A stretch of DNA of 64,000 bases from an uncultured Erysipelotrichaceae bacterium. Its GTDB lineage: Bacteria; Bacillota_I; Bacilli_A; RF39; UBA660. The notes below the pieces were generated by a model. The model was given only the letters and a program-made list of their open reading frames with translations. It had not been told where the DNA came from and searched no databases. Within the stretch, counting starts at the first letter, position 1; each line of letters starts with the position of its first letter. Where the stretch lies: positions 16,688 through 80,687 of the forward strand of contig CACZAH010000002.1 in assembly GCA_902779035.1 (NCBI GenBank), in the 5' to 3' direction. This document shows positions 1 through 64,000 of the stretch, in pieces. Made by a program: the position numbers and the translations under genes.

Positions 1-66
1 GCAAGTATATTTTCTAACTTTTTTTGTATTTCATTAAAATATATTTTTATACATATTTAATTACAA

Positions 67-2007
67 TTATTCTTTTCTTCTTTTTAATTCATAGAATATT
101 GTAAAAATAACAAGACCAATTATTGCAAATCCAGATATAACAATAAGAATACTTCTTATACTAAATGTATTAGGAACATCAACAATTGTTGAATCGCGCA
201 TTACTACGATGTTATCATCATCACCTTTAACCACTCCATTTTCTATAGTAAAATTAACTTTTTCAGCAATAGTATATCCTTGTGGAGCAGTAAATTCAGT
301 TAATGTATAATCTCCATCGTGTAATCCAATAATTTCTTGAGGCTCTTCAGTTGATGTCCAAGACTTTATTTCGTTACCTTGTGAATCAGTTATAACTAAT
401 TTTGCACCTGGTAATTCTTGTGTTGATGTAATGCTTTGTTTACTCACTTTAATTAAGGAATGAATATTTGTAAGTGTTACAACATTTTTGCTATCATCAG
501 CATCTATAGTAATATCAACAGACCATATTCCATCTGCAAAGCCATCTGGCCTTTTTGTTTCTGAAACTTTATATTTATTTCCAACGGCTAATCCCTCAAT
601 TATTTTTGGTTGACCATCAGTGACAAATTTTTCTATAACACATTCTGACGAATCAGCATTTTCATCATCTAAAGAAAGTATACAATTTAAGTCACTAACT
701 TCGATTTCAGCTCCAATAACAGGGTCATTATTCTCATCTACTTTATTAATAGTTAAAGGCCTCTCATCCTTTTTATTAGTTATAATTATTGTGTTATCAT
801 TTGGATTTTCTCTACTAATTGTTACACATTTCTTTTCTGAATTCAATTTGTATCCAATAGGAGATTTAACCTCTTCTGCACAATATATTCCAGGTTCAGC
901 AACAGATGATTCAAATTTCCCATCAACAAGTTCTATATATCCATCGTTTTCGCTAATTAAATTTACAGGTTGCTCTTGCTCGTTTGCTTGATAAGTTATA
1001 CGAATAGATGCGCCATTTATAAATACGTTTTCATCATCAGCGTCTTTTTTAAACACTTTCAATATTAGATTTCCTACTACTGGAGATTTTGCTTTAACCT
1101 CTTTACATTCATCTTTTAATAAATTTGGTGTTAATGATTGATAAAAGCCACATTCATACTCCTGAGCAATTTTCCAACATCTTTTATTAGTTGCTTCAAA
1201 TTGAATGCTTATCTGTCCATTATTACTATTCTCAATCTTACTAGTAGTTAGTATAACGGTTTTATCATTTTGTTCAGTAGCCTCTACAGTAATTTCAGGT
1301 TGTGTGTTTCCATCAATTTTTACAACAACATTTTTACTAGTTAAATCGCATTCTGTCTTGCTTCCAGCTTTATCTGTACAAGTAACCTTTGCAGTTGCAA
1401 CACCAGTTGCCTCATCGTAATTAGCATTAGTTATATCTATTTTATTTACTCCATAGTTTTCAAACGCATAATTTGCAGCATTTACATATTTTTTAAAATC
1501 AACATTTCCACTAATACTTGATGGGACATCTATTGTATTATATGTAGTTCCATATCCCTTACCAATACCTCCAGATAAAAATCTATTTATAGCCATCTCA
1601 GCATAATAATAATTCTTCCAGTCCATTGAGCCAATTTTTTTATCAACTCTTGCCTCATAAATTATTTGTCCTACTGCAGCAGCTACATTTTTTTCATTAG
1701 CTGCATTTGTACTCCAATTTATAGCTGTACACGTCATACCTGGATAAGGCGCATCTTTATGAAAAGACGTACAAAATGCTTTTCCTGAATTATCACTATC
1801 TATACCTGCATATGCTTTTTTATATATATTCCAACCATAACCTTCATTTCTCCCAAACAAGTTAGAATTATCGCTCGGGTCCAATGTAGGCTTAATTTTA
1901 GTTGGAAAAACATCCACTGCTTTTACAAAATTAACTAAACAAAAAAATGTTCCTGTTATAACTGTTATAATCATAAGCAAAAATTTCTTCATAATATTAC
2001 CTCTCAA
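67..2007 (-). CDS. Secreted/cell-surface adhesin-like protein. Signal peptide; N-terminal Cys-containing domain shared with the 8917-10359 protein; C-terminal SpaA/Cna-B-type (prealbumin-fold) domain; C-terminal sorting-signal-like tail VPNTFS + hydrophobic segment + KRRKE
   Basis: The N-terminus MKKFLLMIITVITGTFFCLV is signal-peptide-like. The motif LPGAKLVITDSQGNEIKSW...YTLTEFTAPQGYTIAEK is typical of SpaA isopeptide/CnaB domains. The C-terminus DVPNTFSIRSILIVISGFAIIGLVIFTIFYELKRRKE has the tripartite cell-wall-sorting architecture but no LPXTG. Confidence 0.6.
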   Translation of the reverse strand: MRGNIMKKFLLMIITVITGTFFCLVNFVKAVDVFPTKIKPTLDPSDNSNLFGRNEGYGWNIYKKAYAGIDSDNSGKAFCTSFHKDAPYPGMTCTAINWSTNAANEKNVAAAVGQIIYEARVDKKIGSMDWKNYYYAEMAINRFLSGGIGKGYGTTYNTIDVPSSISGNVDFKKYVNAANYAFENYGVNKIDITNANYDEATGVATAKVTCTDKAGSKTECDLTSKNVVVKIDGNTQPEITVEATEQNDKTVILTTSKIENSNNGQISIQFEATNKRCWKIAQEYECGFYQSLTPNLLKDECKEVKAKSPVVGNLILKVFKKDADDENVFINGASIRITYQANEQEQPVNLISENDGYIELVDGKFESSVAEPGIYCAEEVKSPIGYKLNSEKKCVTISRENPNDNTIIITNKKDERPLTINKVDENNDPVIGAEIEVSDLNCILSLDDENADSSECVIEKFVTDGQPKIIEGLAVGNKYKVSETKRPDGFADGIWSVDITIDADDSKNVVTLTNIHSLIKVSKQSITSTQELPGAKLVITDSQGNEIKSWTSTEEPQEIIGLHDGDYTLTEFTAPQGYTIAEKVNFTIENGVVKGDDDNIVVMRDSTIVDVPNTFSIRSILIVISGFAIIGLVIFTIFYELKRRKE

Positions 2008-2035
2008 TCTTTATCTAGATTATAACATACTTAAA

Positions 2036-2065
2036 AAAAGTTAGCAAGTGTATTTTCTAACTTTT
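2036..2065 (-). terminator. Rho-independent terminator hairpin (AAAAGTTAG-loop-CTAACTTTT followed by a T-run on the minus strand) overlapping the stop of the 2057-3298 gene. A near-identical half copy lies at 1-23
   Basis: A perfect 9-bp inverted repeat with a 12-nt loop is visible in the sequence. The minus strand continues TTTTTTTAAG. Confidence 0.5.
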
Positions 2066-3298
2066 TAAAATATTATTTATTGCTTTAATAAGTGCAATCT
2101 TTCCATATTGATATGTGAGACCTCCTTGTTGATAAGCAATATAAGGTTCTTTAACCGGTCCATCACAAGATATTTCTATTGAACTTCCTTGAATAAACGA
2201 GCCTGATGCCATAATAATTGCATCGCTGTACCCGGGCATTTCATATGGAACTGGCGCAACATGCGAATCAATTGCTGACGCACTTTGAATACCTTGACAG
2301 TATTTAATCAATTTTTCTTTATTATTAAATATTATACTTTCTACAATATCGACTCTAGTATCATTATATTTAGGTGATACTTCAAACCCAAGTTCTTCCA
2401 TCACTTTACTAGTTAAAATAGCTGTTTTTACTGCAGATGAAACTACACTTGGTGCCATATATAAACCTTGTAAAAATAGTTTATTCATATTTAATGAAGG
2501 ACCTACTAGCTTTGCTTCTCCCGCTACATTTAATCTTTCACTACAAAGATGAATTAGTTTTTTCTTACCACAGATATATCCACCATTAGGCGCGATACCT
2601 CCACCTAAGTTTTTAATGAGTGAACCTATTATTATATCTGCACCTACTTCAAGTGGTGTAATCTTCTCTACAAATTCACAGTAACAATTATCAACCATTA
2701 TAATTATATCTTTATTAATACTTTTTACTAACTTAACTATCTTTTCTATTTTTTTAATATCAACACTTTTTCTTAAACTATATCCACGCGATCTTTGAAT
2801 ATATACTACTTTTACTTTATTCTTATTTAAAAACTTTTCAATCTTATCGTAAGCAAAATCACTATCTACTAAATCTATTTGTTTATAATTTATACCAAAT
2901 GATTTTAAGGAACTAGAATTATCTTTAATACCTATTACTTCTTCTAAAGTATCATAAGGTTTACCACTTATAGATAAAATAGTATCGTCTGGCCTTAGTA
3001 TTCCAAATAAAGCAGTAGATATTGCATGAGTTCCTGATATAATTTGCGACCTAACTAGACTATCTTCTCCACCTAATACGTAACTAAAAATACTTTCTAT
3101 TTTATCTCTACCAGCATCATCATAACCATATCCAGTAGTACCATTTAAATCAGATTCTGAAACCTTATATTTATTAAAAGCATTAAGTACCTTTAAGCTA
3201 TTATATTCACATAGTCTATCTACTTTATCAAATTCACCTTTTAATTCTAACTCATACTTTGTTACTAAATCAAATGCTTCCATTAGTGCCTCCATCAA
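2057..3298 (-). CDS. PLP-dependent Cys/Met-metabolism enzyme of the methionine gamma-lyase-like (YnbB / 'aluminium resistance') family
   Basis: 413 aa. Global resemblance to the YnbB-type gamma-lyase family (N-terminal EALxxAxxxV..., a GGxxPNGGY region); no exact motif was checked. Confidence 0.5.
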   Translation of the reverse strand: MMEALMEAFDLVTKYELELKGEFDKVDRLCEYNSLKVLNAFNKYKVSESDLNGTTGYGYDDAGRDKIESIFSYVLGGEDSLVRSQIISGTHAISTALFGILRPDDTILSISGKPYDTLEEVIGIKDNSSSLKSFGINYKQIDLVDSDFAYDKIEKFLNKNKVKVVYIQRSRGYSLRKSVDIKKIEKIVKLVKSINKDIIIMVDNCYCEFVEKITPLEVGADIIIGSLIKNLGGGIAPNGGYICGKKKLIHLCSERLNVAGEAKLVGPSLNMNKLFLQGLYMAPSVVSSAVKTAILTSKVMEELGFEVSPKYNDTRVDIVESIIFNNKEKLIKYCQGIQSASAIDSHVAPVPYEMPGYSDAIIMASGSFIQGSSIEISCDGPVKEPYIAYQQGGLTYQYGKIALIKAINNILKS

Positions 3299-4016
3299 CT
3301 CGAATAATACTATTATTTATATAACTTGCATCATCACTAGATAAAAAATATATTACATTTGCAACCTCGCGTACACTTGCAAATCTACCTAACATAATAT
3401 TTTTACACTCTTCTTTTATGTAATCATCATCTAACTCTTTATTCATATCTGTATTAACCCAACCAGGACATACTGCATTAACACGAATATTAGGGCTTAG
3501 GGTAGTTGCAAGATTATGCGTTAAAGATATAACACCTGCTTTAGATGCATCATAATCTAGACTGTATGGATAATAGCAATTTAAGGCAGTATTAGATGCA
3601 ACATTAATAATACTACCTTTTTTCATATATTTAGCAACATACTTTGTTACTAAATAAGTACCTATTAAATTAACATCTAATACTCTCTTAAAATCATCAA
3701 TATTTTTCTCAAAAGGAAGAGTATCAATAGCAATTCCAGCATTATTAACAAGTACATCAATACTACCAAATTTATTAATAATATCACTAACCATATTCTT
3801 TACTTCTTCTTCTTTTGATACATCACATTTCTCAAGTAAGCATCTTTGTCCTAAATCTTCTACTTTCTTCTTAACATTATCCGCACTATCGTCATCACTA
3901 TAATAATTAATAACTACATCATATTTATTTTCTGCATATTTTATTGCAGTTTCCGCACCTATTCCTTTAGATGCACCCGTAATTAATACAACCATAATAT
4001 CACCAACCACATCCAT
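3270..4016 (-). CDS. Short-chain dehydrogenase/reductase (SDR) family oxidoreductase
   Basis: TGASKGIGAETA Rossmann motif, NNAG, and an S...YDASKAG (YxxxK) catalytic motif. The start is uncertain (ATG at 4016 or 3995); the ORF overlaps the upstream gene by ~29 nt. Confidence 0.8.
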   Translation of the reverse strand: MDVVGDIMVVLITGASKGIGAETAIKYAENKYDVVINYYSDDDSADNVKKKVEDLGQRCLLEKCDVSKEEEVKNMVSDIINKFGSIDVLVNNAGIAIDTLPFEKNIDDFKRVLDVNLIGTYLVTKYVAKYMKKGSIINVASNTALNCYYPYSLDYDASKAGVISLTHNLATTLSPNIRVNAVCPGWVNTDMNKELDDDYIKEECKNIMLGRFASVREVANVIYFLSSDDASYINNSIIRVDGGTNGSI

Positions 4017-4064
4017 TTTATACCAAATACTATTTTTTATCAACAACCATCCTTTTTACTTTTT

Positions 4065-4091
4065 TTAGCACTCTCTCTTGACAAGTGCTAA
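4065..4091 (+). promoter_or_regulatory. CIRCE-like inverted repeat (HrcA operator): TTAGCACTC-N9-AAGTGCTAA, overlapping the clpB promoter
   Basis: The sequence matches the CIRCE consensus TTAGCACTC-N9-GAGTGCTAA with one mismatch. It lies 37 nt upstream of the clpB start. Confidence 0.75.
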
Positions 4092-4105
4092 AAAAAGAGT
4101 ATAAT
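4078..4105 (+). promoter_or_regulatory. Sigma-A-type promoter for clpB: TTGACA-N16-TATAAT
   Basis: TTGACA at 4078-4083 and TATAAT at 4100-4105 are separated by 16 nt. An AAGGAGGGG RBS follows at 4113-4121. Confidence 0.65.
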
Positions 4106-4127
4106 GTTATATAAGGAGGGGATAATT

Positions 4128-6242
4128 ATGAATATGAATAATCCTTATCAAGAAAATCTTGAAAATGCTTTAGAGAAATATGGTAGAGATATAGTTAAGG
4201 CAGTTAAGGATAATAAGACTGATCCTGTAATAGGCAGGGACGAAGAAATACGTAATGTTACTCGAATACTATCGCGTAAGACTAAGAATAATCCTGTATT
4301 AATTGGTGAACCCGGTGTAGGTAAGACTGCAATTATAGAAGGACTTGCGCAAAGAATAGTTAAGGGAGATGTACCAAATAGTTTAAAGAATAAAACAGTT
4401 TGGGAATTAGATTTAGGTGCATTAATTGCTGGGGCGAAGTTTCGTGGTGAATTTGAGGAAAGACTAAAAGCCGTTTTAAAAGAAATCAAAGAATCTAATG
4501 GCGATATCATTCTTTTTATCGATGAGATACATATGATAGTTGGAGCAGGAGCAGAAGGTGCAATGGATGCAGGTAATCTTTTAAAACCAATGCTTGCTCG
4601 AGGCGAGATATTATGTATTGGTGCGACTACTTTAAATGAATACCGTAAGTATATTGAAAAAGATGGAGCACTAGAGAGAAGATTTCAAAAAGTAATGGTT
4701 AAAGAACCAACAGTAATGGATACTATTACAATACTTAGAGGTTTAAAATCAAGATTTGAAGTATATCATAAAGTAACTATTAAGGATAAAGCATTAGTTG
4801 CTGCTGCTACACTATCTAATAGATATATAACAGATAGATTCTTACCTGATAAGGCTATAGACTTAGTAGATGAGGCATGTGCAACTATTAAAGTACAAAT
4901 GGAGTCAGTTCCTACTGAGATTGATACTTTAACAAGACAAATTATGCAACTTGAAATTGAAAAGGAAGCCTTAAAGAAAGAAAAAGATGATATATCTAAA
5001 TCAAGAATTACTGATATAAATACTAAGCTGGAGGAACTTAAAGAAAAAGAGACTAAGTTAAAAAATGACTGGCAAGAAGAAAAGAATATTAATACATTAA
5101 TTAATAAAAAGAAAGAAGAAATAGAAAAAGCTACTTTAGATTTAGAGCGTGCAGAAGATGAGTACGAGCTTGAAAAAGCTGCAATACTTCGTCACGGTAC
5201 TTTACCTAAGTTAAATAAAGAATTAGAAGAATTGAGAGAAAAGAGCAAAAATACAATTCTTAGTGATGTTGTTGATGATGAAGATATTGCTAAAATAATA
5301 TCTAAATGGACTTCTATTCCTATTAGTAAACTTGTTGGTGGCGAAAGAGAAAAACTAATTAATCTAGAAAAGAATTTAGAGAGAAGAGTTAAAGGACAAA
5401 GTGATGCATTACATACTGTAAGTGAAGCTATAATTAGATCACGAGCAGGCATTAAAGATCCAAATAGACCAATTGGTTCATTTATCTTCTTAGGTCCTAC
5501 TGGTGTAGGTAAAACTGAAGTTGCTAAAAGTTTAGCAGAAGAGTTATTTGATGATGAAAGACACATGGTTAGAATTGATATGAGTGAGTATATGGAATCT
5601 CATTCGGTTGCTAGATTAATTGGTGCCCCTCCAGGATATGTTGGATATGATGAAGGTGGACAATTAACTGAAGCAGTTAGAAGAAATCCTTATAGTATTA
5701 TTCTATTTGATGAAATAGAAAAAGCACATAAAGACATATTTAATGTTTTACTTCAAATACTTGATGATGGTCGTATCACTGATTCACAGGGTAGAACAGT
5801 TGATTTTAAAAACACAATAATAATTATGACATCTAATATTGGTAGTGAGTATATTCTTGATAACAACGAAAATTCTAAAAAGCTTATTGAGACTGAATTA
5901 CACAGTACATTTAAACCAGAATTCTTAAATAGAATAGATGAGATTATTACATTTAATCCTCTTAATAAAGATATTCTATATGAGATTCTTGATAATCAAA
6001 TATTAGATATTAATAAAAGACTTATTAATAAACATATCATTATTGAACTTACTGATAATTGCAAAAATGCAATTATAGATAATGCCTATAATCCTATATA
6101 TGGAGCACGACCTTTAAAAAGATATTTAAGCAAAAACATTGAATCATTAATTGCAAACTCTATTATTAAAGATGAAATAAAACCAAATTCTAAAGTATTA
6201 ATAGATTATATAGATAATAACTATATTATTGCAAACAAATAA
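4128..6242 (+). CDS. clpB: ClpB-type AAA+ disaggregase lacking the N-terminal domain (two NBDs plus a coiled-coil middle domain)
   Basis: [10 protein letters not shown] (NBD1 Walker A), a coiled-coil M-domain, GPTGVGKTE (NBD2 Walker A), and a conserved ClpB C-terminus. The start at 4128 has a strong RBS; the 4104 ATG has none. Confidence 0.9.
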
Positions 6243-6270
6243 GAAGGCTATATTAGTCTTCTTTTATTAT
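6242..6270 (+). terminator. clpB intrinsic terminator (AGAAG-N11-CTTCT + TTTTATTATT)
   Basis: A hairpin followed by a T-rich run sits immediately after the TAA stop. Confidence 0.5.
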
Positions 6271-6321
6271 TAATCAATAAAAATCTTGGCTAGTCCGGAG
6301 TCAATTCCATTTTAGCCATAA

Positions 6322-7647
6322 TCATCTAACTACTATTGCCATCGAACCAACTGATGAATACAAATTACTAACCTTACTTTTAGATAGAGTAAATTCATAT
6401 TGTCCCGAAGTTCTCGTCCATGGATCATATATAATAAAATCTCCTGTAATCTTATTATAACCTACAATTAATTGAACGTGTAAATTTCTTGGAACACCAT
6501 TAGACCAATTAACTGGACTGTTATAGGCATATGTTAAATATATAATTACTGGATTACCATTAACAATCTCACTTGCAATATCATCTATACTTGCACCACT
6601 TATATTAGAAATATTTCCATTACCAGATGATGATATTCCATATTCAACTAGTGGATTAGGAGCAATCCAATGAGCAACATCTCTTGGCTCCTTACCAAAT
6701 ATATCTAAGTAAAAACATGTATTAGGATTATCACTTTTTGGCATATTAGAAGCATACGTATATAAATCCATACCACTTAAATATCCCTTGTATTGTAACG
6801 CCATAAGCATTGATGTAGCTTCACATCCATTTAATACACCGTTTCTATTTTGACTTATGTAGGGAACATTCAATTTAACCCAAGCCTCGTTTATCTGTCT
6901 CTGTCTTTCTGCTTCTTCTTGAGCCCTTCTTTCTCTTTCAAGCCTTAACTGTTCTAGTCTTATTCTTTCCTTTTCTCTTGCAATTGCTTCTTTTTCTTCA
7001 ACTATAGTTAAAACAATACTAAGCTTTTCATTTAATTTGCTCTTAATATCTTCTTGTTTTAATGAATCAACTAGTGCTTTTACTTCATTATAAATATTCC
7101 TATTCACACTATCAATCACTACGTTATTATCATAATCACTAAATAAGTTATGAACACTATTATGTGCATTATTAATGTTATCATACTCACTTTTTAATTC
7201 ATTAATTCTATTTTGAATTATTTCTTTATACTTCTTATCTAATTTATTACTTTCTTCATTAAGTTTATTAATATCATCTTCTTTAATTGATGATATAACT
7301 ATATTATCTTTATAATAAATATTAATTTTATTATTTAAATTGATATATTCTTTTGCCCTATATAAATTATTTTTTATATCTAGTACACTATCCTTATTAT
7401 ATACTAATTTTATTTTATCTAAACAAGCATCTAACTCTTTTATAGTTACATTATCTTTTATTAAATCATCATTATACAAAGAGTTACAATAACTAACTGC
7501 ATTTTCATATATTTCTTTTCTTTTTTCAGCTAATTTAATTTTATCAGACTTTATTTTGTTATATAAAAGTATAACTAACAATATAGTAATCAATACAAAC
7601 AATAGTATAGAAATTATAATAATTAATTTTTTGTTACTTCTTATCAT
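6322..7647 (-). CDS. Membrane-anchored protein with a coiled-coil region and a C-terminal C39-like (papain-fold, Peptidase_C39_2/YvpB-like) cysteine-peptidase domain
   Basis: An N-terminal TM segment (LIIIISILLFVLITILLVILLY) and a long K/E-rich coiled coil. The C-terminal domain carries candidate Cys (NGCEATSMLMA) and His (HVQLIVGYN) residues. Confidence 0.45.
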   Translation of the reverse strand: MIRSNKKLIIIISILLFVLITILLVILLYNKIKSDKIKLAEKRKEIYENAVSYCNSLYNDDLIKDNVTIKELDACLDKIKLVYNKDSVLDIKNNLYRAKEYINLNNKINIYYKDNIVISSIKEDDINKLNEESNKLDKKYKEIIQNRINELKSEYDNINNAHNSVHNLFSDYDNNVVIDSVNRNIYNEVKALVDSLKQEDIKSKLNEKLSIVLTIVEEKEAIAREKERIRLEQLRLERERRAQEEAERQRQINEAWVKLNVPYISQNRNGVLNGCEATSMLMALQYKGYLSGMDLYTYASNMPKSDNPNTCFYLDIFGKEPRDVAHWIAPNPLVEYGISSSGNGNISNISGASIDDIASEIVNGNPVIIYLTYAYNSPVNWSNGVPRNLHVQLIVGYNKITGDFIIYDPWTRTSGQYEFTLSKSKVSNLYSSVGSMAIVVR

Positions 7648-7695
7648 ACACTTCTCCTACTTTTTAAGTATACTATAAACATAGAAAAAAAGGAA

Positions 7696-8844
7696 CTATC
7701 TATTTTGTTCCTTTATTAATTTTGCTTGAATAACTATTCTATTACCATTAAAATCTAGACAAGTAGAAAGTGTAAGTAATCTATCTTTTGTAGCAACATT
7801 TATTCCAAAGTCATATATACTACGTGATAGCATGGTATCAATAAATTTCTGATAAGATTCATCATTTTCAAAAGTATGAGTAAGATAATATGACTCTGAT
7901 GGAATTGTATAAATAGATACTATTTGCCACAATGTATTTTTCTCCGGTGTTGATAACTTAATAATCTGATTTTCTTTATTTGTATACCAAGATTCATCTA
8001 ATACCCTCTCTAAGCTACCAAACATAACTTGATCAACACGTCCATGCCCATATATAACAGTATTTTTTAAGAAATTATCAAAATTAGATTTATAGTCAGC
8101 AAATAACCAGCCGGCTACATTATATGATTTATCATAAGAGTGATTTAAATAAAACTCATTATCCCCACCTTGTACAAATGGATAATTAACATTAGTATTA
8201 TTTACATAAATCCATCCCTTAGTATCAGGATTAATATTTTTTAATTCATCAAAATTAACACTAATCATAGTTGTTTTCATATAATTCCAATAATCTTCAC
8301 CATATTTATGATTTTCTGCAGCTTCACCTGTTACTTCTGGAATTTCAGTAGCGCTAAAAGCAATATTTTCTTCTATTTTTGTATTCTTAAGTACATTATT
8401 CATTAGATGATGAACATCTTCACCTTCACTATACCAATTAAACAATGTAACTCCTCCAAAAATAAGAGCAGATAACGATATAAATAACAATATAAAGTAT
8501 TTATTAAAAATCTTAATCTTTTTCTTAGTCTTTTTCTTGCTATAAATAAAACTATCAACAAGATTCTTTATTTCTTTATCATTTTTTAAATTTTTTTCAT
8601 TTAAAGAATCAATGAAACTATCTATTTTAGATTTTCCTTCATCATTAAATTCAAATACCTTAAGCCATCTATCATATGGAGTATAAATATCTTTATCATT
8701 AACTATATCATGTTTAAAGTAAAAATATTTATTATTCTCTTTACAGATAATGAAATCAATATCATTATATTTAAAACTATATATTTTATTATATACTTTA
8801 CCATTATATAAACATAAAGAATTCATACTCATCCCCCTCTTCAA
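7696..8844 (-). CDS. Sortase (class B-like transpeptidase) with an unusually long N-terminal cytoplasmic domain and a TM anchor
   Basis: The C-terminal domain has the sortase catalytic signature: His (VIYGHGRV), TLSTC, and a downstream Arg (NGNRIVIQA). A TM helix (FILLFISLSALIFGGVTLF) follows ~110 aa of N-terminal sequence with no recognisable motif. Confidence 0.75.
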   Translation of the reverse strand: MKRGMSMNSLCLYNGKVYNKIYSFKYNDIDFIICKENNKYFYFKHDIVNDKDIYTPYDRWLKVFEFNDEGKSKIDSFIDSLNEKNLKNDKEIKNLVDSFIYSKKKTKKKIKIFNKYFILLFISLSALIFGGVTLFNWYSEGEDVHHLMNNVLKNTKIEENIAFSATEIPEVTGEAAENHKYGEDYWNYMKTTMISVNFDELKNINPDTKGWIYVNNTNVNYPFVQGGDNEFYLNHSYDKSYNVAGWLFADYKSNFDNFLKNTVIYGHGRVDQVMFGSLERVLDESWYTNKENQIIKLSTPEKNTLWQIVSIYTIPSESYYLTHTFENDESYQKFIDTMLSRSIYDFGINVATKDRLLTLSTCLDFNGNRIVIQAKLIKEQNR

Positions 8845-8916
8845 TTGGTGTTTATACTACCACAAATATAGAAAAAAAGCAAATTAATAAAAAGCAGATC
8901 ACAAGGATCTACTTAA

Positions 8917-10359
8917 TTATTTTTGATGTTTTAATTTATAAATTGATAATCCTGCACCAACAGCACCAATAAGAGTAATTACAACAAACATTGTAATATT
9001 TTTACCAGCTGTATCTGGAGTTTTTGAGTTATACATTACAACACTAGTTTCAACTTCACCAGAGTCTCCTACGTTAAACTTAATTACTTCATAACTTAAA
9101 TCATATCCTGAAGGTGCTTGAATCTCAATTAAAGTATATTCACCTTTATCAAGTTCAAGATAATGAGGTTCAGTACCTGATACCCATCTATCAATCTCTT
9201 CACCCTTAGAATTTTTAAGTACTAAAGTCGCTCCTGGTAGTTCTTTCTTAGTTGTAATGTCCTGCTTACTAATCTTTACTTTATACTTGTCTTTTAATGT
9301 GTTGTACATAGTAATCTCAGCAACTTTTCCATCGGCCTTTAACTCAAACTCAATAACTTCTTCAGTTAATTTATAACCGTCTGGAGCAATAATCTCAGTT
9401 AAAGAATATTTTCCTGGCTCTAAACCTTCAATATAATGAGCTTCATCACCAGATACCCACTTATCAACTTCATCACCATTTGAATTTTTAAGTACTAAAG
9501 TCGCTCCTGGAAGCTCTTTTTTATTTGTTAAATCTTGTTTACTAATTTTTAACTTAGTTATTTTCTTAGTAATATTTCCACTAATACTTTTATCACTAGT
9601 CTTATCTGACTTTTCAACTTCATTTATTGTACTAGCCTGATTACCGCTACCACAATCATATTTTTTGGCAATACTCATACTTTTATTTGCACTTACCTTA
9701 ACATTAACAGTAGTAGTTTCATCAACCTTAACAGATGTATTTGGCACTTTAACATAGAACTCATTTCCATTTTGTTCATATGTAGCACCTTCCGCACCAC
9801 TAACACTTATACTGTATTCATCACTACCAGATACAGTTACTTTATTAGAAATATAATTATCTCCATTTAAAGTAAAAGTTAACTCGTCTGTACTTAAACT
9901 AACACTATAATCCTTCTTAGCCGCATTATAAGCGTTAACAGCTGCATCATAATAAGATTGAATTGAATCAACAACTCTTATATTATTAACTTCATCGTGA
10001 GTTTCATAATCATATAAGAATTTATTAATAGCAAGTTCTGCATAATAATAATTTTGTGTACTAGGTGATGCATTATACTTATCAATTATTGCAGCAACTC
10101 CAGCAGCACCTGCATAACTCCATTGTTCACTACTTAATTTACAGCTTGTTCCAACACCATCAATGTTAAAAGTTGTACAGAAAACTACTCCGTTTCCATA
10201 CACTTTATGATAAAGTTCAATTCCTCCATCATAACTAATTACACTTTCCTTAGTAATACCATCAATACTATTTGGAAGTGCATTTACTCCACTTGTACCA
10301 ATTATTGATACAATTCCTATTACAAACACTAGTAATAGATACTTTATTTTGTTAAACAT
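8917..10359 (-). CDS. Secreted surface protein with two tandem SpaA/CnaB-type domains, an N-terminal domain shared with the 67-2007 protein, and the C-terminal tail TPDTAG + TM + KLKHQK
   Basis: Signal peptide; two repeats of KKELPGATLVLKNS.GxExDxWVSG.EPHY.E...YTL.EI.AP.GY; and a C-terminal sorting-signal-like architecture without LPXTG. Confidence 0.6.
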   Translation of the reverse strand: MFNKIKYLLLVFVIGIVSIIGTSGVNALPNSIDGITKESVISYDGGIELYHKVYGNGVVFCTTFNIDGVGTSCKLSSEQWSYAGAAGVAAIIDKYNASPSTQNYYYAELAINKFLYDYETHDEVNNIRVVDSIQSYYDAAVNAYNAAKKDYSVSLSTDELTFTLNGDNYISNKVTVSGSDEYSISVSGAEGATYEQNGNEFYVKVPNTSVKVDETTTVNVKVSANKSMSIAKKYDCGSGNQASTINEVEKSDKTSDKSISGNITKKITKLKISKQDLTNKKELPGATLVLKNSNGDEVDKWVSGDEAHYIEGLEPGKYSLTEIIAPDGYKLTEEVIEFELKADGKVAEITMYNTLKDKYKVKISKQDITTKKELPGATLVLKNSKGEEIDRWVSGTEPHYLELDKGEYTLIEIQAPSGYDLSYEVIKFNVGDSGEVETSVVMYNSKTPDTAGKNITMFVVITLIGAVGAGLSIYKLKHQK

Positions 10360-10400
10360 ATATTATATTCCCCCTTCGCCTTTTTCGGCTGACGGTTCAT

Positions 10401-10430
10401 ATAATATCACAATTATTTTATAATGTCAAT
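10401..10430 (-). promoter_or_regulatory. Candidate promoter for the 8917-10359 adhesin gene (TTGACA-N18-TATTAT on the minus strand)
   Basis: The hexamers were read on the reverse complement. Position relative to the start codon is appropriate. Confidence 0.35.
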
Positions 10431-10439
10431 TTGAAAAAA

Positions 10440-11321
10440 CTACTTTTTTAACACTTTTTTTAATTCCTTAACGTTTTTATCTTCCATCTTAGTTAAAGGG
10501 AGTCTAACTGAATCACTTTTAATAAGTCCAAGTTCATATAAAGCGCGTTTTACTGGTATTGGATTAACCTCACTAAATAATACTTTACTATATAAAATTG
10601 CCTTTTCATTTAATAAACTACTCTTCTTATAATCACCACTTAAATATGAATAAACTAAATTGTGCATATCTTTAGGAATTACATTTGCATCTACAGATAT
10701 TACACCAACTCCACCTAATGATAATACAGGTAATACTTGATCATCATTACCCGAGTATATATCCATATCTATATTATTCTTTCCTTTTAGATAAGCAAGT
10801 CGCGCTACCTGTGATATATTACCACTAGCTTCCTTAATACCTATAACATTCTTATTATTCTTTACAATATCTATTGCAGTATCAGGTTCTATATTTACAC
10901 CAGTTCTACTTGGTACATTATACATAAGAATTGGTATAGATACATTATCACTAATCATTTTATAATGCTCCTTCAAACCATTTTGTGTACATTTATTATA
11001 GTAAGGAGTAACAACTAGTAATCCATCTACCCCAATACTTTCTGCAGTTTGTGACAGTTTAACCGCACTCTTAGTACAATTAGAACCAGTTCCAGCAATA
11101 ACACATACCCTACCATCAACATACTCAACACACTTCTTAATACACTCAATCTGTTCATCATAAGATAAAGTTGATGCTTCCCCAGTAGTTCCACATACAA
11201 CAATAGCATCAGTACCATTACTAATCTCATAATCAATTAATTTATACATTGATTCATAATCAATCATATCATTATAAAAAGGCGTAACAAGTGCAACACC
11301 AGAACCCTTAAACAACGACAT
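10440..11321 (-). CDS. dapA: Dihydrodipicolinate synthase / N-acetylneuraminate lyase family (DapA-like) aldolase
   Basis: N-terminal GVALVTPF, a GTTGE motif, and overall DHDPS-family length and pattern. RBS GAGGTGGTG. Confidence 0.7.
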   Translation of the reverse strand: MSLFKGSGVALVTPFYNDMIDYESMYKLIDYEISNGTDAIVVCGTTGEASTLSYDEQIECIKKCVEYVDGRVCVIAGTGSNCTKSAVKLSQTAESIGVDGLLVVTPYYNKCTQNGLKEHYKMISDNVSIPILMYNVPSRTGVNIEPDTAIDIVKNNKNVIGIKEASGNISQVARLAYLKGKNNIDMDIYSGNDDQVLPVLSLGGVGVISVDANVIPKDMHNLVYSYLSGDYKKSSLLNEKAILYSKVLFSEVNPIPVKRALYELGLIKSDSVRLPLTKMEDKNVKELKKVLKK

Positions 11322-11367
11322 AACACCACCTCAATATATTTTATGAACAAAACTTTTTTATGCATCA

Positions 11368-11398
11368 AAAAACTTGTGTATTAATCTGTTACACAAGC
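11368..11398 (-). repeat. 31-bp perfect direct repeat copy A (AAAAACTTGTGTATTAATCTGTTACACAAGC). It contains the terminator hairpin CTTGTGTA-N9-TACACAAG downstream of yafQ
   Basis: Identical to 12111-12141. On the minus strand the hairpin is followed by TTTTGATGC. Confidence 0.8.
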
Positions 11399-11418
11399 TT
11401 TAATAACACATAATAATT

Positions 11419-11703
11419 CTAAAATACATCACTATGACTACCAGTATTAACTAATAATAAAATTAGTTCATTATCCAAATATTTATATATTAATAGCCAA
11501 TCAGGTTCAATATGACAATCACGACATCCTTTATATTTTTTGTCATCATATAATGTATGATCTCTATTCTTTATTTCTAATTGCTCTTTTATTGCCAATT
11601 TTTCTATAACTAAATCAAGCTTACTTAAATCTTTTCCATGCTTTAGCATCTTCTTTAAACTTTTCTTAAATTGATTAGAATAAATAACTTCATATTTAAT
11701 CAT
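11419..11703 (-). CDS. yafQ: Type II toxin YafQ (RelE/ParE superfamily mRNA interferase)
   Basis: KYKGCRDCHIEPDWLLIYKY...LLLVNTGSHSDVF aligns with E. coli YafQ (WKGYRDAHVEPDWILIYK...RTGTHAALF). Confidence 0.85.
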   Translation of the reverse strand: MIKYEVIYSNQFKKSLKKMLKHGKDLSKLDLVIEKLAIKEQLEIKNRDHTLYDDKKYKGCRDCHIEPDWLLIYKYLDNELILLLVNTGSHSDVF

Positions 11704-11704
11704 A

Positions 11705-11983
11705 TTACATAAGTTCCTTTTTAAGTTCTTCCCAATTGTTATTCTTTTTATATTCTTCTAGATGTGTCTCAATATAATCAAGTTCTTCTAATGCTGCTTT
11801 CATATCATTACTCATTTGTGGTTCTCTAACTTCAAAAGGAATACCACCTCTCATAATTACTTGTTTTATGGTCATATTAATTAAACCACTCATGGTAACT
11901 CCTAATCTTTGTAGTATTTCTGTTGCTTTTTCTTTATCTTTAGCATCTACTTGTACATTTATAGGAGCAGTTAAACTTGCCAT
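11705..11983 (-). CDS. dinJ: DinJ/RelB-family antitoxin (RHH)
   Basis: PINVQVDAKDKEKATEILQRLGVTMSGLINMTIKQV..GGIPFEVREP aligns with E. coli DinJ. The stop is 1 nt before the yafQ start. The start was chosen at the internal ATG (MASLTAP...). Confidence 0.8.
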   Translation of the reverse strand: MASLTAPINVQVDAKDKEKATEILQRLGVTMSGLINMTIKQVIMRGGIPFEVREPQMSNDMKAALEELDYIETHLEEYKKNNNWEELKKELM

Positions 11984-12110
11984 AATGCCATCTCCTTTCA
12001 ATCTAATAATAACATATTTTATATAATTTTTCAAGTATTTTTGTATAAAATCACTACATCTATAATAATATTATATGTATATTTTCAACTAATTATTCAA
12101 TAATTATAAT

Positions 12111-12141
12111 AAAAACTTGTGTATTAATCTGTTACACAAGC
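12111..12141 (-). repeat. 31-bp perfect direct repeat copy B (same hairpin), overlapping the 3' end of the LCP gene
   Basis: Identical to 11368-11398. On the minus strand the hairpin is followed by TTTTTATTAT. Confidence 0.8.
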
Positions 12142-13998
12142 CTTTATAGATGCATCATAGCTATAATTATCAGGACAACATACCATGCCTAATTTTTCAT
12201 AATGATAATTAGTTTCACACACAGGTTTCTTCTCATAATTTGCTTTAGTACATTTGCCATTATTCATTTTATAATCTTTAGGACATGTTAAGTCTACACT
12301 ACAAGTCTCTATTCCATCTTCATCTGTTTCAAGTTCACCTGTACAAATAGCCTCTTCAATATCAACATCATCTGTTTCTATTAAACACATGCCATCTTCC
12401 TGATTCTTACAAGCTGGATACATATAATCTTTAATATCTTTCTTTTGTTTTATTTCTTCTTTAGTAGTATTGGTCTCTTCTTTCTTTTCTTCTTTTGTTT
12501 CAGTCTCTTCTTTAGAACTATAATTATTAGTTGCAGTAGTAGCCGGTCCATCATATGTATATGTTGGCTCTAACTTCTTGCCATTAATAACATCATTAAT
12601 TAGATTATGTGCTTGTTCAATAGAACCTAATTTGGGTTCAAATACGAATAGTTTCATATTTCCACCACTATAAGTATAGTTATTACTATTAACTCCATCT
12701 AAGTTATATGTAGATATATTCCAAGTAGACATATCATTTAATTGCATCTTTAATAATGATGTAATCTTATTAGAACTCATATTAGTTTGGAATTTTCCTT
12801 TTAAAGAATTTAATAATGAATCATATTTAGTAATAATACTCTTACTACAAACTTTCTTGATTAATGCAGCTATTACTGCTTGTTGATCTTTACCACGTTG
12901 TATATCTCCTGCTTGAAAAGCCTTACGTTCTCTTGCAAAAGCTAAAGCCTGCTCTCCATTCATATTATTATTTCCCTCAGTAAAATGTACGCCATCTATT
13001 GATGTAAATGTATAATCAGAATATACTGTAATTCCACCTAACGCATTAACTATATCAATTAATGATGTAAAGTTAACTTTTACATAATAGTTAATCTCTA
13101 TATCAAGCAAATCTTCAATAGTTGCGATAGACATATCAACTCCATATATTCCAGCATGAGTTAATTTATCTTTAATACCTGTTGTACCGTGTAACTGGAC
13201 ATAATAATCTCTTGGAATACTTGTAAGTAATACTTGTTTAGTTTTAGGGTTAACTGTCGCAACTATATTTACATCACTTCTTGATACTGACGAAATCTCA
13301 CCATAAGTATCTATTCCAGTTATATAGATATTAAATGGTTTTCTTGTTACATTAACATCTTTTGCCTTAGTATTAGATTTAATCTTAATAACAAATTTAT
13401 AAATTACTTTTGTCTTATTATTAAATTCAGGGTCATCTTCATTAACCATTGATAATACTGAATCTTCTAACATAATAACTTTTTCTTCATTATTTAATAA
13501 TTTACTTGCCATCTCATTTGCATCATCATAATCTTTAAAATTAACATCAACGTTTTTAAGAACTTTCCTATTTGCATCTTTAGCTCCTTTAGAATTAGAG
13601 TAATATGCAACATTTAAATCCTTAATATCTTTTATTTTATTATATTCACTATCCTTTACAACTATTACTGAATACGTTTCTGTCTTATAGTCAGTTGGTC
13701 CTATTTTTGCAAGGAATCCTAGTGTATTTAAAATATAATGAGCAAAAAATGCCATAACTCCTAATACTACTATTGTTAAAAAAGCAAAGAATCCACGTAC
13801 TCCTTTTCTAGCTTTCTTACGCATTAGAAATATATCAAAGAATATATTGATGAATGCAATTCCACCTAGCACTAAATATAAATACTTATCAGGAAGCAAA
13901 TTAACTTTATATATAATATATGACATGAATAAACTTGCTAGAAATAGTATTAAAGCAAGTATTTTAAATATACTCAATCTTCGTTTTCTTCTTCTCAT
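12124..13998 (-). CDS. LytR-CpsA-Psr (LCP) family glycopolymer transferase with an N-terminal TM anchor and an unusual Cys-rich acidic C-terminal extension
   Basis: The LCP core LLTSIPRDYYVQL...GIYGVDMSIATIEDLLDIEINYYVKVNF..LIDIVNALGGITV is present. The C-terminal ~110 aa carries 14 Cys. Confidence 0.8.
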   Translation of the reverse strand: MRRRKRRLSIFKILALILFLASLFMSYIIYKVNLLPDKYLYLVLGGIAFINIFFDIFLMRKKARKGVRGFFAFLTIVVLGVMAFFAHYILNTLGFLAKIGPTDYKTETYSVIVVKDSEYNKIKDIKDLNVAYYSNSKGAKDANRKVLKNVDVNFKDYDDANEMASKLLNNEEKVIMLEDSVLSMVNEDDPEFNNKTKVIYKFVIKIKSNTKAKDVNVTRKPFNIYITGIDTYGEISSVSRSDVNIVATVNPKTKQVLLTSIPRDYYVQLHGTTGIKDKLTHAGIYGVDMSIATIEDLLDIEINYYVKVNFTSLIDIVNALGGITVYSDYTFTSIDGVHFTEGNNNMNGEQALAFARERKAFQAGDIQRGKDQQAVIAALIKKVCSKSIITKYDSLLNSLKGKFQTNMSSNKITSLLKMQLNDMSTWNISTYNLDGVNSNNYTYSGGNMKLFVFEPKLGSIEQAHNLINDVINGKKLEPTYTYDGPATTATNNYSSKEETETKEEKKEETNTTKEEIKQKKDIKDYMYPACKNQEDGMCLIETDDVDIEEAICTGELETDEDGIETCSVDLTCPKDYKMNNGKCTKANYEKKPVCETNYHYEKLGMVCCPDNYSYDASIKACVTD

Positions 13999-14061
13999 AA
14001 TATCACGCTACCTATTTTTTCAATTATAACAAAATATATTGTTTGTGTAAATTAGATTCAC

Positions 14062-15192
14062 TTAAATTTCATTTATAATTCTTTTATACTCTAAATTGAA
14101 ATAATCATCAGTCATACCAGCAATAAAATCTATCACAATTCTTTTAGATGTATTTTCTTTATATATTTCATCTTTATAATTAAGATATACTTTAAATATT
14201 GGAGAATCTAAATTACTATTCTCTATATCATTTACATACGTATTAAATAATAATCTAAACATATCTTCATATATATCTAAATCTTCTTTAGTATTAGCTT
14301 TAAGATATATATATTTATAATTAAAATCTTTAAGTTCTTTAATCGCATTATAAACATTATCAGATATCTTTATATAGTTTTTATTATAACTATTTTTAAT
14401 AATATCCATAACAATAGTATTTACAATCTCACGGTTATTATTACCAAGTACATTTGTAATAGTATCTGGCACATCTTTTTTATCAATGATACCAACTCTA
14501 ATTGCATCTTCAATATCTCTACCCAAATATCCAATTAAGTCACTAACTCTAACTACACACCCTTCAAGAGTCATAGGTCGCATTTTTTTAATGATATTCT
14601 TATCTTTATAACTATTAATGTATTCCTCTAAAAACTCATCTACAGTTTTTTCTCTAGGTTCATAAATTCCAAGTGCAACCTCACCATTATGACACATTAT
14701 TGCATCTAGCACTTGAACAGTTATATTTCTACCAAGTCCCTTATTTTCAATACTCATAAGCGTTCTTACACTCTGAATATTATGATTAAAATAACCTTCA
14801 TTATTTTCTAGACTTATCTTATTTAGTATTGCTTCTCCTACATGACCTATTGGTGTATGACCTAAATCATGCCCTAATGCGGCAGCTTCTATCAAATCTT
14901 CATTTAAGTTTAAAGCTCTACCTATAGTTCTAGCAATCTTACTTACTAATTGAACATGAATTATTCTTTTACTAATATTAGTATTATCATTATTAGAAAA
15001 CACTTGTGTCTTATCTAAATATCTTGTATATGATAGAGAATAGATTATTCTATCAGTATCTCTAAAGAAAGGAGTTCTGAAATCAGCATCTTCATTATGT
15101 AATCTAATTGCTTTACTATCAGGGCATGCATAAATAGAAAGTTTATCTTGAAACTTAATCATATTATCTTTATAATTCACAAAACCACCCAC
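14062..15192 (-). CDS. HD-domain dGTP triphosphohydrolase-like protein
   Basis: The HD motif GHDLGHTPIGH is present, and the overall pattern matches Dgt-like short dGTPases. Confidence 0.65.
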   Translation of the reverse strand: MGGFVNYKDNMIKFQDKLSIYACPDSKAIRLHNEDADFRTPFFRDTDRIIYSLSYTRYLDKTQVFSNNDNTNISKRIIHVQLVSKIARTIGRALNLNEDLIEAAALGHDLGHTPIGHVGEAILNKISLENNEGYFNHNIQSVRTLMSIENKGLGRNITVQVLDAIMCHNGEVALGIYEPREKTVDEFLEEYINSYKDKNIIKKMRPMTLEGCVVRVSDLIGYLGRDIEDAIRVGIIDKKDVPDTITNVLGNNNREIVNTIVMDIIKNSYNKNYIKISDNVYNAIKELKDFNYKYIYLKANTKEDLDIYEDMFRLLFNTYVNDIENSNLDSPIFKVYLNYKDEIYKENTSKRIVIDFIAGMTDDYFNLEYKRIINEI

Positions 15193-15202
15193 CTAATAAT
15201 TA

Positions 15203-16165
15203 TTATCTTGTTATTTTAGTTCCGTATTCAACTTTATTTTCTAATTCACAAGTATCTAATCCTACAGTATATTTATCTCCATCTATCATAAATATTGCCT
15301 TATTACTAGGGCAAAATCTAAGTACGTGCTCTAAATATTTACCATCACCATAAGCAGATTCAGCCCAACCAGGTAAATACATATCAGGATTATTATGTAT
15401 GTTTTCTATCTCAGTAATCCATGATGTATCACTATAATCTTGCATAACTGCTTTTGCATTATCACCATACAATTTAGCCATCATCATATCTATCATACCT
15501 TGACCATAGTTATGTGACTGAATAGCAAGAAATACATTGCCATAATTTTCTTTTAATTTGTTTTGAAACATCATACAACCTATTTTTATGTTTGTCTCTA
15601 AATCACATGCAGCATCCATTGTAACATATTCAGTATCCCATTCATTAGTATCATAGTTATATGCAGTAACTGCCTCTCCACTAGGACTTTCTAGTTGCAT
15701 TAAACCAACTCCATAACCTGAATACCATTCACCACCAGGTATACAAGCATTATGATTAAGACTTGTTTCCTGCATTGCGATAGCAGCCATAATATTAGGA
15801 TCAACACCATATTGTTTAGCATACTTATAAATGAGTTGTCCTTCTGGTGAAAAAAGATAATCAACAACAACCTTTTTATCGGGACTACTTCCCACATTAA
15901 AAGGGTCTAAAGCTTTATTCTCATTATCTATACTTACATCATTATTCTGTGTTGTATAATTTGCATCATCATTACTTACTGTTGAAACTTGAACATCATT
16001 ATTAGTTGGTTCATTTTCTGCTTTTGCAACACTAAGTGAAATTAAATAACCCTCTGCAATAAATAGTATTCCTAAAGCTAAAGCCAATCTACGTTTTTTA
16101 CATTTCTTAGTTTCTCTTATTTTTTTATTATTATATTTATTATCTCTATAAACTTTTCCGTTCAC
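15203..16165 (-). CDS. Lytic transglycosylase (SLT domain), membrane anchored
   Basis: N-terminal TM. SLT signatures AIAMQETSLNHNA (catalytic Glu), GVGLMQL and HNYGQG. Confidence 0.7.
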   Translation of the reverse strand: MNGKVYRDNKYNNKKIRETKKCKKRRLALALGILFIAEGYLISLSVAKAENEPTNNDVQVSTVSNDDANYTTQNNDVSIDNENKALDPFNVGSSPDKKVVVDYLFSPEGQLIYKYAKQYGVDPNIMAAIAMQETSLNHNACIPGGEWYSGYGVGLMQLESPSGEAVTAYNYDTNEWDTEYVTMDAACDLETNIKIGCMMFQNKLKENYGNVFLAIQSHNYGQGMIDMMMAKLYGDNAKAVMQDYSDTSWITEIENIHNNPDMYLPGWAESAYGDGKYLEHVLRFCPSNKAIFMIDGDKYTVGLDTCELENKVEYGTKITR

Positions 16166-16166
16166 A

Positions 16167-17198
16167 CTAACACTCCTTCTTTAACGCATGTAAATATTCA
16201 ATAGTAGTTTTCTTTTCTACTTCTTTATTCTTACTTGCTTTATATCTTTTATGATTACACTCATATCTTTTATAAATACCATATTTTTTCATTATATCTT
16301 CTATCTCTTTAAAACTCATAATACCTTCATCATTGTAACTTAAGAATATATATTTAAACTTTGCATTCTTAATTAAATCTTCAAACTCACGAGCTACCTC
16401 ATTCTTTTTATTATATTTAGATTTAAATTGTTCAATTCTAGTTCCGGCTTTACCACTAATCTCGGGATAATCAGAGTAAGCAATAGTTTCTAATATATGA
16501 TAATTAGTTGCATACTTTCTTGAATTATAAGGTGGATCTAAGTATAGTATATCACCTTTAATCTCTTTAATAAGTTCATTTGAGTCTTCAATATATACCT
16601 TACATTTACTATCTTTATTAATAACTATATCTATAGGTTTTAATTCCATAGTTTTCTCAGCAGACTTCTTCATACTCTTTAGGAATGCTTCATATACTGA
16701 TGCAGTATTGGCTACTTTATCAGCTGCCTCTAGTAAACAAGTAAGTAAATAATAATACTCATTCTTAGTAATAACTTCTTTCTTATACCACTTCTCTATA
16801 CAATCTCTAATAGAATCTATTTTAATTGCATTCTCGCTACTATAGTAGCACCTTTCATACTTACTACCAAGAGTACCTTCTAATGTATAATTATTGTATA
16901 TAAATCCATGATAATTATTAAGTTTATTTAAATAGATAAACGGATCACTTATACCAATTAATTTTAATCCAGAAAAACTAGGTATGCTATTATTCTCTAA
17001 GTAATGCTTATTCATTACATAACTATAAAACTGTGTATCATTTGCAAGAATATCAAAACCTAATGATTTAAACCTCTTACCAACTACACCAGTACCCGCA
17101 AATATATCACAAAATACTTTATTATCCTTACCAGCAAAATCAATAATAGATTCCTCTATAAAATCAATTATCGAATGTTTAGAACCTATATAATTCAT
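16167..17198 (-). CDS. Dam-family (MethyltransfD12) N6-adenine DNA methyltransferase; no cognate endonuclease nearby
   Basis: YIGSKHS (cf. Dam WAGGK), DIFAGTGVVG (the FxGxG AdoMet motif) and LYLDPPYN (DPPY catalytic motif), in Dam order. Confidence 0.8.
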   Translation of the reverse strand: MNYIGSKHSIIDFIEESIIDFAGKDNKVFCDIFAGTGVVGKRFKSLGFDILANDTQFYSYVMNKHYLENNSIPSFSGLKLIGISDPFIYLNKLNNYHGFIYNNYTLEGTLGSKYERCYYSSENAIKIDSIRDCIEKWYKKEVITKNEYYYLLTCLLEAADKVANTASVYEAFLKSMKKSAEKTMELKPIDIVINKDSKCKVYIEDSNELIKEIKGDILYLDPPYNSRKYATNYHILETIAYSDYPEISGKAGTRIEQFKSKYNKKNEVAREFEDLIKNAKFKYIFLSYNDEGIMSFKEIEDIMKKYGIYKRYECNHKRYKASKNKEVEKKTTIEYLHALKKEC

Positions 17199-17294
17199 AC
17201 AACCTCTCCCCTACCTGTCTGTATAAATTATACACTAAATTTATAATAATTTAAAGTATATATCAAAAAAACTGATTTCTCAGTTTTATAAAGG

Positions 17295-18557
17295 TTACTC
17301 GAGTGCAGATTTTTTTAAGTTAATAACAGGTCTTATTCCTATACCATAATTAATTATACCATCACTTTTACTTATTCTTCCATCAGGATTCATTCTATAT
17401 ACATCATTTATATTATATTGGCTCATCGTCCAATAAGTAGTTCCCACATCATAAACCCACGCTGGAACATCAGAGTTTTTATTATCCGATTCTCCATATC
17501 CTAAATTATTTCTAAGCTCATCTACCGTTATCAATCGTATTTTATAATTCAAATTATCTTCAGCTAAATCCAAAGAATTGATTTTTTCACTTGCCCAAGA
17601 ATCTATAATATATTTAACATCACTTTGATTATAATCTGTAATGCAATTTGTTAATACATATGAATTGTTTACATAACCACATCTATCAGATGAATAATAT
17701 GCTGTCCCACCATATATTCCTTTGGCAAACACTTCTCCAGCTGATCTAAATGTATATTTATTAATATGGCCTACACCATATGTATTTACTTCCTCTATTT
17801 TAAACGGTTCTGCCTTTAATAAAGTTATATAGTCTTGATGTTTATCACTATCAGCTATTACATAATAATTTACATCATTATAAGTAACATAATCACCTAC
17901 TTTATACGGCCTATATACAATTTCTCCATATTTATAATTATTTTCACTATTATCCAATACCATTTCGTTATCGACTGAACACCTAGTTAAATATACTGTG
18001 CCATCATAGTTGATAGATACATCACAACTTACTTCTTTATCTAATGGTGGTAGTTCTAGAGTTGTATAATCACTAGGGTATTCATTATGTTCATCATGAT
18101 ATTTTTTTAAAGCATCTTCTAAATTCTTACCATATGTATCCACATATTCTTGATTTGTCATTTTAAGTATTCCATAATGGTAATAGCCATCTATTTCTTT
18201 ATCATCTTTTACTAATTTACCATTTACCTTACATTCTGACAAGTATATTGAATAATCAGGATTAATTCTACTTGTTTTACATTCTACTTTATTACCTTTA
18301 TATTCTATTTCTAGTTTATCAAAATTATCAGGGTAGGCTAGATGTACTAACTGATAATCAGCCATTGCATATTCTACCGCTCTACCATATCCATCTACAC
18401 TTCTTTTATTTGCAACATCTTTTACTCTTCTAATTGTATTTAAAAGTAATGGTGCGACTATTAATGATATTACTGCAAGAATTACTAGGACTGCCATTAA
18501 TTCAATGAGTGTAAAAGCATTAATTTTCTTTTTTCTTACCTTTTTTATTCTACTCAT
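17295..18557 (-). CDS. Large (420-aa) protein with a type IV prepilin-like N-terminus (class III signal peptide; prepilin peptidase / N-methylation site)
   Basis: MSRIKKVRKKKINA|FTLIELMAVLVILAVISLIVAPLL is a basic leader followed by FTLIELM and a hydrophobic helix. The C-terminal 370 aa has no recognisable motif. The start was chosen at the second ATG, which has an RBS. Confidence 0.6.
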   Translation of the reverse strand: MSRIKKVRKKKINAFTLIELMAVLVILAVISLIVAPLLLNTIRRVKDVANKRSVDGYGRAVEYAMADYQLVHLAYPDNFDKLEIEYKGNKVECKTSRINPDYSIYLSECKVNGKLVKDDKEIDGYYHYGILKMTNQEYVDTYGKNLEDALKKYHDEHNEYPSDYTTLELPPLDKEVSCDVSINYDGTVYLTRCSVDNEMVLDNSENNYKYGEIVYRPYKVGDYVTYNDVNYYVIADSDKHQDYITLLKAEPFKIEEVNTYGVGHINKYTFRSAGEVFAKGIYGGTAYYSSDRCGYVNNSYVLTNCITDYNQSDVKYIIDSWASEKINSLDLAEDNLNYKIRLITVDELRNNLGYGESDNKNSDVPAWVYDVGTTYWTMSQYNINDVYRMNPDGRISKSDGIINYGIGIRPVINLKKSALE

Positions 18558-18641
18558 AATGCATCTACCTTTCATTGATATTATATCATAAAAAATCGTA
18601 TTTAGATATTTTTTTCTTATATTTTTTATTATGATGAGAAA

Positions 18642-19097
18642 ATGATGTTAGGCGATATGATGATTGCTGAACGTTTAAAAGATATTAGAATAGAAAATGA
18701 TTTAACACAAACTCAAATAGCTAAAATACTTAATACTACTCAAAATAGTTATAACAGATGGGAGAATAATGTTGAATTAATTAGTTTAAAGAAATTAACT
18801 AGGGTGTGCAACTACTTTAATACAAGTATGGATTACTTAGTTGGTATAACCCGAAATAATATAGGTAATGGCAAACACGATTTTAATTATAGTATTGTTG
18901 GAAATAATATTAAAATTTTTAGAAAAGATAATAAATTAAGCCAGAAAGATCTAGCAACTCTTCTTAATACATCACAATCTACAATAAGTGCTTATGAAGC
19001 AGGTAAAACTATAATTCTCACTGCATTTGCATTAGAAATAGTTAAGAAATATAACATCTCTTTAGATTGGTTATTTGGAAGAAAAGAAAAAAGTTAA
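18642..19097 (+). CDS. XRE-family transcriptional regulator with two tandem HTH_XRE domains
   Basis: Two copies of the pattern L..R..LTQ..IA..L....S.Y..WE.G... (residues 8-65 and 85-145). Confidence 0.7.
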   Translation: MMLGDMMIAERLKDIRIENDLTQTQIAKILNTTQNSYNRWENNVELISLKKLTRVCNYFNTSMDYLVGITRNNIGNGKHDFNYSIVGNNIKIFRKDNKLSQKDLATLLNTSQSTISAYEAGKTIILTAFALEIVKKYNISLDWLFGRKEKS

Positions 19098-19117
19098 GAA
19101 AAACTTAACTCTAACAA

Positions 19118-20144
19118 CTACATATGTTCTTTTTTACTAAACTCAATTAATTCATCAAAATCAGATAAATAGTTTTGATCTTGTCTTATTCGATATTTTT
19201 CATATTCAGATAACGCAAGTGTATCGGCTATTTCTCTTTTTATCTTTTCATTATCTTTTAAAATATTGTACTCATTCAGTTTTAAAAACAATTCTAATTT
19301 TTCTTTCCATTCCTTCATCGAAATAATATGACCTAATTTAACTTGTCTTTCAGCATAATCCAAATACATTGATACTAAATTATTCAATTCAGTTATTTCT
19401 TCTTTATATAAGTAGTTTTTAGCAACAACTACATCACTTTCTAATATTTTACCTTTAGGTGCATTCTTCCAAGTTTGCAAACCCATATTATCTTTTTTTT
19501 TGAATCTACTCTATTATAAATATTTCAGGAGCATTCATTCCAGTTATAGCAAAATAAAGCTTATTCTGTACATTTTTATAAAACTCTATAGTCGTTTCAC
19601 TATTTTTATCATAGTCATAGCTACATTCTTTATATATGTCGGTAATTTTTTGATAGAATCTTCTTTCACTTGCTCTTATTTCTTTTATTTTTAATAGCAA
19701 TTCATCAAAATAGTCTTTACCAAATTTTGGACCATTTTTTAACAGTTCAGAATTTACTACAAAACCTTTTTTTATATACTCCTTTAATGTATTAGTTGTC
19801 CAAATTCTAAACTGTGTAGCTTCAAAACTATTAACTCTATAGCCAACTGCGATTATCGCATCTAAACTATAAAAACTAGTATTATACTTTTTTCCATCAT
19901 TAGCAGTTATTCGAATTTTTCGAATAACTGAATCTTCCTCTAATTCTCCACTATTAAATATCTCTTTTAAATGATAGTTTATAGTATTAACCTTAACTGA
20001 AAATAATTCAGCCATAGTTTTTTGAGTTAGCCAAAAATCTTCACTATCATATAGAACTTCTATGATTTTACTTCCTGTTTCATTTTGATATAAAACTATA
20101 CTATTTAAATTAGAAACTTTATTCATATCATACACCTCAAACAT
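19118..20144 (-). pseudogene. RhuM-family (Virulence_RhuM) gene split into two ORFs (19506-20144 and 19118-19486) by a frameshift in an A9/T9 homopolymer tract at 19493-19501
   Basis: The N-terminal ORF carries YSLDAIIAVGYRVNSFEATQFRIWTTNTLKEYI, the hallmark RhuM motif. The adjacent out-of-frame ORF reads like the RhuM C-terminal region. The junction coincides with a 9-nt homopolymer. Confidence 0.6.
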
Positions 20145-20208
20145 TTAATTCAATTTACTTTAAATAGAAACATTTTATATTTATTACATTTTTAACGTAA
20201 AAAGAACA

Positions 20209-20241
20209 AAAGGAACTCCTCGATTATCTTGGAGTTCCTTT
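20209..20241 (-). terminator. Intrinsic terminator of the tRNA cluster (AAAGGAACTCC-N11-GGAGTTCCTTT + T-run on the minus strand)
   Basis: An 11-bp perfect inverted repeat. On the minus strand it is followed by TTTTGTTCTTTTT. Confidence 0.7.
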
Positions 20242-20253
20242 AATTTTCAAAAT

Positions 20254-20328
20254 GGTGTCTCGCAGGCGATTCGAACGCCTGACCCTTTGATTAAAAGTCA
20301 AATGCTCTACCTACTGAGCTAGCGAGAC
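20254..20328 (-). tRNA. tRNA-Lys (anticodon UUU), CCA encoded
   Basis: The cloverleaf was folded manually. The anticodon loop is CTTTTAA and the acceptor stem GCGAGAC/GTCTCGC. Confidence 0.8.
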
Positions 20329-20345
20329 ATATAATTAAAACAAGA

Positions 20346-20420
20346 TGGCTGCCTCGGCTAGATTCGAACTAGCGCATGCCACAGTCAAAGTGTGGTGCCT
20401 TACCGCTTGGCTACGAGGCA
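20346..20420 (-). tRNA. tRNA-Gln (anticodon UUG), CCA encoded
   Basis: The anticodon loop CTTTGAC is flanked by the stem CCACA/TGTGG. The 3' end is GCCACCA. Confidence 0.75.
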
Positions 20421-20433
20421 ATAACCTTATAAG

Positions 20434-20518
20434 TGGTGGAGGGAGATGGATTTGAACCATCGAACCCGAAGGAACAGATTTACAGTCTGCCGCGTTTGGC
20501 CACTTCGCTATCCTTCCA
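20434..20518 (-). tRNA. tRNA-Tyr (anticodon GUA), long variable arm, CCA encoded
   Basis: 85 nt long. Anticodon loop CTGTAAA; a GGTTCAAATCC T-arm. Confidence 0.75.
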
Positions 20519-20523
20519 TAAAA

Positions 20524-20600
<77 letters not shown>

Positions 20601-20620
20601 ATAATAATAAAAAAATAAAA

Positions 20621-20697
20621 TGGTGGGCGATATAGGACTCGAACCTATGACCCCTTGCTTGTAAGGCAAGTGCTCTAACCAACTGAGCTAATCGCCC
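20621..20697 (-). tRNA. tRNA-Val (anticodon UAC), CCA encoded
   Basis: Anticodon loop CTTACAA with the stem CTTGC/GCAAG. GGTTCGAGTCC T-arm. Confidence 0.75.
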
Positions 20698-20757
20698 GAA
20701 AACATTTGGACGTATTTAACTATACCATGTAAAAGGTGGTTTGTCAATAAGTAATAT

Positions 20758-21114
20758 TCATTTTTTCATATTTTTTAGACTATTTTCTATCCAAATTGGC
20801 AAATGATACGCAAGTGTTTTAAATCCTAGTGGTGTTTCCTGTATTTTCTTTCTTCTAATCTTTTTTATATTTTTATAATCTATATCTTTAATACTTAATC
20901 TTAAATGACCTAATTCATTATCTACATCAAGTATTTTAACACATATTACATCGCCAATTTTAACAAAGTCATTAATATCTTTAACATAATCATTAGATAT
21001 TTCTGATATATGTATTAATCCTGTAAAGTATTCATCAAGCGTTACAAAAACACCATAATTTTCAATGCCTGTAACTGTTGCTTTTACTATATTATTTCTT
21101 CTATATTTGGACAT
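20758..21114 (-). CDS. S1 RNA-binding domain protein (general stress protein 13 / YugI-like)
   Basis: The single S1 domain pattern G.IV.G.V..I..YGVFV.L....GLIHISEIS..YV.D....V..GD.I.VK is present. Confidence 0.7.
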   Translation of the reverse strand: MSKYRRNNIVKATVTGIENYGVFVTLDEYFTGLIHISEISNDYVKDINDFVKIGDVICVKILDVDNELGHLRLSIKDIDYKNIKKIRRKKIQETPLGFKTLAYHLPIWIENSLKNMKK

Positions 21115-21163
21115 TTACACCACCAAAAACGATTATAACACATATTTTTCAATAAAAAAAGAC

Positions 21164-21192
21164 TTTACAAAATATATCAACTGAATTATAAT
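21164..21192 (+). promoter_or_regulatory. Promoter for the nifU-like gene (TTTACA-N17-TATAAT)
   Basis: The hexamers and spacing were read directly. The 17-nt gap to the start carries GGTGAT as RBS. Confidence 0.5.
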
Positions 21193-21208
21193 AACTCTTG
21201 GTGATTCG

Positions 21209-21439
21209 ATGAAAAAAGAAACAGAAAAAATTATAGAAATTATTAATAAATTAAAGCCATTTTTAATTAATGATGGAGGAAATATTGAGTTTGTTAAATA
21301 TGAAGATGGAATAGTCTATATTAAAATGCTTGGAGCATGCGCTAATTGTCAAATGTTAGATCTAACTTTAAAAGAAGGAATTGAAGCCGCAATAATGAGC
21401 GAGGTTGAAGGAGTTAGGGGAGTTATCAACATTGCTTAA
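21209..21439 (+). CDS. NifU-like (Nfu-type) Fe-S cluster assembly domain protein
   Basis: The canonical Nfu C-terminal-domain pattern I.....P.L..DGG.IE.V......V.I...GAC..C.....TLK.GIE is present. Confidence 0.8.
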   Translation: MKKETEKIIEIINKLKPFLINDGGNIEFVKYEDGIVYIKMLGACANCQMLDLTLKEGIEAAIMSEVEGVRGVINIA

Positions 21440-21469
21440 ATTACTTATCAACACTATGTGTTGATATTT

Positions 21470-22345
21470 TTATGCTTTTATTAACCATTCTATCTCTGGT
21501 ATTTTATATTTTAATTTTATATAATCATATACTTCACTTAAAAATTCTTCATAATCATTTACCTTGTTTGTAATGATACTTATCTTATTATCGCTTATTT
21601 TATCTTGAACTATCTCATCATATATATCAAAATAGTATGAAGGATATAAAAGTCTAGAGATAAAAAGTATTGCTTCATCATTAGTTAATTTCATATAATC
21701 TATATAGTTTTTAACATTAATAATAGGATTTTCTACATAGAAGAATTGTTCTTTAAAGTATTCAGCTATATCTCTTACTTTTACATCAATAATCATATTT
21801 ATTGGATTATAAAAATACGTGGTAGTAATATTCTTATTCATTCTATTATGTTCTATATAACTATCAAACATTTTATTACTTACTGTATCAACTAACATAA
21901 TTGCACTCTCAGTCATACCACTATAATAATGAAATGATTTATATAGATTTGGATACTTCTTTCTATATTGATTCATTTGATACTCATAATAATCTATTTT
22001 ACTCATCCACAGTTCTTTCCAATGACACTTGCCTTTATCTAATAATATATTATAGCTTATAATATCTGTATAATTAATTTTACTTACTACAGAGTATACT
22101 TTAATTAATATGTAATTAGTATTATCAATATTTGTAATGTAACTATTGTCTTTATTTATTATTATTTCATGACAATATATATTATGTTTAATAAGATAAT
22201 CATAGATATTACTGAGCATATTTATATTACCACTATACTTAACTAGATAATATAAATTATTATCAACAAGTATTTTATAATTATCAATACTCTTTATAAT
22301 ATCATCTGAATATATATTATAGTAATATCTAATTGCATTACGCAT
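21470..22345 (-). CDS. Hypothetical protein (Asn/Tyr/Ile-rich). Weak CotS/phosphotransferase-fold flavour but no catalytic motifs
   Basis: An intact 291-aa ORF with a plausible start. No recognisable motif. Confidence 0.3.
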   Translation of the reverse strand: MRNAIRYYYNIYSDDIIKSIDNYKILVDNNLYYLVKYSGNINMLSNIYDYLIKHNIYCHEIIINKDNSYITNIDNTNYILIKVYSVVSKINYTDIISYNILLDKGKCHWKELWMSKIDYYEYQMNQYRKKYPNLYKSFHYYSGMTESAIMLVDTVSNKMFDSYIEHNRMNKNITTTYFYNPINMIIDVKVRDIAEYFKEQFFYVENPIINVKNYIDYMKLTNDEAILFISRLLYPSYYFDIYDEIVQDKISDNKISIITNKVNDYEEFLSEVYDYIKLKYKIPEIEWLIKA

Positions 22346-22393
22346 AATTCACCTTCTAACTAAAAAACTAATAGTGTTTTACAGCTATTAGTT

Positions 22394-22930
22394 TTAATTT
22401 ACTATATCTTTAATTAGTTCTATTTTCTTATTTAGTTCTTCTATCTTTTGTTTTAATAACTCATTTTCTTTAATTAAATCATCATAGTTATTTGTTGTTA
22501 CATTAGTATTATTCACTTCGTTATTACTATTATTAAATATCTTATTTGATATATCTACTCCTAATTTAAATGTTCTATTATCTTTTATTTTTAAATTATT
22601 AAGCATAGATAAATCTAAGTATCTAACCGCACCATTAGTATTAGACTCAATATCATTTACAATATTAGTAATGTCAATCTTAACTAAGTTATATTCATTT
22701 TCATCATTTATTCTAAGCCCAATTAAATATCCTGTTGGAGCAGGGCCAGATATACCATTAGTAACTTCTTGTAATATTTTTACTACATAGAAAATCACAT
22801 GGTTATTATTATCTTGCTCTCCTTTAGAATATATAAAGTAGTAGTTATTATTACTAATATAGTATATGCCATATACATTAATTTTATTTCCATTAATATC
22901 TACAATATCTATCTTATTCACACTATTCAC
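22394..22930 (-). CDS. Hypothetical protein with a C-terminal coiled coil
   Basis: A 178-aa ORF. The C-terminus DDLIKENELLKQKIEELNKKIELIKDIVN is coiled-coil-like. Confidence 0.3.
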   Translation of the reverse strand: MNSVNKIDIVDINGNKINVYGIYYISNNNYYFIYSKGEQDNNNHVIFYVVKILQEVTNGISGPAPTGYLIGLRINDENEYNLVKIDITNIVNDIESNTNGAVRYLDLSMLNNLKIKDNRTFKLGVDISNKIFNNSNNEVNNTNVTTNNYDDLIKENELLKQKIEELNKKIELIKDIVN

Positions 22931-23005
22931 CCCAATTAATTATTTATTATTATCTAATTTAACTATTTCCATTATAAGATTTTTTATACATTTTTACAAG
23001 TATTT

Positions 23006-23746
23006 TTAATAATAAACATCATTTAGGTAAAGTCCACATGCAGGCGCACATACTCCTGATGCAGTTCTATCTTCTTTTTTAATTATATCTATTACATCAG
23101 AACTTTTTACTTTACCTTCACCAACTTCAATAAGTAATCCTACTATATTTCTTACCATATATCTTAAGAAACCATTACCTAGTAATGATATAACTATTCT
23201 ATTAACATTCTTAGGATCACGCTCTAAAGTTGCTTGAATAATAGTTCTTACATAGTCATCTTTCTCGTCATTTGGTTTAGTAAATGATTTAAAGTTATGA
23301 GTTCCTTCTAGATATTTTAGTGCTCGCTCCATCTCTGGTATATCTAATCTTTTATTAAGTTGATATACATAGTTTCTCTCTATAGGATTATATCCATCTA
23401 AATTAATTTTATATATATATTCTTTTGCTTTCACATTAAATCTAGCATGGAAATCATCTGCAACAGTAGTAATACCACGAATATAAATATCATCAGGAAG
23501 CAAACTATTTAGACTGTATTTTAACTTAGATAAGTCCATTTCTTTATCTAGATCAAAATGTGCTTTTTGATTATAAGCATGAACTCCAGCATCAGTTCTA
23601 CCCGATGCGTGTATAGATACACTTATATCCCCATTAATTTTAGTTAAGGCTTTTTCTATTTCTCCTTGAATAGTTCTTTCTTTAATCTGTTTTTGATAAC
23701 CAGAAAATGCAGAACCATCATAAGAAAATGTCATAAAATATCTCAC
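23006..23746 (-). CDS. truA: tRNA pseudouridine(38-40) synthase
   Basis: MRYFMTFSYDGSAFSGYQKQ..., the catalytic-Asp motif HASGRTDAGVHA, and a length of ~245 aa. Confidence 0.9.
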   Translation of the reverse strand: MRYFMTFSYDGSAFSGYQKQIKERTIQGEIEKALTKINGDISVSIHASGRTDAGVHAYNQKAHFDLDKEMDLSKLKYSLNSLLPDDIYIRGITTVADDFHARFNVKAKEYIYKINLDGYNPIERNYVYQLNKRLDIPEMERALKYLEGTHNFKSFTKPNDEKDDYVRTIIQATLERDPKNVNRIVISLLGNGFLRYMVRNIVGLLIEVGEGKVKSSDVIDIIKKEDRTASGVCAPACGLYLNDVYY

Positions 23747-24576
23747 TTTTTACCACCAGACTTCTTCTCTACATAATAGTAGATATCTTTTATTAAATCA
23801 TTAACATTATCCCTATATTCTAATTTAATCTTTGTCTTATGTTCAAACAACTTTTGAAACTTAATTATATCAGGAATACTAATATTAGTATTTTTAAGTT
23901 TACTACTAGTAAGCACATCATACTTATTACCATGTATTAGTATCTTATCATTGTTTATTACATATATATAATCAGCTACTCTAAGTATAAACTCTGTATC
24001 ATTACTAAGTATTACAATTGTTTTATTATACTTAAGCTTCATCATTTTAATTAGTTTATATAGGTTATCTTTCTTACTTTCATCTAGAAAACAAGTAGGA
24101 TCATCTAATACTAATACTTTAGGATTAATAGATAGAGTAGTTGCAAGAGCGACCTTAAACCTTTCTGAATCACTCAGTGTTTTAATCTTTCTATTTATAA
24201 AACTACTATCTAAACCTACCATTTTAAGAGAATCAATAATTCTTTTTTTAGATTTTTTATAGTTATATACGCTAAGCTGATAAGCCATATGTTCTTCTAC
24301 AGTACGTTCAAAAAAAGTAATATCTGTATTTTGAATAACATAACCAATATCAAATCTAAGACGATTATAATCTACATCTTGTCTTTTTAAATCAAGTACA
24401 TTCTTATCTATTATGAACTTACCACTATCAGGCTTTCTTAAAGTAGATAATACCTCACCAATTATACTTTTACCACTAGCATTATCTCCAATAATAGCAG
24501 TTACTTTAGCATCAAAGATACACATATTAAGCTTCTTAAAATTACCTACACTAATATCACTTAATACTATTTCCAT
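23743..24576 (-). CDS. EcfA-like ABC-transporter ATP-binding protein, degenerate (signature LSDSE, Walker B VLVLDD without Glu)
   Basis: Walker A GDNASGKS. ~277 aa. Sits in the ecfA-ecfA'-(ecfT)-truA position, with a 4-nt overlap with truA. Confidence 0.6.
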   Translation of the reverse strand: MEIVLSDISVGNFKKLNMCIFDAKVTAIIGDNASGKSIIGEVLSTLRKPDSGKFIIDKNVLDLKRQDVDYNRLRFDIGYVIQNTDITFFERTVEEHMAYQLSVYNYKKSKKRIIDSLKMVGLDSSFINRKIKTLSDSERFKVALATTLSINPKVLVLDDPTCFLDESKKDNLYKLIKMMKLKYNKTIVILSNDTEFILRVADYIYVINNDKILIHGNKYDVLTSSKLKNTNISIPDIIKFQKLFEHKTKIKLEYRDNVNDLIKDIYYYVEKKSGGKK

Positions 24577-25319
24577 ATCTCATCCACCAACGATTCTATA
24601 TCTTTAATATTTTTATCTATAAGTCCGTAATATTTTAGTTTATTAGTTATATCTAATAAGAAAGGTAATTTTAAGTGATTTTCTTCAAATATTTTATTAT
24701 CACTAATTACTTCTTTTGTCTTCTTATTAAACACTAACTTTTTATCTACTAGTATTGTATAGTCAGAACCTATTATCTCACTTACATCTGATGCAAAATT
24801 AATAATAGTTACTTTCTTCTTTTTTAATTTATTAAAATAACTTAATACTTTCTCTTTTAGATTTCTATTCATTCTACATAATGCATTATCAAGAAGTAAG
24901 ATATCTAAATCAAGAACCATTATCGAACATAATACTACTAACTGCTTTTCCCCTAAACTAAGTTTATAAGGATCTTTATCAAGAATACTATCTAGATTAA
25001 AATAGGATACAATCGCTTTAATACGACTACTAATTACTCTTTTACTATAATTATTCATCTCCATAAAGAACTTAAGTTGTTTATCTACAGTACGTCCTAC
25101 AATCTGTTTATCAGGATTAGTAACTACATAGTTTATATTACCATTTACTTTAATACTTTTATTTCCTTTTATAATAGTATTGAATAAGGTAGTCTTACCA
25201 CTAGAAGATGGCCCTATTATAGTAGTATACACACCACTATTAATTACTAGGTTTAATTTATCATATATAACTGTGTTTTCTCTTTTCAATATCAAATTCT
25301 TAATTTCAACCTTATTCAT
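24567..25319 (-). CDS. EcfA-like ABC-transporter ATP-binding protein, degenerate (signature LSLGE, Walker B LLLDN without Glu)
   Basis: Walker A GPSSSGKTT. The start was chosen at MNKVEIKNL, which has an AGGTGG RBS. It overlaps the downstream ATPase gene by 10 nt. Confidence 0.6.
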   Translation of the reverse strand: MNKVEIKNLILKRENTVIYDKLNLVINSGVYTTIIGPSSSGKTTLFNTIIKGNKSIKVNGNINYVVTNPDKQIVGRTVDKQLKFFMEMNNYSKRVISSRIKAIVSYFNLDSILDKDPYKLSLGEKQLVVLCSIMVLDLDILLLDNALCRMNRNLKEKVLSYFNKLKKKKVTIINFASDVSEIIGSDYTILVDKKLVFNKKTKEVISDNKIFEENHLKLPFLLDITNKLKYYGLIDKNIKDIESLVDEIWK

Positions 25320-25611
25320 AGTTACCACCTTTCTCATTATTATAATATATAAATAAGTGATTGTAAACAAATTTTGACATAATTTAATAAGGTAATCATT
25401 GGTAAACACTACAAAAAATTAAAAATAAAAAGATATAAATTATCCTTATATCTTCTCAATTTCTTGCATAGTTAATCCTGTAATTTGTGCAATATCTTCT
25501 AATTTATAATTTTCTTTTTTCATATGACGCTTTTTCATCGTTTTCAAGAATACGACCATTATACCAATCAACAATTAAAACCATTTTTCTACTCATTATA
25601 TCTTCTTAGTT

Positions 25612-25824
25612 TTATTTATTATCAATCATATTATTATCTTCACTATACCGATAATTCAATGAATTATTGCTACTAACAACACTTTTACCTAATTCGCGTT
25701 CTAAGTCATCTTTTGTATTCTTAGCAATTCCACCACCACGTTTTGCAATGATTTTATATAAAAAGAAAGACTTTTTATATCTTTCTATCCTTCTTTTTAG
25801 ATAACACTTTAGCCCTTTCTTCAA
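25612..25824 (-). CDS. Small basic hypothetical protein (70 aa); may be spurious
   Basis: An ORF only. It overlaps the 5' end of 25775-26515 out of frame by 50 nt. No motif. Confidence 0.2.
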   Translation of the reverse strand: MKKGLKCYLKRRIERYKKSFFLYKIIAKRGGGIAKNTKDDLERELGKSVVSSNNSLNYRYSEDNNMIDNK

Positions 25825-26515
25825 AATATTCCTTTACTAGACTTATATCTTTTTCATCGTATCTTTTAGATAATTTATTCTCTAATATTCCCTTATTGTA
25901 ATATCTCATATATCTATTTTCATTAGAGCCAAGCATATTAAATAAAGATTTATAATGTTCTAACCAATCTAAGGCTATATCTGGTCTTAACAGTTCCCTT
26001 TTTATATCATTTAAATTAGAAGAATTGTTCTTACTAACATTCTTTGTATTGTTTAAATCCTGCAATTTTTCTTTTGCTCCTTTAAGAATGTCTTCCATTG
26101 CATAAAGTTCTGCCTGTTTTCCTTTATATTCTTTTATATTAACACTATTTCCTAAATTAGAAACTAAAGTATATAATGATGATACCATAACCATTCCAGC
26201 TGTACCGTAAATAATAAAAAATGATTTTAAATTATTATCATCGCCAACAACCAAAGGTGATACTAAATAACACACTCCACCTGCTGCAACCGGCATATAT
26301 ACCGGCATTAAATTAATCCATAAATTATTCTTATTATCTGGCTGATGATTATTTAACCATTTTTGTAACTTTATAATTTCCCCTTCAACTAGTTCAATTA
26401 CATTTTCAATAGATAATATTTCATAAATATTATCAGTATAATCTACAGTTCTTTCGTGTCCTAACTCATCAACTACTTTTACTATCTCATAATTGTGATA
26501 AAACTCGTAATTCAT
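25775..26515 (-). CDS. Hypothetical membrane protein (two central TM helices flanked by coiled coils), divergent from the ger operon
   Basis: Start at MNYEFYHNY, which has a GGAGGAG RBS. The TM region is LMPVYMPVAAGGVCYLVSPLVVG...FFIIYGTAGMVMVSSLYTLV. Confidence 0.4.
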   Translation of the reverse strand: MNYEFYHNYEIVKVVDELGHERTVDYTDNIYEILSIENVIELVEGEIIKLQKWLNNHQPDNKNNLWINLMPVYMPVAAGGVCYLVSPLVVGDDNNLKSFFIIYGTAGMVMVSSLYTLVSNLGNSVNIKEYKGKQAELYAMEDILKGAKEKLQDLNNTKNVSKNNSSNLNDIKRELLRPDIALDWLEHYKSLFNMLGSNENRYMRYYNKGILENKLSKRYDEKDISLVKEYFEERAKVLSKKKDRKI

Positions 26516-26608
26516 AATACTCCTCCAATTGCTTATATTATAAAATAAATTCAAGCAATAATCAATTATAAAATTACTAAAATTGGCAATGATAATATAG
26601 GTGATACT

Positions 26609-28069
26609 ATGCGTATTTATAAAACTGTGGATAAGAATATAGATTATATTAAAAATATTAATCATAATAGTAGTGATATTGTATCTAGAATAATAACTAA
26701 TAATAATATAAAAATAGGATATGTATATTTAGAAAGCGTAACTAGTGATGATAAAGTAAGTGAGTTTTTAAATAAAAGCATTATAGGTAAGAATACCCAA
26801 GATATATTTAGTAATATTGAAGATAGTATTTATAATAGTCATATTACCACTTTAAAAGAATTAGATAATATATTTTACTATTTATCATCTGGTTTTACAG
26901 TAATATTTATAGATAATTATGATATGTGTATTACAGTTGAAACTAGGATGAGTTTGGATAGGGGAGTTAGTGAGGCAACAAGTGAGCCTATAGTTAGAGG
27001 TCCTAAAGATAGTTTTACTGAGAATAATGCTATTAACTTAGGTTTAATTAGAAAAAGAATTAAAGATGAAAACTTAATCTTTGATGAAGTAAAAGTTGGT
27101 AAACGTACTAAAACTAAGGTAAGTGTTGCTTATATAAAGGATATAACTAATAGTAAAAATGTAATTAAAGTAATTGATAAACTTAAAAGTATAGATATAG
27201 ATGGAATATTAGATAGTGGTTATGTAAGAGAGTTTTTACGTGATCAATCAAGTACAGTATTTCCTGGAATGATTAGTACAGAACGACCTGACCTAGCTTG
27301 TACGTCATTACTAGATGGTAAGATAGTTGTACTTGTTGAAAATACTCCTTATGTATTAATAATGCCTGGTTTATTTATTGATTACTTTCATTCTCCTGAA
27401 GATAATTACGAGAAGCCTATTAATGCATCTTTCTTAAGATTACTTAGAATACTATGTTTTATAATTACAATATCTGTTCCTGCTTTATACGTTGCCTTAA
27501 TGACTTTTAATCCAGAAATAATACCTGATGAACTACTCATATCTCTCGCACTACAAAGAGATGGAGTTCCTTTTCCAACTGCTCTTGAAATACTTATATT
27601 TGTAATTGTATTTGAAATACTTAGACAAGCTGATGTTCACTCGCCAACAGTTAGTGGATCGGCTATGAATATAGTTGGAGCCTTAATACTTGGAGATGCG
27701 GCAGTAAATGCAGGAATAGTATCTCCTATCGCAATTATAATAGTTGCAGTTACATCTATTTGTGAACTAGTATTTTATGATGTAGATATGATTAATGCAG
27801 TAAGATTCTGGAGAATAATATTTATAATTGCATCTTTATTCTTAGGTATTATTGGTTTTGTATCATGTATGTTTATATTTGTAACTAAACTCTCTAGCAT
27901 TGTATCTTTAGATATACCTTACTTAACCCCTATAAGTCCTCTATCTACAACAGGTATAAAGAACTATTTATTTAGAATAAAGAGAACTAAGTTAAATAAT
28001 CGAGCTAAGTATTTAACTCGTAATATTAAAAGGATGGTGAGTCATGAAAAGACTAATACTAGTAATTAG
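26609..28069 (+). CDS. Spore germination receptor subunit A (GerA/GerKA family)
   Basis: The soluble N-terminal domain plus a C-terminal membrane domain with PFPTALEILIFVIVFEILRQADVHSPTVSGSAMNIVGALILGDAAV is typical of the GerAA family. The operon order A-C-B matches gerK. Confidence 0.85.
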   Translation: MRIYKTVDKNIDYIKNINHNSSDIVSRIITNNNIKIGYVYLESVTSDDKVSEFLNKSIIGKNTQDIFSNIEDSIYNSHITTLKELDNIFYYLSSGFTVIFIDNYDMCITVETRMSLDRGVSEATSEPIVRGPKDSFTENNAINLGLIRKRIKDENLIFDEVKVGKRTKTKVSVAYIKDITNSKNVIKVIDKLKSIDIDGILDSGYVREFLRDQSSTVFPGMISTERPDLACTSLLDGKIVVLVENTPYVLIMPGLFIDYFHSPEDNYEKPINASFLRLLRILCFIITISVPALYVALMTFNPEIIPDELLISLALQRDGVPFPTALEILIFVIVFEILRQADVHSPTVSGSAMNIVGALILGDAAVNAGIVSPIAIIIVAVTSICELVFYDVDMINAVRFWRIIFIIASLFLGIIGFVSCMFIFVTKLSSIVSLDIPYLTPISPLSTTGIKNYLFRIKRTKLNNRAKYLTRNIKRMVSHEKTNTSN

Positions 28070-29216
28070 TTTAATCATTATATGTACAGGGTGTTTTAAT
28101 TACAGTGAACTAAATGATTATGCTATCGCAACAGGTATGGCTATTGATAAGTCTGATGATGGATATGAGGTTAGTATGCTTATTTCTAATTCACCTAAAT
28201 CTAGTGAAAAGAATTATACAACAGTAGTATATAGCGGTAAAGGTAAAACTATATATGAAGCAATTAAAGAGATAGGTCTAATTTCTCCTAAAGAGTTATA
28301 CATAGGTCATCTATCAATACTTATAATATCAGATAGTGTTGCTAAAGATGGAATTAATTCCGTACTAGAGTTCTTACTACAAGAGCCTCGTTCTAAGAAA
28401 AACTTTTATGTCGCACTTTCTAAAGATAATAAAGCAAAAGATGTATTATCAATAACTTCTCCATTAACAGACTTTCCATCACAGAATCTAGCTACCAATC
28501 TTAAGGATACAACTAATTTACAAGGAAGTATAAGTGCGATAGATTTTAATACTCTTTTATATAAACTTGTAAATAAAGGAGTAGATCTTACTTTAAATGG
28601 ATTTGTTATTGTAGGAGATATTAAAGATGGAGTTAAAGAGTCAAATATGGAAACTAATAAGCCTGCATCTTATATAAAGTTAACTAATCAAGCCATATTT
28701 AAAAATGATAAATTAATTGCTTGGGCTAATAAAAACGAGAGTAGGGGAATTAATATTATTAATGATAAGATTCATGAGATGTATATTAAAGTTAAATGTG
28801 ATAATGGATTTATTGTAGTTGATACTAATACTTTAGAAACTAAAAAAAGTGTTGATAAAAAAGGTGATGTAACACTAAATACTACAGGTAAAGCATCTAT
28901 TAGCGAGATTACATGTGATATAGATCTTACTAAGCCTAGTAATATTAAAAGAATAGAAAATAAAGTTAATAATAAAATACAAGATTTAGAATTAAAAGCA
29001 ATTAATCTAAGCAAGAAATATTCTACTGATATATTTGGTATAGGTCTTATGTATTATCAAGATTATCCACATATTTATAATAAGATTAAAGATTATGATA
29101 AGTTTTATAAAAATATTAAGTTTAAAAGCAATGTAGATATAAAGATTAATACATCTGGTTCTATTAAACAAACTCTAAAGAATATAGAAGGGAGTAGATA
29201 TGAAGAAGATAACTAA
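28044..29216 (+). CDS. Spore germination receptor subunit C lipoprotein (GerAC/GerKC family)
   Basis: The lipobox LIIICTGC and the family-typical size. The start overlaps gerA-like by 26 nt. Confidence 0.75.
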   Translation: MKRLILVISLIIICTGCFNYSELNDYAIATGMAIDKSDDGYEVSMLISNSPKSSEKNYTTVVYSGKGKTIYEAIKEIGLISPKELYIGHLSILIISDSVAKDGINSVLEFLLQEPRSKKNFYVALSKDNKAKDVLSITSPLTDFPSQNLATNLKDTTNLQGSISAIDFNTLLYKLVNKGVDLTLNGFVIVGDIKDGVKESNMETNKPASYIKLTNQAIFKNDKLIAWANKNESRGINIINDKIHEMYIKVKCDNGFIVVDTNTLETKKSVDKKGDVTLNTTGKASISEITCDIDLTKPSNIKRIENKVNNKIQDLELKAINLSKKYSTDIFGIGLMYYQDYPHIYNKIKDYDKFYKNIKFKSNVDIKINTSGSIKQTLKNIEGSRYEEDN

Positions 29217-30300
29217 CTTACAATTAGGCTCACTAGTATTCTTTTTAATGCATGCATATTTTATTGGTATTACTTTTAGTTCTATTATTGTATCTTTAAA
29301 GCAAGACTCTTACCTTGGTATTATAGTAGGTTCTATTATAGGTTTTATACCACTATTAATTTACTTATATATATTTAATTATGAACCTAATCTAAATCTA
29401 AATGAGAAGAATATAAAGTTATTTGGTAAGTATATCGGTAATATATTAAATATAATTATTACTATATTTACATTTTTAATTATTACAATTGTATTCAGTA
29501 ATCTAGTTACTATAATACATACTGATTACTTAAGTAAAACCCCTATAATACTTCTTATTATTACTTTCTTAATACCTATATATTATTCTGTTTATACAGG
29601 AATAAAATCTATCTGTAGAGCATCTTTAATATTCTTCTATATGACAATAATTCTAATAATAATATCTAATTTAGGATTACTTATCCAAGTAGATATAAAT
29701 AACTTTAAACCATTCTTTTACAATAACTCTAATCTACTTAATGGAAGTATATATTTTGCTATATATAATGTTACTCCTCTTTATTTAATTAATATAATAC
29801 CTAAGAATGATATTATGAATAACAATAAGACTACTAAGTATATAATTATATTCTATTTATTATCAGTTATATCATTACTTGCAGTATCATTAAATATTAT
29901 TGGAATATTTGGTATAAGACTTACTAGTATGTATCAGTATCCTGAGTTTCAAATACTAAAACATGTATCTATTATAGGTATATCATCTAGAATAGATAGT
30001 ATATTATTTATAACATGGATATTTTCAATACTTATATTTGTAATAGTAGGACTATATTATGTAGTTAGTACATCACACTCTCTAATAAAAGAAAAAAACA
30101 ATATATTTTTAACAATATATTGTATATTAATATTATCACTTACACTCTTAGTACCTAATGATTTATTTATTAACTTTCTATCTATTAAGATACTACCACC
30201 AATAATAATTATATTTACCCTTACAGTATTTATATTAATGTATCTTAAAATTAATTATACCAGTAAAGTAAAGCGCACAAAGAGTACCTGCAACAAGTAG
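29200..30300 (+). CDS. Spore germination receptor subunit B (GerAB/GerKB, APC-superfamily permease-like)
   Basis: A polytopic membrane protein with ~10 TM helices. It sits in the operon and overlaps the C-subunit gene. Confidence 0.7.
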   Translation: MKKITNLQLGSLVFFLMHAYFIGITFSSIIVSLKQDSYLGIIVGSIIGFIPLLIYLYIFNYEPNLNLNEKNIKLFGKYIGNILNIIITIFTFLIITIVFSNLVTIIHTDYLSKTPIILLIITFLIPIYYSVYTGIKSICRASLIFFYMTIILIIISNLGLLIQVDINNFKPFFYNNSNLLNGSIYFAIYNVTPLYLINIIPKNDIMNNNKTTKYIIIFYLLSVISLLAVSLNIIGIFGIRLTSMYQYPEFQILKHVSIIGISSRIDSILFITWIFSILIFVIVGLYYVVSTSHSLIKEKNNIFLTIYCILILSLTLLVPNDLFINFLSIKILPPIIIIFTLTVFILMYLKINYTSKVKRTKSTCNK

Positions 30301-31068
30301 ACAAATAATTATTGCGATAATTATTTTTTTCTTTTTACTATGTTTACGAGCAAGTAATTCATCAAAATCTTCATCATCAAAATCAAAAGTATTAGTAAAG
30401 AATGATTTATCTAATTCTTTAGTATCATCTTTTTTTATTTCTTCCTTATCTTGTTCAATTACTTTTTTAATAGATGAATCTCCTACCATAGTATCAGCTT
30501 TAAGTGAATCTAGTAATAATGCATCATCACCTAACTTATTAAGATTACTTGTATTATGAATAGATTTAATCATATCTTTTAATTCTAATTCACTATTCTT
30601 ATACTCTTTCTTATGCAGATTTAAATTATTTAAATCAGTATATTCTAAATTCTTAAGATTCCTATTTTTACTATCTGACTCATTATAATCATCAAGAGCT
30701 TTATTAAGTACATCAGATAAATCATAGTTCTTAGGCTCTTCTATTTCTTTTTCAACTTCTAACTTACTAGGCTCAACATCCATAATATCATAAGATTCTA
30801 TATTATCTTTTTTAGATGGAATATCAATATTAAGACTACTCTTATCAATAGTTTGACGAAGTTTACGTTCTTTTTTATAAGCCTCTCTATCACTTACAAT
30901 ACTCTTTAACTTAGATAAATCAATCTCATTAGCCCTACTTACAGATTTCAAAGAATCAATCTCACTACGAGATTCATTATGTACTCTTTTATATAAATCC
31001 TTATTCTTTCTACTACGTTCCATAGAAGAATTGCTAGAATTATAATACCTATCCATTCTACTTGCCAT
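30235..31068 (-). CDS. Highly charged Ser/Lys/Asp/Glu-rich protein with a single C-terminal TM anchor (tail-anchored), hypothetical
   Basis: The C-terminus KKKKIIIAIIICLLVAGTLCALYFTGIINFKIH is a TM segment. The rest is low-complexity and charged. Confidence 0.4.
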   Translation of the reverse strand: MASRMDRYYNSSNSSMERSRKNKDLYKRVHNESRSEIDSLKSVSRANEIDLSKLKSIVSDREAYKKERKLRQTIDKSSLNIDIPSKKDNIESYDIMDVEPSKLEVEKEIEEPKNYDLSDVLNKALDDYNESDSKNRNLKNLEYTDLNNLNLHKKEYKNSELELKDMIKSIHNTSNLNKLGDDALLLDSLKADTMVGDSSIKKVIEQDKEEIKKDDTKELDKSFFTNTFDFDDEDFDELLARKHSKKKKIIIAIIICLLVAGTLCALYFTGIINFKIH

Positions 31069-31204
31069 ACCATCACCTTAATTCTTACATATAATATATC
31101 ATAAAATGTAATATTTTGAAAGTAGTTAGTTAAATATTTAAAATTTTTAAAGATACATTGATTTTTTCCAGCATGTCATTTATAATTGACTTAAGGAGGA
31201 TAGT

Positions 31205-31399
31205 ATGAAAGTTAAAGTTGATAAAGATACTTGCATAGGATGTGGAGCATGCCAAGCAATATGCAGTGATGTATTTGAATATGGTGATGATGGAATTATG
31301 GATGTTAAAGTTGATGTAGTTCCGGATGAATTTACTGATGATGTAATGGACGCTAAAGATGGATGTCCTGTAGATGCTATTAAAGTAGAAGAAAACTAA
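31205..31399 (+). CDS. Small single-cluster ferredoxin
   Basis: CIGCGACQAIC plus a distal CPVDAI; 64 aa; AGGAGGA RBS. Confidence 0.85.
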   Translation: MKVKVDKDTCIGCGACQAICSDVFEYGDDGIMDVKVDVVPDEFTDDVMDAKDGCPVDAIKVEEN

Positions 31400-31422
31400 T
31401 TCGTGCTTGAATTAGTTTTTGT

Positions 31423-32745
31423 TTATTCCTTTATCATAAATACTGCATAAAGAGGTATAGATTTAATATTATTTTTTTCGCTATAACCAAAATCTTTTGT
31501 ACTTATTCTGATTGAATACTTTGGTTTATAGTTATTATTATAAACACTTAAACTTTTAGATTGTGTATTATCACCGGATTTAACTTCTACTGGAATAATT
31601 CCATCTTTCGTATAAAGTAAGAAATCAACCTCAGCAGTAGCATCACTTTTCCAATAGTATAAATCAAATCCATTACATACCAATTGGTTTGCAACATAAT
31701 TTTCAGCAATTATTCCTTTATATAGCGAAATATTATCAGTTAATATATCCTCAACTCTAATTTTTAAAATATTGTTTAAAATCCCTATATCACTTAAATA
31801 TAATTTAAAAGTATCATCATCAACAAATCCTTCTAATGGAATATCTGGATTTTTTACACACTTACATTTTATAACCATGTTACTTGCTTCTAACCAATTA
31901 AGTGATGTTGCATAATCTCTAGTACGTGCATCCTTAGATATATTTGAATATTGAAACTTTTTAGATACATTAGATAACTGCGATGGTAGAGAATTATATA
32001 ATCTTTTAATTCTTAATGCTTCTACATCATTTGTCACATATTTATTCATATCATTAAAATATGATTCTAATATATCATTTACAATTGTTGTATCATAGTT
32101 GATATAATCACCTTTTATATCTACCATATTTTGAATACTCTCTGGCATTCCACCAGTAATTAGATAGGTTCTATATAAACTTAATGCTTTATTATGAATT
32201 GGCTCTGTCATAGACTTATTATTGTTATAGCAATCTTTAATGCATTCAATCAAATAATCTTCTCCCATAGACATTAAAAACTCTTCAAAATCCATTGGAT
32301 ACAATTTAAGCAGTTTTACCTTACCAACTGGAAATGATGATTTTAAACGTTTTAGTTTTACACCTAACAAAGAACCGGCACAAACAATTCTAACATTATT
32401 ATGTTTTTCACAAAAATATTTTAATTCTGATATAAGTTTTTCTGATTCTTGTATTTCATCAATAAACAAAATTGAATCTTCTTTATCTAAATCAAATTTA
32501 AGAATTGCCTTTAATCTTAAATATTTTTCATTTGAATCTAAATCTGACTCATATAAGTTTTTTATTATATCATTCTCTAATAAATTAACATACTTATAAT
32601 TTTGATACTCATTTTTACAAAATTTTTCAATTATATATGTTTTACCAGCCTGTCTAACCCCCAATACCATTAAAGGTTTTATGTTTCTAGTATTATTTTT
32701 CCAATCTAGTAATTTAGCATATATTTTTCTTTTCACTCGCATCAC
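31423..32745 (-). CDS. AAA+ ATPase of the AAA_14/DUF4143 family
   Basis: Walker A LGVRQAGKTY; Walker B SILFIDEIQ; C-terminal DUF4143-like region. Confidence 0.7.
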   Translation of the reverse strand: MMRVKRKIYAKLLDWKNNTRNIKPLMVLGVRQAGKTYIIEKFCKNEYQNYKYVNLLENDIIKNLYESDLDSNEKYLRLKAILKFDLDKEDSILFIDEIQESEKLISELKYFCEKHNNVRIVCAGSLLGVKLKRLKSSFPVGKVKLLKLYPMDFEEFLMSMGEDYLIECIKDCYNNNKSMTEPIHNKALSLYRTYLITGGMPESIQNMVDIKGDYINYDTTIVNDILESYFNDMNKYVTNDVEALRIKRLYNSLPSQLSNVSKKFQYSNISKDARTRDYATSLNWLEASNMVIKCKCVKNPDIPLEGFVDDDTFKLYLSDIGILNNILKIRVEDILTDNISLYKGIIAENYVANQLVCNGFDLYYWKSDATAEVDFLLYTKDGIIPVEVKSGDNTQSKSLSVYNNNYKPKYSIRISTKDFGYSEKNNIKSIPLYAVFMIKE

Positions 32746-32889
32746 CTATATATATCTTAGCACATTATTCTATTAATTTCAATATAATTTCACGATATTC
32801 GAATAACATTTTTTGTTGTTTCACACGTTTTCCAAAGCACTTTTTAATTACTTTTTCACGGTTTACTAAGAATATTAAAAGCAAAGAGA

Positions 32890-33612
32890 TTAATTCTTTG
32901 CTTCGTTATATAGTTTCTTCACTTCATGGATAGATAACTGTCTATAATCCCCAGATGATAATCCATCTACTGTTAAAAAGGAAATACGTTCTCTTTTTAA
33001 TTTAATAACATTATATCCTAGTGCTTTAAACATATTCTTAACCTGGTGATTACGTCCTTCATGAATTGTTAATTCAACAACTGTAGTATTAGTTTTTTTA
33101 TCTGCTCTTAATATTTTAGCTTTGCTTTTAGCAGTTTTTTCCCCATCTATTACTACACCATTTTCTAAAGTTCTAAGATTACCTTTAGTAATTAATCCTT
33201 CTATTTTGGTAATATATACTTTATCTATATTATTCTTAGGATGTGTAAGTAAATTAGCTAACTCTCCATCATTAGTTAGTATTAATAAACCTGTAGTATC
33301 ATAATCAAGTCTACCTACTGGATATATTCGAGTGTTTGTATCTATTATATCAACAACAGTCTTTCTACCTTTATCATCAGTAGTACTTGTAATAACACCA
33401 CGAGGTTTATTAAGTAGATAATATACTTTATCCTGCTTTTCATTTATTGCATTCCCTTCAACCTCAATATAATCATTACCACTTACCTTATCACCAAGGC
33501 TTGCAATATTTCCATTTATATATACTAACCCTTTTTTTATTAATTCTTCTGCTTTTCTTCTCGAACAATATCCTGAGGCTGCGATTACTTTTTGTACTCT
33601 TTCCACCGACAT
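32890..33612 (-). CDS. Pseudouridine synthase, RsuA/RluB family (S4 domain + catalytic domain)
   Basis: The S4 domain SGYCSRRKAEELIKKGLVYING and the catalytic-Asp motif PVGRLDYDTTGLLILTNDG. Confidence 0.85.
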   Translation of the reverse strand: MSVERVQKVIAASGYCSRRKAEELIKKGLVYINGNIASLGDKVSGNDYIEVEGNAINEKQDKVYYLLNKPRGVITSTTDDKGRKTVVDIIDTNTRIYPVGRLDYDTTGLLILTNDGELANLLTHPKNNIDKVYITKIEGLITKGNLRTLENGVVIDGEKTAKSKAKILRADKKTNTTVVELTIHEGRNHQVKNMFKALGYNVIKLKRERISFLTVDGLSSGDYRQLSIHEVKKLYNEAKN

Positions 33613-33647
33613 CACCACATTGATTATACATTAAATAGTCTAATGTG

Positions 33648-34211
33648 TCAAAACAAAATATTTGTGATTATTATACTTGCAATTATCCCTATTAAATCTG
33701 CACATAATCCTGCCCAAAGTGCATATCTTATTTTTTTAATTCCTACACTACCAAAGTACAAAGTTATTACATATAAGGTAGTATCAGTTGAGCCTTGCAT
33801 AACTGAAGCAAGTAATCCTACAAATGAATCAGGTCCATGATTATCATAAATGCTATTTAAAAGAGCAAGTGATGCACTTCCAGATATTGGACGTATTGCA
33901 GCTAAAGGAAGTATTTCTAATGGTACATTTAGTTTATAAAAAAGCGGTTTAAATAAGCCTAATACAAATGATAAGAATCCACTATCAATTAATATATTAA
34001 CTCCAAGTATCATAGCTAGAAAGGTTGGAAAAAGACTCATTATCATTCCTACTGAATCCTTAGAACCATCTAAGAAAGTATCATATACTGGTACTTTTTT
34101 TCTTACTCCATATATTATTATTAATAAAACTATTAAAGGTATTATTAAATTAGAAATATATTTAATGATGATACCACTTTGTAAATATTTTATCCACAAA
34201 TATTCCTCCAA
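33648..34211 (-). CDS. spmB: Spore maturation protein B (nucleoside-transporter-like membrane protein)
   Basis: A polytopic membrane protein located immediately after spmA and dacB, matching the conserved dacB-spmA-spmB operon. Confidence 0.7.
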   Translation of the reverse strand: MEEYLWIKYLQSGIIIKYISNLIIPLIVLLIIIYGVRKKVPVYDTFLDGSKDSVGMIMSLFPTFLAMILGVNILIDSGFLSFVLGLFKPLFYKLNVPLEILPLAAIRPISGSASLALLNSIYDNHGPDSFVGLLASVMQGSTDTTLYVITLYFGSVGIKKIRYALWAGLCADLIGIIASIIITNILF

Positions 34212-34752
34212 TCGTTGAACATGTAGTACCTATGATGCAGGCAAGAAGTATAGATGTAGGATTTACACTCTTATACATCATACGCATAGATATAATAGTT
34301 GTTGGAACGAGTGTTACTCCACTAGTATTAATTATTAAGAATGTAATCATAGACCTGCTTGCAGTATCTTTCTTTTTGTTTAGATTTTGTAACGATTCCA
34401 TAGCCTTTAACCCAAAAGGAGTAGCCGCACTACCTAGTCCAAATACGTTAGCTATTATATTACTTGCTATATAACTTAATGACTCATGTCCAGCAGGTAT
34501 TTCAGGAAATAATTTAGTAAGAACTGGTGAAATTAAATTTGAAAATTTATCTAATAGTTTAGATTTTTCTGCAATGTTCATAAGTCCCATCCAAAGAGCA
34601 AGCACCGGAAATATTTGAATAATCATATCAAGACTAGTTTTTGAACTTTCCATTATTGTATTATTAACAACATCTACATTATTAGTTACAATTGCATATA
34701 TAATTCCACAAAATATAAATATAGTCCAAATTATATTTACCACAAACGCCAC
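34162..34752 (-). CDS. spmA: Spore maturation protein A
   Basis: A Gate-domain-like membrane protein. It overlaps the dacB stop and sits in the operon context. Confidence 0.7.
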   Translation of the reverse strand: MAFVVNIIWTIFIFCGIIYAIVTNNVDVVNNTIMESSKTSLDMIIQIFPVLALWMGLMNIAEKSKLLDKFSNLISPVLTKLFPEIPAGHESLSYIASNIIANVFGLGSAATPFGLKAMESLQNLNKKKDTASRSMITFLIINTSGVTLVPTTIISMRMMYKSVNPTSILLACIIGTTCSTIGGIFVDKIFTKWYHH

Positions 34753-35789
34753 TTCTTCTTATTCTTTGTTTTTAACTTTGCATATATAGGAGCACTGTAT
34801 ATTTGTTTATCTCCTAAGTTTACTATAACACTTCCAACATTCTCTCTATTCTTTATTTTCTTAATCTTTTTTATTTTATATTTAATATTAATAGATTCTT
34901 TCTCACTATCATCTAGTATATATTTAAAGTCTTCTTTTATATATAAGTTATAGTCTTTATAATAATTCTCATTATAGATATTGATATATCCTTTTTTTAA
35001 AATAGAATAGCTTTTATAATTCTCAAATCCATAATCAAATAAATCCATATGATCTTTAAAATCATTACCATCATTAAGAGTTACGGCAACTAAATTTGTA
35101 TTATCTTTAGAAGCTGTTGTTACAAGTGTCCTTTTAGCAATCTTAGTATATCCTGTTTTACCACCTGTTGTATATTTATAAAGTCTAAGTAATTTATGTT
35201 TGTTATGCCAAATATAAGTATTTTTATTTGTTTCTAACTTATACTCTTTTGTCTTAACTATCTTTCTATAATCACTAATTTTCATTGCATAACTAGTAAG
35301 TATTGCCATATCATATGCAGTTGAATAATTGGCTTTATCTTCATCAAGTCCACTAGGATTATTAAATTTACTATTTTTCATACCTATTTCTTTCGCTTTA
35401 TGATTCATCATTATAATAAAGTTATCAACACTACCACCTACATAATCAGCAATAGCTAGAGCTGCATCATTACCACTTCTAAGCATTAATCCATATATTA
35501 AATCTCTTAACTTCATCTTTTCTCCAATTTTAATGTATATAGCAGATCCATATGCTTTATTTATTGAACTATTTATTTTTACCTCTTCATCTAATTTACC
35601 TGATTCTATAGCTAGAACAGCTGTCATTATTTTAGATATACTTGCAACAGAACTTACTTCATGAATATTTTTAGAATATATTATTCTATTATTATCTGTA
35701 TCCATTAGTATAGCAGATTGAGCAGTGGTACTTATACCTTTTACTATGAAAGGAAGCAGTAGTGTAATTATCAGTATTATTTTTTTCAT
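34737..35789 (-). CDS. dacB: D-alanyl-D-alanine carboxypeptidase (sporulation-type PBP5*)
   Basis: Signal peptide; the SxxK motif (ASISKIMT); the SxN motif (LRSGND); ~350 aa. Followed by spmAB. Confidence 0.8.
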   Translation of the reverse strand: MKKIILIITLLLPFIVKGISTTAQSAILMDTDNNRIIYSKNIHEVSSVASISKIMTAVLAIESGKLDEEVKINSSINKAYGSAIYIKIGEKMKLRDLIYGLMLRSGNDAALAIADYVGGSVDNFIIMMNHKAKEIGMKNSKFNNPSGLDEDKANYSTAYDMAILTSYAMKISDYRKIVKTKEYKLETNKNTYIWHNKHKLLRLYKYTTGGKTGYTKIAKRTLVTTASKDNTNLVAVTLNDGNDFKDHMDLFDYGFENYKSYSILKKGYINIYNENYYKDYNLYIKEDFKYILDDSEKESINIKYKIKKIKKIKNRENVGSVIVNLGDKQIYSAPIYAKLKTKNKKKWRLW

Positions 35790-35825
35790 ATGTCACCTAC
35801 ATAAGTATATGAAAAAAAATACTAG

Positions 35826-36503
35826 TTATGCCTTGTAATAATTAATTAATACATCACTAATATTTTTAGCAATCCTTTTGTGATACCATTTCTGTCTTAA
35901 TAAGTATCTATCATTAGCATTAGATAAAAAACCTATTTCAATAAGTACTCCTGGTATAGTAATTTTCCTATTAAGTAACATTGTTTTAATTTCTTTAACC
36001 TCTCTTTTAGTATTTAAATTTTTCTTAAAATGTGCCTGAAATAATTTAGCAATCTCTAGATTTTTACTATTTACGTCATCATAAAATACTTGTGCCCCAT
36101 GCCAGGTAGTTGACGATACTGAATTTAGATGAATTGATATATACATATCCGCACCTGAACCATTTATGATTTTAGCTCTGTTATTTAAATCACTTCTTTT
36201 TCTCGCGCCGGTTCTCATATAGCTTAAATCGTAATCCCCATATCTAGTCATATATACTGTAGCTCCTAAACTCTCTAATTGTTCTTTTATGGCAAAGCAT
36301 ATATCTAAATTAATATCTTTTTCATAGATATCTTTATAAATAGAACCTGGATCTAAACCACCATGTCCTGCATCTATATAAAATGTGCGACCAAATAATG
36401 GAAGAGATGTAGCTTTAATTTTATATAGTCCACCAATAAGTAATAAAAATATAAATACTAAAAAAACATATAGTTTGTTTGATTTGTGTTTATATATAAA
36501 CAT
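35826..36503 (-). CDS. cwlD: N-acetylmuramoyl-L-alanine amidase (Amidase_3), CwlD-like
   Basis: An N-terminal TM; FYIDAGHGGLDPGS (zinc ligands); a C-terminal E...H pattern. ~225 aa, matching CwlD. Confidence 0.7.
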   Translation of the reverse strand: MFIYKHKSNKLYVFLVFIFLLLIGGLYKIKATSLPLFGRTFYIDAGHGGLDPGSIYKDIYEKDINLDICFAIKEQLESLGATVYMTRYGDYDLSYMRTGARKRSDLNNRAKIINGSGADMYISIHLNSVSSTTWHGAQVFYDDVNSKNLEIAKLFQAHFKKNLNTKREVKEIKTMLLNRKITIPGVLIEIGFLSNANDRYLLRQKWYHKRIAKNISDVLINYYKA

Positions 36504-36530
36504 AAAATCACCTATTTAACTATATGTCTT

Positions 36531-37316
36531 TTATCTAACATTTTGAGTATTTTGTTCCCCTTGATAATATATTTGATTATATTCGATTTTATTTCTTTCT
36601 GCTTGGCCATTAGGATTTGCTTCAAAAGCATCGTATTGACCATTCTGTATTGCTTGATGTAATTGTCTATCATTATTTGTATAATTATATAAATTAGCAT
36701 TTTTAGATGAATATTGTTGACTGTTGTTCAGTGTCTCTTGTGCATCAGCCATAACTGCAACTGAATGTACAACAACAGAACCTAAAACTATTGTAACAGC
36801 CGCCCCCAAAGTACACAATGCAATTTTAACTTTTTTATTATTAAAGACCTTTCTAATTGTAGGCATATAATTCTTACCTCTATACCTTGAATTATTTTTA
36901 GATTGATAATTATCATTTGGCTGAGAATATTTGTCATTTATGACCATTGCATTTTTTGATAATTCAATCAATTCTTTTAAAGCCATATTATAATTATTTT
37001 TAAATTCCTCTCTTACACATTCATTTGGAAATAATAAATGAAGTTTTATTTGTCTATCACTTGAATTAAATATATAATCTATATATTTATCTGGATTAAT
37101 ATCTTCATAACCAGTTGGATATTCATTTTTACTAGATATATACCAATTATTATTTTTTAGTAACTCAACTAACTTATCAATAGTAACTAAATCATCTTTA
37201 AGCTCTAATCCCGCAAACATTTTTCTAAACGTTAAATCAATATCATTATTATCTTTTATATCTCTAATATTAATTCCAGCAACATCATTTCCAAATTTAA
37301 GTGTCATTAAACTCAT
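36531..37316 (-). CDS. Hypothetical bitopic membrane protein with a Gln/Asn-rich C-terminal region
   Basis: An N-terminal domain, the TM segment KVKIALCTLGAAVTIVLGSVVVHSVAV, and a Q/N/Y-rich tail. Confidence 0.35.
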   Translation of the reverse strand: MSLMTLKFGNDVAGINIRDIKDNNDIDLTFRKMFAGLELKDDLVTIDKLVELLKNNNWYISSKNEYPTGYEDINPDKYIDYIFNSSDRQIKLHLLFPNECVREEFKNNYNMALKELIELSKNAMVINDKYSQPNDNYQSKNNSRYRGKNYMPTIRKVFNNKKVKIALCTLGAAVTIVLGSVVVHSVAVMADAQETLNNSQQYSSKNANLYNYTNNDRQLHQAIQNGQYDAFEANPNGQAERNKIEYNQIYYQGEQNTQNVR

Positions 37317-37404
37317 ATTATCACTACCTCTTCTATTATTAATTTACTATTATTATTTATAAAAGTCAATATAAAAATGTCAAACTAATTACAATTTGGC
37401 ACTT

Positions 37405-38055
37405 TTATTTAAATATATTAAATGGATATCTATCAGGCAAGTCTAATATAAATACTTGTTTTTCCTTAGTTATAGGATGATAAAAAGATAATTCTTTAGC
37501 GAACAATGCAATCTGTGATTTATCATTACAATTCTTATTATATTTATGATCACCATATAATGGGTATCCACGAGATGAAAACTGTACTCTAATTTGATGA
37601 GAACGTCCTGTATAAAGATTGATTTTTATCAATGATAAATTGTCAGCGCATTCAATTCTTTCAAAGTATAATTTTGCATCTTTACCATTTTCATCAACAT
37701 TTACAGTATTTGTTTTACTATTCTTTAACAGTTTATCTTTTAACAGTCCTTTTTCAAAAATATTACCTTCTACTACTGCATAATATATCTTTTTAAAATC
37801 ACCATCTTTTATTTGTTTACTTAATCTTGATGCGCATTTACTAGTTTTTGCAAATACCATCACCCCACCTACTGGTCTATCTAATCTATGAACAAGTCCT
37901 AGATACACATTACCCATCTTTTTATACTTATTTTTTACATATTGCTTTAACATAGTAAGTAAATCCACATCTTTACTTGAGTCTGCTTGAACAGGTATAT
38001 TAATAGGCTTATCTACAACTAATAGATGATTATCTTCATATATTACATTAATCAT
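37405..38055 (-). CDS. RluA-family pseudouridine synthase
   Basis: The catalytic motif HRLDRPVGGVMVFAKT. ~215 aa. Confidence 0.85.
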   Translation of the reverse strand: MINVIYEDNHLLVVDKPINIPVQADSSKDVDLLTMLKQYVKNKYKKMGNVYLGLVHRLDRPVGGVMVFAKTSKCASRLSKQIKDGDFKKIYYAVVEGNIFEKGLLKDKLLKNSKTNTVNVDENGKDAKLYFERIECADNLSLIKINLYTGRSHQIRVQFSSRGYPLYGDHKYNKNCNDKSQIALFAKELSFYHPITKEKQVFILDLPDRYPFNIFK

Positions 38056-38920
38056 TAGACTGATACCTACCATATATACCACATGGTAATACTAAATTAT
38101 TGTTAGTTATAGGAAGCCCAATATCTCCTGAATCAACAGCACCATCTGGATACTTCTTTAATATTGTAGTTTTAAGAATGTTTTCAAGCACTATAGCAGA
38201 TACTCCAGTAGTGTATGAATTAATCAAGAAAAATAATGGCTTATCAGATAATATTTCCATACATGATTCAATTAATTTATATATATTATCTTCAAACTTC
38301 CAAACCTCTTTGTTAGGACCTCTACCATAACTAGGAGGATCCATCACAATTGCATCATATTTATTCCCACGGCGTGCTTCTCTTTTTACAAACTTTAGAC
38401 AATCATCTACTATAAATCTTATTGAATTATTCTCTAGATGAGATAATATCATATTTTCCTTAGCCCATTCAGTCATACCTCTAGAAGCATCTACTTGTAC
38501 AACATCTGCGCCTGCTTTAGAACAAGCCATTGTAGCTCCACCAGTATAAGAAAATAAATTCAAAACTTTTATTTTACGATTACTATTCTTAATTTTATCC
38601 ATCATAAAATCCCAATTAACCGCTTGCTCAGGAAACAATCCAGTATGTTTAAATCCTGTCGGACTTACTTTAAATGTTAATCCTTTATAGTCAATAGTCC
38701 AAAACTCATCTAACTTAGAGAAAAACTCCCAATTTCCACCACCAGACTTACTACGGTGATAAAAGCCATCAACATTCTTCCATTTAGAATAATCCTCTGT
38801 ATACCACATAGCTTGTGGATCAGGACGTCTTAATATTACATTTCCCCAACGTTCTAACTTTTCACCATTTCCGGCATCTATACATTCGTAGTCTTTCCAA
38901 TCATTACTAATTCTCATCAA
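38048..38920 (-). CDS. Class I SAM-dependent rRNA (m5C) methyltransferase, RlmI/YwbD-like
   Basis: VLNLFSYTGGATMA (motif I) and AIVMDPPSYGRG (motif IV) are present. Confidence 0.7.
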   Translation of the reverse strand: MMRISNDWKDYECIDAGNGEKLERWGNVILRRPDPQAMWYTEDYSKWKNVDGFYHRSKSGGGNWEFFSKLDEFWTIDYKGLTFKVSPTGFKHTGLFPEQAVNWDFMMDKIKNSNRKIKVLNLFSYTGGATMACSKAGADVVQVDASRGMTEWAKENMILSHLENNSIRFIVDDCLKFVKREARRGNKYDAIVMDPPSYGRGPNKEVWKFEDNIYKLIESCMEILSDKPLFFLINSYTTGVSAIVLENILKTTILKKYPDGAVDSGDIGLPITNNNLVLPCGIYGRYQSND

Positions 38921-38921
38921 A

Positions 38922-39626
38922 TCACTTCCTAATTTCTAATATATTGTCACATATAAAATTATCACAATATTTATTGTACTTTTCTATTTGTTCTTGATTC
39001 TTTACTGTCCATCCAATAATAGGTTTAAATTTTCTAATTTTTTCAATTTGTTTGTTTGGTAATCCCTTGATATTATAACATATAAAGTCTGGATTAGTAA
39101 ATTTATTAAATAACATATATTTATATATACCATTAACTATAAAATTATAATTGTATGAATTAGTTAATAGCTGGCCTCTAATATATAATTCTCTGTGCTT
39201 TTTAAACCAATATACTATAAAAGGGCTAAAACTCTGTATAGCAAAAAAGCCTTTATATTTATCTAATAATTTAACGCATTCTTTTTCTAATTTATTACCT
39301 TTATTATAAGGTTTCAGCTCGATTAGTAATGGAATCTTTCCTGATACTATATTTAAAACACTATCTAGAGTGACAAGTTCGTGACAAATATTCTTTAAAT
39401 ATTTATAATCATGCTTACTTATTATATAAGTTTTATCACCTGATTTTATAAAACTATCATGACAAAGTATAATAACATTATCTTTTGTTAAAGTAACATC
39501 AAATTCAACAGGTAATTTTTTCATAATAGCTAGTTCTATTGAAACTAAACTATTCCCTTTAATATATTTATTATGGATACCTCTATGAGCAATCAGCTTA
39601 TTTAATAATGGTTCTAAATTTTTCAT
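38922..39626 (-). CDS. Glycerophosphodiester phosphodiesterase (GDPD) family protein
   Basis: IAHRGIHN...GNSLVSIELA...VEFDVTLTKDNVIILCHD, the GDPD catalytic His/Glu/Asp pattern. Confidence 0.7.
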   Translation of the reverse strand: MKNLEPLLNKLIAHRGIHNKYIKGNSLVSIELAIMKKLPVEFDVTLTKDNVIILCHDSFIKSGDKTYIISKHDYKYLKNICHELVTLDSVLNIVSGKIPLLIELKPYNKGNKLEKECVKLLDKYKGFFAIQSFSPFIVYWFKKHRELYIRGQLLTNSYNYNFIVNGIYKYMLFNKFTNPDFICYNIKGLPNKQIEKIRKFKPIIGWTVKNQEQIEKYNKYCDNFICDNILEIRK

Positions 39627-39694
39627 ACATCACCATTATATTGTATTATAAAATAAAAACAGTTAGACTAATTACTAACTATTCTTAATATAAA

Positions 39695-40015
39695 CTATTT
39701 TCTTGTATATATAGTATCTGAACCAAATGAATCTTTTACATTTAATTTATTACCATCTATACTATAAGTTGTATCAAATGAAGCAGTATTACCATCATAT
39801 AGAATTGATAACTTATCGCCATCTGTTTCATATGTACATTTCATAAGAGTTCCAGCAGCATCATAACTACAAGTTTTATCAGCATTAAATGTATAAACAT
39901 ATGAACCATGTGCCCATTTTCCTACTATTGTATTTTTCTTTTCTTTTCCACATCCTGTAAGTGCAACTACACAAATGAATAATAGTACAGAAAACATAAC
40001 CATTTTCTTTTTCAT
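39695..40015 (-). CDS. Small lipoprotein, hypothetical
   Basis: Signal peptide with the lipobox VALTGC. 106 aa. Confidence 0.5.
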   Translation of the reverse strand: MKKKMVMFSVLLFICVVALTGCGKEKKNTIVGKWAHGSYVYTFNADKTCSYDAAGTLMKCTYETDGDKLSILYDGNTASFDTTYSIDGNKLNVKDSFGSDTIYTRK

Positions 40016-40058
40016 ACTACCTTTCTCCTTTCTATGATTAATTGTATCATAAAATACA

Positions 40059-40817
40059 TTATTTTAACAATTTTTTTAGAGCATTAGCATTTAATACTGT
40101 ATTAGAAATAAACTTTCCGTTGTAAAAGTTTGCCCAGTTATTAAATACACATGGAGCTTTTTTTGCTTTCTCTAATGTATCAATTTTAACAAAATTTAGC
40201 TTAATATTATTCTCTTTTGCATAATTAGATAATTCCTTAACTTCATATTCGACATAAGGACATTCATTAGAATAATAGATTGTAAAATCATCACTATCAA
40301 TTTCCATTTTTCTAGCACTATCACTAAATTTAGGTGTTTCTAGTGAATCAAATTGAAGTGCAAGCAATTCATAATCATTAATAGTATCTACTACTTTAAA
40401 ATCATAATGTTCAAAAAACTTTTTATCGCCAATAAAAGGTTTCTTTTTTTGAGATACAAGAGTACATATACCACTCATTTTTTTCTTCTTTGCATCAGAA
40501 ATAGCATATTCTAACAACTCTTTACCGATACCCTTTCCTTTAAAACTGCCAGAAACCCACAAGCAATAAATATACATATAGTTCTTACCATCAATTGGTA
40601 CCCAAGAAGTTTCAAGTGGCTCATATTCGATAAAAGTCTTCCCTCTAGCATTTAATTTTCTAAATACATGGCCATCTTTTAATTTACTTTTAATCCATTC
40701 TTTCTTTTTATCAACACCATTCTGATGTTTAGGATCTCCTATTGCACAACAAATATGTTCATTATCAATATTTTCTATACTTAAATTAATATACTCATTC
40801 ATACCATCAAACTCCAA
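40059..40817 (-). CDS. GNAT-family N-acetyltransferase (YoaP-like)
   Basis: The acetyl-CoA-binding pattern VSGSFKGKGIGKELL and the overall YoaP-like layout. Confidence 0.55.
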   Translation of the reverse strand: MEFDGMNEYINLSIENIDNEHICCAIGDPKHQNGVDKKKEWIKSKLKDGHVFRKLNARGKTFIEYEPLETSWVPIDGKNYMYIYCLWVSGSFKGKGIGKELLEYAISDAKKKKMSGICTLVSQKKKPFIGDKKFFEHYDFKVVDTINDYELLALQFDSLETPKFSDSARKMEIDSDDFTIYYSNECPYVEYEVKELSNYAKENNIKLNFVKIDTLEKAKKAPCVFNNWANFYNGKFISNTVLNANALKKLLK

Positions 40818-40905
40818 TCTTTCTACAAATATTATATCATAGGAAATAAGTTAGTACATATTTTAGTATCAAAAAAGCCTGTAAATACAGACTTTCATAT
40901 ACATA

Positions 40906-41316
40906 CTAACGTTTACTAAATTGTGGAGCACGTCTTGCACCTTTTAAACCAGGTTTCTTACGTTCTTTACTTCTTGGATCTCTTGTTACAAAACCAGCTC
41001 TCTTTAATGTTTTTCTGTAGCTATCTTCATTTGCTTCATTAGCTTTATCATATTCAATTAAGCAACGTGTAATTCCTAATCTAATTGCACCAGTTTGACC
41101 ACTAGCACCACCACCAGTTACTTTAATTTCAATATCAAATGTCTTTTCATTATTTGTTGCAACTAAAGGTTGCATTAAATCCATTACATTAGTTTCATGT
41201 GGCATGAATTCTTTTACATCTCTACCATTAACTGTAATCTTTCCACTACCTGCAGTCATTTTAACTTGAGCAACTGCAGATTTTCTTCTACCTGTAGCAG
41301 TAAATACTTTTGCCAT
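40906..41316 (-). CDS. rpsI: 30S ribosomal protein S9
   Basis: ...[19 protein letters not shown]...PQFSKR, the canonical S9 C-terminus. Confidence 0.95.
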
Positions 41317-41325
41317 ATTTCCTCC

Positions 41326-41760
41326 TTATTTAACTTCCATTTTAGCAGGTTTTTGAGCCATATGTGGATGGCTCTCCTCTGCATATACAAATAATTTCTT
41401 TGACATTTGACGACCAAGTCTATTATGAGGAAGCATTCCTTTAATAGCTCTTTCTACCATTTCTACTGGATATTTTTCTTTCATTTCACGAGCAGTTCTT
41501 TCACGAAGGCCACCAGTATATCCACTATGATTATAATAAATCTTTCCATCTAACTTATTTCCAGTCAAATTAACCTTTGAAGCATTAACTACGATAACAA
41601 AATCTCCACAATCGATATGCGGTGTGTAAGTTGGTTTATGTTTTCCACGAAGAACAGTTGCAACTTTAGCAGCTAAACGTCCTAAAGATACACCATCTGC
41701 ATCAATTACATACCAATTACGCACTACATCTTCTTTTCTTTGCATAAATGTATTTTTCAT
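41326..41760 (-). CDS. rplM: 50S ribosomal protein L13
   Basis: [33 protein letters not shown] is the L13 signature. Confidence 0.95.
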
Positions 41761-41919
41761 AATATTTTCCTTTCTCCATTACTTTAATAAGTCTTCCCAC
41801 AACTCATTAAACTGGGAATTAAATGTACCAATTAAGATAATACTAAAAATATCCCCAAATGTCAATGATTTTTATACTCTTTTTTACCAATTTGGTAAGT
41901 TTTAATTAAAAAAGAACAA

Positions 41920-42375
41920 CTATTCATTATTATAGTTATCCTTTTCTACTTTTACTACTTTTCTTTTTTCTTCTAACATATATTCGCTAACTCTATTTTG
42001 TATTTCCGCAAGCGCACGCTTATCAATATTATTAATAATTACTTGCTCTTTAATTGTATCTATAAATACCTTTCCCCAAATAATTCCTGATTGTACCGAT
42101 AAATCATTAAACATCTCTGGAGTAACTGAAATAAAGTAATATCCAAACAGTAACCTTTTTTCTGCAACTAATATTCTCTTATTAGTTAAGGCAACTAAGT
42201 ATGTTGAGAACATATCCCATATAAAAGGACTTTTTTGACCAGCAAACACATATAATATTGCTTCATCAGAAGATAAATGCTTTTTAATAACCTTACTATG
42301 ACTATTAAGTCTCCAAGCAACAGTCATAGGATATCTTTTTTTAAATTCTTTAGCCTGCTCACATATATAATTCAT
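41920..42375 (-). CDS. Hypothetical protein (possible bacterial PH-like domain)
   Basis: An ORF with a plausible start. Only a weak pattern. Confidence 0.3.
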   Translation of the reverse strand: MNYICEQAKEFKKRYPMTVAWRLNSHSKVIKKHLSSDEAILYVFAGQKSPFIWDMFSTYLVALTNKRILVAEKRLLFGYYFISVTPEMFNDLSVQSGIIWGKVFIDTIKEQVIINNIDKRALAEIQNRVSEYMLEEKRKVVKVEKDNYNNE

Positions 42376-42383
42376 ATTATCTC

Positions 42384-43223
42384 CTATTCAGTAATTACAC
42401 CATACTTCTTAAATTCACGTGTAAAGTAACTTGGTGGATTTTCACCTTCAACCGCACCTTCTAAATGATTATTTTTTGTAATAAGTGTAAGTGGAGTACC
42501 TAGATTATCAGCATCACTATAACCAATTGATTTTAAATTTTCAATTAATTCAGATTGTTCATCTTGACTCATTTCAGTTAAATTTAAATAATTTATAGTA
42601 ATATTGTTATTACCTGCAACTCTATTTAATACAGGTTTAACTGCTATACAGTGACTACATGTAGTTTGACCTATAACAATAACATTTAATGCATCTTCAT
42701 TAACTAATTCTTTATATCTATTAAAATCAATAAATGTTAAATTTTCTTCTGGTTTATATGTTGCAGCTTCATCTAATATTTTATTTTTCTTTAAGAATTC
42801 TACTGTATCTTTACCATCCATATATCCTACATTAACATCAACTACATCATCATCTTTAACTACTGCAATTGTTGGAGTAGAACCTTCAATATCTAGCACT
42901 TTAAGAATTTCTTTTTGATCATCTTTAGATAATTTAGAAGCATCTACATATAAATAATCAATCTTATAATCTTCTTTAATTTGTTTCATAATTGGTGTTT
43001 GAAGTGAACAATAACTACAAGTAGAACTTCCATAATAAATTACTGTCTCATCATCACTACCCATATATTTATAAAAACTATCAAGTATCTCACCTGAATC
43101 TTTTCCCTTTGTAGTAACCTTTTTATCTTTTGTAACAACCATACCTACTATAAGCGCAATCACTGCAATAACCGATACTGCAAGCATTGCAATTGTCTGT
43201 GTATTAAACATCTTCTTTTCCAT
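42384..43223 (-). CDS. Membrane-anchored protein with two tandem thioredoxin-fold domains (CSYC and CSHC active sites); thiol-disulfide oxidoreductase
   Basis: An N-terminal TM. Two CxxC motifs (SSTCSYCSL, QTTCSHCIA), each within a thioredoxin-like ~110-aa unit. Confidence 0.65.
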   Translation of the reverse strand: MEKKMFNTQTIAMLAVSVIAVIALIVGMVVTKDKKVTTKGKDSGEILDSFYKYMGSDDETVIYYGSSTCSYCSLQTPIMKQIKEDYKIDYLYVDASKLSKDDQKEILKVLDIEGSTPTIAVVKDDDVVDVNVGYMDGKDTVEFLKKNKILDEAATYKPEENLTFIDFNRYKELVNEDALNVIVIGQTTCSHCIAVKPVLNRVAGNNNITINYLNLTEMSQDEQSELIENLKSIGYSDADNLGTPLTLITKNNHLEGAVEGENPPSYFTREFKKYGVITE

Positions 43224-43342
43224 AATAATCCTTCTTTCTAAACAATTTAATTATAAACTATTTGAGTATTTTTTGCAAACATTTACTATGCTTTTTCAAT
43301 AATTATTCACATAAAATAAAACCGAATACATAAATATCCGAT

Positions 43343-43495
43343 TTATTTTTCTTTCTTTTCTTCTATTTTTGTAACTTTAGTTTTTTCTTCTTTAGTATTT
43401 TTCTTTTTATTTTTAGCATATAAAATACCGGCAGCAGTTGCACCCGCAGCTAAAGCACTTCCAACACCAATTGCAATTTTTGTACCTTTCTTCAT
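43343..43495 (-). CDS. Small (50-aa) glycine-zipper membrane protein with a Lys/Glu-rich tail. It falls below the ORF-track threshold
   Basis: The start ATG at 43495 has a GGAGGAT RBS. The translation is MKKGTKIAIGVGSALAAGATAAGILYAKNKKKNTKEEKTKVTKIEEKKEK. Confidence 0.4.
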   Translation of the reverse strand: MKKGTKIAIGVGSALAAGATAAGILYAKNKKKNTKEEKTKVTKIEEKKEK

Positions 43496-43571
43496 ACATC
43501 CTCCTATCTTAAGATACCTTTTGTATCTATCACAATTATAGCATCAGTTATATGTCTTATCAATATATATT

Positions 43572-44846
43572 TTAAATTTCACCTTTATATTTATATAATT
43601 TTTTTACAATTTGACAATACTTTACATCTGATAAATCCACATTCTTCTTTTCTGCAATATATTTTGTTAAATACATACTTTGTATAAGCATTTGATGATC
43701 ATCTAATATTTGATCTTCATATTTTGAATCTATAGTAATAATTCTACTATAATATTTTTTTAATTCTTCTAACATCATTCTATCAAATTCAGTATTTCTA
43801 TTATAATAAATCGCTATAGCATTATAATTAATACCAAGTGTGCTTCTACCATGACAATAAGAATATTTATCATGAACTATAGGTATTCCTATTCCTGATT
43901 CAACCATAGTTGATTCTAAATATTTTGATGCTGTACTTGTATCATAACCACTAAATATTTCATAGACATCACTTCCTAAATCAAAATCAAATGGTACTTC
44001 TTCTATACAATCTAACATTAGACTATTTTGTCTATTTAAATAATAACTCATTAATATACTCACAGGAATTAATGTTGCACCAAGTGATATAAAACTTTTT
44101 TCTTTATCAATAGTAGTGTTATATTTTAAGTAAGTTACATCATTATCATCAAATGAATTGTTAGAAAGTAAGTATTTTCTCAAACCTTTTAAAAATGATA
44201 ATTCTACTCCATAATTGTTTCCACTATAACTACATGCTACTACATTTTTAAATGCACCATTGTTTCGGTATAAAAAATCTCTTGGCTCACTATTTACTGA
44301 AACTATACCATTTTTAGTATTAATGACTTTGGCACCAAATTCACTAACTACACTTGATCCCCCAACACCACTAAATAATGTTGGTTCATTTAGTTTAGAC
44401 AATTCATTCCTAATAAAATCTAAATCAGTATTATTTAGTGAATCAACCACCCTTTCTTTTAGAAGTTCAAAATTAACTTGCATATTTTTTTGATACATTT
44501 TTTTAAACTGATTATAATCTATTACTGGTGTTTCAGTATTTTCGCTGCCAATTTTACAACAGTAACAGTCGCCATTATCAAAAATCTCATATAATTTTTC
44601 ATTATATTTTAACACATAACAAAATGTATTTTTAAATGTTATCCCATTTTTAAATCCATATTTATTAATTTCATCAAACAATGTTGATAAACAGTCAATG
44701 AAGACAATATCTTTTTCTTTCAAAACCCCTCTACTATTATGAGCAAAGTAGCAATCATCGAATTCACCATATTGATTCACAAAACTATCCAACCAATCTA
44801 TATACTCATCATTTAAAATTAATTTTACAAATTCTTTCTTTTCCAT
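43572..44846 (-). CDS. Hypothetical cytoplasmic Cys-rich 424-aa protein of unknown function, downstream of the WYL regulator
   Basis: An intact ORF with no confident family. Motifs FDDCYFAH, DCLSTLF, CYCCKIG, FSGVGGSSVVSEFGAKVI and HDKYSYCHGRSTLG. Confidence 0.4.
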   Translation of the reverse strand: MEKKEFVKLILNDEYIDWLDSFVNQYGEFDDCYFAHNSRGVLKEKDIVFIDCLSTLFDEINKYGFKNGITFKNTFCYVLKYNEKLYEIFDNGDCYCCKIGSENTETPVIDYNQFKKMYQKNMQVNFELLKERVVDSLNNTDLDFIRNELSKLNEPTLFSGVGGSSVVSEFGAKVINTKNGIVSVNSEPRDFLYRNNGAFKNVVACSYSGNNYGVELSFLKGLRKYLLSNNSFDDNDVTYLKYNTTIDKEKSFISLGATLIPVSILMSYYLNRQNSLMLDCIEEVPFDFDLGSDVYEIFSGYDTSTASKYLESTMVESGIGIPIVHDKYSYCHGRSTLGINYNAIAIYYNRNTEFDRMMLEELKKYYSRIITIDSKYEDQILDDHQMLIQSMYLTKYIAEKKNVDLSDVKYCQIVKKLYKYKGEI

Positions 44847-44897
44847 AAAAAATCTCCTTTCAAGTTAACTATAACTCAAAAGGAGGTAATATTTCGT

Positions 44898-45500
44898 CTA
44901 CTCATATTTTTCATTTAATAATTCGTATTTTATTATTCTTTTTAACTCAAAATGCCTAATATCTTGTTTCTTTTCACAAAAGGCTGCACAGTACCAACCA
45001 TCTTGAAATAAAAACATTTCTGCTGGATCTATTACTCTTTCGTTTTCACCTTTACCATAAGAGTAATATAATATTTTAACTTTCCTCTTTTCTTTTATTG
45101 CTCTTGTTAATAAATTATACTTCTTTCCATTTTCATCTTTTAAATTTAATTCTTTTTCTTCTTGCTTACTTCCTATGTATACGCCTTTAATTTTATCTTG
45201 AAGTAATATAAGTTCATCTTTTATGTCCTTATCTTTTTCACTTGCTATGTACTTATCTAATAATTTAGCATCTTTCATTTTAAATTTTCTAACAGGCATG
45301 CGAACTGATTGATTTAATACATATCCTCCATATGGTCCCATTATTGTATCAATATATATTCCTGCTTTTTCCAAATCTTCTTTATATACTCTAATCATTC
45401 TATAAGTTACTTCAAGTTTGTTTGATAATTCACTTATGCTATATTTTCTTCCAGACTGTAATAGTTGCAACATTGTTAATACATTGGATATTTTAGACAT
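44898..45500 (-). CDS. HTH + WYL-domain transcriptional regulator (YafY/CapW-like, short form)
   Basis: The N-terminal HTH_11-like segment MLQLLQSGRKYSISELSNKLEVTYRMIRVYKEDLEKAG. The C-terminal WYL-like region KVKILYYSYGKGENERVIDPAEMFLFQDGWYCAAFC...IRHFELKRI. Start at an ATG with an AGGTGG RBS. Confidence 0.55.
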   Translation of the reverse strand: MSKISNVLTMLQLLQSGRKYSISELSNKLEVTYRMIRVYKEDLEKAGIYIDTIMGPYGGYVLNQSVRMPVRKFKMKDAKLLDKYIASEKDKDIKDELILLQDKIKGVYIGSKQEEKELNLKDENGKKYNLLTRAIKEKRKVKILYYSYGKGENERVIDPAEMFLFQDGWYCAAFCEKKQDIRHFELKRIIKYELLNEKYE

Positions 45501-45582
45501 AAAACCACCTATATAAATTATATCATATCTTTTATCTTTCAAAAATATCCATGAAAAGGTATCTAAAGTGCGTTATAACATA

Positions 45583-45650
45583 TAAACTCGCAATTTTTTA
45601 GCAAAGAAAAAACTCACGTTTTCCCTTATTTTTTCGGGGTTTGCGAGTTT
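45583..45650 (-). terminator. secA intrinsic terminator: AAACUCGC...GUGAGUUU stem (one G.U) enclosing an inner CCC/GGG hairpin, followed by UUUUUUCUUU
   Basis: Folded by eye on the minus-strand transcript immediately after the secA stop. Confidence 0.45.
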
Positions 45651-48105
45651 ATTTACCACAACACTGCTTATATTTCTTTCCCGATCCACATGGACAAGGC
45701 TCATTTCTACCTACTTTTTTAACTCTTTTAGGTGCTTTTTTCTTAGTTTCTTTACCATCATTAGCAACACCTTTCTCTACTTCTTTTCTCTCTGTATTCT
45801 GTCTTATTTCAGCCTTTAGAAGATATGTAGTAGTCTGGGCATCAATCTTCATAAGTAGTTTTTCAAATAGTTCATATCCTTCATTTTTATATTCACGAAG
45901 TGGATCATTTTGTGCATAACCCCTTAAATGAATTCCTTCTCTTAAATGTGACATTGTATTAATATGTTCCATCCAGTGTGTATCTATTACTCTTAAAGTA
46001 ATTGCTTTTTCAAATTCATCTTTTATCTCATCAGGTACTTTAGCTATCTTTTCTTCATATTCTAATTTCATTTTATTAAATATGTAATCAGCCATAGTAT
46101 CTTCATCCATATTAGATATCTCATCAATAGTAATAGAATCCTTTAATAAGTCATTAATTCCTTCTAGCATCTCTGATAAATCATTTCTATTAGGACTATC
46201 TGATGATAAATGAGATTCTATTGAATCATATACAAAATTCTTCATGGATTCTAATACATCTTCATGGATAGATTCTTTTTCTAGAATATCATTTCTCTTT
46301 TTATAAATAATAGTTCTTTGTTCATTTAATACATTATCATATTCAAGTAATGTTTTTCTTATGTCAAAGTTATTACCCTCAACTCTTTTTTGGGCAGATT
46401 CAAGAGAACCTGATAACATCTTATTTCTAATAGACATATCATCATTAAAACCAACTCTTTGAAGTAGTAATTTGGCTCTATCAGTACCAAATCTAACCAT
46501 TAAATCATCTTCAAATGATACACAGAATTGACTAAAACCTGGATCTCCTTGACGACCTGAACGTCCACGTAACTGATTATCAATACGACGTGATTCATGA
46601 CGTTCTGTACCAATTACACATAATCCGCCTAACTCTTTTACTTCATCAGTAAGTTTAATATCTGTTCCACGTCCAGCCATATTTGTTGCGATAGTTACCG
46701 CACCTTTTTCACCCGCTTTAGCAATTATTTCAGCTTCACGAGCATTATTTTTGGCATTTAATACCTCATGAGGTATATGTTCTTTTTTTAATCTCTCACT
46801 TAATAATTCACTAGTTTCAACCGCAACAGTACCAACTAAAACTGGTTGCCCTATAGCATATCTTTCTTTTATTTCATTAATTATTGCTTTATATTTACCT
46901 TCTTTAGTAGCAAATAATAAATCACCATAATCTTTTCTAGCTATAGGTTTATTTGTAGGAATAGTAATAACATACATATTATATATTTCTCTAAATTCCT
47001 CTTCTTCTGTTTTAGCAGTACCAGTCATACCTGATAACTTTTTATACATTCTAAATAAATTCTGGAATGTTATGGTTGCAAGGGTTTTAGTTTCTTCATT
47101 AATTGTAACTCCTTCTTTAGCCTCTATTGCTTGATGAAGGCCATCAGAATAATTACGCCCCTTCATAAGACGTCCTGTAAATGGATCTACTATAACTATT
47201 GAATCTTCACTAACAACATAATCTACATCTCTTTTCATACCATAGTTAGCCTTTAAAGCCTGATTAATAAAGTGAACTAAAGTTGTATGATTAATGTCAT
47301 ATAAGTTATCTAATTTAAAAGATTTTTCTGCTTTTTCAATACCTTCCTTATCCAATGCAACTGATTTAGTTTTCTCATCATAGATAAATCCAGCATTTTC
47401 TTTTAATTTTTTTACAAATCTATCTGTTTCTATATATAGATTAGCAGATTTCATTGTTCCACCAGAAATAATAAGTGGAGTTCTAGCCTCATCTATCAAT
47501 ACTGAGTCCACTTCATCTATAATTGCAAAGTTAAGTGGTCTTTGAACTCTATCTTGTGCTTTAATAACCATATTATCTCTTAAGTAGTCAAATCCAATTT
47601 CATTATTTGTTGAGTATAGAATGTCACAATTATATGCTTCCTTCTTTTCAGCAGGTGACATATCACGATAATTAATACCTACAGTAAGTCCTAAATATCT
47701 ATATATTTCTCCCATCCATTCAGCATCACGTCCAGCTAAGTATTCATTTACTGTAATAATATGTACTCCATCACCTGATAATGCATTTAAATAAGCAGGT
47801 AGGGTAGATGTTAATGTTTTACCTTCTCCTGTTTTCATCTCAGCAATATTTCCATAATGAATTGCAAGTCCACCTACTAACTGTACAAAGAATGGTTTTT
47901 CACCCAATACTCTGTATGCAGCCTCTCTAACAGTTGCAAATGCTTCTACTTTAATGTCTTCTAATGTTTCTCCATTTGCTAGTCTTTCTCTAAATTCAAC
48001 TGTTTTATGCTTTAAATCATCTTCTGATAAAGCAGAATATTCTTCATCTAATGCATCTATTTCTTTAGCAATTTTCTTAAATTTCAAATATTTTCCAAAA
48101 ATCAT
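45649..48105 (-). CDS. secA: Preprotein translocase ATPase SecA
   Basis: 818 aa. The DEAD-like motor, the helical scaffold and the C-terminal zinc-binding [15 protein letters not shown]. Confidence 0.95.
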
Positions 48106-48136
48106 AGTTTAACCGTAAAAAAAGACTCAAAAGAGT

Positions 48137-48664
48137 CTATTTTGTTACGATTAAACCGTAATTACCATCTTTTCTTTTATATACAACATTTGTTTCGCTA
48201 GTACTAGCATCCTTATATACAAAGAAATCATGATCTATTAATTCCATTTGAAGTATTGCTTCTTCTTCACTCATTGGTTTCATTTCTATTTCTTTTCTCT
48301 TTACAACCTCAATTGATGATTCTTTTTCTTCTGTCTCAAATTCTTTAAAATCTCTAATTGTTTCTTTAGATGATTTTTTATGTATTTTAGTCTTATTCTT
48401 TCTAATTTGTCTTTCAATTTTATCAGTAACAAAATCAATAGATGCGTATAAATCTTTATTAGATTCTTCTCCCCTTAATATAAGGCCATGCGTATTAATT
48501 GTAACCTCTACAACTTGGTCTTTACCACTTAATCTCATTAAAACATTTGCAGAAATATTATTAGGATTTTCAAAGTATTTATCTAATCTCCCTATTTTCT
48601 CTTCTACATATGCTTTAATCGCATCTGTAACTTCTAACTTTTTCCCACGAATCGTAAATTTCAT
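48137..48664 (-). CDS. hpf: Ribosome hibernation promoting factor (long HPF)
   Basis: MKFTIRGKKLEVTDAIKAYVEEKIGRLDKYF plus the C-terminal dimerisation domain. The start has a GAGAGGA RBS. Confidence 0.85.
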   Translation of the reverse strand: MKFTIRGKKLEVTDAIKAYVEEKIGRLDKYFENPNNISANVLMRLSGKDQVVEVTINTHGLILRGEESNKDLYASIDFVTDKIERQIRKNKTKIHKKSSKETIRDFKEFETEEKESSIEVVKRKEIEMKPMSEEEAILQMELIDHDFFVYKDASTSETNVVYKRKDGNYGLIVTK

Positions 48665-48759
48665 AATATCATCCTCTCTAAGGTAATTATAGCATTTACA
48701 ATTACTAATTTCAATATAGTTATAACAAAAAAATGACAATCGTCATTTTTAACATCTAA

Positions 48760-48978
48760 CTACACAAGTGCATCTTTTAATTCAATAACGTTCTTAGCTT
48801 GTAACCCTTTGTCAGTTCTTACTAAGTCAAACTTAACATATTGGCCTTCAACAAGTGTTTTGTAGCCTTCAGATAAAATTGCGGAATAATGAACAAATAT
48901 ATCTTCTTGATCATTATATTCAATAAATCCAAAGCCTTTTTCGTTATTGAACCATTTAACTTTTCCAGTAATCATCAT
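48760..48978 (-). CDS. Cold-shock protein (CspA family)
   Basis: The RNP1/RNP2 motifs [14 protein letters not shown] and VHYSAI. ~70 aa. Confidence 0.9.
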
Positions 48979-49052
48979 TCATACATCTCCCTTCTAGTAA
49001 TCTCTTACAATATCAGTATACCATAAATTGAAGCTTCGATATTGTATAATCG

Positions 49053-49080
49053 TTCGACAAATTTCGACAAAAGTGTCGAA
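49053..49080 (-). promoter_or_regulatory. Triple 7-mer repeat TTCGACA / TTCGACA / TGTCGAA (two direct, one inverted) in the csp leader/promoter region; candidate operator or RNA element
   Basis: Three copies, seen directly, at a ~10-11 bp spacing. Confidence 0.35.
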
Positions 49081-49225
49081 CACTTTCATTATATTATAAT
49101 TAGTAATCCGATTCATTATTTTTGTCGTAGAATAGCGCTTTTTGTGCGCAAAAATTAATATGATTCAAGTTTTTCATTAAAAATTATCTTTTATACAACT
49201 ATAATTGCTATTAAAACCAAACGTA

Positions 49226-49254
49226 TTGTCGATAAATAATATTAATTCTATAAT
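49226..49254 (+). promoter_or_regulatory. Candidate agrBD promoter (TTGTCG-N17-TATAAT) 20 nt upstream of the agrB start
   Basis: The hexamers were read directly. An AGGAGA RBS precedes the ATG at 49275. Confidence 0.45.
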
Positions 49255-49274
49255 GCAATTGTCAGGAGATAAAT

Positions 49275-49904
49275 ATGAAAAAAATCGTATTAAATCATTG
49301 GATGAATATCATCAAAAACAATAAAAGATATGATAATGTAAAACTTGCGGAAATTGAATATGGATTAACTGCTATATATTTAACTTTTTCTAAATTAATA
49401 GTAATTGCTCTATTATCTATATTGTTAGGTATATTTAAAGAAATGATAATCTTTTTATTAATTTATAACGTCTTAAGAATGCCATCATTTGGAATACACG
49501 CAACAAAAAGTTGGATATGTCTTCTAACGTCATCAATTCTGTTTATTGGATTACCAATTGTTTGTTTAAATATTCATTTAAGTATAGCAATAAAGATAAT
49601 TATTGGTGTAATTGAATGTTTCCTAATGTTTAAGAACAGCCCAGCAGACACAAAAAAAAGACCTATAGTTAATCCTAAACGAAGATTAACATATAAGTTT
49701 ATTTCTACAATACTAGCAATTACTTTTGTAGTACTAAGTATCACAATAAATAATATTTTTATATCAAATTGTTTAGTATTCGGATTAATTCTTCAAAACG
49801 TTTTAATATCTCCATTAACATATAAGATATTTAAACAACCTTATAATAATTATAAAGAATTTCTAAGATTAAATCCAGATTTTCTAAATAAGAAAGCGTG
49901 TTAA
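49275..49904 (+). CDS. agrB: AgrB-family membrane peptidase that processes the autoinducing peptide
   Basis: ~200 aa with 6 TM helices. The AgrB-conserved region LRMPSFGIHATK (cf. R..sGG.HA.) and PADTKKRPI. Followed by an AgrD-like ORF. Confidence 0.8.
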   Translation: MKKIVLNHWMNIIKNNKRYDNVKLAEIEYGLTAIYLTFSKLIVIALLSILLGIFKEMIIFLLIYNVLRMPSFGIHATKSWICLLTSSILFIGLPIVCLNIHLSIAIKIIIGVIECFLMFKNSPADTKKRPIVNPKRRLTYKFISTILAITFVVLSITINNIFISNCLVFGLILQNVLISPLTYKIFKQPYNNYKEFLRLNPDFLNKKAC

Positions 49905-49948
49905 TGTTATAAAGCATTTAACATAGAAATTCAGAAAGGAGGGTAGTT

Positions 49949-50068
49949 ATGGGATTTTTAGCAAACATTTTAGCTGCACTTGGTATTGGAAGTGCTGCGA
50001 CTGGATCACAAGCATGTCATTTATGGATACTTGACGAGCCAGAATGCCCAGAAAATTTAATCAAATAA
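49949..50068 (+). CDS. agrD: AgrD-like autoinducing peptide precursor (39 aa)
   Basis: An AAAGGAGGG RBS. The amphipathic leader MGFLANILAALGIGSAATGS; the Cys-containing core SQACHLWIL; and the AgrD-typical acidic tail DEPECPENLIK (cf. DEVEVPKEL in S. aureus and HQPEEP in C. perfringens). Confidence 0.75.
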   Translation: MGFLANILAALGIGSAATGSQACHLWILDEPECPENLIK

Positions 50069-50082
50069 TAATTTATTTATGG

Positions 50083-50126
50083 AAAAAGCTGTTAAACCTC
50101 TAAATCATAATTTACAGCTTTTTTTT
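50083..50126. terminator. Bidirectional intrinsic terminator between the convergent agrD and agrC-like genes (AAAAGCTGT-N21-ACAGCTTTT flanked by A/T runs)
   Basis: A perfect 9-bp inverted repeat with an A5 run before it and a T6+ run after it. Confidence 0.6.
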
Positions 50127-50140
50127 ACAGTTCTTTATAA

Positions 50141-51442
50141 TTACTTTGTATCCATTTTATAGAACAATTTTTGAGTAAATAAATCTTTTGTAATCATTCT
50201 TTCGTTATATAATTTTTGATTTTTTTCTAATGTTTTTTTTACTAATTGCAGACCATAACCTCTACCATCACCCTTAGAAGTCTTTAATTCCATATTATTA
50301 TTTTTAATCTCGCCTTGATAATTGTTTGAAATATCAATAACAAATTGATTGTTTTTTAAATAGAAATCTAAGTTAATAATCTTATTGTTAAGATTTTCAC
50401 AAGCATCTATTGCATTATCAATAAATACTCCTATTATTGTACATATATCTACTGCATCATCATCATTTACGTAAAAATTATGATTTGCAGATATTTTTTT
50501 ATCAACGTGAACATAATACTTTATTTGTTTTTCTTCAATGTTATTTAATTTACTATAAACTAATCCTCTAATACCTCCTTGAGGTATTCTTAAAGATGTA
50601 ATAATTGTTGAATTAATCATCGAATCTCTATTGTTTATTAATGAATTAATATAATTTAAAATCTTTTTATTTTTAGTCATTGATTTAATTGTTAATAATT
50701 GATTTTTGTTTTCATGATTTATTATTCTATATTCATCTATCAATTTCTCGCGTGTTTTTAAATCTTTTATACTAGTTTGATATTTAAAATTGGTTTTATA
50801 ATATTTATTTTGATAATTAAATGAATATATGACTATAATAGTATAAATAATTGCAATTATCGAATTTAATATCAGTGATAGTAAAACATTATTCTTAAAA
50901 TATATTGTAGTTGTAAAAATATTAGTACCTATCGCAACAAACAAAACTAATAGTGTAACTTGTTTTACATTAATACGCAATGTAATTCTTAAAAAGAAAT
51001 TATATAATTTTTTGATAAAACTAATTTTTGAAATTAACAGAGAAAATAAAGAAATAATAATATCTATAGAAATTGTTAAAAATGTAGAATTTGAGATTAT
51101 ATTAGCATCTACTTTTAAAACTAACATCATAAAAATATAAATTATAGATTCTGATATAATAATTATTAATTCAGTAAGAAATGTCAATAAAATTGATTTC
51201 CTTAGAGTTATCCTAAAAATATTTTTACAGAATACAATTAATAAAACAACTACTAAGAATCCTTTTATAAAATTATTACCATATTCATGAATTAATACAA
51301 TACAAATTGATAACAAAATCATTTCAATAATAAAATAAATATTTCTTTTCTCTATATTAATACTTGCAATTTTTTCCCAAATTGATACTTGCACAAATAA
51401 TGACACAAAAGTACTAATCACATCTAATATAAAATAACTCAC
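50141..51442 (-). CDS. AgrC-like sensor histidine kinase (HPK10 family: polytopic sensor plus a GHKL ATPase)
   Basis: A ~200-aa N-terminal domain with 6-7 TM helices. The H-box region RIINHENKNQLLTI, the N-box FIDNAIDACEN and the G-box SKGDGRGYGLQLV. Confidence 0.75.
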   Translation of the reverse strand: MSYFILDVISTFVSLFVQVSIWEKIASINIEKRNIYFIIEMILLSICIVLIHEYGNNFIKGFLVVVLLIVFCKNIFRITLRKSILLTFLTELIIIISESIIYIFMMLVLKVDANIISNSTFLTISIDIIISLFSLLISKISFIKKLYNFFLRITLRINVKQVTLLVLFVAIGTNIFTTTIYFKNNVLLSLILNSIIAIIYTIIVIYSFNYQNKYYKTNFKYQTSIKDLKTREKLIDEYRIINHENKNQLLTIKSMTKNKKILNYINSLINNRDSMINSTIITSLRIPQGGIRGLVYSKLNNIEEKQIKYYVHVDKKISANHNFYVNDDDAVDICTIIGVFIDNAIDACENLNNKIINLDFYLKNNQFVIDISNNYQGEIKNNNMELKTSKGDGRGYGLQLVKKTLEKNQKLYNERMITKDLFTQKLFYKMDTK

Positions 51443-52143
51443 ACAACCATCTCCTTTTTATATTTATCTGATAACAAATCAGTATATTCACCATTATCAA
51501 AATAAATTATTCTTTTACTTCTATCGATTCTTGATATTCTAGTTTTGTTAACAATACATGCTCTATGAGAGTAAATAAATCTATCATCTAACATATCATA
51601 TATTTGAGATAATGACTTTCTAACTTTATATTCTGCATAATCTGTTTTTATAGTTGTTTTTCTATCAAAAGTTTCTTTAATAAAACATAAAATATCGTTC
51701 AAATCAATAATATAAGTATTGGTTCCATCTTCAATTCTAATCGTTCTCTTTAATTTCACTAAATCAATTGCTTTGTGTAAAACTTCATTTAGTCTTTTAT
51801 CCATATTATCAAATTTATTAACAAATGCTAAGAACATTAGGTCATTTTGTAAAATTAATCTTCCTAACTCATCATGACCAGTAAGAAATATGATGACACT
51901 ATCTAAATCCTTATTCCTAATCTCCCTTGCAACATCAATGCCAGATCTCGATGGAGTTTCAATATCAAGTATATAGATTCTAAATGGCATCTTGCTCTTT
52001 ACTAATTTCATAAAATCATCATTAAAATCTCTATAAACATGCGTTTGATAATTACATTTATTATTTACCATAAATTTTTCAACTAGATTTACAACTTTAT
52101 CTAAGTCTCTTTTGTTATCATCACAAATAACAACATTCAACAT
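51439..52143 (-). CDS. LytTR-family response regulator (AgrA-like)
   Basis: The receiver domain (LNVVICDDN..., phospho-acceptor in YILDIETP) and the C-terminal LytTR DNA-binding domain (YSHRACIVNKTRISRIDRSKRIIYFDNGEY). A 4-nt overlap with the kinase gene. Confidence 0.8.
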   Translation of the reverse strand: MLNVVICDDNKRDLDKVVNLVEKFMVNNKCNYQTHVYRDFNDDFMKLVKSKMPFRIYILDIETPSRSGIDVAREIRNKDLDSVIIFLTGHDELGRLILQNDLMFLAFVNKFDNMDKRLNEVLHKAIDLVKLKRTIRIEDGTNTYIIDLNDILCFIKETFDRKTTIKTDYAEYKVRKSLSQIYDMLDDRFIYSHRACIVNKTRISRIDRSKRIIYFDNGEYTDLLSDKYKKEMVV

Positions 52144-52232
52144 AAATCAAGCTCCTTTCTAATTAACTTCTCGTTAATTGCACATATATTACCACAAAAT
52201 TGTATAAAATGCAAATAAATGCTGGCAATAGA

Positions 52233-52259
52233 CTATTTGTATACAAAAAAAGATGCTTA
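52233..52259 (-). terminator. rplQ (alpha operon) intrinsic terminator (AGATGC-N7-GCATCT + T7)
   Basis: On the minus strand the hairpin follows the rplQ stop directly and is followed by TTTTTTTGTAT. Confidence 0.65.
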
Positions 52260-52613
52260 TTTTGCATCTTCCTCTACTAATTCTAAAATAACCATTAATG
52301 CGTCATCACCGCGACGTTCTTCCAATTTAAGTATTCTAGTATATCCACCATTACGATTTTCATAAGCTGGTGCCAATTCATCAAATACTTTCTTAATAAC
52401 TACATTATCGTTATGCATAAAAGCTAATGCTTTTCTTCTTGCAACTAAAGAACCATCTTTACCATAAGAAATCATTTTGTCAACAAACTTACGAACTTCC
52501 TTTGCTCTAGTTTCAGTTGTTTCAATCTTACCATTCATAAGAACATCTCTAGTTAAATTTGCTAGCATACTTCTTCTATGCTTATTAGTACGTCCTAATT
52601 TTCTATAAGCCAT
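52257..52613 (-). CDS. rplQ: 50S ribosomal protein L17
   Basis: [20 protein letters not shown] is the L17 N-terminus. Confidence 0.95.
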
Positions 52614-52644
52614 ACAAATCCTCCTAACTATTAATATTTAATTA

Positions 52645-53595
52645 TTAATCATCTTCTCGAAATTTAAGTCCCATTTCTTTAACTTTTTCCATTACTTCTC
52701 GTAAAGACTTCTTACCTAAATTTCTAACCTTCATCATTTCTAATTCAGACTTTGAAGTTAAATCACCAAGTGTATTAACACCAGCTCTTTTTAAGCAATT
52801 ATATGCACGAACTGAGAAATCCAAATCATCAATAGATGTCTCAAGCTTTTTTAGCTTTGTATCTTCTTTCTGAGCATTCATTAACCCTGATACATCAGCA
52901 ATTTCATTCAACTCAGCAATTATATTTAAATGTTCAATCATAATTCTTGCAGATAACGCCATTGCCTCTTCAGGTTTAATTGAACCTTTTGTACTAACTT
53001 CCATAACTAATTTATCATAGTTAGCATCTTGGCCAATACGAGCATTTTCTACTTCATAACTAACACGTTCAACTGGTGAATATATCGCATCTATTGCAAT
53101 ATATCCAACTTCTTCATCTTGAATAAATTTTTTGTTATCATTTGCAGGTACATAACCTCTACCATTAGCAACTATAATCTCCATATTAAGTTTTCCACCT
53201 TTTGCAAGAGTTGCAATTTCTTGGTCCGGATTAATTATTTCAATATCTGAATCTTTTTCAATATCTCCGGCTGTTACAACTCCTTCTTTATCAGCATGAA
53301 GATTTAATTTCTTAGTGTCTTCCGAATTGTTCTTTACAACAATATTTTTTAAATTAAGGACTATTGTTGTAACATCTTCAACTATTCCATCAATAGTTTG
53401 AAATTCATGCATTACACCATCTATTTTAACAGCAACAATTGCACTTCCTGGCATACTTGATAACATAATCCTTCTTAATGCATTACCAATGGTAGTACCG
53501 AATCCTCTTTCTAAAGGCTCTAATTCAAATTTACCAAAATTTTTACTATCAATATAATCAACAACTTTATATGCTGGTTTTTCAAATTTTATCAT
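52645..53595 (-). CDS. rpoA: DNA-directed RNA polymerase alpha subunit
   Basis: 316 aa, with the N-terminal dimerisation domain and the C-terminal domain. Position between rpsK and rplQ. Confidence 0.95.
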   Translation of the reverse strand: MIKFEKPAYKVVDYIDSKNFGKFELEPLERGFGTTIGNALRRIMLSSMPGSAIVAVKIDGVMHEFQTIDGIVEDVTTIVLNLKNIVVKNNSEDTKKLNLHADKEGVVTAGDIEKDSDIEIINPDQEIATLAKGGKLNMEIIVANGRGYVPANDNKKFIQDEEVGYIAIDAIYSPVERVSYEVENARIGQDANYDKLVMEVSTKGSIKPEEAMALSARIMIEHLNIIAELNEIADVSGLMNAQKEDTKLKKLETSIDDLDFSVRAYNCLKRAGVNTLGDLTSKSELEMMKVRNLGKKSLREVMEKVKEMGLKFREDD

Positions 53596-53611
53596 TTAAT
53601 CACTCCTTTTA

Positions 53612-53995
53612 TTAACCACGTGGACGCTTTGGTGGACGACATCCATTATGTGGAACCGGTGTAACATCAGTTATAGATGTAATTTCTAAACCTGCTGTTT
53701 GAAGTGAACGAATAGCTGTTTCTCTACCTGATCCTAAACCTTTTACATAAACTTCAACTTTCTTCATCCCCATATCAACAGCTGCTTTACCTGCTGCTTC
53801 AGCACTCATACCGGCTGCAAATGGAGTAGATTTTTTACTTCCTTTGAAACCTAATGTTCCAGCAGAAGCCCAACTTACTGCGTTACCTTCTTTATCACTA
53901 ATAGTAACTATTGTATTATTAAATGTTGAATGTATAAAAGCTTTCCCTTCTGGTACAGTCTTTTTTACTTTTCTTTTTCTTGCTTTGTAAGCCAT
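53612..53995 (-). CDS. rpsK: 30S ribosomal protein S11
   Basis: Conserved S11 sequence and order. Confidence 0.95.
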
Positions 53996-54016
53996 TGTTT
54001 AACCTCCTTTTAACAA

Positions 54017-54382
54017 CTATTTCTTCTTATTAGCAACTACTTTTCCTTTACCTTTACGAGTTCTAGCATTTCTATTTGTTCTTTGTCCTCTTACTGGTAA
54101 TCCTTTTTTATGACGAGTTCCTTGATAAGAATTAATCTCCATTTTAGTTTTAATATTCATGTTAACTTCACGACGTAAATCACCTTCAGTAAGATATTTA
54201 TTTACCTCATCACGAATTGCTACTAATTCATCATTAGATAACTCTCCAGCTTTTTTGTTAACATCAACTTTAGCATCTTTTAAAATTGTTTTTGCTAAAC
54301 TTCTTCCTATACCATAAATATATGTCAAAGAAATTTCAATTCTTTTATTATTTGGTATATCTACACCTTTAATACGTGCCAT
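54017..54382 (-). CDS. rpsM: 30S ribosomal protein S13
   Basis: [14 protein letters not shown]..; start at an ATG with an AGGAGGTG RBS. Confidence 0.95.
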
Positions 54383-54395
54383 AAAACACCTCCTA

Positions 54396-54509
54396 TTAAC
54401 CTTGTCTTTGCTTATGTTTAGGGTTTTCACAGATAACCATTACTTTACCCTTACGTTTAATAACTTTGCATTTTTCACACATTTTTTTTACTGATGGTTT
54501 AACTTTCAT
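54396..54509 (-). CDS. rpmJ: 50S ribosomal protein L36 (37 aa). Absent from the ORF track
   Basis: Minus-strand translation [37 protein letters not shown], with a GGAGGT RBS. It lies between infA and rpsM as expected. Confidence 0.9.
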
Positions 54510-54519
54510 ATTATACCTC

Positions 54520-54735
54520 CTACTTTCTATAGGTTATACGCCCACGTGTTAAATCATATGTTGACATCTCAACTACAACTTTATCACCAGCTAAGATACG
54601 AATCATATTCATTCGCATTTTACCTGAAACGTTGGCTTCAATAACATGTTTATTGGCCAGTTCTACTTTGAACTTATAGCCAGGTAACACTTCTAATACT
54701 TTTCCTTCCATTTCAATTACATCATCTTTTGCCAT
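54520..54735 (-). CDS. infA: Translation initiation factor IF-1
   Basis: [19 protein letters not shown]...; 71 aa. Confidence 0.95.
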
Positions 54736-54848
54736 ATATCCTCCTTTTATGTTTATCCATCATACAAGTGAGTCATGACTTGTCATTATAGGATAAGTAT
54801 CATACCGTAGTTCTTTATATGCAATACATATAAATTAGAGTTGCTCCT

Positions 54849-55496
54849 CTAATCTATTATTTCTTTAATTTGTTTATGAGTATTATCTTTATTTATATTA
54901 CCATCTATATGATATAATATTTTTTTCTTATCATAATAATCAATTAAAGGAGCAGTTTCCTCTAAATACGCATTGTATCTTTTTTCATAAGTTTCAGCAT
55001 TATCATCTTTTCTATGTTTTAACTCAATCTTACAGTCATCACATAAATTTTTATTTTTAGGTTTAAGATTATCCGAATTCACATTATAAATACGGTTACA
55101 ATTTGGACAAGTTCTTCTACCTGTAATTCTAGATGAAGCAATGCTTTTATCAATATCAATTGCAAAAACATAATCTATTTTATTATCAATTTCTGCAAGC
55201 ATTTCATCATATTTTTCAGCTTGCTTAATTGTTCTTGGAAATCCATCTAAAATATATCCATTCTTACAATCATCTTCATTAATTCTATTTTTTATTAATT
55301 CAATAATGATTTCATCACTAACAAGTTTTCCTTGTTCCATTATTGATTTTATTTCCTTAGATAACGCATCTTCTTTTTTAGTTGCACTTCTAAGTAAATC
55401 CCCTGTAGAAATTTGTGGAATTGAATACTCGTGAGTTAATATCTGAGCTTCAGTTCCTTTTCCCGCAGCTGGCGGAGCAAGTAATATTATATTCAT
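54849..55496 (-). CDS. adk: Adenylate kinase (zinc-lid type)
   Basis: The P-loop GPPAAGKGT and the Cys4 lid CPNC...CDDC. Confidence 0.95.
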   Translation of the reverse strand: MNIILLAPPAAGKGTEAQILTHEYSIPQISTGDLLRSATKKEDALSKEIKSIMEQGKLVSDEIIIELIKNRINEDDCKNGYILDGFPRTIKQAEKYDEMLAEIDNKIDYVFAIDIDKSIASSRITGRRTCPNCNRIYNVNSDNLKPKNKNLCDDCKIELKHRKDDNAETYEKRYNAYLEETAPLIDYYDKKKILYHIDGNINKDNTHKQIKEIID

Positions 55497-56752
55497 TAAA
55501 ATCTACGTCTCCTATTTTTTCTTCCATTTTCGTAAGTTCTACTCTTTAATTGACTTTCAAGTTGTTTATATGTTTCAAGCGCAACACCTACAACAATTAA
55601 AAGTCCAGTTCCACTTATTGAAATAACACTTGATAAACTAGATACTTTACCTAATATAATTGGTAAAGAAGCTAGTATCGCTAGGAAAAATCCTCCTACA
55701 ATTGTAATTCTTTTTAATACTTTACTTACATAGTTAGTAGTTTCTTCACCAGGTCTAACCCCTGGAATATAACCACCGTTTTTATTTAAATTCTCAGCCA
55801 TTTCCTTTGGTTTTAATTGCATAAATGTATAGAAATAAGTAAATAATACTATTAAGATAATATAAAGGATTAATCCAGTATTAGTTGTATAATTAATATA
55901 CTTAGATACAACTAATGTAAATGTTTCATTTTTTACAAAACTAGCAATTATTTGTGGAATAGCCATAATAGCTGATGCAAATATTACTGGAATTACTCCT
56001 GCACTATTTAATTTAAATGGTATATAGCTTTGATTAGTCATTGCAGATGTTGATTTATTTGCATACTGAATAGGTAATCTACGTTCAGCAGACTCAACAT
56101 AAATAACACCAACAATTACAACTAAGAATACCAATATAAATAATACAAACAATAATATTCCAATAAAGCCATTAGGTATAAGAGACGTCCATAAATTAAC
56201 AAACATTGAAGGTAATACATTAATAATACCTGCCATGATTATTAAAGACATACCATTGCCTAATCCCTTAATAGTTATTTGATCACCAATCCACATAAGC
56301 AGGGCAGTACCTGCTGTTAGGATTAAAGCATAAAGCATATAATCCATTGCTGTTCCATTAGATATATATGCAAATGAATACATATATCCTTGAACAAAGG
56401 CAAGTATAATACCTAAAACTCTTGTAATTTGATTAAGTTTGCGACGACCAACACCACCTTGTTTACTCAAATCAGATAAATATGGAACAATATCCATAGA
56501 TAAAAGTTGAATAATAATTTGTGCAGTAATATAAGGGGTAACACTTAAAGCAAATATAGATGCTTTTTCAAATGCTCCACCACTCATCGCATTAAGTATT
56601 TCAAAGAAACTTAAGTTTTTAGTAGATATAGTTGCACCCGGAACAGTAATACTAGTTCCAAGTTTAAAAATAAATAATGCTACTAATGTAAATAATATTT
56701 TTTTTAGTAAATCTCTATTTTTAGGACTGAACAACTGACTTATGATTTTCAA
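55496..56752 (-). CDS. secY: Preprotein translocase subunit SecY
   Basis: A 10-TM profile, 418 aa, between rplO and adk. Confidence 0.95.
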   Translation of the reverse strand: MKIISQLFSPKNRDLLKKILFTLVALFIFKLGTSITVPGATISTKNLSFFEILNAMSGGAFEKASIFALSVTPYITAQIIIQLLSMDIVPYLSDLSKQGGVGRRKLNQITRVLGIILAFVQGYMYSFAYISNGTAMDYMLYALILTAGTALLMWIGDQITIKGLGNGMSLIIMAGIINVLPSMFVNLWTSLIPNGFIGILLFVLFILVFLVVIVGVIYVESAERRLPIQYANKSTSAMTNQSYIPFKLNSAGVIPVIFASAIMAIPQIIASFVKNETFTLVVSKYINYTTNTGLILYIILIVLFTYFYTFMQLKPKEMAENLNKNGGYIPGVRPGEETTNYVSKVLKRITIVGGFFLAILASLPIILGKVSSLSSVISISGTGLLIVVGVALETYKQLESQLKSRTYENGRKNRRRRF

Positions 56753-56753
56753 T

Positions 56754-57197
56754 CTAAATCACCTCAGCTTTTCCACCCATTTTTTCTATTGATTCTTTTG
56801 CAGATTCAGAGAATTTATGAGCCTTAACAGTTAATTTTTTTTCTAATTTTCCATTTCCAAGGATTTTAACACCATTAAGTTGATTCTTTAAAATTCCCAT
56901 TTCTTTTAATATTTCTGGAGTAACAATTGCTCCATCTTCAAATTTATTTAAATCACTTAAATTTATTACAGCATAAACTGTTTTGAATTTTGCATTTGAG
57001 AAACCTCTTTTTGGTAATCTACGGAATAAAGGTAATTGTCCACCTTCAAATCCAGGTCTAACTCCACCGCCACTACGAGCATTTTGTCCTTTTTGACCTC
57101 TACCACTAGTTTTTCCTAAACCAGAACCTGGCCCACGTCCAACTCTTTTTCTTGTTTTAAAAGCCTTCTCATTAGGTCTTAATTCATGTAACTTCAT
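56754..57197 (-). CDS. rplO: 50S ribosomal protein L15
   Basis: [34 protein letters not shown]... Confidence 0.95.
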
Positions 57198-57802
57198 TAT
57201 CTAATCTCCTCCACTTTTTTACCACGTAGACGAGCAACTTCTTCTACTGTTTTTTGTGCTTTTAAAGCATTAAGTGTAGCATATGCCATATTAATTTTTG
57301 TATTAGAACCAAGTGATTTAGATAAAATATCTTTTATACCAGCCATTTCAAGTACTGAACGAACAGGACCACCTGCTTTAACTCCTGTACCTTTAGCGGC
57401 TGGCTTTAACATAACTCTACTAGCGCCTTCACGACCGATTGCCTCGTGTGGAATAGTACGTTCATCAACTATAGAAACATTAACAATGTTCTTGGTTGCA
57501 TTTTGAACTGCTTTCTTAATTGCATCAGGTACTTCATTAGCTTTACCAGTACCTAATCCAACTTTACCTTTCTTATCTCCAACTACTACAACGGCTGAAA
57601 AACGGAAATGACGTCCACCTTTTGTTACTTTTGTAACACGACCAATAGATATTACATCTTCTTCATAAAGTTTTGGCTGTCTTTGACGATTTCTAGGACG
57701 TCTATCTCTTTTTGTTTGAGGTTGTTTATCAAATTTCTTAGCTTGTTTTTTTTCAGTAGATTTAGTTTCTACTTCTTCAACCTTCTTTGTAATTTCTTCC
57801 AT
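57197..57802 (-). CDS. rpsE: 30S ribosomal protein S5 with a ~35-aa basic N-terminal extension. rplO follows directly, with no rpmD/L30 gene in between
   Basis: The S5 core [18 protein letters not shown]...; the extension [44 protein letters not shown] is confirmed by an AGGAGGAA RBS at the first ATG. Confidence 0.95.
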
Positions 57803-57815
57803 TATATTCCTCCTA

Positions 57816-58178
57816 TTAGAATTCTAAACCATTCTCACGTGCAGCTTCAGCCAAAGCCTTAACACGACCATGATAAAGGTATCCACCTCTATCAAATACA
57901 ACTTTTGATATTTTTGCTTTTTTAGCTTTTTTAGCAAGCAACTCTCCTACTTTAGTAGCAGCTTCAACATTTCCACCATTAGTAAGCTTTAATTCTTTAT
58001 CTAATGATGATGTACTAACTAAAGTAACCCCAGCTTCATCATCGATGATTTGAGCAAAAATATTACTATTTGATCTAAAAACATTTAATCTAGGCACATC
58101 TTTTGTACCTGATACTTTATTTCTGATACGAGTATGTCTTGCAACTCTTGCATCATTACGAACAACTTTTTTGATCAT
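57816..58178 (-). CDS. rplR: 50S ribosomal protein L18
   Basis: Conserved L18 sequence and order. Confidence 0.95.
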
Positions 58179-58196
58179 ACTTACTCTCCTCTCTTA

Positions 58197-58730
58197 TTAT
58201 TTAGAAGCTTTCTTTCCTTCTTTACGACGTATATGCTCATCAGCATATCTAATACCTTTTTCTTTATAAGGCTCAGGTTTTCTTATACTTCTTACTTCAG
58301 CTGCAAATTGTCCTACTAATTGTTTATCAATTCCTTTTACAAATAATTCCGTATTACTTGGAGAATCCAAAGTTATACCTTCTGGAACTTTAACCTTAAC
58401 AGGATTTGAATAACCAGCTGAAACAACTAATTCTTTTCCTTTTACTTGAAAACGATATCCAACACCAACTGCTTCAAGTTTTTTAGAATAACCTTCAGTT
58501 ACACCAATAATCAAATTTTGAATATTAGCATTTGCAGTACCATGAAAATTTTTAAAATTATCATTTTTTCTTGTTACTTTAACTGAGGCTTCAGAAACTT
58601 CAACACTAATGTTCTTATTAATTACAGTAGAAAGTTCGCCTTTAGGTCCTTTTACTGTAACAATATTTCCATCAACATTTACAGTTACACCTGTTGGTAT
58701 ATTAATTATTCTATTTCCAACACGACTCAT
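58197..58730 (-). CDS. rplF: 50S ribosomal protein L6
   Basis: MSRVGNRIINIPTGVTVNV... Confidence 0.95.
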   Translation of the reverse strand: MSRVGNRIINIPTGVTVNVDGNIVTVKGPKGELSTVINKNISVEVSEASVKVTRKNDNFKNFHGTANANIQNLIIGVTEGYSKKLEAVGVGYRFQVKGKELVVSAGYSNPVKVKVPEGITLDSPSNTELFVKGIDKQLVGQFAAEVRSIRKPEPYKEKGIRYADEHIRRKEGKKASK

Positions 58731-58743
58731 ATTATTTTCCTTT

Positions 58744-59136
58744 CTACCAAATGTAAGCTAATACTTCTCCACCAAGTGAAGCTTTTCTTGCATCTTTATC
58801 TGTCATTAATCCTTTAGATGTTGAGATAATTGCAATACCAAGTCCACTTAAAACAGTAGGAATTTCTTCAGCTTTTGCATAAACACGTAATCCTGGTTTA
58901 GAAATTCTTTTAAGTCCAGTAATTACACGTTCCTTGTCTACATATTTTAATGATAAAACAAGGATATTTTGAATATTATTTTTCTTAATCTTATAATCTG
59001 ATATAAATCCTTCTTCTTTTAAAATTCTAGCGATTTCATTTTTTATTTTTGAAGCAGGTACTTCAACTTCTTTATATCGCATAACATTTGCATTACGAAT
59101 ACGCGTAAGCATATCTGCGATTGGATCTGTTACCAT
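58744..59136 (-). CDS. rpsH: 30S ribosomal protein S8
   Basis: [16 protein letters not shown]..; start at an ATG with a GGAGGAA RBS. Confidence 0.95.
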
Positions 59137-59150
59137 AACTTTCCTCCTTC

Positions 59151-59336
59151 TTACCAACTAGATTTTTTCATTCCTGGTATTTGTCCTTTATAAGCTAATT
59201 CTCTAAAACAAATTCTACAAATGCCATATTTTTTAAGTACAGCATGAGGACGACCACATCTATTACAACGTGTATACTTACGTACCTCGAATTTAGGTTC
59301 ACGACTAGCTTTTACCTTCATACTTTTCTTAGCCAT
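59151..59336 (-). CDS. rpsZ: 30S ribosomal protein S14 type Z (zinc-binding, 61 aa)
   Basis: [25 protein letters not shown]. Confidence 0.95.
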
Positions 59337-59351
59337 ATTTTCCTCCTAAGT

Positions 59352-59891
59352 TTATTTTTTAAATGGCATACCGAATCCCTTTAAAAGATCGTAAGCTTCT
59401 TCATTAGTCTTTGCAGTTGTTACAAAAACTATATCCATACCACGTACTTTAACAACAGAATCATATTCTATTTCCGGGAATATTAATTGTTCTGTTAATC
59501 CTAAAGTATAATTTCCTCTTCCATCGAATGCCTTATTTGAGATACCTCTAAAATCTCTTACACGTGGCAATGTAATACTGATTAATTTATCTAAGAAGTT
59601 ATACATTTTCTCACCACGTAAAGTTACCTTACATCCAATAGCTTGACCTTGTCTTAACTTAAATCCAGCTATTGATTTTTTAGCCTTAGTAGCAACTGGA
59701 GATTGACCAGTAATTATTTTTAAATCAGCCATAGCAGCCTCTAACATTTTAGAGTTAGATGATGCATCCCCACAACCAATATTTACTACTATCTTATCTA
59801 ATTTAGGTACTTCATTAACATTTGAATACTTATACTTTTCTTTTAATTCAGGAACGATACTGTTTTTATATTTTTCTTTTAGGCGGTTCAT
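59352..59891 (-). CDS. rplE: 50S ribosomal protein L5
   Basis: Conserved L5 sequence and order. Confidence 0.95.
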
Positions 59892-59908
59892 ATATACCCT
59901 CCTTCCAA

Positions 59909-60223
59909 TTAATCAAGATTTGAATTAGATTTTTTACTAACTCTAATCTTCTTACCATTTTTGTCTGTAGAATGTCCTATTCTGGTAGGCTTTTTAGTTT
60001 TTGGATCAATAATCATAACATTTGAAGCATGAATTGGAGCTTCAATATCATTAATAGAACCAGCTTGTTGACCATTTCCTTTAACATGCTTTTTAACAAT
60101 GTTAACACCTTCAACAACAACTCTGTTTTCTTTTCTTAATACATTGATTATTTTTCCTTCCTTTCCTTTATCCTTTCCAGCGATGACAACTACTTTATCA
60201 CCAGTTTTAAAGTTCATTTTCAT
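59909..60223 (-). CDS. rplX: 50S ribosomal protein L24
   Basis: [25 protein letters not shown] (KOW motif). Confidence 0.95.
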
Positions 60224-60235
60224 TCCTCCAAACCA

Positions 60236-60604
60236 CTATAACACTTCTTTAGCAAGTGATATAATTTTCATAAAATTCTTATCACGTAATTCACGTGCTA
60301 CAGGCCCAAAAACACGAGTTCCAACTGGACTCTTATCATCCTTAATAATAACGGCAGCGTTATCATCAAATTTGATATATGATCCATCAGCTCTTCTTAG
60401 ACCAAACTTTGTTCTAACAACAACTGCTTTTACAACTTTTCCTTTTTGTACAGTTCCGTTAGGAGTTGCTTTTTTTACTGTTGCAACCACTATATCTCCA
60501 ATATTACCAGTCTTTACTTTACTGCCCCCAAGAACACGAATTACAGATAATTCTTTAGCTCCTGAATTGTCAGCAACTTTTAAACGACTTTCTTGTTGAA
60601 TCAT
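60236..60604 (-). CDS. rplN: 50S ribosomal protein L14
   Basis: [18 protein letters not shown]..; start with an AGGAGG RBS. Confidence 0.95.
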
Positions 60605-60628
60605 AATTATCCTCCTATTCTTCGGCAA

Positions 60629-60889
60629 TTATAGTATAACTGCTTTTTCTACTACTTCTACTAAACGAAAATGTTTAGTCTTAGATAAAGGTCTTGTTTC
60701 AGCGATTCTTACCTTATCGCCAATTCTTGCTTCATTATTTTTATCATGTGCAGCATATTTTTTAGAATATTTAACTCTTTTACCATATAATTTATCTTTT
60801 TTATATGTTTCTACTAAAACAGTAATTGTCTTATCTGTTTTATCACTAACAACTTTTCCAACTAATTCACGAGTTCTTTTTTCTTGCAT
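60629..60889 (-). CDS. rpsQ: 30S ribosomal protein S17
   Basis: Conserved S17 sequence and order. Confidence 0.95.
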
Positions 60890-60897
60890 AATTCCTC

Positions 60898-61095
60898 CTA
60901 TTTACTTTCTAGTTCACGTTCACGTAAAATTGTTTTCATACGTGCAACTAACTTTCTTAATTCATTAATTCTATGAGGTTTCTCTAAAGATCCAGTTGCT
61001 TGCTGGAAACGTAAGTTAAATAATTCTGCTTTAGTCTCTTCTATCTTGGAAACTATTTCTTCAGTAGATAATTCTCTTATTTCTTTATTAGTCAT
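60898..61095 (-). CDS. rpmC: 50S ribosomal protein L29
   Basis: Conserved L29 sequence and order. Confidence 0.95.
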
Positions 61096-61514
61096 TATCT
61101 AGCACCTTCCTTTTTAACAAATTTACATTTGATTGGGAGTTTGTGCATAGCAAGTCTTAAAGCTTCACGAGCTATTTCTTCAGATACTTCTCCTACTTCA
61201 AACATAACTTTTCCTTCTTTAACTACTGCAACCCATGAATCATGAGCACCTTTACCTTTACCTTGACGAGTTTCAAGTGGCTTCTTTGTTAATGAAAGGT
61301 GTGGGAATATATTAATCCATACTTTTCCTCCACGTTTCATATAACGAGTCATTGCAACTCTGGCAGCTTCTATTTGACGATCTGTAATCCAAGCACCCTC
61401 ACATGCCATAAGACCATAATCACCAAAGCTTACCTTAGTATTACCTTTTGCTTTTCCTTCATAAGAAAGGCGATGTGGATTACGATATTTAGTTCTTTTT
61501 GGAATTACTGCCAT
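61095..61514 (-). CDS. rplP: 50S ribosomal protein L16
   Basis: ..[20 protein letters not shown]... Confidence 0.95.
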
Positions 61515-62166
61515 CTACAATCCCTCCCTTATTTTTAGCAGGTAAGATTTCTCCTTTACAAATCCATACTTTAACACCAATTTTACCATAAGTAGTATCA
61601 GCTTCTTTGTGAGCGTAATCAATATCTGCTCTTAAAGTATGTAGTGGAATAACTCCTTCTGTATATCCTTCAGTACGAGCCATATCTGCTCCTCCTAAAC
61701 GACCTGATACAGCAGTCTTAATTCCTTTTGCTCCTGCTTTCATAGTGTTTCTGATTGCTCTTTTTTGAGCAATTCTAAATGATACACGCCCTTCAATTTG
61801 ACGAGCAATATTTTCAGCAACTAATGCAGCATCTAAATCTGGATTCTTAACTTCTTTAATAGAAATTTGAATATTTTCATCAGCTACTTTAGTTACTTCC
61901 TTCTTTAATTTCTCAATTTCTTCTCCCTTATGACCAATTACAACACCTGGCTTAGCAGTATTAATTATAATACTTGTCACTTTTGGATTTCTTTCAATAA
62001 GAATACTTGAAACTGATGCGTCTTTTAGTCTCTTACTCAAAAACTTACGAATCTTAACATCTTTATCTAAGAATTTTGCAAAATCTTTATTATCTGCATA
62101 CCATTTAGATTCCCAAGTCTTATTAATTCCCATTCTAAGTCCTATAGGACTAACTTTTTGACCCAC
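61489..62166 (-). CDS. rpsC: 30S ribosomal protein S3
   Basis: [24 protein letters not shown]..; overlaps rplP as usual. Confidence 0.95.
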
Positions 62167-62186
62167 AAGTTTTCCTCCTTTACAAA

Positions 62187-62522
62187 TTATTTCTCGTCAC
62201 TTACAACGATTGTAATGTGACTTGTTCTTTTCTTAATTGGATCTACGTGACCACGAGAACCAAATTTCATTCTTTTCATTGTTTGACCTTCATTAACATA
62301 TGCTTCTTTAACATATAATTTAGTTTTATCTAAACCTAAGTTGTTTAAAGCATTAGCTACTGCTGATGTTAAAACTTTCTTAGTTAATCTTGCAGCTTCA
62401 CTATTATAATTACTAACGATTTCATCAGCTTTTTGAACGTCTTTACCACGTATTAAATCAACTATTAAACGTGCTTTACGTGGAGGGATTCTAAGTCCCT
62501 TTGCAATTGCTCTTGCTTCCAT
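62187..62522 (-). CDS. rplV: 50S ribosomal protein L22
   Basis: Conserved L22 sequence and order. Confidence 0.95.
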
Positions 62523-62542
62523 TTTATCTTCCTTCCTAGGTT

Positions 62543-62809
62543 TTATTTCTTATCGTCGCCGTGACCACCAAATTTACGAGTTGCCACGAATTCTCCTAAT
62601 TTATGTCCTACCATATCTTCAGTAACATATACTGGAACAAATTCTTTTCCATTATGAACAGCAAAGGTATTTCCTACAAATTCAGGGAAAATTGTTGAAC
62701 GACGAGACCAAGTTTTAATAACTTCTTTCTTTTCAGAACTGTTAACTTTTTCAACCTTTTTCATTAAATGTTCATCAACAAAAGGTCCTTTTTTTACACT
62801 TCTTGCCAT
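62543..62809 (-). CDS. rpsS: 30S ribosomal protein S19
   Basis: [19 protein letters not shown]... Confidence 0.95.
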
Positions 62810-62823
62810 ATTTAATTTCCTCC

Positions 62824-63654
62824 CTATTTCTTACGACGACGTACAATAAGTGCGTCAGATTGTTTCTTACCTTTACGAGTCTTATATCCAAGTGCAGGTT
62901 TACCCCAAGGAGTAACTGGTCCTTTACGTCCGATAGGAGCACGACCTTCACCACCACCATGAGGGTGATCATTAGGGTTCATAACAGAACCACGAACAGT
63001 TGGTCTAATTCCCATATGTCTTTTACGTCCAGCTTTTCCTAAACTTACTAATTCATGATCTTCATTTCCAACTTCACCAATAACAGCACGACAAGTACTT
63101 AATACTTTACGCACCTCTCCACTTGTTAAACGAAGTAAAGTGTATTTTCCTTCAGTACCTAAAATTTGTACACTAGAGCCAGCAGAACGTGCCATTTGAG
63201 CACCTTTACCTGCTTTTAGTTCTACACAACAAACTACAGTACCATCTGGAATATTTTTAAGTGGTAAACAGTTTCCAACTTTAATATCTGCATTATCTCC
63301 ACTTTCAATTTTATCTCCTACTTTAAGCCCTTTAGGAGCTATTATATATCTTTTCTCACCATCAGCATAATTAATTAATGCAATGTGAGCAGATCTATTT
63401 GGATCGTATTCAATCGAAGTAACAGTTCCCTTGATACCATCTTTAAGTCTCTTAAAATCAATAATACGGTATTTTCTTTTTTCACCGCCACCTTGATTTC
63501 TAACTGTAATTCTACCTTGATTATTACGTCCCGCTTTTTTATGTAATGGACGAAGTAATGATTTTTCTGGAGCCACTTTAGTTAACTCACTATAATCTAA
63601 AGTGCTCATATTTCTTCTACCATTAGTTGTTGGTTTATAAACTTTTATTGCCAT
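62824..63654 (-). CDS. rplB: 50S ribosomal protein L2
   Basis: 276 aa; ...[27 protein letters not shown]... Confidence 0.95.
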
Positions 63655-63672
63655 ATGATTTCCTCCTTTAGA

Positions 63673-63951
63673 TTAGTCAAGTTCAATAGAACTTCCTTCT
63701 TTTAATTTAACAATAGCCTTCTTAACTTTGTTAGTATATCCAGAATAACGTCCAACTCTTTTCTTTCTTGGATGAACATTAATTGTATTTACACTTTCTA
63801 CTTTAACATTGAAGATAGCTTCAATTGCTTGTTTAATTTGAGTTTTATTTGCTTTTACATCAACACTAAATGTATAAACATTATTCTCTTTTAAAGTTGA
63901 AGCTTTTTCAGTTATAATTGGAGCTTTTATAATATCTCTATAATTATTCAT
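63673..63951 (-). CDS. rplW: 50S ribosomal protein L23
   Basis: Conserved L23 sequence and order. Confidence 0.95.
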
Positions 63952-63954
63952 ACT

Positions 63955-64000
63955 ATGCTAAAGCCTCCTCTATAGTTTTAACAGCAGCCTCAGTTGCAAT
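63955..64000 (-). CDS. rplD: 50S ribosomal protein L4, 3' end only (truncated by the window edge)
   Basis: The minus-strand translation ...[15 protein letters not shown] ends with TAG at 63955. Expected upstream of rplW. Confidence 0.7.

Follow-up and report, generated by a model that had tools for sequence, protein, structure and literature searches.

A class B sortase beside a TIE-type adhesin, and a paralogous adhesin that probably has a sortase of its own, in an uncultured gut Firmicute

Genes and sorting signals at the locus

The locus lies near the left end of a 64-kb window, the window being the whole stretch of DNA that was analysed, and comes from an uncultured low-GC gut Firmicute. 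Two reverse-strand genes, here called A and B, encode secreted proteins with SpaA/CnaB domains, as the initial annotation had described. Gene A (67..1992) has three PF17802 domains (E 1.7e-30); its listed ORF spans 67-2007, and translation probably begins at the ATG at 1992, by comparison with homologue P0241. Gene B (8917..10359, 480 aa) has two PF17802 domains (E 7.8e-33). The two genes bracket a TLSTC sortase (PF04203; 7696..8826, reverse strand) and a membrane protein with an N-terminal membrane helix, a coiled coil and a Peptidase_C39_2 domain (PF13529, 81.2 bits vs a gathering score of 24; 6322..7647, reverse strand), again as first described. Between A and the C39 peptidase gene are three genes unrelated to such a locus, namely a Met_gamma_lyase-family gene, an SDR gene and a ClpB gene; the ClpB gene is on the strand opposite to A. 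Together with DapA and the C39-like peptidase these are the other genes within 1-12 kb.

Each C-terminus runs from a motif through a hydrophobic helix to a basic tail, as can be read directly from the sequences, and A and B are the sole ORFs with this three-part C-terminus among all ORFs of the 64-kb window. In A the motif VPNTFS (160-177) is followed by the helix (91-150) and the tail ELKRRKE (70-90), so that the protein ends ...VDVPNTFS-IRS-ILIVISGFAIIGLVIFTIFY-ELKRRKE. The signal of B (8920..9021, reverse strand) consists of TPDTAG (9004-9021), the helix (8938-8997) and the tail KLKHQK (8920-8937), with the C-terminus ...KTPDTAG-KN-ITMFVVITLIGAVGAGLSIY-KLKHQK. Neither protein matched the curated class B signal models of NCBIfam or its LPXTG-anchor model TIGR01167, and B had no NCBIfam match of any kind.

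The motifs are conserved among homologues, so that the initial annotation is not refuted on this point. In the B family the motif is [T/V/I]PxT[A/S/D], where P448 and T450 are essentially invariant and the neighbouring positions vary. Of 114 homologues that have a three-part tail, PxT was recovered in 85; some 27 more with VP|ITS were clipped by the regular expression. In the A family the Thr is invariant and the Pro is present in most members, the three exceptions being VDDTF, VEDTF and IANTL.

A few candidate expression signals were found. A promoter-like site for gene B (10401..10429, reverse strand; TTGACA, 17-nt spacer, TATTAT, upstream TG) lies 42 nt upstream of the gene and matches the consensus at 11 of 12 positions. 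A second site (2019..2047, reverse strand; TTGCTA, 17-nt spacer, TATAAT with TG) lies upstream of gene A. Both are pattern matches to the consensus, and the total of such promoter-like sites equals the expectation from shuffling. A terminator-like hairpin with a T-run (8892..8914, reverse strand; 9-bp stem, 5-nt loop), likewise a pattern match, sits directly past the B stop codon and ahead of the sortase gene. No RNA element or riboswitch was found upstream of B (Rfam, E<=0.1, window 1-14000).

The class B sortase and the adhesin B

The sortase belongs, from its sequence, to class B and to neither class D nor class A. The listed ORF (7696-8844, 382 aa) probably starts at M7; residues are numbered here from the 382-aa ORF starting at 8844. 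The score against the class B model TIGR03064 is 156.5 bits vs a cut-off of 153.75, a margin of less than 3 bits. The one other sortase model matched was that of the class B LPKTxAVK subtype, where the score fell short of the cut-off, and no model of classes A, C, D, E or F was matched at E<=0.01. All 15 PDB matches are SrtB-family enzymes (from S. aureus, B. anthracis, C. difficile, C. perfringens and Listeria, and Spy0129). The catalytic residues His267 (YGHGR; 8044-8046), Cys362 (TLSTC; 7759-7761) and Arg369 (NGNRIV; 7738-7740) show no variation across 20 homologues (42-88% identity). The profile-HMM classification suggested by the initial annotation thus placed the enzyme outside housekeeping class A. 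Of the two classes whose substrates the motifs had been said to resemble, D and B, the sortase falls in B; the class D models are unmatched, though TPDTA resembles LPDTA. The accompanying link between a class D enzyme and sporulation is unsupported, given the same model scores and PDB matches. As for the sporulation genes said to be in the genome, a spot check confirmed a DacB-like carboxypeptidase, but at 1e-10 NCBIfam gave no match to the presumed spm ORFs.

The catalytic domain (residues ~190-382) is preceded by a membrane helix (residues 116-137; 8434-8499) and by a cytoplasmic N-terminal domain (residues ~7-105). This domain of about 105 aa, in which three helices accompany a small beta-barrel, matched nothing in Pfam or the PDB and is conserved in all of the class B sortases that are paired with B-type adhesins. 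The cytoplasmic tail of every presumed substrate of these N-extended sortases is unusually conserved, as [Y/F]KL[K/S/N]xQx.

Like BaTIE of B. anthracis, protein B is a TIE adhesin with a class II thioester domain. A signal peptide (residues 1-27, VNA|LP; called by eye, as was that of A) is followed by the thioester domain (residues ~28-262), with Cys61 (10177-10179) and Gln241 (9637-9639) as the predicted bond-forming pair, and by two CnaB domains (residues 266-353 with K274/E322/N353, and residues 357-444 with K365/E412/N444). The isopeptide Lys, Glu and Asn columns are at least 90% conserved in the family. An AF2 model of B (pLDDT 86) has BaTIE (6FWV) as its top Foldseek match (E 1e-27, ~450 columns), and the family profile finds 6FWV at E 9e-50, placing Q241 opposite the BaTIE thioester Gln266. 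Cys61 (FCTT, which fits [YFL]CΦζ) is at least 90% conserved and Gln241 is invariant.

Formation of the thioester in B is a prediction, and the bond may not form because the accessory motif TQxxΦW is missing (AELAIN in B, AEMAIN in A) and the domain does not match PF08341 even at E<=10. Distant homologues have both TQxxΦW and a PF08341 match. The Gln and Trp of TQxxΦW are reported to be non-essential for bond formation (PMC6194298). We also considered whether the Q-to-E change in YYAELAIN represents loss of the thioester Gln, and rejected this, since the site is the accessory motif and the bond-forming residue is the invariant Q241.

Protein A, a paralogue of B, is likewise a TIE-type adhesin. 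Its N-terminus resembles a thioester domain, with Cys79 and Gln290 (ORF numbering), and it has three CnaB/SpaA domains; its alignment with B spans the entire thioester domain, with the Cys and Gln columns in register.

Pairing of adhesins with sortases

A B-type gene lies directly upstream of an N-extended class B sortase in 22 of 23 loci (sortase identity 38-88%), and the proteins encoded in these 22 loci end in [T/I/V/L]PxT[A/S/G][D/G/N], a helix and a tail. The A-type genes have a different neighbour. The window edge is only 66 nt downstream of A, so that the remainder of its gene cluster is hidden, and no second sortase was found within the 64-kb window by a profile search of all ORFs or by TLxTC patterns. 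A contig that is 99.0% identical to window positions 1-7172 (L084) continues from A to a paralogue, A2, and then to a 228-aa sortase. A sortase of about 225 aa follows the A-type gene in five of six contexts (L084, L002, L003, L004 and L087); in the sixth, L085, no sortase is adjacent. Related TIE proteins with VP[I/N]T[D/S/A] signals each adjoin such a small sortase. This enzyme is not class B and matches the class C and class D models weakly (49 and 40 bits vs cut-offs of 160 and 140). The family has no Arg after the catalytic Cys, so its activity is uncertain.

These two pairings suggest that the region probably comprises two separate cassettes, each made up of one adhesin and its own sortase. 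The first would be B with the class B sortase (window ~7696-10430). In the second, A would most likely be served by its own small non-class-B sortase just beyond window position 1. We infer the cleavage site, the attachment to the wall and the assignment of sortase to protein from sequence, as follows. B would be exported by Sec and would stay membrane-bound through its C-terminal helix and charged tail. The class B sortase, through His267, Cys362 and Arg369, would cleave TPDT|AG after the Thr within YNSKTPDTAGKN and transfer B to a peptidoglycan precursor amine, which would fix it covalently to the wall. Outside the cell, the two CnaB domains would lock themselves by Lys-Asn isopeptide bonds to form a stalk, and the class II thioester domain at the tip (Cys61-Gln241) could react covalently with a nucleophile on a target surface. 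A (VPNT|FS) would be handled likewise by the small sortase past the left edge of the window. Sortases elsewhere in the genome may also act on A or B.

The initial annotation had treated both proteins as parts of a possible single system; on that reading the class B sortase would anchor A as well as B. Several features agree with this: A and B are paralogues, both of them TIE adhesins with an xP[D/N]Tx signal, they lie ~6 kb apart in a gene order that is kept in L002-L004, and the window itself has no second sortase. The motifs are alike enough that A-type and B-type signals could possibly be cross-recognised. Nevertheless a single system is unlikely. The small sortase directly follows the A-type gene in the five contexts given above, including the 99%-identical strain, and A is set apart from the class B sortase by three housekeeping genes, of which one lies on the other strand. 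In addition, the A and B families differ consistently in their cytoplasmic tails and in the residue that follows the Thr. The C39-like peptidase had been placed in the same system. Its gene is present only in the two closest relatives (L001 and L002) and absent from the otherwise syntenic L003-L005. It was rejected as a core component on this synteny and probably represents a lineage-specific insertion that separates clpB from the sortase gene.

A pilus had also been suggested. The class B sortase would then polymerise B or join A to B, much as SrtC (Spy0129) of S. pyogenes handles FctA and Cpa, a tip protein that bears a thioester. Pilin polymerases are found among class B sortases, and Cpa is a thioester adhesin whose signal is of the VPPTG type (PMC7900414). 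The CnaB domains of B resemble shaft pilins, and the order of structural gene, hairpin and sortase recalls that of pilus operons. Against this, each sortase is accompanied by a single structural gene whose N-terminal thioester domain, found in both A and B, is of the tip type, and no shaft pilin is present. The YPK pilin motif is in neither protein, allowing for a possible unconventional acceptor Lys, and no SipA/LepA-like gene lies beside the sortase among the genes in 1-12 kb. Anchoring SrtB enzymes match the sortase better (E 1e-34) than Spy0129 does (E 5e-21), and the best structural match of B, BaTIE, is a monomeric wall-anchored protein (PMC6194298). A pilus is therefore very improbable.

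That A and B are simply anchored by their C-terminal helices, with an incidental xPxT and a sortase that acts elsewhere, is the least credible reading of all: TIGR01167 detects neither tail and the class II TIE adhesin TIEpLS20 is reported to work without a sortase (PMC8092201), but the Pro and Thr stay at a fixed distance from the helix in homologues down to ~33% identity while the flanks vary, and substrate and sortase adjoin in 22 of the 23 loci. Sortase-dependent display of an adhesin by a non-LPXTG signal, as originally proposed, is supported by the class B assignment and by the conserved Pro and Thr.

The N-terminal domain of the class B sortase raises a further idea, to which we give little credence: it might recognise or gate the cognate adhesin from the cytoplasm, or couple anchoring to a cytoplasmic signal. 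The co-occurrence of this domain with the conserved substrate tail is confounded by shared ancestry. If the domain did select the adhesin, the enzyme would be a truly private sortase with a selection step that is undescribed for any sortase.

Relationship to known sortase systems

Non-LPXTG signals are the norm for class B sortases, and their linkage to substrate genes is already known. The locus is therefore a fairly ordinary variation on a known theme and does not overturn the current understanding. SrtB of C. difficile also anchors collagen-binding or CnaB-type adhesins (the [S/P]PxTG substrates CD2831, CD3246 and others) and not haem-uptake proteins. It likewise uses an xPxT-type signal that is neither LPXTG nor NPQTN, in a spore-forming gut Firmicute (PMC4155245, PMC4591827), and its structures (5GYJ/4UX7) match the window sortase at E ~1e-31. 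The system described here differs in its signal, [T/I/V]PxT[A/S][D/G], which has no Gly after the Thr, in the substrate gene that directly adjoins the sortase gene, and in the ~105-aa cytoplasmic domain on the sortase. Some C. difficile substrates are controlled by c-di-GMP, whereas the Rfam search of 1-14000 found no c-di-GMP riboswitch.

BaTIE (BasC/BA5258) shares with B the signal peptide, the class II thioester domain with an inserted beta-sandwich, the CnaB isopeptide stalk and the C-terminal sorting signal. Unlike B, it carries LPATG and is a class A sortase substrate. In BaTIE a 38-residue unfolded linker precedes the motif, whereas in B only ~2 residues separate the last CnaB Asn from it. 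BaTIE keeps TQxxΦW, whereas B has AExxΦN and an extra Cys pair in the thioester domain (Cys73/Cys236).

The closest solved sortases by sequence are SrtB of S. aureus and B. anthracis (E 1e-34 to 1e-33), whose substrate IsdC carries NPQTN or NPKTG. There too substrate and sortase genes are linked and xPxTx is followed by an acidic residue, e.g. NPKTGD. IsdC is a NEAT-domain haem receptor, whereas the substrate here is an adhesin, and the first motif position is Asn in IsdC and Thr, Ile or Val here. SrtC (Spy0129) of the S. pyogenes FCT pilus is a class B-fold sortase that acts, as proposed here, on thioester/CnaB proteins, with V/QxPTG-type signals (PMC7900414). It is the weakest of all SrtB matches to the window sortase, and its pilus involves a separate shaft pilin, a base pilin, the SipA chaperone and polymerisation of subunits, none of which is seen here. 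Class D enzymes (YhcS of B. subtilis, SrtC of B. anthracis) recognise LPDTA, LPDTS or LPNTA, so that their likeness to TPDTA is at the level of the motif (PMC8225981). The A-type small sortase matches class D weakly, and the window sortase matches no class D model.

The curated anchor models miss B-type signals. Since B has no NCBIfam match, wall-anchored adhesins are probably under-annotated in a large group of uncultured gut Bacilli. The signal [T/I/V]PxT[A/S][D/G] and the class B enzyme form a testable pair and, if active, might offer an orthogonal specificity for sortase-mediated ligation. The arrangement of one adhesin per private sortase, repeated for paralogous thioester adhesins with two unrelated sortase types, would make a case for the study of co-evolution between specificity and substrate.

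No candidate substrates lie next to other gut-Bacilli SrtB relatives whose long N-terminal extensions are of the 'HIEQINP' kind. More distant SrtB relatives in these gut genomes adjoin proteins ending in NPxT[S/G]D, the classical class B pattern.

The class B sortase and its adhesin neighbour

Judged from sequence, the feature is real and coherent, and consists of a class B sortase, which carries an additional cytoplasmic domain, and its predicted substrate, a TIE adhesin (an adhesin type with a thioester domain and CnaB isopeptide domains). The predicted system differs from known class B systems in its uncharacterised signal consensus, in the extra cytoplasmic domain and in having a TIE adhesin as substrate.

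ORF listing and domain scans place clpB alone on the plus strand and the other genes of the region on the minus strand. Protein A (67-2007, minus; likely start ATG at 1992) has three SpaA/CnaB domains (PF17802). Next in order of coordinates come a Met_gamma_lyase-family PLP enzyme (2057-3298, minus), an SDR/FabG-like reductase (3270-4046, minus), ClpB (4104-6242, plus), a protein with a membrane helix, a coiled coil and a Peptidase_C39_2 domain (6322-7647, minus), the sortase (7696-8844, minus; likely start 8826), protein B with two SpaA/CnaB domains (8917-10359, minus) and DapA (10440-11321, minus). The ClpB family-model match begins only at position 144, therefore the N-terminal domain is missing; the upstream space is too small for a longer ORF. 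A toxin-antitoxin pair (11419-12034, minus), composed of a YafQ/RelE-type toxin (PF15738, E 5e-28) and a RelB antitoxin (PF04221), sits between dapA and an LCP-family transferase gene.

Among the ORFs of the 64-kb window, only A and B end in a hydrophobic helix and basic tail. Their sorting motifs are VPNTFS in A and TPDTAG in B. The initial annotation had recorded these tripartite tails, the motifs, the sortase and the peptidase correctly. It did not mention the three unrelated genes that lie between A on one side and the peptidase and sortase on the other.

The sortase is assigned to class B. With TIGR03064, the curated class B model, it scores 156.5 bits, narrowly above the cut-off of 153.75, and it matches none of the models for classes A, C, D, E and F. 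All 15 of its 15 solved-structure matches are SrtB-family, led by S. aureus and B. anthracis SrtB (E ~1e-34), followed by C. difficile (E 1e-31) and C. perfringens and Listeria (E 1e-29 to 1e-28), with S. pyogenes Spy0129 the weakest (E 5e-21). His267, Cys362 (TLSTC) and Arg369, numbered on the 382-aa ORF starting at 8844, are invariant across 20 homologues of 42-88% identity. The class D, sporulation-associated role first suggested is therefore unsupported. Non-LPXTG signals are already known for class B, including NPQTN, NPKTG, [S/P]PxTG and QVPTG (PMC8225981, PMC4155245, PMC7900414, PMC11987632).

The three-part tail is found in 114 of the 120 B homologues listed. The motif pattern recovered xPxT in 85 of these 114 tails and clipped some 27 further 'VP|ITS' cases. 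Pro and Thr are invariant in the recovered motifs, but x and the two positions that follow Thr are variable; the family consensus is [T/V]-P-x-T-[A/S/D]-[D/G/L]. A scan for sortase relatives, with one genome per species, returned 274 loci, and the best 80 of the 274 are all from uncultured gut Bacilli, Erysipelotrichaceae or "Tenericutes" MAGs. Pairing was counted at the 23 loci among these 80 that have the sortase N-terminal extension and readable upstream sequence. At 22 of them the directly upstream gene ends in [T/I/V/L]P[D/N/Q/V/E]T[A/S/G][D/G/N], a helix and a [Y/F]KL[K/S/N]xQx tail. Several more distant SrtB relatives without the extension adjoin proteins ending in NPxT[S/G]D, as is classical for class B.

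The case for B as a substrate of the neighbouring enzyme rests mainly on this adjacency, and B is probably displayed by the class B sortase through a signal of uncharacterised consensus. The core idea of the initial annotation, sortase display by a non-LPXTG signal, holds for B on the conserved motif and the pairing; its class D assignment, its inclusion of the peptidase and its placing of A and B under one sortase do not stand. By pattern match, B is also preceded by a strong promoter-like site and separated from the sortase gene by a hairpin with a T-run, an arrangement that would suit high expression of the structural gene and read-through transcription of the enzyme gene.

Sortase residues ~7-105 should be cytoplasmic because they precede the membrane helix. 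They are conserved within the clade paired with B-type adhesins, and their fold is confidently predicted, with a core pLDDT of ~92, as a five-stranded barrel with three helices. Only four of the 1.8 billion representative proteins searched turned out to have this domain. It co-occurs with the conserved substrate tail, and a link between the two is offered purely as a hypothesis. A short cytoplasmic motif, [DE]xY[IVT]P[KR]HA, occurs near the N-terminus of many related class B sortases (loci L035, L047-L049, L051, L061, L064, L072 and L075-L078), several of which (e.g. L048, L049, L051, L061, L075, L077) adjoin substrates ending in NPxTSD.

Thioester and isopeptide domains of the adhesins

Protein B is identified as a TIE adhesin on both model and profile. 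The AlphaFold model, for which 64 homologues were used (pLDDT 86), has as its best PDB match the B. anthracis TIE, BaTIE (6FWV; Foldseek E 1e-27, ~450 aligned columns), and the B-family profile matches 6FWV at E 9e-50. Family-invariant Gln241 aligns in the profile alignment with BaTIE Gln266 (numbering by our own count). BaTIE Gln266 forms the thioester with Cys71 (PMC6194298). At Cys61, conserved to at least 90%, B reads FCTT, in agreement with the [YFL]CΦζ motif. Lys/Glu/Asn triads are kept in both CnaB domains (K274/E322/N353 and K365/E412/N444).

Distant B homologues have the Pfam TED match and the accessory TQxxΦW motif. AExxΦN stands in its place in the window's clade, whose thioester domain is no longer detected by PF08341. 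This clade has also acquired a pair of cysteines (in B, Cys73 and Cys236), both absent from relatives with TQxxΦW. Their position on the segments joined by the thioester suggests that they may form a lineage-specific disulfide beside the thioester pair. The stretch concerned spans 9637-10182 (minus), residues 60-241 of B, and residues 78-290 of A. Protein A aligns with B over the entire thioester domain and shares its features (Cys79, Gln290, AEMAIN and the extra cysteines), which identifies it by alignment as a paralogue of B.

Protein A and a probable second sortase

The window ends 66 nt beyond the stop codon of A. A near-identical strain contig (L084), 99.0% identical to window 1-7172, reaches 2.6 kb further and shows the order A, a paralogue A2 (617 aa, ...VEVPDTFD, helix and YETKKKKA) and a sortase; A2 overlaps the start of this 228-aa sortase, which has TLITC and lies within L084 7222-9724, beyond window position 1. 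Four related loci (L002, L003, L004 and L087) have one A-type gene and then directly a small sortase of the same type (19950-20645 in L002, 11759-12448 in L003, 9942-10613 in L004). A further gene follows where the sequence reaches; in L003 and L004 its product is a polytopic membrane protein. No sortase was found adjoining the distant A-type gene of locus L085.

The small sortase barely reaches the generic sortase model and lies far under all class-specific cut-offs. Its scores for class C (49 bits, cut-off 160) and class D (40 bits, cut-off 140) are weak, and it is not class B. His and TLxTC are invariant in the family. In place of an Arg after the catalytic Cys its members have an invariant Gln-Thr, and an Arg 12 residues ahead of the Cys is likewise invariant. 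In the A family the motif reads V-[P/D/E]-[D/N]-T-[F/L], Thr being constant and Pro the usual second residue. A small sortase also follows each of the related TIE proteins that combine canonical thioester domains with VP[I/N]T[D/S/A] signals.

The pairing of A-type genes with their own small sortase argues against a single enzyme serving both A and B. The simplest reading is of two independent pairs of adhesin and private sortase, ~6 kb apart; cross-recognition of A-type and B-type signals by the two sortases is possible. Assembly of a pilus by these sortases is unlikely, since the partner gene of each encodes a thioester-tipped protein, no shaft pilin, YPK motif or SipA/LepA-like gene was found at the locus, and by structure matches the window's sortase stands nearer to SrtB enzymes that anchor proteins than to the pilus polymerase of S. 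pyogenes. A metagenomic contig (L083, 6001-14379) contains cassettes of thioester adhesin, small sortase and an unknown protein in tandem, as two complete copies and the start of another SpaA-domain gene.

The C39-like peptidase

The C39-like gene lies between the sortase gene and clpB, and its coiled coil is charged. Only L001 and L002, the two closest relatives, have it; L003-L005 are otherwise syntenic but lack it, and there the sortase gene abuts clpB. The peptidase, initially taken as part of the system, is by this distribution probably a lineage-specific insertion and not core. The gene stretch (6322-7647, minus) has the lowest GC in the region, 21-25% against ~29-31% on both flanks.

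Follow-up and report, generated by a model that had tools for sequence, protein, structure and literature searches.

The stretch of DNA analysed here (64 kb with a G+C content of 28%, referred to below as the window) contains a clpB gene whose product begins at the first AAA+ module, with a CIRCE inverted repeat and a promoter directly upstream of the coding sequence and a terminator-like hairpin at its end (Table 1). Its upstream neighbour is a divergently oriented gene for a short-chain dehydrogenase.

Table 1. Features of the clpB locus, in window coordinates
Feature	Position	Strand	Residues	Remarks
CIRCE operator, predicted HrcA binding site	4065..4091	+		17/18 arm bases as in the consensus
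CIRCE, left arm	4065-4073
CIRCE, spacer	4074-4082			9 nt
CIRCE, right arm	4083-4091
-35 hexamer TTGACA	4078..4083	+		in the CIRCE spacer plus the first base of the right arm
-10 hexamer TATAAT	4100..4105	+		16-nt spacer from the -35 hexamer
Ribosome-binding site AAGGAGGGG	4113..4121	+		6 nt before ATG 4128; read from the sequence
clpB coding sequence	4128..6242	+		704 aa plus stop, without a Clp_N domain
NBD1 (Pfam AAA match)	4296-4691		57-188
M-domain coiled coil	4893-5261		about 256-378
NBD2 (AAA_2)	5466-5945		447-606
D2-small	5961-6200		612-691
Terminator-like hairpin	6241..6263	+		overlaps the clpB stop codon; 10-pair stem with 3 G-C pairs, then a T-rich tail

The mechanically derived open reading frame starts at ATG 4104, and an earlier reading of the locus made from the sequence alone (the sequence-only reading) had accordingly given the protein 712 aa. 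This length is not credible because that ATG falls within the -10 box; the real start is ATG 4128, and the public gene calls for an identical locus likewise give 704 aa. The strong ribosome-binding site noted in the same reading is indeed present (AAGGAGGGG), but it belongs to ATG 4128 and not to the upstream ATG to which it had been assigned. The first codons of the gene (4128-4139) form a short ATGAAT tandem repeat, the copy number of which differs between strains, such that the N-terminus reads MNMNMNN in P0121, MNMNN in the window and MNN in P0065; this variation may reflect slippage at the start codon.

Inspection of the upstream region shows that the letters of the inverted repeat, TTAGCACTC-TCTCTTGAC-AAGTGCTAA, depart from the CIRCE consensus TTAGCACTC-N9-GAGTGCTAA by one mismatch. 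It is the sole match in the 64 kb when up to three mismatches are allowed, against a chance expectation of 0.01, which bears out the presence of the element as first proposed. The single departure in the arms is a G to A change, and the same base completes the TTGACA hexamer. The promoter is a perfect one of the sigma-70 type, with 12/12 positions matched in a promoter scan. An overlap of the CIRCE with both promoter hexamers had been claimed: this holds for the -35 hexamer, which lies inside the CIRCE, but not for the -10 hexamer, which lies 8 bp downstream of its end. Judging from the position of the -10 hexamer, transcription probably starts near 4112, and the CIRCE would therefore not be transcribed. 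The direct heptad repeat (A/G)GTCAAA-NAN-(A/G)GTCAAA, the operator of CtsR, was not detected near clpB at up to two mismatches by a scan which recovers boxes upstream of the Staphylococcus, Anoxybacillus and Planococcus clpB genes; the earlier view that CtsR control is absent here thus stands. As for the repressor, hrcA was not found among the window ORFs scanned or the genes called 10 kb beyond each end (about 82 kb in all), and hence we infer its presence in this organism. A second CIRCE is likewise absent from the window and from the 10 kb beyond either end, and neither hrcA nor a second CIRCE adjoins clpB in loci L001, L002, L037 and L052.

The protein itself matches the Pfam AAA, AAA_lid_9, AAA_2 and ClpB_D2-small models, and positions 144-850 of the 853 in TIGR03346, the NCBIfam equivalog model for ClpB. 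An alignment to Thermus thermophilus ClpB (1QVR), free of large gaps, pairs its residues 6-694 with residues 144-839 of that protein and covers the Walker motifs, both pore loops (with GAPPGYVGY visible) and the entire M-domain. Judged by these alignments, it possesses features by which a ClpB/Hsp104 disaggregase is recognised, namely Walker A and B motifs and pore loops in its two AAA+ modules, plus the long coiled-coil M-domain, which is inserted in NBD1 and serves as the docking site for DnaK in this family. The score against TIGR03346 (1119.2 bits) nevertheless falls below the curated cut-off of 1232.1 because the first 143 positions of the model are missing.

Those positions correspond to the N domain, and the start of the match at position 144 together with the lack of a Pfam Clp_N match upholds the original description of a ClpB that begins at NBD1. 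The sequence-only reading had allowed for an N domain encoded upstream under an alternative reading. However, a tblastn search with ten Clp_N domains returned nothing better than E = 0.05 in all six frames of the window, and an in-frame TAA at 4089-4091, inside the CIRCE itself, closes the clpB reading frame on its upstream side. This stop, along with the divergent dehydrogenase gene, leaves no space for an N domain. No Clp_N coding sequence was found upstream of the other N-domain-less clpB loci either. Two substitutions considered as potentially co-varying with the loss of the domain, Tyr to Phe in pore loop 1 and Tyr to His in the M-domain (equivalent to E. coli Y503), were set aside as both also occur in full-length ClpBs. 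Similarly, locus L056, which at first appeared to lack the N domain, possesses one and had been affected by masked N bases.

The two traits of the locus, the CIRCE operator and the missing N domain, can be placed in a wider context by a survey in which the 300-bp upstream regions of 78 clpB genes from a genome collection were scanned for both CIRCE and CtsR boxes. A CIRCE precedes 16 genes for full-length ClpB (854-900 aa), from Lachnospiraceae, Oscillospiraceae, Christensenellaceae and other Clostridia; this set includes the cultured Hominiventricola aquisgranensis as well as one assembly labelled Bacilli (L066, a weaker match), and its operators often hold the same embedded TTGAC. In four further loci the CIRCE stands before a clpB without the N domain, the assemblies being labelled Bacilli, Tenericutes, Izemoplasmatales and, in one case that is probably mis-binned, Muribaculaceae. 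CtsR boxes were recovered at 6 of the 78 loci, five of them from Bacillales or Lactobacillales (Staphylococcus, Anoxybacillus, Planococcus and two Lactobacillales assemblies), with the sixth from an assembly labelled Clostridiales. In Planococcus maritimus (L068, 2930-5110), a perfect CtsR box, AGTCAAAGATGGTCAAA, precedes a 711-aa clpB which lacks the N domain and has no Clp_N coding sequence upstream. This combination of a CtsR box with an N-domain-less product, in a classical representative of Bacillales, indicates that the N domain was lost more than once.

On the basis of these operator sequences, clpB outside Bacillales and Lactobacillales seems commonly to be under HrcA control. The survey suggests that such control is widespread in Clostridia and the Mollicute-related lineages, with CtsR control being the state of Bacillales and Lactobacillales; given the CIRCE elements at full-length clpB genes of Clostridia, HrcA control appears ancestral in Firmicutes. 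The clostridial loci, such as those of Hominiventricola aquisgranensis (L031), Clostridium sp. OM02-18AC (L005) and Lachnospiraceae and Oscillospiraceae assemblies, share their operator with the window. There, the CIRCE lies 60-120 nt upstream of the ATG, often with TTGAC in the spacer and right arm. However, these ClpBs, unlike that of the window, retain an N domain of about 150 aa, and at most of these loci TTGACA stands one base out of the register that it has with the right arm in the window. The CtsR-controlled clpB genes of Bacillales and Lactobacillales (e.g., Listeria, Enterococcus, Staphylococcus) encode the same disaggregase and are also under negative heat-shock control, but their operator is the direct heptad repeat (L044, L046, L068, L006, L016), which the window locus lacks.

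Phylogenetic analysis of the shared region of ClpB by neighbour-joining, a single-gene tree that contains no cultured Mollicute or Erysipelotrichia sequences, recovers the window protein and its N-domain-less, CIRCE-bearing relatives as a clade with 100/100 bootstrap support, to which assemblies labelled Tenericutes and Bacilli belong. The Izemoplasmatales ClpB, which has no N domain, and the full-length ClpB of the Bacilli assembly L066 join this clade at 66/100. Among labelled genomes, the nearest ClpBs belong to assemblies designated Bacilli, Tenericutes and Izemoplasmatales; these proteins all lack the N domain and their genes all have a CIRCE. These affinities fit a host lineage related to the Mollicutes. 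The sequence-only reading had regarded an HrcA-controlled, N-domain-less ClpB as typical of Mollicutes and their relatives and, along with the absence of L30, as a hint of an Erysipelotrichia-like lineage. Taken together, the two traits do mark a well-supported clade of metagenome assemblies labelled Bacilli or Tenericutes; however, neither is specific to Mollicutes when taken singly, as the CIRCE also precedes the 16 full-length genes, nearly all clostridial, and the N domain is also missing in Planococcus maritimus, under a CtsR box.

Other genes in the window speak to the nature of the host. In accordance with the spore former envisaged earlier, it carries a spore germination receptor operon (GerA, GerC and GerB-type permease), a dacB-spmA-spmB cluster and a gene for a CwlD-like amidase (26609-30300 and 33648-36503), and additionally codes for sortases, SpaA pilins and an LCP protein. 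These genes show the host to be a walled spore former. The samples in which the same genes occur include human gut metagenomes. The absence of L30, also noted at the outset, is confirmed by the S5 gene (57197-57802) abutting the L15 gene (56754-57197) with no rpmD between them. Base 57197 belongs both to the stop codon of S5 and to the start codon of L15; S5, at 201 aa, has an N-terminal extension of ~45 residues ahead of its Pfam domain. As uL30 has been lost in almost all Mollicutes but also in many other bacteria (PMC7782861), its absence adds little to the inference of lineage. Erysipelotrichia, the sister group of Mollicutes, include spore formers (PMC3749518).

Against this background, we propose tentatively, and as something less than probable, that the loss of the N domain combined with retained HrcA/CIRCE control could be a synapomorphy of a large, mostly uncultured radiation of low-GC gut Bacilli that also yielded the Mollicutes, and that it could have arisen in walled, spore-forming ancestors. 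If so, the 'minimal' disaggregase of Mollicutes would predate the loss of the wall and the minimisation of the genome, and even a cell with a complex, spore-forming life cycle could manage with an N-domain-less ClpB alone. A rather doubtful alternative sees in the combination a derived, Mollicute-specific trait, and in the host a relative of Erysipelotrichia and Mollicutes in which clpB switched from CtsR to HrcA and shed its N domain in a reduction of the Mollicute style. The strongly supported clade, consisting only of N-domain-less, CIRCE-bearing ClpBs, the attachment of Izemoplasmatales to it, the missing uL30 and the presence of spore formers in the sister group of the Mollicutes would all agree with such a scenario. 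It is at odds, however, with the CIRCE at clostridial full-length genes, with the independent loss of the domain in the CtsR-controlled Planococcus gene and with the grouping of the full-length L066 protein with Izemoplasmatales; further, uL30 is not missing from Mollicutes alone, and gene transfer can mislead a single-gene tree.

The ClpB proteins of Mycoplasma pneumoniae and M. genitalium are about 700-715 aa long and lack the N domain. In Mollicutes, experimental work places clpB in the HrcA regulon (PMC5138195, PMC7737663, PMC4245973, PMC12597100) and responds to heat or to HrcA (PMC5138195, PMC7737663, PMC4245973). As in the window, a CIRCE is found at the clpB promoter in M. pneumoniae (MPN531), M. 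genitalium, M. gallisepticum, S. melliferum and M. feriruminatoris. In the last of these, the CIRCE of the lon promoter immediately precedes the Pribnow box, and the consensus of the clpB and lon elements contains the same AAGTGCTAA arm as the CIRCE of the window (PMC12597100). In contrast to Mollicutes, the window host is walled, carries sortase-dependent pili as well as genes for sporulation and germination, and uses the standard genetic code; its clpB promoter, unlike theirs, has a full consensus -35 hexamer, and hrcA does not adjoin clpB as it does in M. feriruminatoris.

Evidence on whether the operator is functional comes from comparison with orthologs. The 120 best homologs of the window protein are 78-100% identical to it and none has a Clp_N domain; they measure 700-707 aa, the exceptions being two fragments and a protein extended by a low-complexity tail at its C terminus. 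P0065 (804 aa, 82% identical), initially considered a longer form, was discarded as such: its N terminus is the same as that of the window protein and the extra residues are C-terminal. They make up a Q-, N- and P-rich tail of ~100 residues, which the window ClpB lacks. Upstream regions were compared for orthologs of 79-95% identity, some with different gene neighbourhoods, and for four loci of 61-76% from the genome collection, where the closest among the matches listed has 76% identity. All of them contain a CIRCE with the embedded TTGAC, and 39-44 nt separate its end from the ATG, except in one lineage with a longer leader. When the promoters of ten orthologs (61-100% protein identity) are aligned, conservation is confined to the CIRCE arms, TTGAC, TATAAT and the ATG; the TATA of the -10 hexamer is invariant and its last two bases nearly so. 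Conservation of the repeat, on which the sequence-only reading had made its case depend, was thus recovered, and this footprint constitutes strong sequence evidence for a functional CIRCE operator.

It has to be weighed against the proposition that the inverted repeat is a relic or the site of another factor, with clpB being expressed constitutively from its consensus promoter. The failure to see hrcA in about 82 kb would be compatible with this, as would the decayed CIRCE elements or merely weak induction reported from some Mollicutes (PMC5138195, PMC4245973). However, the arms are invariant or nearly so amid intergenic DNA that is otherwise scrambled, and a relic would not be maintained in this way. 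Moreover, functional CIRCE elements of M. gallisepticum tolerate up to two mismatches (PMC5138195), as opposed to the one seen here. We accordingly consider a relic improbable and favour the reading of the repeat as an HrcA operator.

A still less probable proposal is that the protein is another Hsp100, whether a stand-alone disaggregase (ClpL, ClpG) or a partner of ClpP (ClpC, ClpE). Both AAA+ modules are common to the Hsp100 paralogues, and the NCBI label of a homolog, P0072, is merely 'AAA family ATPase'. However, ClpB is by far the best NCBIfam model, aligned end to end from position 144 (1119 bits, as against 775 for ClpV and 737 for ClpA). Additionally, the full-length M-domain fits 1QVR without large gaps precisely where the alignments with ClpC and ClpA break, and no ClpP-binding-loop insertion is seen in the alignment. 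The uninformative label instead exemplifies a systematic under-annotation, in which N-domain-less ClpBs fall below the TIGR03346 cut-off. Finally, the notion that the short gene is a truncation artefact or pseudogene (through a 5' deletion, frameshift or assembly break), the functional protein being full length or absent, might draw on full-length ClpB being the common form and on the NCBIfam score under the cut-off, but is effectively refuted by the recurrence of 700-707-aa genes, identical or nearly so, on dozens of independent contigs, the conserved promoter, operator and ribosome-binding site directly upstream, the in-frame stop with no Clp_N coding in any frame, and a protein that is 57% identical to its top library match, aligns over its whole length to solved ClpB structures and has all its motifs intact. 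The evidence thus supports an authentic clpB here, one which lacks the N domain and is preceded by a CIRCE operator.

As a whole, the locus is very probably best explained as a single-gene heat-shock unit in which the consensus sigma-A promoter would drive clpB. While the temperature is normal, GroEL/ES would keep an HrcA dimer active, and this dimer would sit on the CIRCE and block RNA polymerase at the -35 region; unfolded proteins would then titrate GroE, causing HrcA to be released and the very strong promoter to fire. Situated upstream of the predicted transcription start, the CIRCE would serve as an operator in DNA only and not in the mRNA. The product would form a hexamer that corresponds to ClpB80, the short isoform of E. 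coli, with both AAA+ rings and a complete M-domain, which in conjunction with DnaK would pull polypeptides from aggregates without recourse to an N-terminal substrate-binding domain. Cooperation with DnaK is to be expected from the intact M-domain and both AAA+ rings. The analysis itself establishes the sequence elements, the domain architecture and the conservation of both; HrcA binding, heat induction and DnaK dependence are predicted here by analogy, from what is known of these families (PMC7053576, PMC7737663, PMC12597100).

In E. coli, ClpB80 is a short isoform made from an internal GTG at codon 149 (PMC6389857). Residue 4 of the window protein aligns with E. coli residue 150, which puts its start about two residues before that of ClpB80. 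Both ClpB80 and engineered N-domain-less ClpBs (e.g., PDB 4CIU) resemble the window protein in keeping NBD1, the M-domain and NBD2 and in having nearly the same N-terminal boundary. However, E. coli produces the short and full-length forms from one gene, their mixture working best (PMC6389857), whereas in the window the short form is the sole product. The locus hence offers a natural case of an organism that makes short ClpB only, and could be used to probe the role of the N domain in vivo. As both the N-domain-less ClpB and the CIRCE operator are already known elsewhere, no new mechanism is implied, and the value of the locus lies mainly in annotation and evolutionary book-keeping.

Several neighbouring features of the window may also be recorded. 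The clpB, dehydrogenase and methionine gamma-lyase genes are flanked on both sides by a sortase-dependent pilus region (67-2007 and 6322-10359 in the window; 11292-15837 in L092), which encodes several proteins with SpaA domains along with two sortases and a C39-like peptidase; in L093, a gene for a DUF4143/AAA_14 ATPase is inserted beside clpB. Further along, a probable variable island (16167-20697) adjoins five tRNA genes (Val, Thr, Tyr, Gln, Lys) and encodes a D12 adenine methyltransferase, a regulator with a double HTH_3 and a RhuM-family protein. An agr-like quorum-sensing set is located at 49275-52143, where the gene for an AgrB homolog, on the + strand, faces those for a GHKL histidine kinase and a LytTR response regulator.

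Follow-up and report, generated by a model that had tools for sequence, protein, structure and literature searches.

A dinJ-yafQ toxin-antitoxin operon between two copies of a terminator-like hairpin at the LCP-dapA locus of an uncultured gut Bacilli lineage

We analyzed a 64-kb stretch of DNA (referred to here as the window) from an uncultured gut Bacilli lineage whose genome is AT-rich (28% GC). On its minus strand, a gene for a 624-aa LytR-CpsA-Psr (LCP) protein (12124..13998; Pfam LytR_cpsA_psr, E = 1.8e-42) and the downstream core gene dapA, encoding 4-hydroxy-tetrahydrodipicolinate synthase (10440..11321; Pfam DHDPS, E = 1.9e-87), enclose a dinJ-yafQ toxin-antitoxin (TA) operon and two copies of a hairpin-forming repeat. 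The best match of the LCP protein among GTDB representative genomes is 81% identical, and its orthologues at the related loci L008 and L009 are 80-81% identical and have identical gene neighbors; dapA comes directly after LCP in L008, L009 and L088.

All parts of the operon lie on the minus strand as well. The leader (11984..12110), which begins at the left insertion junction (12110/12111), carries a sigma-70-like promoter with a -35 element TTGAAA (12034-12029) and a TG-extended -10 element TATTAT (12011-12006; scan score 10/12 with the TG), together with the ribosome binding site AGGAGA. The promoter core is kept in the distant TA homologues L104 and L105, and the leader is 90-100% identical across all TA-bearing loci, where it always abuts the hairpin-TTTTT. 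The antitoxin gene dinJ (11705..11983) encodes a 92-aa protein of the RelB/DinJ family (Pfam RelB, PF04221, E = 1.6e-12; 47.6 bits against a cut-off of 22.4) with PDB matches to DinJ (9LEW_A, E = 1e-6; 4Q2U_A, E = 9e-6). Its start is likely the ATG at 11983 rather than the TTG at 12034, and the gene was called as 92 aa in independent assemblies. A single nucleotide separates the dinJ stop from the ATG of yafQ (11419..11703), the gene for a 94-aa toxin of the RelE/ParE superfamily (Pfam YafQ_toxin, PF15738, E = 4.6e-28; 97.8 bits against a cut-off of 30) that matches 9LEW_B (E = 9e-15), E. coli YafQ 4ML0_B (E = 6e-14) and YafQ chains down to E = 1e-12. Both open reading frames are intact.

Alignment of YafQ with 4ML0_B pairs kDHpl with rDHtl, RDaHvEPDW with RDcHiEPDW and TGtHaalF with TGsHsdvF, motifs which we take to hold the catalytic His/His/Asp/His and the C-terminal Phe of E. 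coli YafQ. The locus thus shares with E. coli DinJ-YafQ (PDB 4ML0, 4Q2U, 4MMG) an antitoxin gene in first position, adjacent genes, a Pfam RelB antitoxin and the aligned toxin motifs DH, RDxHxEPDW and TGxH..F, but the similarity is distant (YafQ E about 1e-14, DinJ 1e-5) and the host belongs to the low-GC gut Bacilli. The Pfam and PDB matches bear out the original prediction of a DinJ/YafQ pair and mark it as a genuine type II module.

Downstream of yafQ, a 20-nt linker (11399..11418, minus strand) leads from the stop codon to the first copy of the repeat, and beyond that copy lies the native terminator-dapA spacer (11322..11367, minus strand; GATGCATAAAAAAG...GAGGTGG), which forms the right flank of the insertion and aligns with the empty sites of L008 and L009 described below. 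The unique DNA between the two repeat copies (11399-12110, 712 bp) holds only the leader, dinJ and yafQ, and the claim that neither a transposase nor an integrase is present stands. A search for known RNA families in the window from 9.5 to 14.5 kb and in the whole of L091, L009 and L089 returned none except tRNAs in L009.

The repeat AAAAACTTGTGTATTAATCTGTTACACAAGC is an exact 31-mer with two copies in the 64-kb window, copy 1 on the dapA side (11368..11398, minus strand) and copy 2 on the LCP side (12111..12141, minus strand), 743 nt apart from start to start, exactly where the original prediction had placed them. No third copy was found in the window with up to 3 mismatches tolerated, and apart from a domain repeat within the SpaA gene it is the sole long near-exact direct repeat in the 64 kb. 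Similarity reaches 38 nt at 95% (11368-11405 against 12111-12148), the last 7 nt of the linker (11399-11405) extending the repeat in frame (..I K). Both mismatches in this extension are synonymous third-position differences, with ATT AAA on the yafQ side and ATA AAG in LCP. Past 38 nt, homology between the linker and the upstream LCP 3' end was not significant (p about 0.03-0.13).

That the repeat is a product of chance, a generic multi-copy terminator or an assembly artefact can be considered effectively refuted. Short repeats are common in AT-rich genomes such as this one, and the Logan contig L002 stops right at the repeat. Against this, the number of 31-mer matches expected by chance was 0 (100 shuffles), and shuffled flanks shared a longest common substring of at most 12-15 nt compared to the 31 nt observed. 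At least 7 independent assemblies, built with different pipelines, contain the same structure. The 31-mer had 0 matches in IMG/VR and three in JGI metagenomes, all at the LCP/dapA locus, as was every other database match; use as a generic terminator at many loci, which the original prediction had named as evidence against itself, was not seen.

On the minus strand, the RNA of each copy folds into CUUGUGUA, a 9-nt loop and UACACAAG (arms at 11373-11380 and 11390-11397 in copy 1, and at 12116-12123 and 12133-12140 in copy 2), followed by a run of U6 at copy 1 and U5 at copy 2 (T6 and T5 in the DNA). In a 56-nt context the folding energy was -16.8 kcal/mol (z -3.2) for copy 1 and -14.6 kcal/mol (z -5.0) for copy 2, values that agree with the predicted terminator-like hairpin and minus-strand T-run. 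A simple terminator scan left the hairpin unflagged, probably because its maximum loop is 8 nt. From shape, position and conservation we infer that the hairpin acts as an intrinsic terminator.

The two copies relate differently to their neighbors. The last 18 nt of copy 2 are the five final codons and the stop of LCP (GCT TGT GTA ACA GAT TAA, 12141-12124), so that the 3' end of LCP lies inside the repeat and the hairpin 5' arm is made of LCP terminal codons (ACVTD*). This refines the earlier statement that one copy closes LCP and the other yafQ, which otherwise holds. Many relatives have LCP orthologues that likewise finish in a stop-overlapping hairpin and T-run, and across LCP alleles the hairpin is kept with wobble changes only. 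By these features copy 2 is the putative native terminator of LCP, while copy 1 is predicted to close yafQ and to recreate the native hairpin/T-run/GATGCAT context upstream of dapA.

Loci lacking the TA pair were found in relatives, as the original prediction had proposed to look for. Four of them (L008, L009, L088 and L090) read HD-LCP-dapA-SpaA with one hairpin; these comparators are sister species at about 80% identity, not conspecific strains. The LCP-side flank of the single hairpin corresponds to the flank of copy 2 in the window and its dapA-side flank (TGATGCATAAA...) to the flank of copy 1, and the LCP-dapA spacer measures 63 nt at the empty sites compared to 59 nt in the window after subtraction of 743 nt. 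An empty site with both outer flanks matching supports an insertion with a target duplication of about 31-38 bp. In a remoter relative, L010, a single hairpin without a TA pair is also present, and there the neighbor of LCP is not dapA.

In principle, the empty sites could themselves be derived, the TA pair being ancestral and the L008 and L009 lineage having lost it precisely through recombination between the two direct repeats of 31-38 bp; the apparent insertion polymorphism would then reflect a deletion. Direct repeats at a distance of 743 bp lend themselves readily to a loss of this kind. The LCP end in L114 and L115 is 93% identical to that of the empty-site species L009, yet the TA pair is present, which means that TA presence varies near the L009 lineage and that the TA distribution does not form one clean clade. 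However, L010 has its single hairpin without a TA pair (although dapA is not the neighbor there), and the loss of an active addiction module would be counter-selected. An earlier insertion with duplication would still be required, and the ancestral-TA reading thus alters the timing only and not the nature of the structure. We regard it as very improbable.

The distribution of the operon is bound to this locus. All homologues with at least 86% YafQ identity sit at LCP/dapA alone, and remoter TA homologues occur elsewhere without flanking repeats; around the distant TA pairs L104 and L105 no flanking repeats above chance were detected, so the duplication is not a property of this TA family. A search with the 774-bp unit gave no phage match and only trivial plasmid matches. 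Between the window and L118, nucleotide identity was 92% for HD, 88-91% for LCP, 93% for the leader, 96% for dinJ, 91% for yafQ, 90% for dapA and 90% for the sortase gene. Since operon and flanks show roughly equal divergence in this lineage, which is about 10% away, the insertion is old, and sequence divergence of this kind indicates that the operon is inherited, or exchanged by ordinary recombination. The left junction between LCP and the leader was identical at 16 of 16 loci. Other comparisons point to recombination. Compared with L091, the window shows a mosaic of identities, with 94-97% in LCP, 99% in the leader, 97% in dinJ, 87-88% in yafQ, 87% in dapA and 77% in SpaA, and L114 combines a hybrid yafQ with an LCP end nearest to that of the empty-site species. 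The description of the module as a mobile cassette survives only in part and goes too far: its close homologues are confined to one locus, and the insertion is old and tracks its flanks.

Alleles of the two hairpins differ in their variability. The LCP-proximal copy has five alleles in 16 loci, and the 25-nt hairpin of the downstream copy is invariant in all nine loci that carry one. A difference of 2 nt separates the two copies in L004, which has the same yafQ and dapA as the window, and in L089, L100 and L101, where these genes are nearly the same. It is the allele combination of the window strain that makes its two copies perfectly identical.

A second arrangement, referred to here as type B in distinction to the type A arrangement of the window, has the TA pair at the same junctions but only one hairpin, followed by a cassette with a prepilin-like gene. 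It was found in L091-L093, L097, L102, L103, L113 and L118-L120, spanning several lineages with LCP genes 84-98% identical to that of the window. On the right side, type A, type B and the empty site all share one junction nucleotide. No known RNA family matched the structured spacer upstream of the type B dapA. YafQ-A and yafQ-B are equidistant from the outgroups L104 and L105 and carry no polarity signal. One candidate explanation of type B, that its right end is a decayed remnant of the LCP 3' end and that a larger repeat-flanked insertion was ancestral, was rejected. The 10-mer GATAATTATT at this end had seemed significant (p about 0.005), but ...TTTTGTGGATAA proved to be the closing sequence of a separate prepilin-like cassette that also lies downstream of ackA in L116 and L117.

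Type B bears directly on when the second hairpin arose. Because it lacks that hairpin, the duplication need not date from the insertion event itself. The original prediction had also named a TA pair with one repeat copy at this locus as an observation that would speak against it, and many type B relatives bear this objection out in part. An unlikely reading is that the TA pair first inserted behind the LCP terminator with no duplication, the state seen in type B, and acquired the second hairpin later. DNA from another strain would have swapped the cargo 3' of yafQ, with one end anchored in dapA and the other, in the 3' end of the donor LCP, joined illegitimately after yafQ (homology-facilitated illegitimate recombination); ectopic gene conversion would be an alternative route. 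The single hairpin and identical outer junctions of type B, and its presence in several lineages, are in line with this sequence of events. So is the one invariant downstream allele, 2 nt off the LCP-proximal copy in L004, L089, L100 and L101, which looks donor-like, and the mismatches of the 7-nt extension are synonymous, as expected between two LCP alleles at a locus that recombines frequently. A later hairpin, however, needs two rare events and not one, the outgroup comparison lacks polarity, and no LCP allele with the ATT codon occurred among the loci examined. Moreover, since the prepilin-like cargo of type B also occurs independently downstream of ackA, it is at least as natural that the TA pair came first and the pilin cassette later.

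We favor a one-time insertion of the dinJ-yafQ operon at the LCP terminator, duplicating its target and followed by vertical descent and recombination, as the probable history of the locus. Two further observations weigh on the other side. The 31-bp repeat is barely over the 30-bp line drawn in the literature against att-type repeats, and an invariant downstream copy beside a variable upstream copy also fits a copy that arrived with incoming DNA.

The geometry of the locus also raises the question of site-specific recombination, in which the hairpin would be the attachment site of a recombinase encoded elsewhere and the unit leader-dinJ-yafQ-linker-hairpin would excise as a circle, integrate at hairpins and form arrays, in analogy to integron cassettes, Acinetobacter dif modules and integrase-less elements mobilized in cis by the recombinase of another element. 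The direct repeats include and restore the 3' end of the target gene, which is classical att geometry, and both the constant left junction and the shared nucleotide of the type A, type B and empty-site right junctions would be expected. In addition, the order yafQ(A)-linker-hairpin-leader-dinJ-yafQ(B) in contig L094 is just the join expected of a tandem array or circle in such a system. However, L094 is a Logan contig of 1,014 nt that was assembled at k = 31, the exact length of the shared repeat, and could plausibly be a chimera of type A and type B strains that occurred together. This type of junction was seen in only 1 of 120 loci, and the other YafQ-B/DinJ contigs (L113-L115, L118-L120) gave it no support, all having LCP upstream. 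No second locus, IMG/VR sequence, plasmid or phage was seen to carry the cassette; the TA genes have diverged in step with their flanks; and high identity between lineages runs on into LCP, past the hairpin (L093). No recombinase gene was present in the window between 8.9 and 22.9 kb or among called genes within 6 kb on either side in L001 and L006. The genes scanned were those for a sortase, a C39 peptidase, SpaA, dapA, LCP, HD, SLT, a D12 methyltransferase, a prepilin-like protein, an Xre-type regulator, a split RhuM and an S1-domain protein, and two ORFs without a Pfam match. Finally, a hairpin of 25 nt with 8-nt arms and a 9-nt loop fits neither attC nor Xer sites, and the cassette has its own promoter. 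Site-specific integration is on this evidence improbable. We consider decidedly improbable the broader idea that a stop-overlapping terminator hairpin doubles as the recombination site for a recombinase encoded elsewhere, with small promoter-bearing units (the TA operon and possibly the prepilin-like cassette) captured, stacked in tandem and exchanged at terminators. If true, it would amount to an integron-like or dif-module-like cassette system in reduced-genome gut Bacilli that uses ordinary terminators as sites, with the L094 junction as its footprint.

The locus was also compared with known mobile elements. TA cassettes are common in chromosomal integrons, where attC sites span 57-141 bp with R/L boxes (R''/L''/L'/R') and a GTTRRRY core, and cassettes are promoterless. 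The locus resembles these in that a hairpin-forming site bounds a small cassette. An integron cassette was nevertheless rejected: the hairpin measures 25 nt, its closest approach to GTTRRRY is GTTACAC, which does not fit, no integrase or attI was found nearby, and the operon has its own promoter. An insertion sequence, transposon or MITE was also discarded, with no terminal inverted repeat reported, no transposase, a single locus and a duplication of 31-38 bp compared to 2-14 bp. Integrase-less elements with att sites at a gene's 3' end, such as the cis-mobilizable elements of Streptococcus thermophilus, are known to accrete in tandem at one site. Direct repeats with the target 3' end also flank a recombinase-less insert here; unlike in S. 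thermophilus, no cognate element or integrase was found, the unit was seen at one locus only and L094 is the sole tandem junction. The dif sites of plasmids are 28-bp XerC/XerD sites (11-6-11) in alternating orientation. Acinetobacter plasmid dif modules are small, include TA pairs, have short, partly palindromic bounds and lack a recombinase of their own (PMC6449649, PMC6160057). The repeat described here differs in being a 25-nt hairpin (8-9-8), in direct orientation, on the chromosome, and in doubling as stop codon and putative terminator.

A closer parallel is insertion with long target duplication, known for restriction-modification units (Nobusato et al. 2000, Gene 259:99; Furuta, Abe & Kobayashi 2010, NAR 38:2428, PMC2853133). 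In those cases the repeats exceed 30 bp and often run across the stop codon of a neighboring gene, which stays intact; the insert is without mobility genes, the empty site of a related genome has a single copy and the repeats are unique in the genome. In one example the repeats measure 46 bp and take in 15 bp at a gene's 3' end (PMC2853133). Furuta et al. (2010) defined such events by a target duplication of >30 bp, an insert of <20 kb, the lack of a mobility gene and a repeat that is not multi-copy. At the LCP/dapA locus, the repeats align to a single empty-site copy with both outer flanks aligned, the comparators being sister species; the duplication of 31 bp exact, or 38 bp at 95%, is borderline with regard to the 30-bp limit; the insert is 712 bp without a mobility gene; and the 31-mer occurs only at this locus across the window, IMG/VR and JGI metagenomes. 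Like the published cases, it is an addiction unit without transposase or integrase, between repeats that occur nowhere else in the window and span the stop of a neighbor. It differs in that the unit is a TA and not a restriction-modification system, the repeat lies at the short end of the range and is itself a terminator-like hairpin, the empty site comes from a sister species, and an alternative allele exists without the second copy. Our literature search found no toxin-antitoxin example of insertion with long target duplication.

Under the favored history, a promoter-bearing dinJ-yafQ operon of about 705-712 bp without its own terminator would have entered the chromosome in a single event, in an ancestor of this uncultured gut Bacilli group. 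The insertion point would be the intrinsic terminator of LCP, whose 5' arm consists of the final LCP codons, and the duplicated target of about 31-38 bp would comprise the LCP end, the hairpin and part of the T-run. The duplication may have come from breaks staggered widely around the palindrome and then filled in, or from one crossover between the chromosome and a circle or fragment of DNA bearing an LCP end. LCP would retain its stop and terminator, and the same terminator would shield the TA promoter from read-through, while the second copy would terminate the TA transcript and restore the hairpin/T-run/GATGCAT context before dapA. The module itself presumably works as in E. coli, with DinJ binding and neutralizing YafQ and repressing the operon promoter, and with free YafQ acting as a ribosome-dependent mRNA endonuclease. 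Vertical inheritance and homologous recombination between related lineages would then have given rise to hybrid yafQ alleles and to several LCP-end alleles beside an unchanging downstream copy; type B would have exchanged that copy for the prepilin-like gene cassette.

Read in this way, the locus is a tidy but ordinary case of a selfish gene pair settling in a chromosome, and not a self-mobile cassette. The entry of TA operons into intergenic regions without a mobility gene has rarely been documented at nucleotide resolution, and the locus offers both the empty and the occupied state, the latter with a 31-38 bp duplication, as well as a natural allele series. It would extend insertion with long target duplication from restriction-modification systems to a TA module, and fits the view that different addiction modules colonize genomes in similar ways. 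For the uncultured gut lineage this is an annotation-level result, and the mechanism is not new. A notable detail is the nature of the duplicated target, a putative terminator with a coding 5' arm. One event would have kept the end of the upstream gene, given the operon a terminator and left the 5' context of the downstream gene intact; an insertion of this sort may be nearly neutral, and hence easily kept.

The window contains exactly two occurrences of the 31-mer AAAAACTTGTGTATTAATCTGTTACACAAGC, at 11368-11398 (copy 1, adjoining dapA, the 4-hydroxy-tetrahydrodipicolinate synthase gene) and 12111-12141 (copy 2, adjoining the LytR-CpsA-Psr cell-wall gene, LCP). No third copy was found in the window with up to three mismatches, and none is expected by chance; a domain repeat in the SpaA gene excepted, the 31-mer is the sole long near-exact direct repeat in the 64 kb. 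Similarity between the copies reaches 38 nt with two mismatches. In minus-strand RNA both copies have an 8-bp stem (CUUGUGUA/UACACAAG) and a 9-nt loop, the stem being extendable to 12 pairs through the flanking A and U tracts and followed by U5 (copy 2) or U6 (copy 1); folding energies were -14.6 kcal/mol for copy 2 and -16.8 kcal/mol for copy 1 (z-scores -5.0 and -3.2). Exact search and folding therefore agree with the original prediction of two identical copies, each a minus-strand hairpin with a T-run. A simple terminator scan flagged neither copy, which probably reflects its loop limit of 8 nt. A feature absent from that prediction is that copy 2 includes the final five LCP codons and the stop (GCT TGT GTA ACA GAT TAA, ACVTD*), so that the 5′ arm of the hairpin is coding sequence. 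The minus-strand 8-mer TGATGCAT, with 7 occurrences in the window, flanks the native hairpin, with one occurrence within the LCP 3′ end (12157-12164) and another just past the T-run (11360-11367), and the empty site of a related species (L009) has the same arrangement with the 7-nt TGATGCA; this pair may be chance or the trace of an older event.

All genes of the locus are on the minus strand: an HD phosphohydrolase (15192-14062), LCP (13998-12124), dinJ (11983-11705), yafQ (11703-11419), dapA (11321-10440) and a SpaA-domain surface protein (10359-8917). The last contains a 130-nt direct repeat of 82% identity (9154-9283 and 9427-9556) corresponding to two prealbumin-like domains. The proposed DinJ antitoxin and YafQ toxin were confirmed by Pfam profiles (RelB/DinJ, E = 1.6e-12; YafQ_toxin, E = 4.6e-28) and by solved structures, the antitoxin matching DinJ chains 9LEW_A and 4Q2U_A and the toxin matching YafQ chains 9LEW_B and E. 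coli 4ML0_B (E about 1e-14), with which the motifs DH, RDxHxEPDW and TGxH..F align. Judged by sequence, nothing sets the module apart within the DinJ/YafQ family. A promoter scan identified TTGAAA-17-TATTAT with a TG extension in the 127-nt leader, and this core is kept in homologous toxin-antitoxin (TA) loci of other organisms. No terminator-like hairpin lies between yafQ and the second repeat copy; the insert is therefore a complete operon without its own terminator.

The nearest genome representatives of the host, an uncultured gut member of the Bacilli, are MAGs labelled Bacillales or Erysipelotrichaceae. Within the genome collection, the closest two species (L008 and L009; LCP about 80% protein identity) have the window's gene order HD-LCP-dapA-SpaA, with LCP and dapA separated by 63 nt, compared to 59 nt in the window once 743 nt are subtracted. 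Aligned with the window, both loci contain a single hairpin (e.g., AAAGCTTGTGTAGCAGATTAATGCACAAGTTTTTTT in L009), flanked upstream by sequence homologous to the copy 2 flank, the LCP 3′ end, and downstream by GATGCATAAAT..., homologous to the copy 1 flank. Two JGI metagenome contigs (L088, L090) have the same empty arrangement, so the proposed comparison with relatives carrying LCP, dapA and one hairpin gave the anticipated result. In many further relatives, too, the LCP ortholog has a hairpin and T-run at its end, overlapping or abutting the stop codon, and together with the single hairpin at empty sites this identifies the repeat as the putative native LCP terminator. On these alignments, the window looks like the empty site plus a TA operon, with about 31-38 bp duplicated. 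Secondary deletion of the operon at the empty sites is a very unlikely alternative reading of them.

A degenerate 26-nt version of the hairpin gave no match in IMG/VR and matched JGI metagenomes in three places, each of them the LCP/dapA locus; with two copies in the window and these confined matches, the repeat is, in the sequences searched, not a terminator used at multiple loci. The two-copy structure was present in at least seven independent assemblies from differing pipelines (L001/L006, L004, L007, L089, L100, L101). One Logan contig (L002) ends exactly at the repeat, as expected for a 31-nt repeat in a k = 31 assembly. A chance repeat or an assembly artefact is thus extremely improbable.

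Each hairpin in 120 fetched loci was classed by its flanks. Junctions of LCP with the leader were found in 16 loci and carried five hairpin alleles, while junctions of yafQ with dapA (9 loci) carried one constant allele, CTTGTGTAACAGATTAATACACAAG. The empty LCP-dapA junction was found in 3 loci plus a variant in L008, and a yafQ-leader junction in 1 (L094, a k = 31 assembly). Perfect identity of the repeat holds in the window but is not general: L004, whose yafQ product and dapA protein are identical to those of the window, and the close loci L089, L100 and L101 have an LCP-proximal copy 2 nt away from the constant downstream copy.

In addition to this arrangement (type A), a type B allele was found in L091-L093, L097, L102, L103, L113 and L118-L120, sharing the left junction and leader with type A (yafQ 87-91% nucleotide identity) and having no second hairpin copy 3′ of yafQ. 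A TA pair with one repeat copy, which the original prediction had named as evidence against itself, therefore does occur at this locus. Type B yafQ is followed by unrelated sequence (about 125 nt) and then, in order, by a strong promoter, a gene for a prepilin-like product of 313-316 aa with an N_methyl motif, about 230 nt of structured sequence and ...GGATAATTATT, which directly adjoins TGATGCATAAAAG and dapA; the return to native sequence is at the same nucleotide as in the empty site. In L096/L097 an IS transposase (DDE_Tnp_1) takes this place downstream of yafQ, and IS genes (DDE_Tnp_1; Transposase_mut) lie 3′ of the type B yafQ promoter region at L096:966-4959 and L097:1039-2769. The IS genes in some strains indicate that the locus keeps gaining insertions. 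The main rival explanation draws on the type B junctions, namely that the TA operon inserted first without duplication and the second hairpin arrived later with foreign DNA. The downstream copy does not vary, and the two mismatches in the 7-nt extension both fall at third codon positions and are synonymous (ATT AAA vs. ATA AAG), as this order of events could explain; we nevertheless regard it as unlikely.

The prepilin-like cassette in the type B yafQ-dapA gap (L091:1560-2900; L118:4306-5726) is an independent unit. In L116/L117 the same promoter, gene and 3′ region, 87-88% identical, lie downstream of an ackA terminator (L116:4430-5700), and homology to type B stops exactly at ...GTGGATAA. 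The cassette consists of a promoter (TTGACA-17-TATTAT), the gene, whose product has an N_methyl motif and a weak CBM_5_12 match, and the conserved 3′ region. This relatively GC-rich region (L091:2666-2890; L118:5452-5700; L116:5443-5660) includes two hairpins, one of them perfect and 14 bp long (GTGAAGGACTTACG...CGTAAGTCCTTCAC), the other GGCTGTCAGAAATGGCAGCC; its conservation between loci is 88-91%, compared with 83-87% nucleotide identity for the gene, and it has no Rfam match and is not present in the window. The gene product belongs to a very large, variable family, with 1,733 homologs at E ≤ 1e-30, mostly 70-87% identical. The window encodes a paralog (17295-18575, minus strand; 33-46% identity), a 426-aa protein with an N_methyl motif and an internal duplication homologous to residues 47-130 of the type B protein. 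Nearby, a RhuM-family gene (19118-20144, minus strand) is split into two ORFs, 19506-20144 and 19118-19486, matching profile positions 1-139 and 150-249, and is probably a pseudogene. Together with the adjoining double-HTH Xre-type regulator (18642-19097, plus strand) and an apparently orphan D12 (Dam-like) adenine methyltransferase (16167-17198) with no adjacent restriction gene seen, it may represent what is left of an accessory or defense islet.

No integrase or transposase was found in the scanned neighborhood (window 8.9-22.9 kb; 6 kb each side in L001/L006). All YafQ homologs of at least 86% identity are located at the LCP/dapA locus. The next relatives (about 70-76%) have unrelated surroundings, with no repeat common to their flanks beyond chance expectation. 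Phage records gave no DNA match, and plasmid matches were trivial only. The mobile cassette originally proposed thus stands as an insertion at a duplicated terminator but not as an autonomous element, which is rather unlikely with close homologs only here. The sole hint of cassette behavior is L094:1-1014 (Logan ERR3275114), which reads yafQ (type A, 3′ end)-linker-hairpin-TTTTT-leader-dinJ-yafQ (type B), the junction expected of tandem TA units or a circle, and which would favor a site-specific model with the hairpin as att site. However, this 1,014-nt contig was assembled at k = 31, its junction point is exactly one 31-mer common to a type A strain and an L091-like type B strain, and it starts and ends where the alleles diverge, making a chimeric path realistic. 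The junction may equally be such a chimera, it was found in no other assembly, and the site-specific model is accordingly quite improbable.

Between the window and the complete type B locus L118, nucleotide identities were 92% for HD, 88-91% for LCP, 93% for the leader, 96% for dinJ, 91% for yafQ, and 90% for both dapA and sortase. With operon divergence about equal to that of its neighbors, the TA pair is, on this comparison, old at the LCP locus. Identities to L091 were 94-97% (LCP), 99% (leader), 97% (dinJ), 87-88% (yafQ), 87% (dapA) and 77% (SpaA). L114 has a hybrid yafQ (605-904) with a type B-like 5′ half, a type A-like 3′ half and a type A linker; its LCP end shares 93% identity with L009, an empty-site species, but only 81-85% with the further TA-bearing lineages in the comparison. 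These alignments make recombination evident, both within the toxin gene and across lineages. Outgroup comparison points to neither type as the older allele. Across L001-L120, dinJ is much more conserved than yafQ (87-91%), with 95-100% nucleotide identity between lineages in which identity of the flanking core genes is only 80-90%, which suggests that the antitoxin and leader either spread in a recent sweep or by introgression, or are under unusual constraint.

Taken together, we favor, with moderate confidence, a history of one insertion with duplication, vertical inheritance with exchange, and copy replacement in type B. A terminator-less dinJ-yafQ operon would have inserted once at the LCP terminator in the ancestor of the window and L118 lineages, duplicating about 31-38 bp of target, after which the locus would have passed on vertically and been swapped between lineages by homologous recombination; in type B lineages the prepilin-like cassette would later have taken the place of the downstream copy. 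The upstream copy would still end LCP and insulate the TA promoter, and the downstream copy would terminate the TA transcript and restore the native dapA context. The predicted role of DinJ is to neutralize YafQ and to autoregulate, that of YafQ to cleave mRNA on the ribosome. Candidate duplication mechanisms are breaks staggered on both sides of the palindrome and then filled in, and a single crossover with DNA bearing the LCP end.

The geometry of integron attC sites and of Xer/dif modules does not fit the window hairpin, nor does that of transposon ends fit its repeats. The closest described phenomenon is insertion with long target duplication, known from restriction-modification units that lack mobility genes and have genome-unique repeats of >30 bp on both sides (Nobusato et al., 2000; Furuta et al., 2010, PMC2853133). 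There, a related genome's empty site has a single repeat copy, and the repeats often span a neighbor's stop codon, leaving the gene intact (PMC2853133). In the sequences searched, the window shares these properties, its repeat only just reaching the length; the cases in PMC2853133 are restriction-modification units, whereas the window carries a toxin-antitoxin pair, of which no example was found in the literature searched. Although it will not surprise a specialist, the locus gives a clean example at nucleotide level and comes with a natural series of alleles.

Follow-up and report, generated by a model that had tools for sequence, protein, structure and literature searches.

Four adjacent minus-strand genes of an uncultured Erysipelotrichaceae bacterium: a conserved methyltransferase-transglycosylase-dNTPase unit and a pilin-like gene from a probably separate insertion

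The original prediction for this locus joined four minus-strand genes, encoding a pilin-like protein, a DNA methyltransferase, a lytic transglycosylase and an HD-domain hydrolase, into one tightly spaced operon concerned with DNA uptake and modification or derived from phage, which raises the question of whether the four genes belong together. The question was addressed in a 64 kb window, the whole stretch of chromosomal DNA analysed, from a rumen or gut member of the family. All four open reading frames were present and their domain assignments were upheld. The locus is identical in six independent metagenome assemblies and is therefore not an assembly artefact. The results indicate, with a probability of about 0.7, that the four genes represent two unrelated features: a conserved operon of the methyltransferase, transglycosylase and HD genes, and a pilin-like gene belonging to a separate strain-specific insertion. 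The features of the locus are as follows.

12124-13998, minus strand: LCP (LytR-CpsA-Psr) glycopolymer transferase (PF03816, E = 1.8e-42)
14062-15180, minus strand: HD-domain dNTP triphosphohydrolase of the dGTPase family (HD), 372 aa, last gene of the unit (PF01966 and PF13286)
15203-16165, minus strand: SLT-type lytic transglycosylase or muramidase (SLT), membrane-anchored or secreted, 320 aa, middle gene of the unit (PF01464, E = 3.5e-11)
16167-17198, minus strand: solitary D12-class N6-adenine DNA methyltransferase (MTase), 343 aa, at the head of the conserved unit (PF02086, E = 3.6e-40)
17227-17255, minus strand: promoter-like site TTTAAA-17-TATAAT for the MTase-SLT-HD unit (consensus scan)
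17257-20223, no strand assigned: window-specific variable segment of ~3 kb (RhuM remnant, XRE and pilin-like gene), flanked by the tRNA-Lys terminator on one side and the MTase promoter on the other
17263-17287, minus strand: terminator-like hairpin AAAACUGA-GAAA-UCAGUUUU with a U-run, directly after the pilin-like gene
17295-18557, minus strand: modular type IV pilin-like protein, 420 aa (PF07963 and TIGR02532 above cut-offs)
18642-19097, plus strand: XRE/RstR-like repressor with a double HTH (two HTH_3 domains, E = 1.2e-28)
19118-20144, minus strand: RhuM-family pseudogene in two open reading frames (PF13310 profile positions 1-139 in one, 150-249 in the other)
20253-20697, minus strand: tRNA cluster Val-Thr-Tyr-Gln-Lys (ARAGORN, Rfam), the tRNA-Lys being the edge of a variable hotspot

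Sporulation and germination genes are found near the locus.

The tight spacing proposed for all four genes was confirmed for MTase and SLT (1 nt) and for SLT and HD (~22 nt) but not for the pilin-like gene and MTase, which are separated by 96 nt containing both the hairpin with its U-run and the promoter-like site. The predicted RNA fold of the hairpin has a dG of -10.3 kcal/mol (z = -2.5), and 1 of 200 shuffled sequences was as stable. The hairpin is A/U-rich and was overlooked by a G+C-based terminator scan; it is weak, and some read-through from the pilin-like gene into the MTase gene is possible. Downstream of it the -10 block (G)TGTATAATT is kept in the window and in the syntenic loci L022, L023 and L024, the sequences further upstream being unrelated among the four. 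Homology to L022 and L023 ends at 20209-20224 and restarts at 17250-17256. In place of the variable segment L023 has merely ~490 bp, and the insert of L022 is a different one that includes an att-like repeat of tRNA-Lys. The pilin-like gene is missing from the syntenic loci with the exception of L024, where a different family member lies ~2.5 kb upstream. Thus, the 3-kb segment would be an insertion separate from the operon, at a variable spot between tRNA-Lys and the operon promoter. The pilin-like gene, lying uncoupled inside this insert with a hairpin and a -10 element before MTase, does not fit a single four-gene operon.

The divergent XRE regulator was confirmed upstream of the pilin-like gene and scores 83.9 bits against the RstR model NF041951 (cut-off 80); no XRE neighbour was found beside pilin-family members at the other family loci examined. 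In the RhuM pseudogene the conserved motif IYNRVDSKKK is found in a third frame, and the broken state is the same in loci L001-L005.

The gene order MTase-SLT-HD-LCP is maintained in at least five related lineages with MTase identities of 65–92% (92% in L022 and L023, 80% in L024, 74% in L010-13, 69% in L014-17 and 65-66% in L049), and the close spacing or overlap of MTase, SLT and HD is retained in every syntenic case. The context upstream of MTase varies by lineage: some loci have a tRNA cluster or mobile-element genes there, and L014 and L049 both have an XFP phosphoketolase. Compared with L022, dN/dS is 0.064 for MTase, the gene under strongest constraint in the cluster, 0.105 for DapA, 0.126 for LCP, 0.166 for HD and 0.30 for SLT. 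The corresponding dS values are alike (0.8-1.1), which points to inheritance of the cluster genes together. Judged by spacing and synteny, MTase, SLT and HD belong to one compact unit and are very probably co-transcribed. LCP follows HD in all relatives with the unit and probably has a promoter of its own, as a consensus scan revealed a site at 14023-14051 matching 11 of 12 positions with a TG. The three genes, followed by LCP, would constitute a vertically inherited core operon common to a clade of uncultured rumen and gut Erysipelotrichaceae. Separate transcripts and housekeeping synteny in relatives, the outcome named in advance as contrary to the original prediction, are thus largely what the comparison indicates.

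The SLT assignment was borne out by the PF01464 match and the motifs ETS, GLMQ and HNYGQG, accompanied by a hydrophobic anchor at the N-terminus. The gene starts with GTG 1 nt past the MTase stop, with AAGGAG as its ribosome-binding site, suggesting that a membrane-anchored peptidoglycan-cleaving enzyme is translationally coupled to MTase. SLT evolves fast (dN/dS 0.30-0.44), its position being taken by a divergent 472-aa homologue in L014. That three genes of unrelated function stay so tightly linked in at least five lineages could be due to a hidden functional connection. One such reading takes MTase, SLT and HD as a single functional module, such as an epigenetic system fixed in the lineage that coordinates adenine methylation with wall remodelling and dNTP supply and so controls the cell cycle or sporulation, by analogy with CcrM or CamA. 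The module would explain why order and overlap or 1-22-nt spacing are kept despite divergence of the middle gene to 24% identity, and would suit both the strong constraint on MTase and the sporulation and germination genes nearby. It is nevertheless improbable, as we know of no mechanism connecting methylation, wall cleavage and dNTP hydrolysis, SLT is fast-evolving and split in L024, and a 64%-identical HD homologue in a more distant relative occurs without MTase, SLT or LCP. Moreover, housekeeping genes without functional relation often share operons. In the preferred reading of a core operon, SLT and HD would act on the cell wall and dNTP pools respectively, mechanistically unlinked to methylation.

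The dGTPase-like assignment of HD held, with PF01966 and PF13286 matched and TIGR01353 reached at 164 bits (cut-off 152). The reading frame spans 14062-15192 with a probable start at 15180 according to gene callers. Thermus thermophilus dNTPase 2dqb is the closest solved structure, orthologues of 62-83% identity lie at the same position in relatives, and the 64%-identical homologue sits among rpoBC, rpsD, ezrA and relA. By sequence and context HD is a housekeeping dNTPase. An anti-phage dGTPase was considered for HD and rejected, the score against model NF041026 being 116 bits with a cut-off of 400; the antiphage dNTP-depletion role once suggested is likewise contradicted by core-gene behaviour.

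These results bear on the proposal that the four genes cooperate under XRE control, either in the uptake and modification of DNA or as a module derived from phage or directed against it. The genes are neighbours on one strand, HD matches the PADLOC dGTPase model (E = 8e-55), XRE reaches the RstR phage-repressor model and the N-terminal part of RhuM matches the PADLOC candidate system PDC-S05. Nonetheless the proposal is largely refuted by synteny and is now very hard to credit: pilin-like gene, XRE and RhuM lie in the strain-specific insert and are missing from the syntenic relatives, the other pilin-family member of L024 excepted, RhuM is a pseudogene, and pilin-family members elsewhere never adjoin MTase, SLT or HD. 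No competence genes were seen in the examined parts of the window, viral contigs yielded no close relatives and PHROGs returned nothing specific; the analysis thus found no connection to phage or DNA uptake.

MTase contains the motifs FAGTG and DPPY. The Dam-like identity first proposed was not sustained, since the protein is of the D12 class but has no match to TIGR00571 even at E <= 1; a Dam orthologue was therefore rejected. The comparison with DpnA was also set aside, as DpnA is of the N6_N4 class, another family than D12. Named relatives at 27-40% identity are HpyIM-like ("ulcer associated adenine specific"), LlaI and FokI methylases, placing MTase by sequence in the HpyIM/FokI-like subgroup of the D12 class. 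PADLOC type II methyltransferase models match it over its full length (MTase_II PDLC03257 at E = 5e-102), including the first half of a 646-position profile that may correspond to the two-domain M.FokI. In relatives at 59-61% identity the methyltransferase is in every case preceded by a ~370-aa protein bearing an ELKDE motif (60-72% mutual identity), a candidate nuclease. As originally noted, no nuclease gene adjoins MTase, and this candidate is missing from the 64 kb window and from all syntenic loci with their ~17-kb flanks, a partner elsewhere in the genome being possible. MTase therefore looks like a domesticated restriction-modification methylase: a former type II enzyme of the HpyIM/FokI-like branch whose nuclease would have disappeared, leaving a fixed, solitary m6A methylase. 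Most likely it methylates a short motif genome-wide for a regulatory or housekeeping purpose. The observed/expected ratio of CATG is 0.27-0.30 in two loci bearing the candidate nuclease versus 0.55 in the window, and CATG and GATC are both depleted to some degree in every relative sampled, one MTase-free locus included. CATG is tentatively suggested as the target, given annotated enzymes of 27-40% identity and the k-mer depletion seen in ~9-kb loci.

Conjugative and mobilisable elements carry solitary anti-restriction methylases and VirB1-like wall hydrolases for the mating channel, and MTase and SLT could be the domesticated remnant of such an element that landed upstream of HD. MTase relatives are present on 36 conjugative and 24 mobilisable plasmids, and on plasmids the SLT domain is best matched (34-38% identity) by ~1,100-aa hydrolase fusions beside proteins annotated as DUF87 or ATP-binding, the Bt407 plasmid being typed MPF_T. 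Immediately upstream of MTase are Mob_Pre and TnpV genes in L010, and a RepA_N-like and a P-loop reading frame (coupling-protein-like by eye) in L024. Still, such an origin seems rather unlikely, since the window is without relaxase, coupling protein, integrase or att repeats, MTase comes straight after housekeeping genes or tRNAs in L014, L049 and L023, and its dS matches that of its neighbours with unremarkable composition. At most it would account for the origin of the two genes and not for their present function, for which the vertically inherited operon is preferred.

The pilin-like N-terminus proved genuine. PF07963 (N_methyl) is matched at 26.7 bits (cut-off 21.2) and TIGR02532 at 23.2 (cut-off 16.3), the processing site is KKINA|FTLIELM with Glu at +5, and the AF2 model (pLDDT 89.9) contains a helix at residues 17-72. 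The reading frame spans 17295-18575, with 18557 the start used by gene callers. The class III signal peptide and alpha-1 helix are followed by two tandem modules of helix plus beta-sheet, each with two Cys and a D-G-x-Y-H-Y-G motif that is degenerate in the second module, and by a C-terminal DUF6273 domain at about residues 215-420. DUF6273 has been characterised as C-type-lectin-like (PMC10743442). The best PDB match by Foldseek is 9qa6 (E = 6e-4), an IgA peptidase with an N-terminal DUF6273 domain, and matches in BFVD are DUF6273 domains of phage receptor-binding proteins (E 3e-6 to 1e-3). PF19789 is matched by 16 of 47 homologues, the window protein itself falling under the Pfam threshold.

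The family comprises more than 1,300 scattered, stand-alone homologues with a class III signal peptide, one to three pilin-head modules and the DUF6273 C-type-lectin-like domain. All members examined are solitary and lie in housekeeping contexts or, in L024, among mobile-element genes. Near the C-terminus the stretch between the W-T-M-S and R-P-V motifs is hypervariable among homologues. C-type-lectin-fold targets of diversity-generating retroelements (DGRs) have their variable regions at the corresponding stretch; a search of the window revealed neither a reverse transcriptase nor a template repeat. Sequence and model suggest that the protein is probably an adhesin, which would be processed by a prepilin peptidase encoded elsewhere and would expose its lectin-like domain either as part of a type IV or Com-type filament or just at the membrane. 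The 30-52 kb part of the window searched ORF by ORF, the called genes of the overlapping contig L001 at ~6-27 kb and the neighbourhoods of family members yielded neither a prepilin peptidase nor a pilus-assembly gene. Archaea have sugar-binding proteins with class III signal peptides, and by this parallel the signal peptide and alpha-1 helix could be a mere membrane anchor for a surface lectin that is never polymerised. The bulky extracellular part of ~350 residues with one to three heads would suit an anchor, as would a multi-copy family that never adjoins pilus-assembly genes. This is the unlikely though serious alternative: in 47 diverse members F+1 and E+5 never vary and the hydrophobic alpha-1N hardly does, a signature for peptidase processing and filament packing, and pilus tips can take up bulky modular pilins (PMC8179133).

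Filament display would follow the modular-pilin concept (PMC8179133). As in S. sanguinis PilB (vWA module) and PilC (lectin module) (Raynaud et al. 2021, PMC8179133), the N-terminus has a pilin module with its class III signal peptide and is followed by a C-terminal ligand-binding domain that is not pilus-specific, adhesion being predicted for the window protein. The grafted module is here DUF6273, the family has one to three tandem two-Cys heads, and its genes are stand-alone, multi-copy and scattered outside any pil operon, with a role predicted from sequence and model. The C-terminal domain has the same fold as DUF6273 (PF19789) of phage receptor-binding proteins and DGR targets (tentaclins, PMC10743442) and of the N-terminus of the Thomasclavelia ramosa IgA peptidase (PDB 9qa6, PMC12402451), but is fused to a pilin module instead of a tail-fibre or peptidase scaffold.

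HD resembles housekeeping dNTPases such as T. thermophilus TT1383 (PDB 2dqb) in its HD and HD_assoc domains, length of ~375 aa, intact H...HD...D and core-genome context; it differs from the anti-phage dGTPase of Tal et al. and scores under every equivalog cut-off (best 279 bits versus 393). MTase shares the D12 class, DPPY and FxGxG motifs and single domain of ~340 aa with M.HpyI and M.NlaIII (CATG) and with m6A enzymes of the M.FokI and M.LlaI type, and its nearest annotated relatives bear such names. In contrast to these enzymes, it has no adjacent nuclease and shares a conserved operon with unrelated genes, its specificity being only predicted. In this respect it resembles the lineage-conserved solitary methyltransferases Dam, CcrM and C. 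difficile CamA, being nuclease-free nearby, chromosomally fixed across species and under strongly purifying selection, although it is no orthologue of these and is known only from metagenome-assembled genomes.

The four minus-strand open reading frames of the original prediction were all present, as was the divergent XRE gene with its two helix-turn-helix domains:

17295-18575, minus strand: pilin-like ORF; the caller start on identical metagenome contigs is 18557, giving 420 aa
16167-17198, minus strand: D12-class adenine methylase (MTase); PF02086, E = 3.6e-40; FAGTG and DPPY motifs
15203-16165, minus strand: SLT-domain (lytic transglycosylase-like) protein; PF01464, E = 3.5e-11; hydrophobic anchor at the N-terminus
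14062-15180, minus strand: HD/HD_assoc protein of the dGTPase family; TIGR01353, 164 versus 152 bits
18642-19097, plus strand: XRE gene; two HTH_3 domains

The locus was recovered identically from six independent metagenome assemblies and is therefore not an assembly artefact. Related metagenome-assembled genomes carry the labels uncultured Erysipelotrichaceae or "Bacillales", and the isolate name RUG14702 among them suggests a rumen origin. The G+C content of the window is 27%, and ribosomal-protein operons and SecA are encoded close by.

The spacing of the genes divides the group in two. The MTase and SLT genes are separated by 1 nt, with AAGGAG preceding the SLT start, and the SLT and HD genes by approximately 22 nt. 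Between the pilin-like gene and the MTase gene lie 96 nt that include a hairpin of 8 bp with a U-run behind it (dG -10.3 kcal/mol, z = -2.5) and also a TTTAAA-17-TATAAT site. Alignment of six loci revealed that the -10 block TGTATAATT upstream of the MTase is common to the window, the sister-species loci L022 and L023, and the more distant locus L024, and that the sequence beyond this block is unrelated among the six upstream regions. A G+C-based terminator scan returned nothing relevant in this 27%-GC DNA. Judged from these sequence features, the pilin-like gene and the MTase gene are probably transcribed separately. The gap, the hairpin, the promoter-like site and the boundaries of an insertion described below all speak against the proposal that the four genes are functionally coupled.

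The order MTase-SLT-HD-LCP, the last gene encoding a LytR-CpsA-Psr transferase, is kept in several lineages, with DapA, SpaA and sortase genes next in some of them:

L022/L023: MTase 92% and HD 82% identity; upstream of the MTase in L023, a tRNA cluster
L024: MTase 80% identity; upstream, RepA_N-like and coupling-protein-like ORFs
L010-13: MTase 74% identity; upstream in L010, Mob_Pre/TnpV genes
L014-17: MTase 69% identity; upstream in L014, XFP phosphoketolase
L049: MTase 65-66% identity; upstream, XFP phosphoketolase

Selection on the genes of the array was estimated by the Nei-Gojobori method for the window against L022:

MTase: dN/dS 0.064
DapA: dN/dS 0.105
LCP: dN/dS 0.126
HD: dN/dS 0.166
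SLT: dN/dS 0.30

The values of dS are alike across the five genes (0.8-1.1), which indicates that the MTase has diverged in step with its neighbors; its dN/dS is the lowest, making it the most constrained gene of the cluster. We read the unit as an operon conserved across the clade, with a solitary and apparently domesticated methylase as its first gene. Two further features of the array were observed. A RelB/YafQ toxin-antitoxin pair (11419-12034, minus strand) lies between LCP and DapA in the window and is missing from L022 and L023, where DapA directly follows LCP; the pair is thus a second small insertion in the conserved array. Downstream of DapA, a sortase-dependent pilus cluster (6322-10359, minus strand) encodes a SpaA-domain protein, a sortase and a C39 peptidase, of which SpaA and sortase are kept in L022 and L023. 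It is a second surface-fibre system near the pilin-like gene and unrelated to it.

The original prediction placed the MTase in the Dam family. The PF02086 match covers residues 3-301, and the DIFAGTG and LDPPY motifs are invariant across the family, so that the assignment as a D12-class adenine methylase stands, but the protein is no orthologue of Dam: TIGR00571 was silent even at E ≤ 1, and the family profile recovered no Dam, T4 Dam or DpnM chain from the PDB at E ≤ 0.01. PDB searches with the single sequence and with the family profile returned nothing. PADLOC type II MTase models matched the protein from end to end; one of these matches is to the first half of a 646-position profile. Annotated phage relatives (27-40% identity) are named "ulcer associated adenine specific DNA methyltransferase", which is the HpyIM-type annotation, LlaI methylase and FokI methylase.

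The predicted absence of a nuclease partner was borne out for the genes next to the MTase, which are the pilin-like and SLT genes. The nuclease-less locus is found in at least five lineages with the methylase under purifying selection (dN/dS 0.06-0.21), as is typical of a lineage-conserved solitary methyltransferase. Homologues with 59-61% identity occur in three island contexts, each immediately downstream of a gene for a protein of approximately 370 aa (L018:4358-5479, L050:1354-2466 and L054:2819-3937). These proteins are 60-72% identical among themselves and share a CELKDEQP (ELKDE) motif; they had no match in Pfam, PADLOC or the PDB, and in NCBIfam only a weak match to PRK00809. They are most simply explained as the cognate nuclease of the MTase relatives. 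The approximately 370-aa protein is also a candidate for a new family of restriction endonucleases. By tblastn it was detected neither in the window nor at any of the syntenic loci, and the MTase of the operon thus looks like a restriction-modification methylase that was retained after the nuclease was lost.

Site frequencies were examined with respect to the target of the MTase. The tetranucleotide CATG has an observed/expected ratio of 0.27-0.30 in two of the candidate-nuclease loci and 0.55 in the window, making it a tentative candidate for the methylation target on the hint of k-mer statistics. A CATG specificity had also been considered from the NlaIII-like ICEA gene beside a 61% MTase relative. 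This argument was weakened by L054, where the approximately 370-aa protein is present without ICEA; ICEA is therefore probably the partner of the adjacent N6_N4 methylase. GATC, whose density was proposed earlier as a check, is depleted in the window even more than CATG (ratio 0.34). The same holds for all relatives, including a locus that has no MTase, and the depletion is therefore uninformative on the window MTase. In the Erysipelotrichaceae loci sampled (L007, L009, L022, L024, L060 and L137), whether or not they carry the MTase, GATC was strongly depleted (ratio 0.27-0.59), and CATG was likewise depleted in these loci and the window (0.46-0.87). The depletion of both sites suggests long-standing restriction pressure on them in the lineage.

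The middle gene of the conserved unit is always SLT-like and fast-evolving. The window protein contains the catalytic signature AMQETS...GLMQL...HNYGQG, with Glu in the E-S motif. No other gene of the cluster evolves as fast (dN/dS 0.30-0.44); identity is 58% where neighboring genes show 80-92%, and the version in L014 (472 aa, 24% identity) retains the catalytic Glu. In L024 (9196-9944) the gene is present as two ORFs, through either gene decay or faulty assembly. On plasmids, the SLT domain has its best matches (34-38% identity) in large proteins annotated as NlpC/P60 or M23, adjoining proteins annotated as DUF87 or ATP-binding that may be VirB4-type ATPases. These matches allow an old mobile-element origin of the MTase and SLT genes; no conjugation genes were found in the window.

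The HD protein was identified as a dNTPase by TIGR01353 (164 bits versus 152.35) and by matches to PF01966 and PF13286, and its closest solved structure is the T. thermophilus dNTPase 2dqb. The original prediction pointed out that dGTPase homologues are also antiphage effectors that deplete dNTPs. A PADLOC dGTPase model does match the protein at 185 bits, in a library that gives no curated cut-off. The models NF041026 and NF003701 gave 116 versus 400 and 102 versus 383 bits, and the core synteny and housekeeping context of the gene speak against a defense role. On a 1-Mb contig, a homologue with 64% identity has rpoBC on one side and genes for M16 peptidases, rpsD, ezrA and relA on the other, and its surroundings lack genes for MTase, SLT and LCP. 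HD is a housekeeping gene that was placed in the MTase operon in one subclade only.

A further question is whether the linkage of MTase, SLT and dNTPase is itself functional, such that a domesticated restriction-modification methylase forms a new CcrM-/CamA-like system of cell-cycle or sporulation methylation. The methylase would then act as an epigenetic regulator in a clade of spore-forming rumen and gut Erysipelotrichaceae, and translational coupling to wall-remodelling and dNTP-pool enzymes would lock its expression. We consider this unlikely, at roughly one chance in eight. The enzyme, a solitary, predicted m6A methylase that is under strong constraint and has become fixed in a clade of uncultured Erysipelotrichaceae, is a candidate epigenetic regulator and a candidate for methylome analysis. 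Solitary methylases are an established concept, and nothing in this one is unexpected in kind.

The pilin-like gene has a separate history. Comparison by blastn with L022 and L023 revealed that homology stops at 20209-20224, just beyond the tRNA-Lys terminator, and restarts at 17250-17256, indicating that the segment 17257-20223 is specific to the window. Besides the pilin-like gene, the segment contains the XRE gene and a frameshifted RhuM gene. In L023 the corresponding stretch measures only approximately 490 bp, and L022 has a different insert there, flanked by a 76-nt repeat of the 3' part of tRNA-Lys. The spot between tRNA-Lys and the MTase promoter is an insertion hotspot. No att repeats of tRNA-Lys were found around the 3-kb insert within the window. 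In L022 the att-like repeat (5882-7450) bounds an insert of approximately 1.4 kb with a 177-aa ORF, and an HNH-like ORF (5117-5539) is located where the window carries tRNA-Thr. Around an A9 run, the RhuM-family gene (19118-20144, minus strand) has suffered at least two frameshifts that leave it as two ORFs, a state identical in five independent assemblies; in PADLOC, its N-terminal portion hits the candidate defence family PDC-S05. A search for operators between the XRE and pilin-like genes found only inverted repeats that are A/T-rich and whose significance is uncertain.

The proposal of a phage-derived module was not upheld. No close MTase relative was found on IMG/VR viral contigs, where the pilin family yielded only generic pilin-helix matches; in PHROGs, SLT and RhuM had no hit and the pilin-like protein had only generic ones at its N-terminus; and no integrase or phage structural genes were found in the window. 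Same-strand adjacency in a single genome had mimicked a module that relatives resolved into a core operon and an insertion.

The type IV pilin N-terminus of the pilin-like protein is genuine, both profiles exceeding their curated cut-offs (PF07963, 26.7 versus 21.2 bits; TIGR02532, 23.2 versus 16.3), and the sequence at the site is KKINA|FTLIELMAVLVILAVISLIV. On this basis the protein would be processed by a prepilin peptidase and displayed at the surface. Alignment of 47 family members revealed invariant F+1, L+3 and E+5 with a nearly invariant hydrophobic alpha-1N segment, one to three copies of a module of approximately 85 residues marked by a conserved pair of Cys and by a D-G-x-Y-H-Y-G motif, and a C-terminal domain of approximately 200 residues. 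PF19789 (DUF6273) matched 16 of the 47 (best 8.6e-8) and did not match the window protein at E ≤ 0.01. The AlphaFold2 model (pLDDT 89.9) contains a 56-residue alpha-1 helix (17-72) and strands at 91-98 and 104-111 with shorter ones to approximately 128; in this prediction the long alpha-1 helix lies against a head formed by an antiparallel beta-sheet. Foldseek matches to solved pilins were weak (4d40, E = 1). Only one PDB match was significant, to the IgA peptidase of T. ramosa (9qa6), which has DUF6273 as its N-terminal domain; EgtB, with a C-type-lectin/FGE-type fold, followed at non-significant E-values. Matches in BFVD were DUF6273 proteins and gut-phage receptor-binding proteins. DUF6273 has been reported as C-type-lectin-like in phage receptor-binding proteins targeted by diversity-generating retroelements (PMC10743442). 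Such a retroelement acting on the DUF6273 domain was considered and rejected, as no template-like repeat turned up when the pilin-like gene was compared with the window by blastn.

The family comprises more than 1,300 homologues. All members examined are stand-alone, never adjoining MTase, SLT, HD or pilus machinery genes, and most lie among housekeeping genes such as rpoBC, ychF, dnaB, aspS and glmS. The copy in L024 is surrounded by mobile-element genes, and two copies share one 9-kb contig. In a scan of JGI metagenomes, eight of 77 loci held true family members, none of them adjoining pilus machinery. The homologues P0030-P0053 (approximately 480 aa) are 84-87% identical to the N-terminal half of the window protein and have another DUF6273-type C-terminus, which suggests recombination or swapping of lectin modules within the family. 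The window has no second pilin N-terminus. No PilB/C/D- or ComG-like ORF was found in the 30-52 kb region read ORF by ORF or among the called genes of contig L001, which carries the locus, and no prepilin peptidase, assembly ATPase or platform protein in the parts of the window examined or beside family members. An agr-like quorum-sensing locus at 49275-52143, recognised by eye from translations only, includes an AgrB-like membrane protein (plus strand) and a histidine kinase with a LytTR response regulator (minus strand).

The scattered DUF6273 pilin genes could provide a single pilus machine with a swappable repertoire of lectin tip adhesins. Pilin-like proteins with a lectin domain of the phage-receptor-binding type form a large uncharacterised family that may have a part in how Firmicutes of the gut and rumen adhere. 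Modular pilins are themselves an established concept, in which a pilin module joined to an extra domain also found outside pilus biology has been described (PMC8179133). The window protein agrees with this arrangement: the DUF6273 fold predicted for its C-terminal domain is shared by phage receptor-binding proteins and an IgA peptidase.
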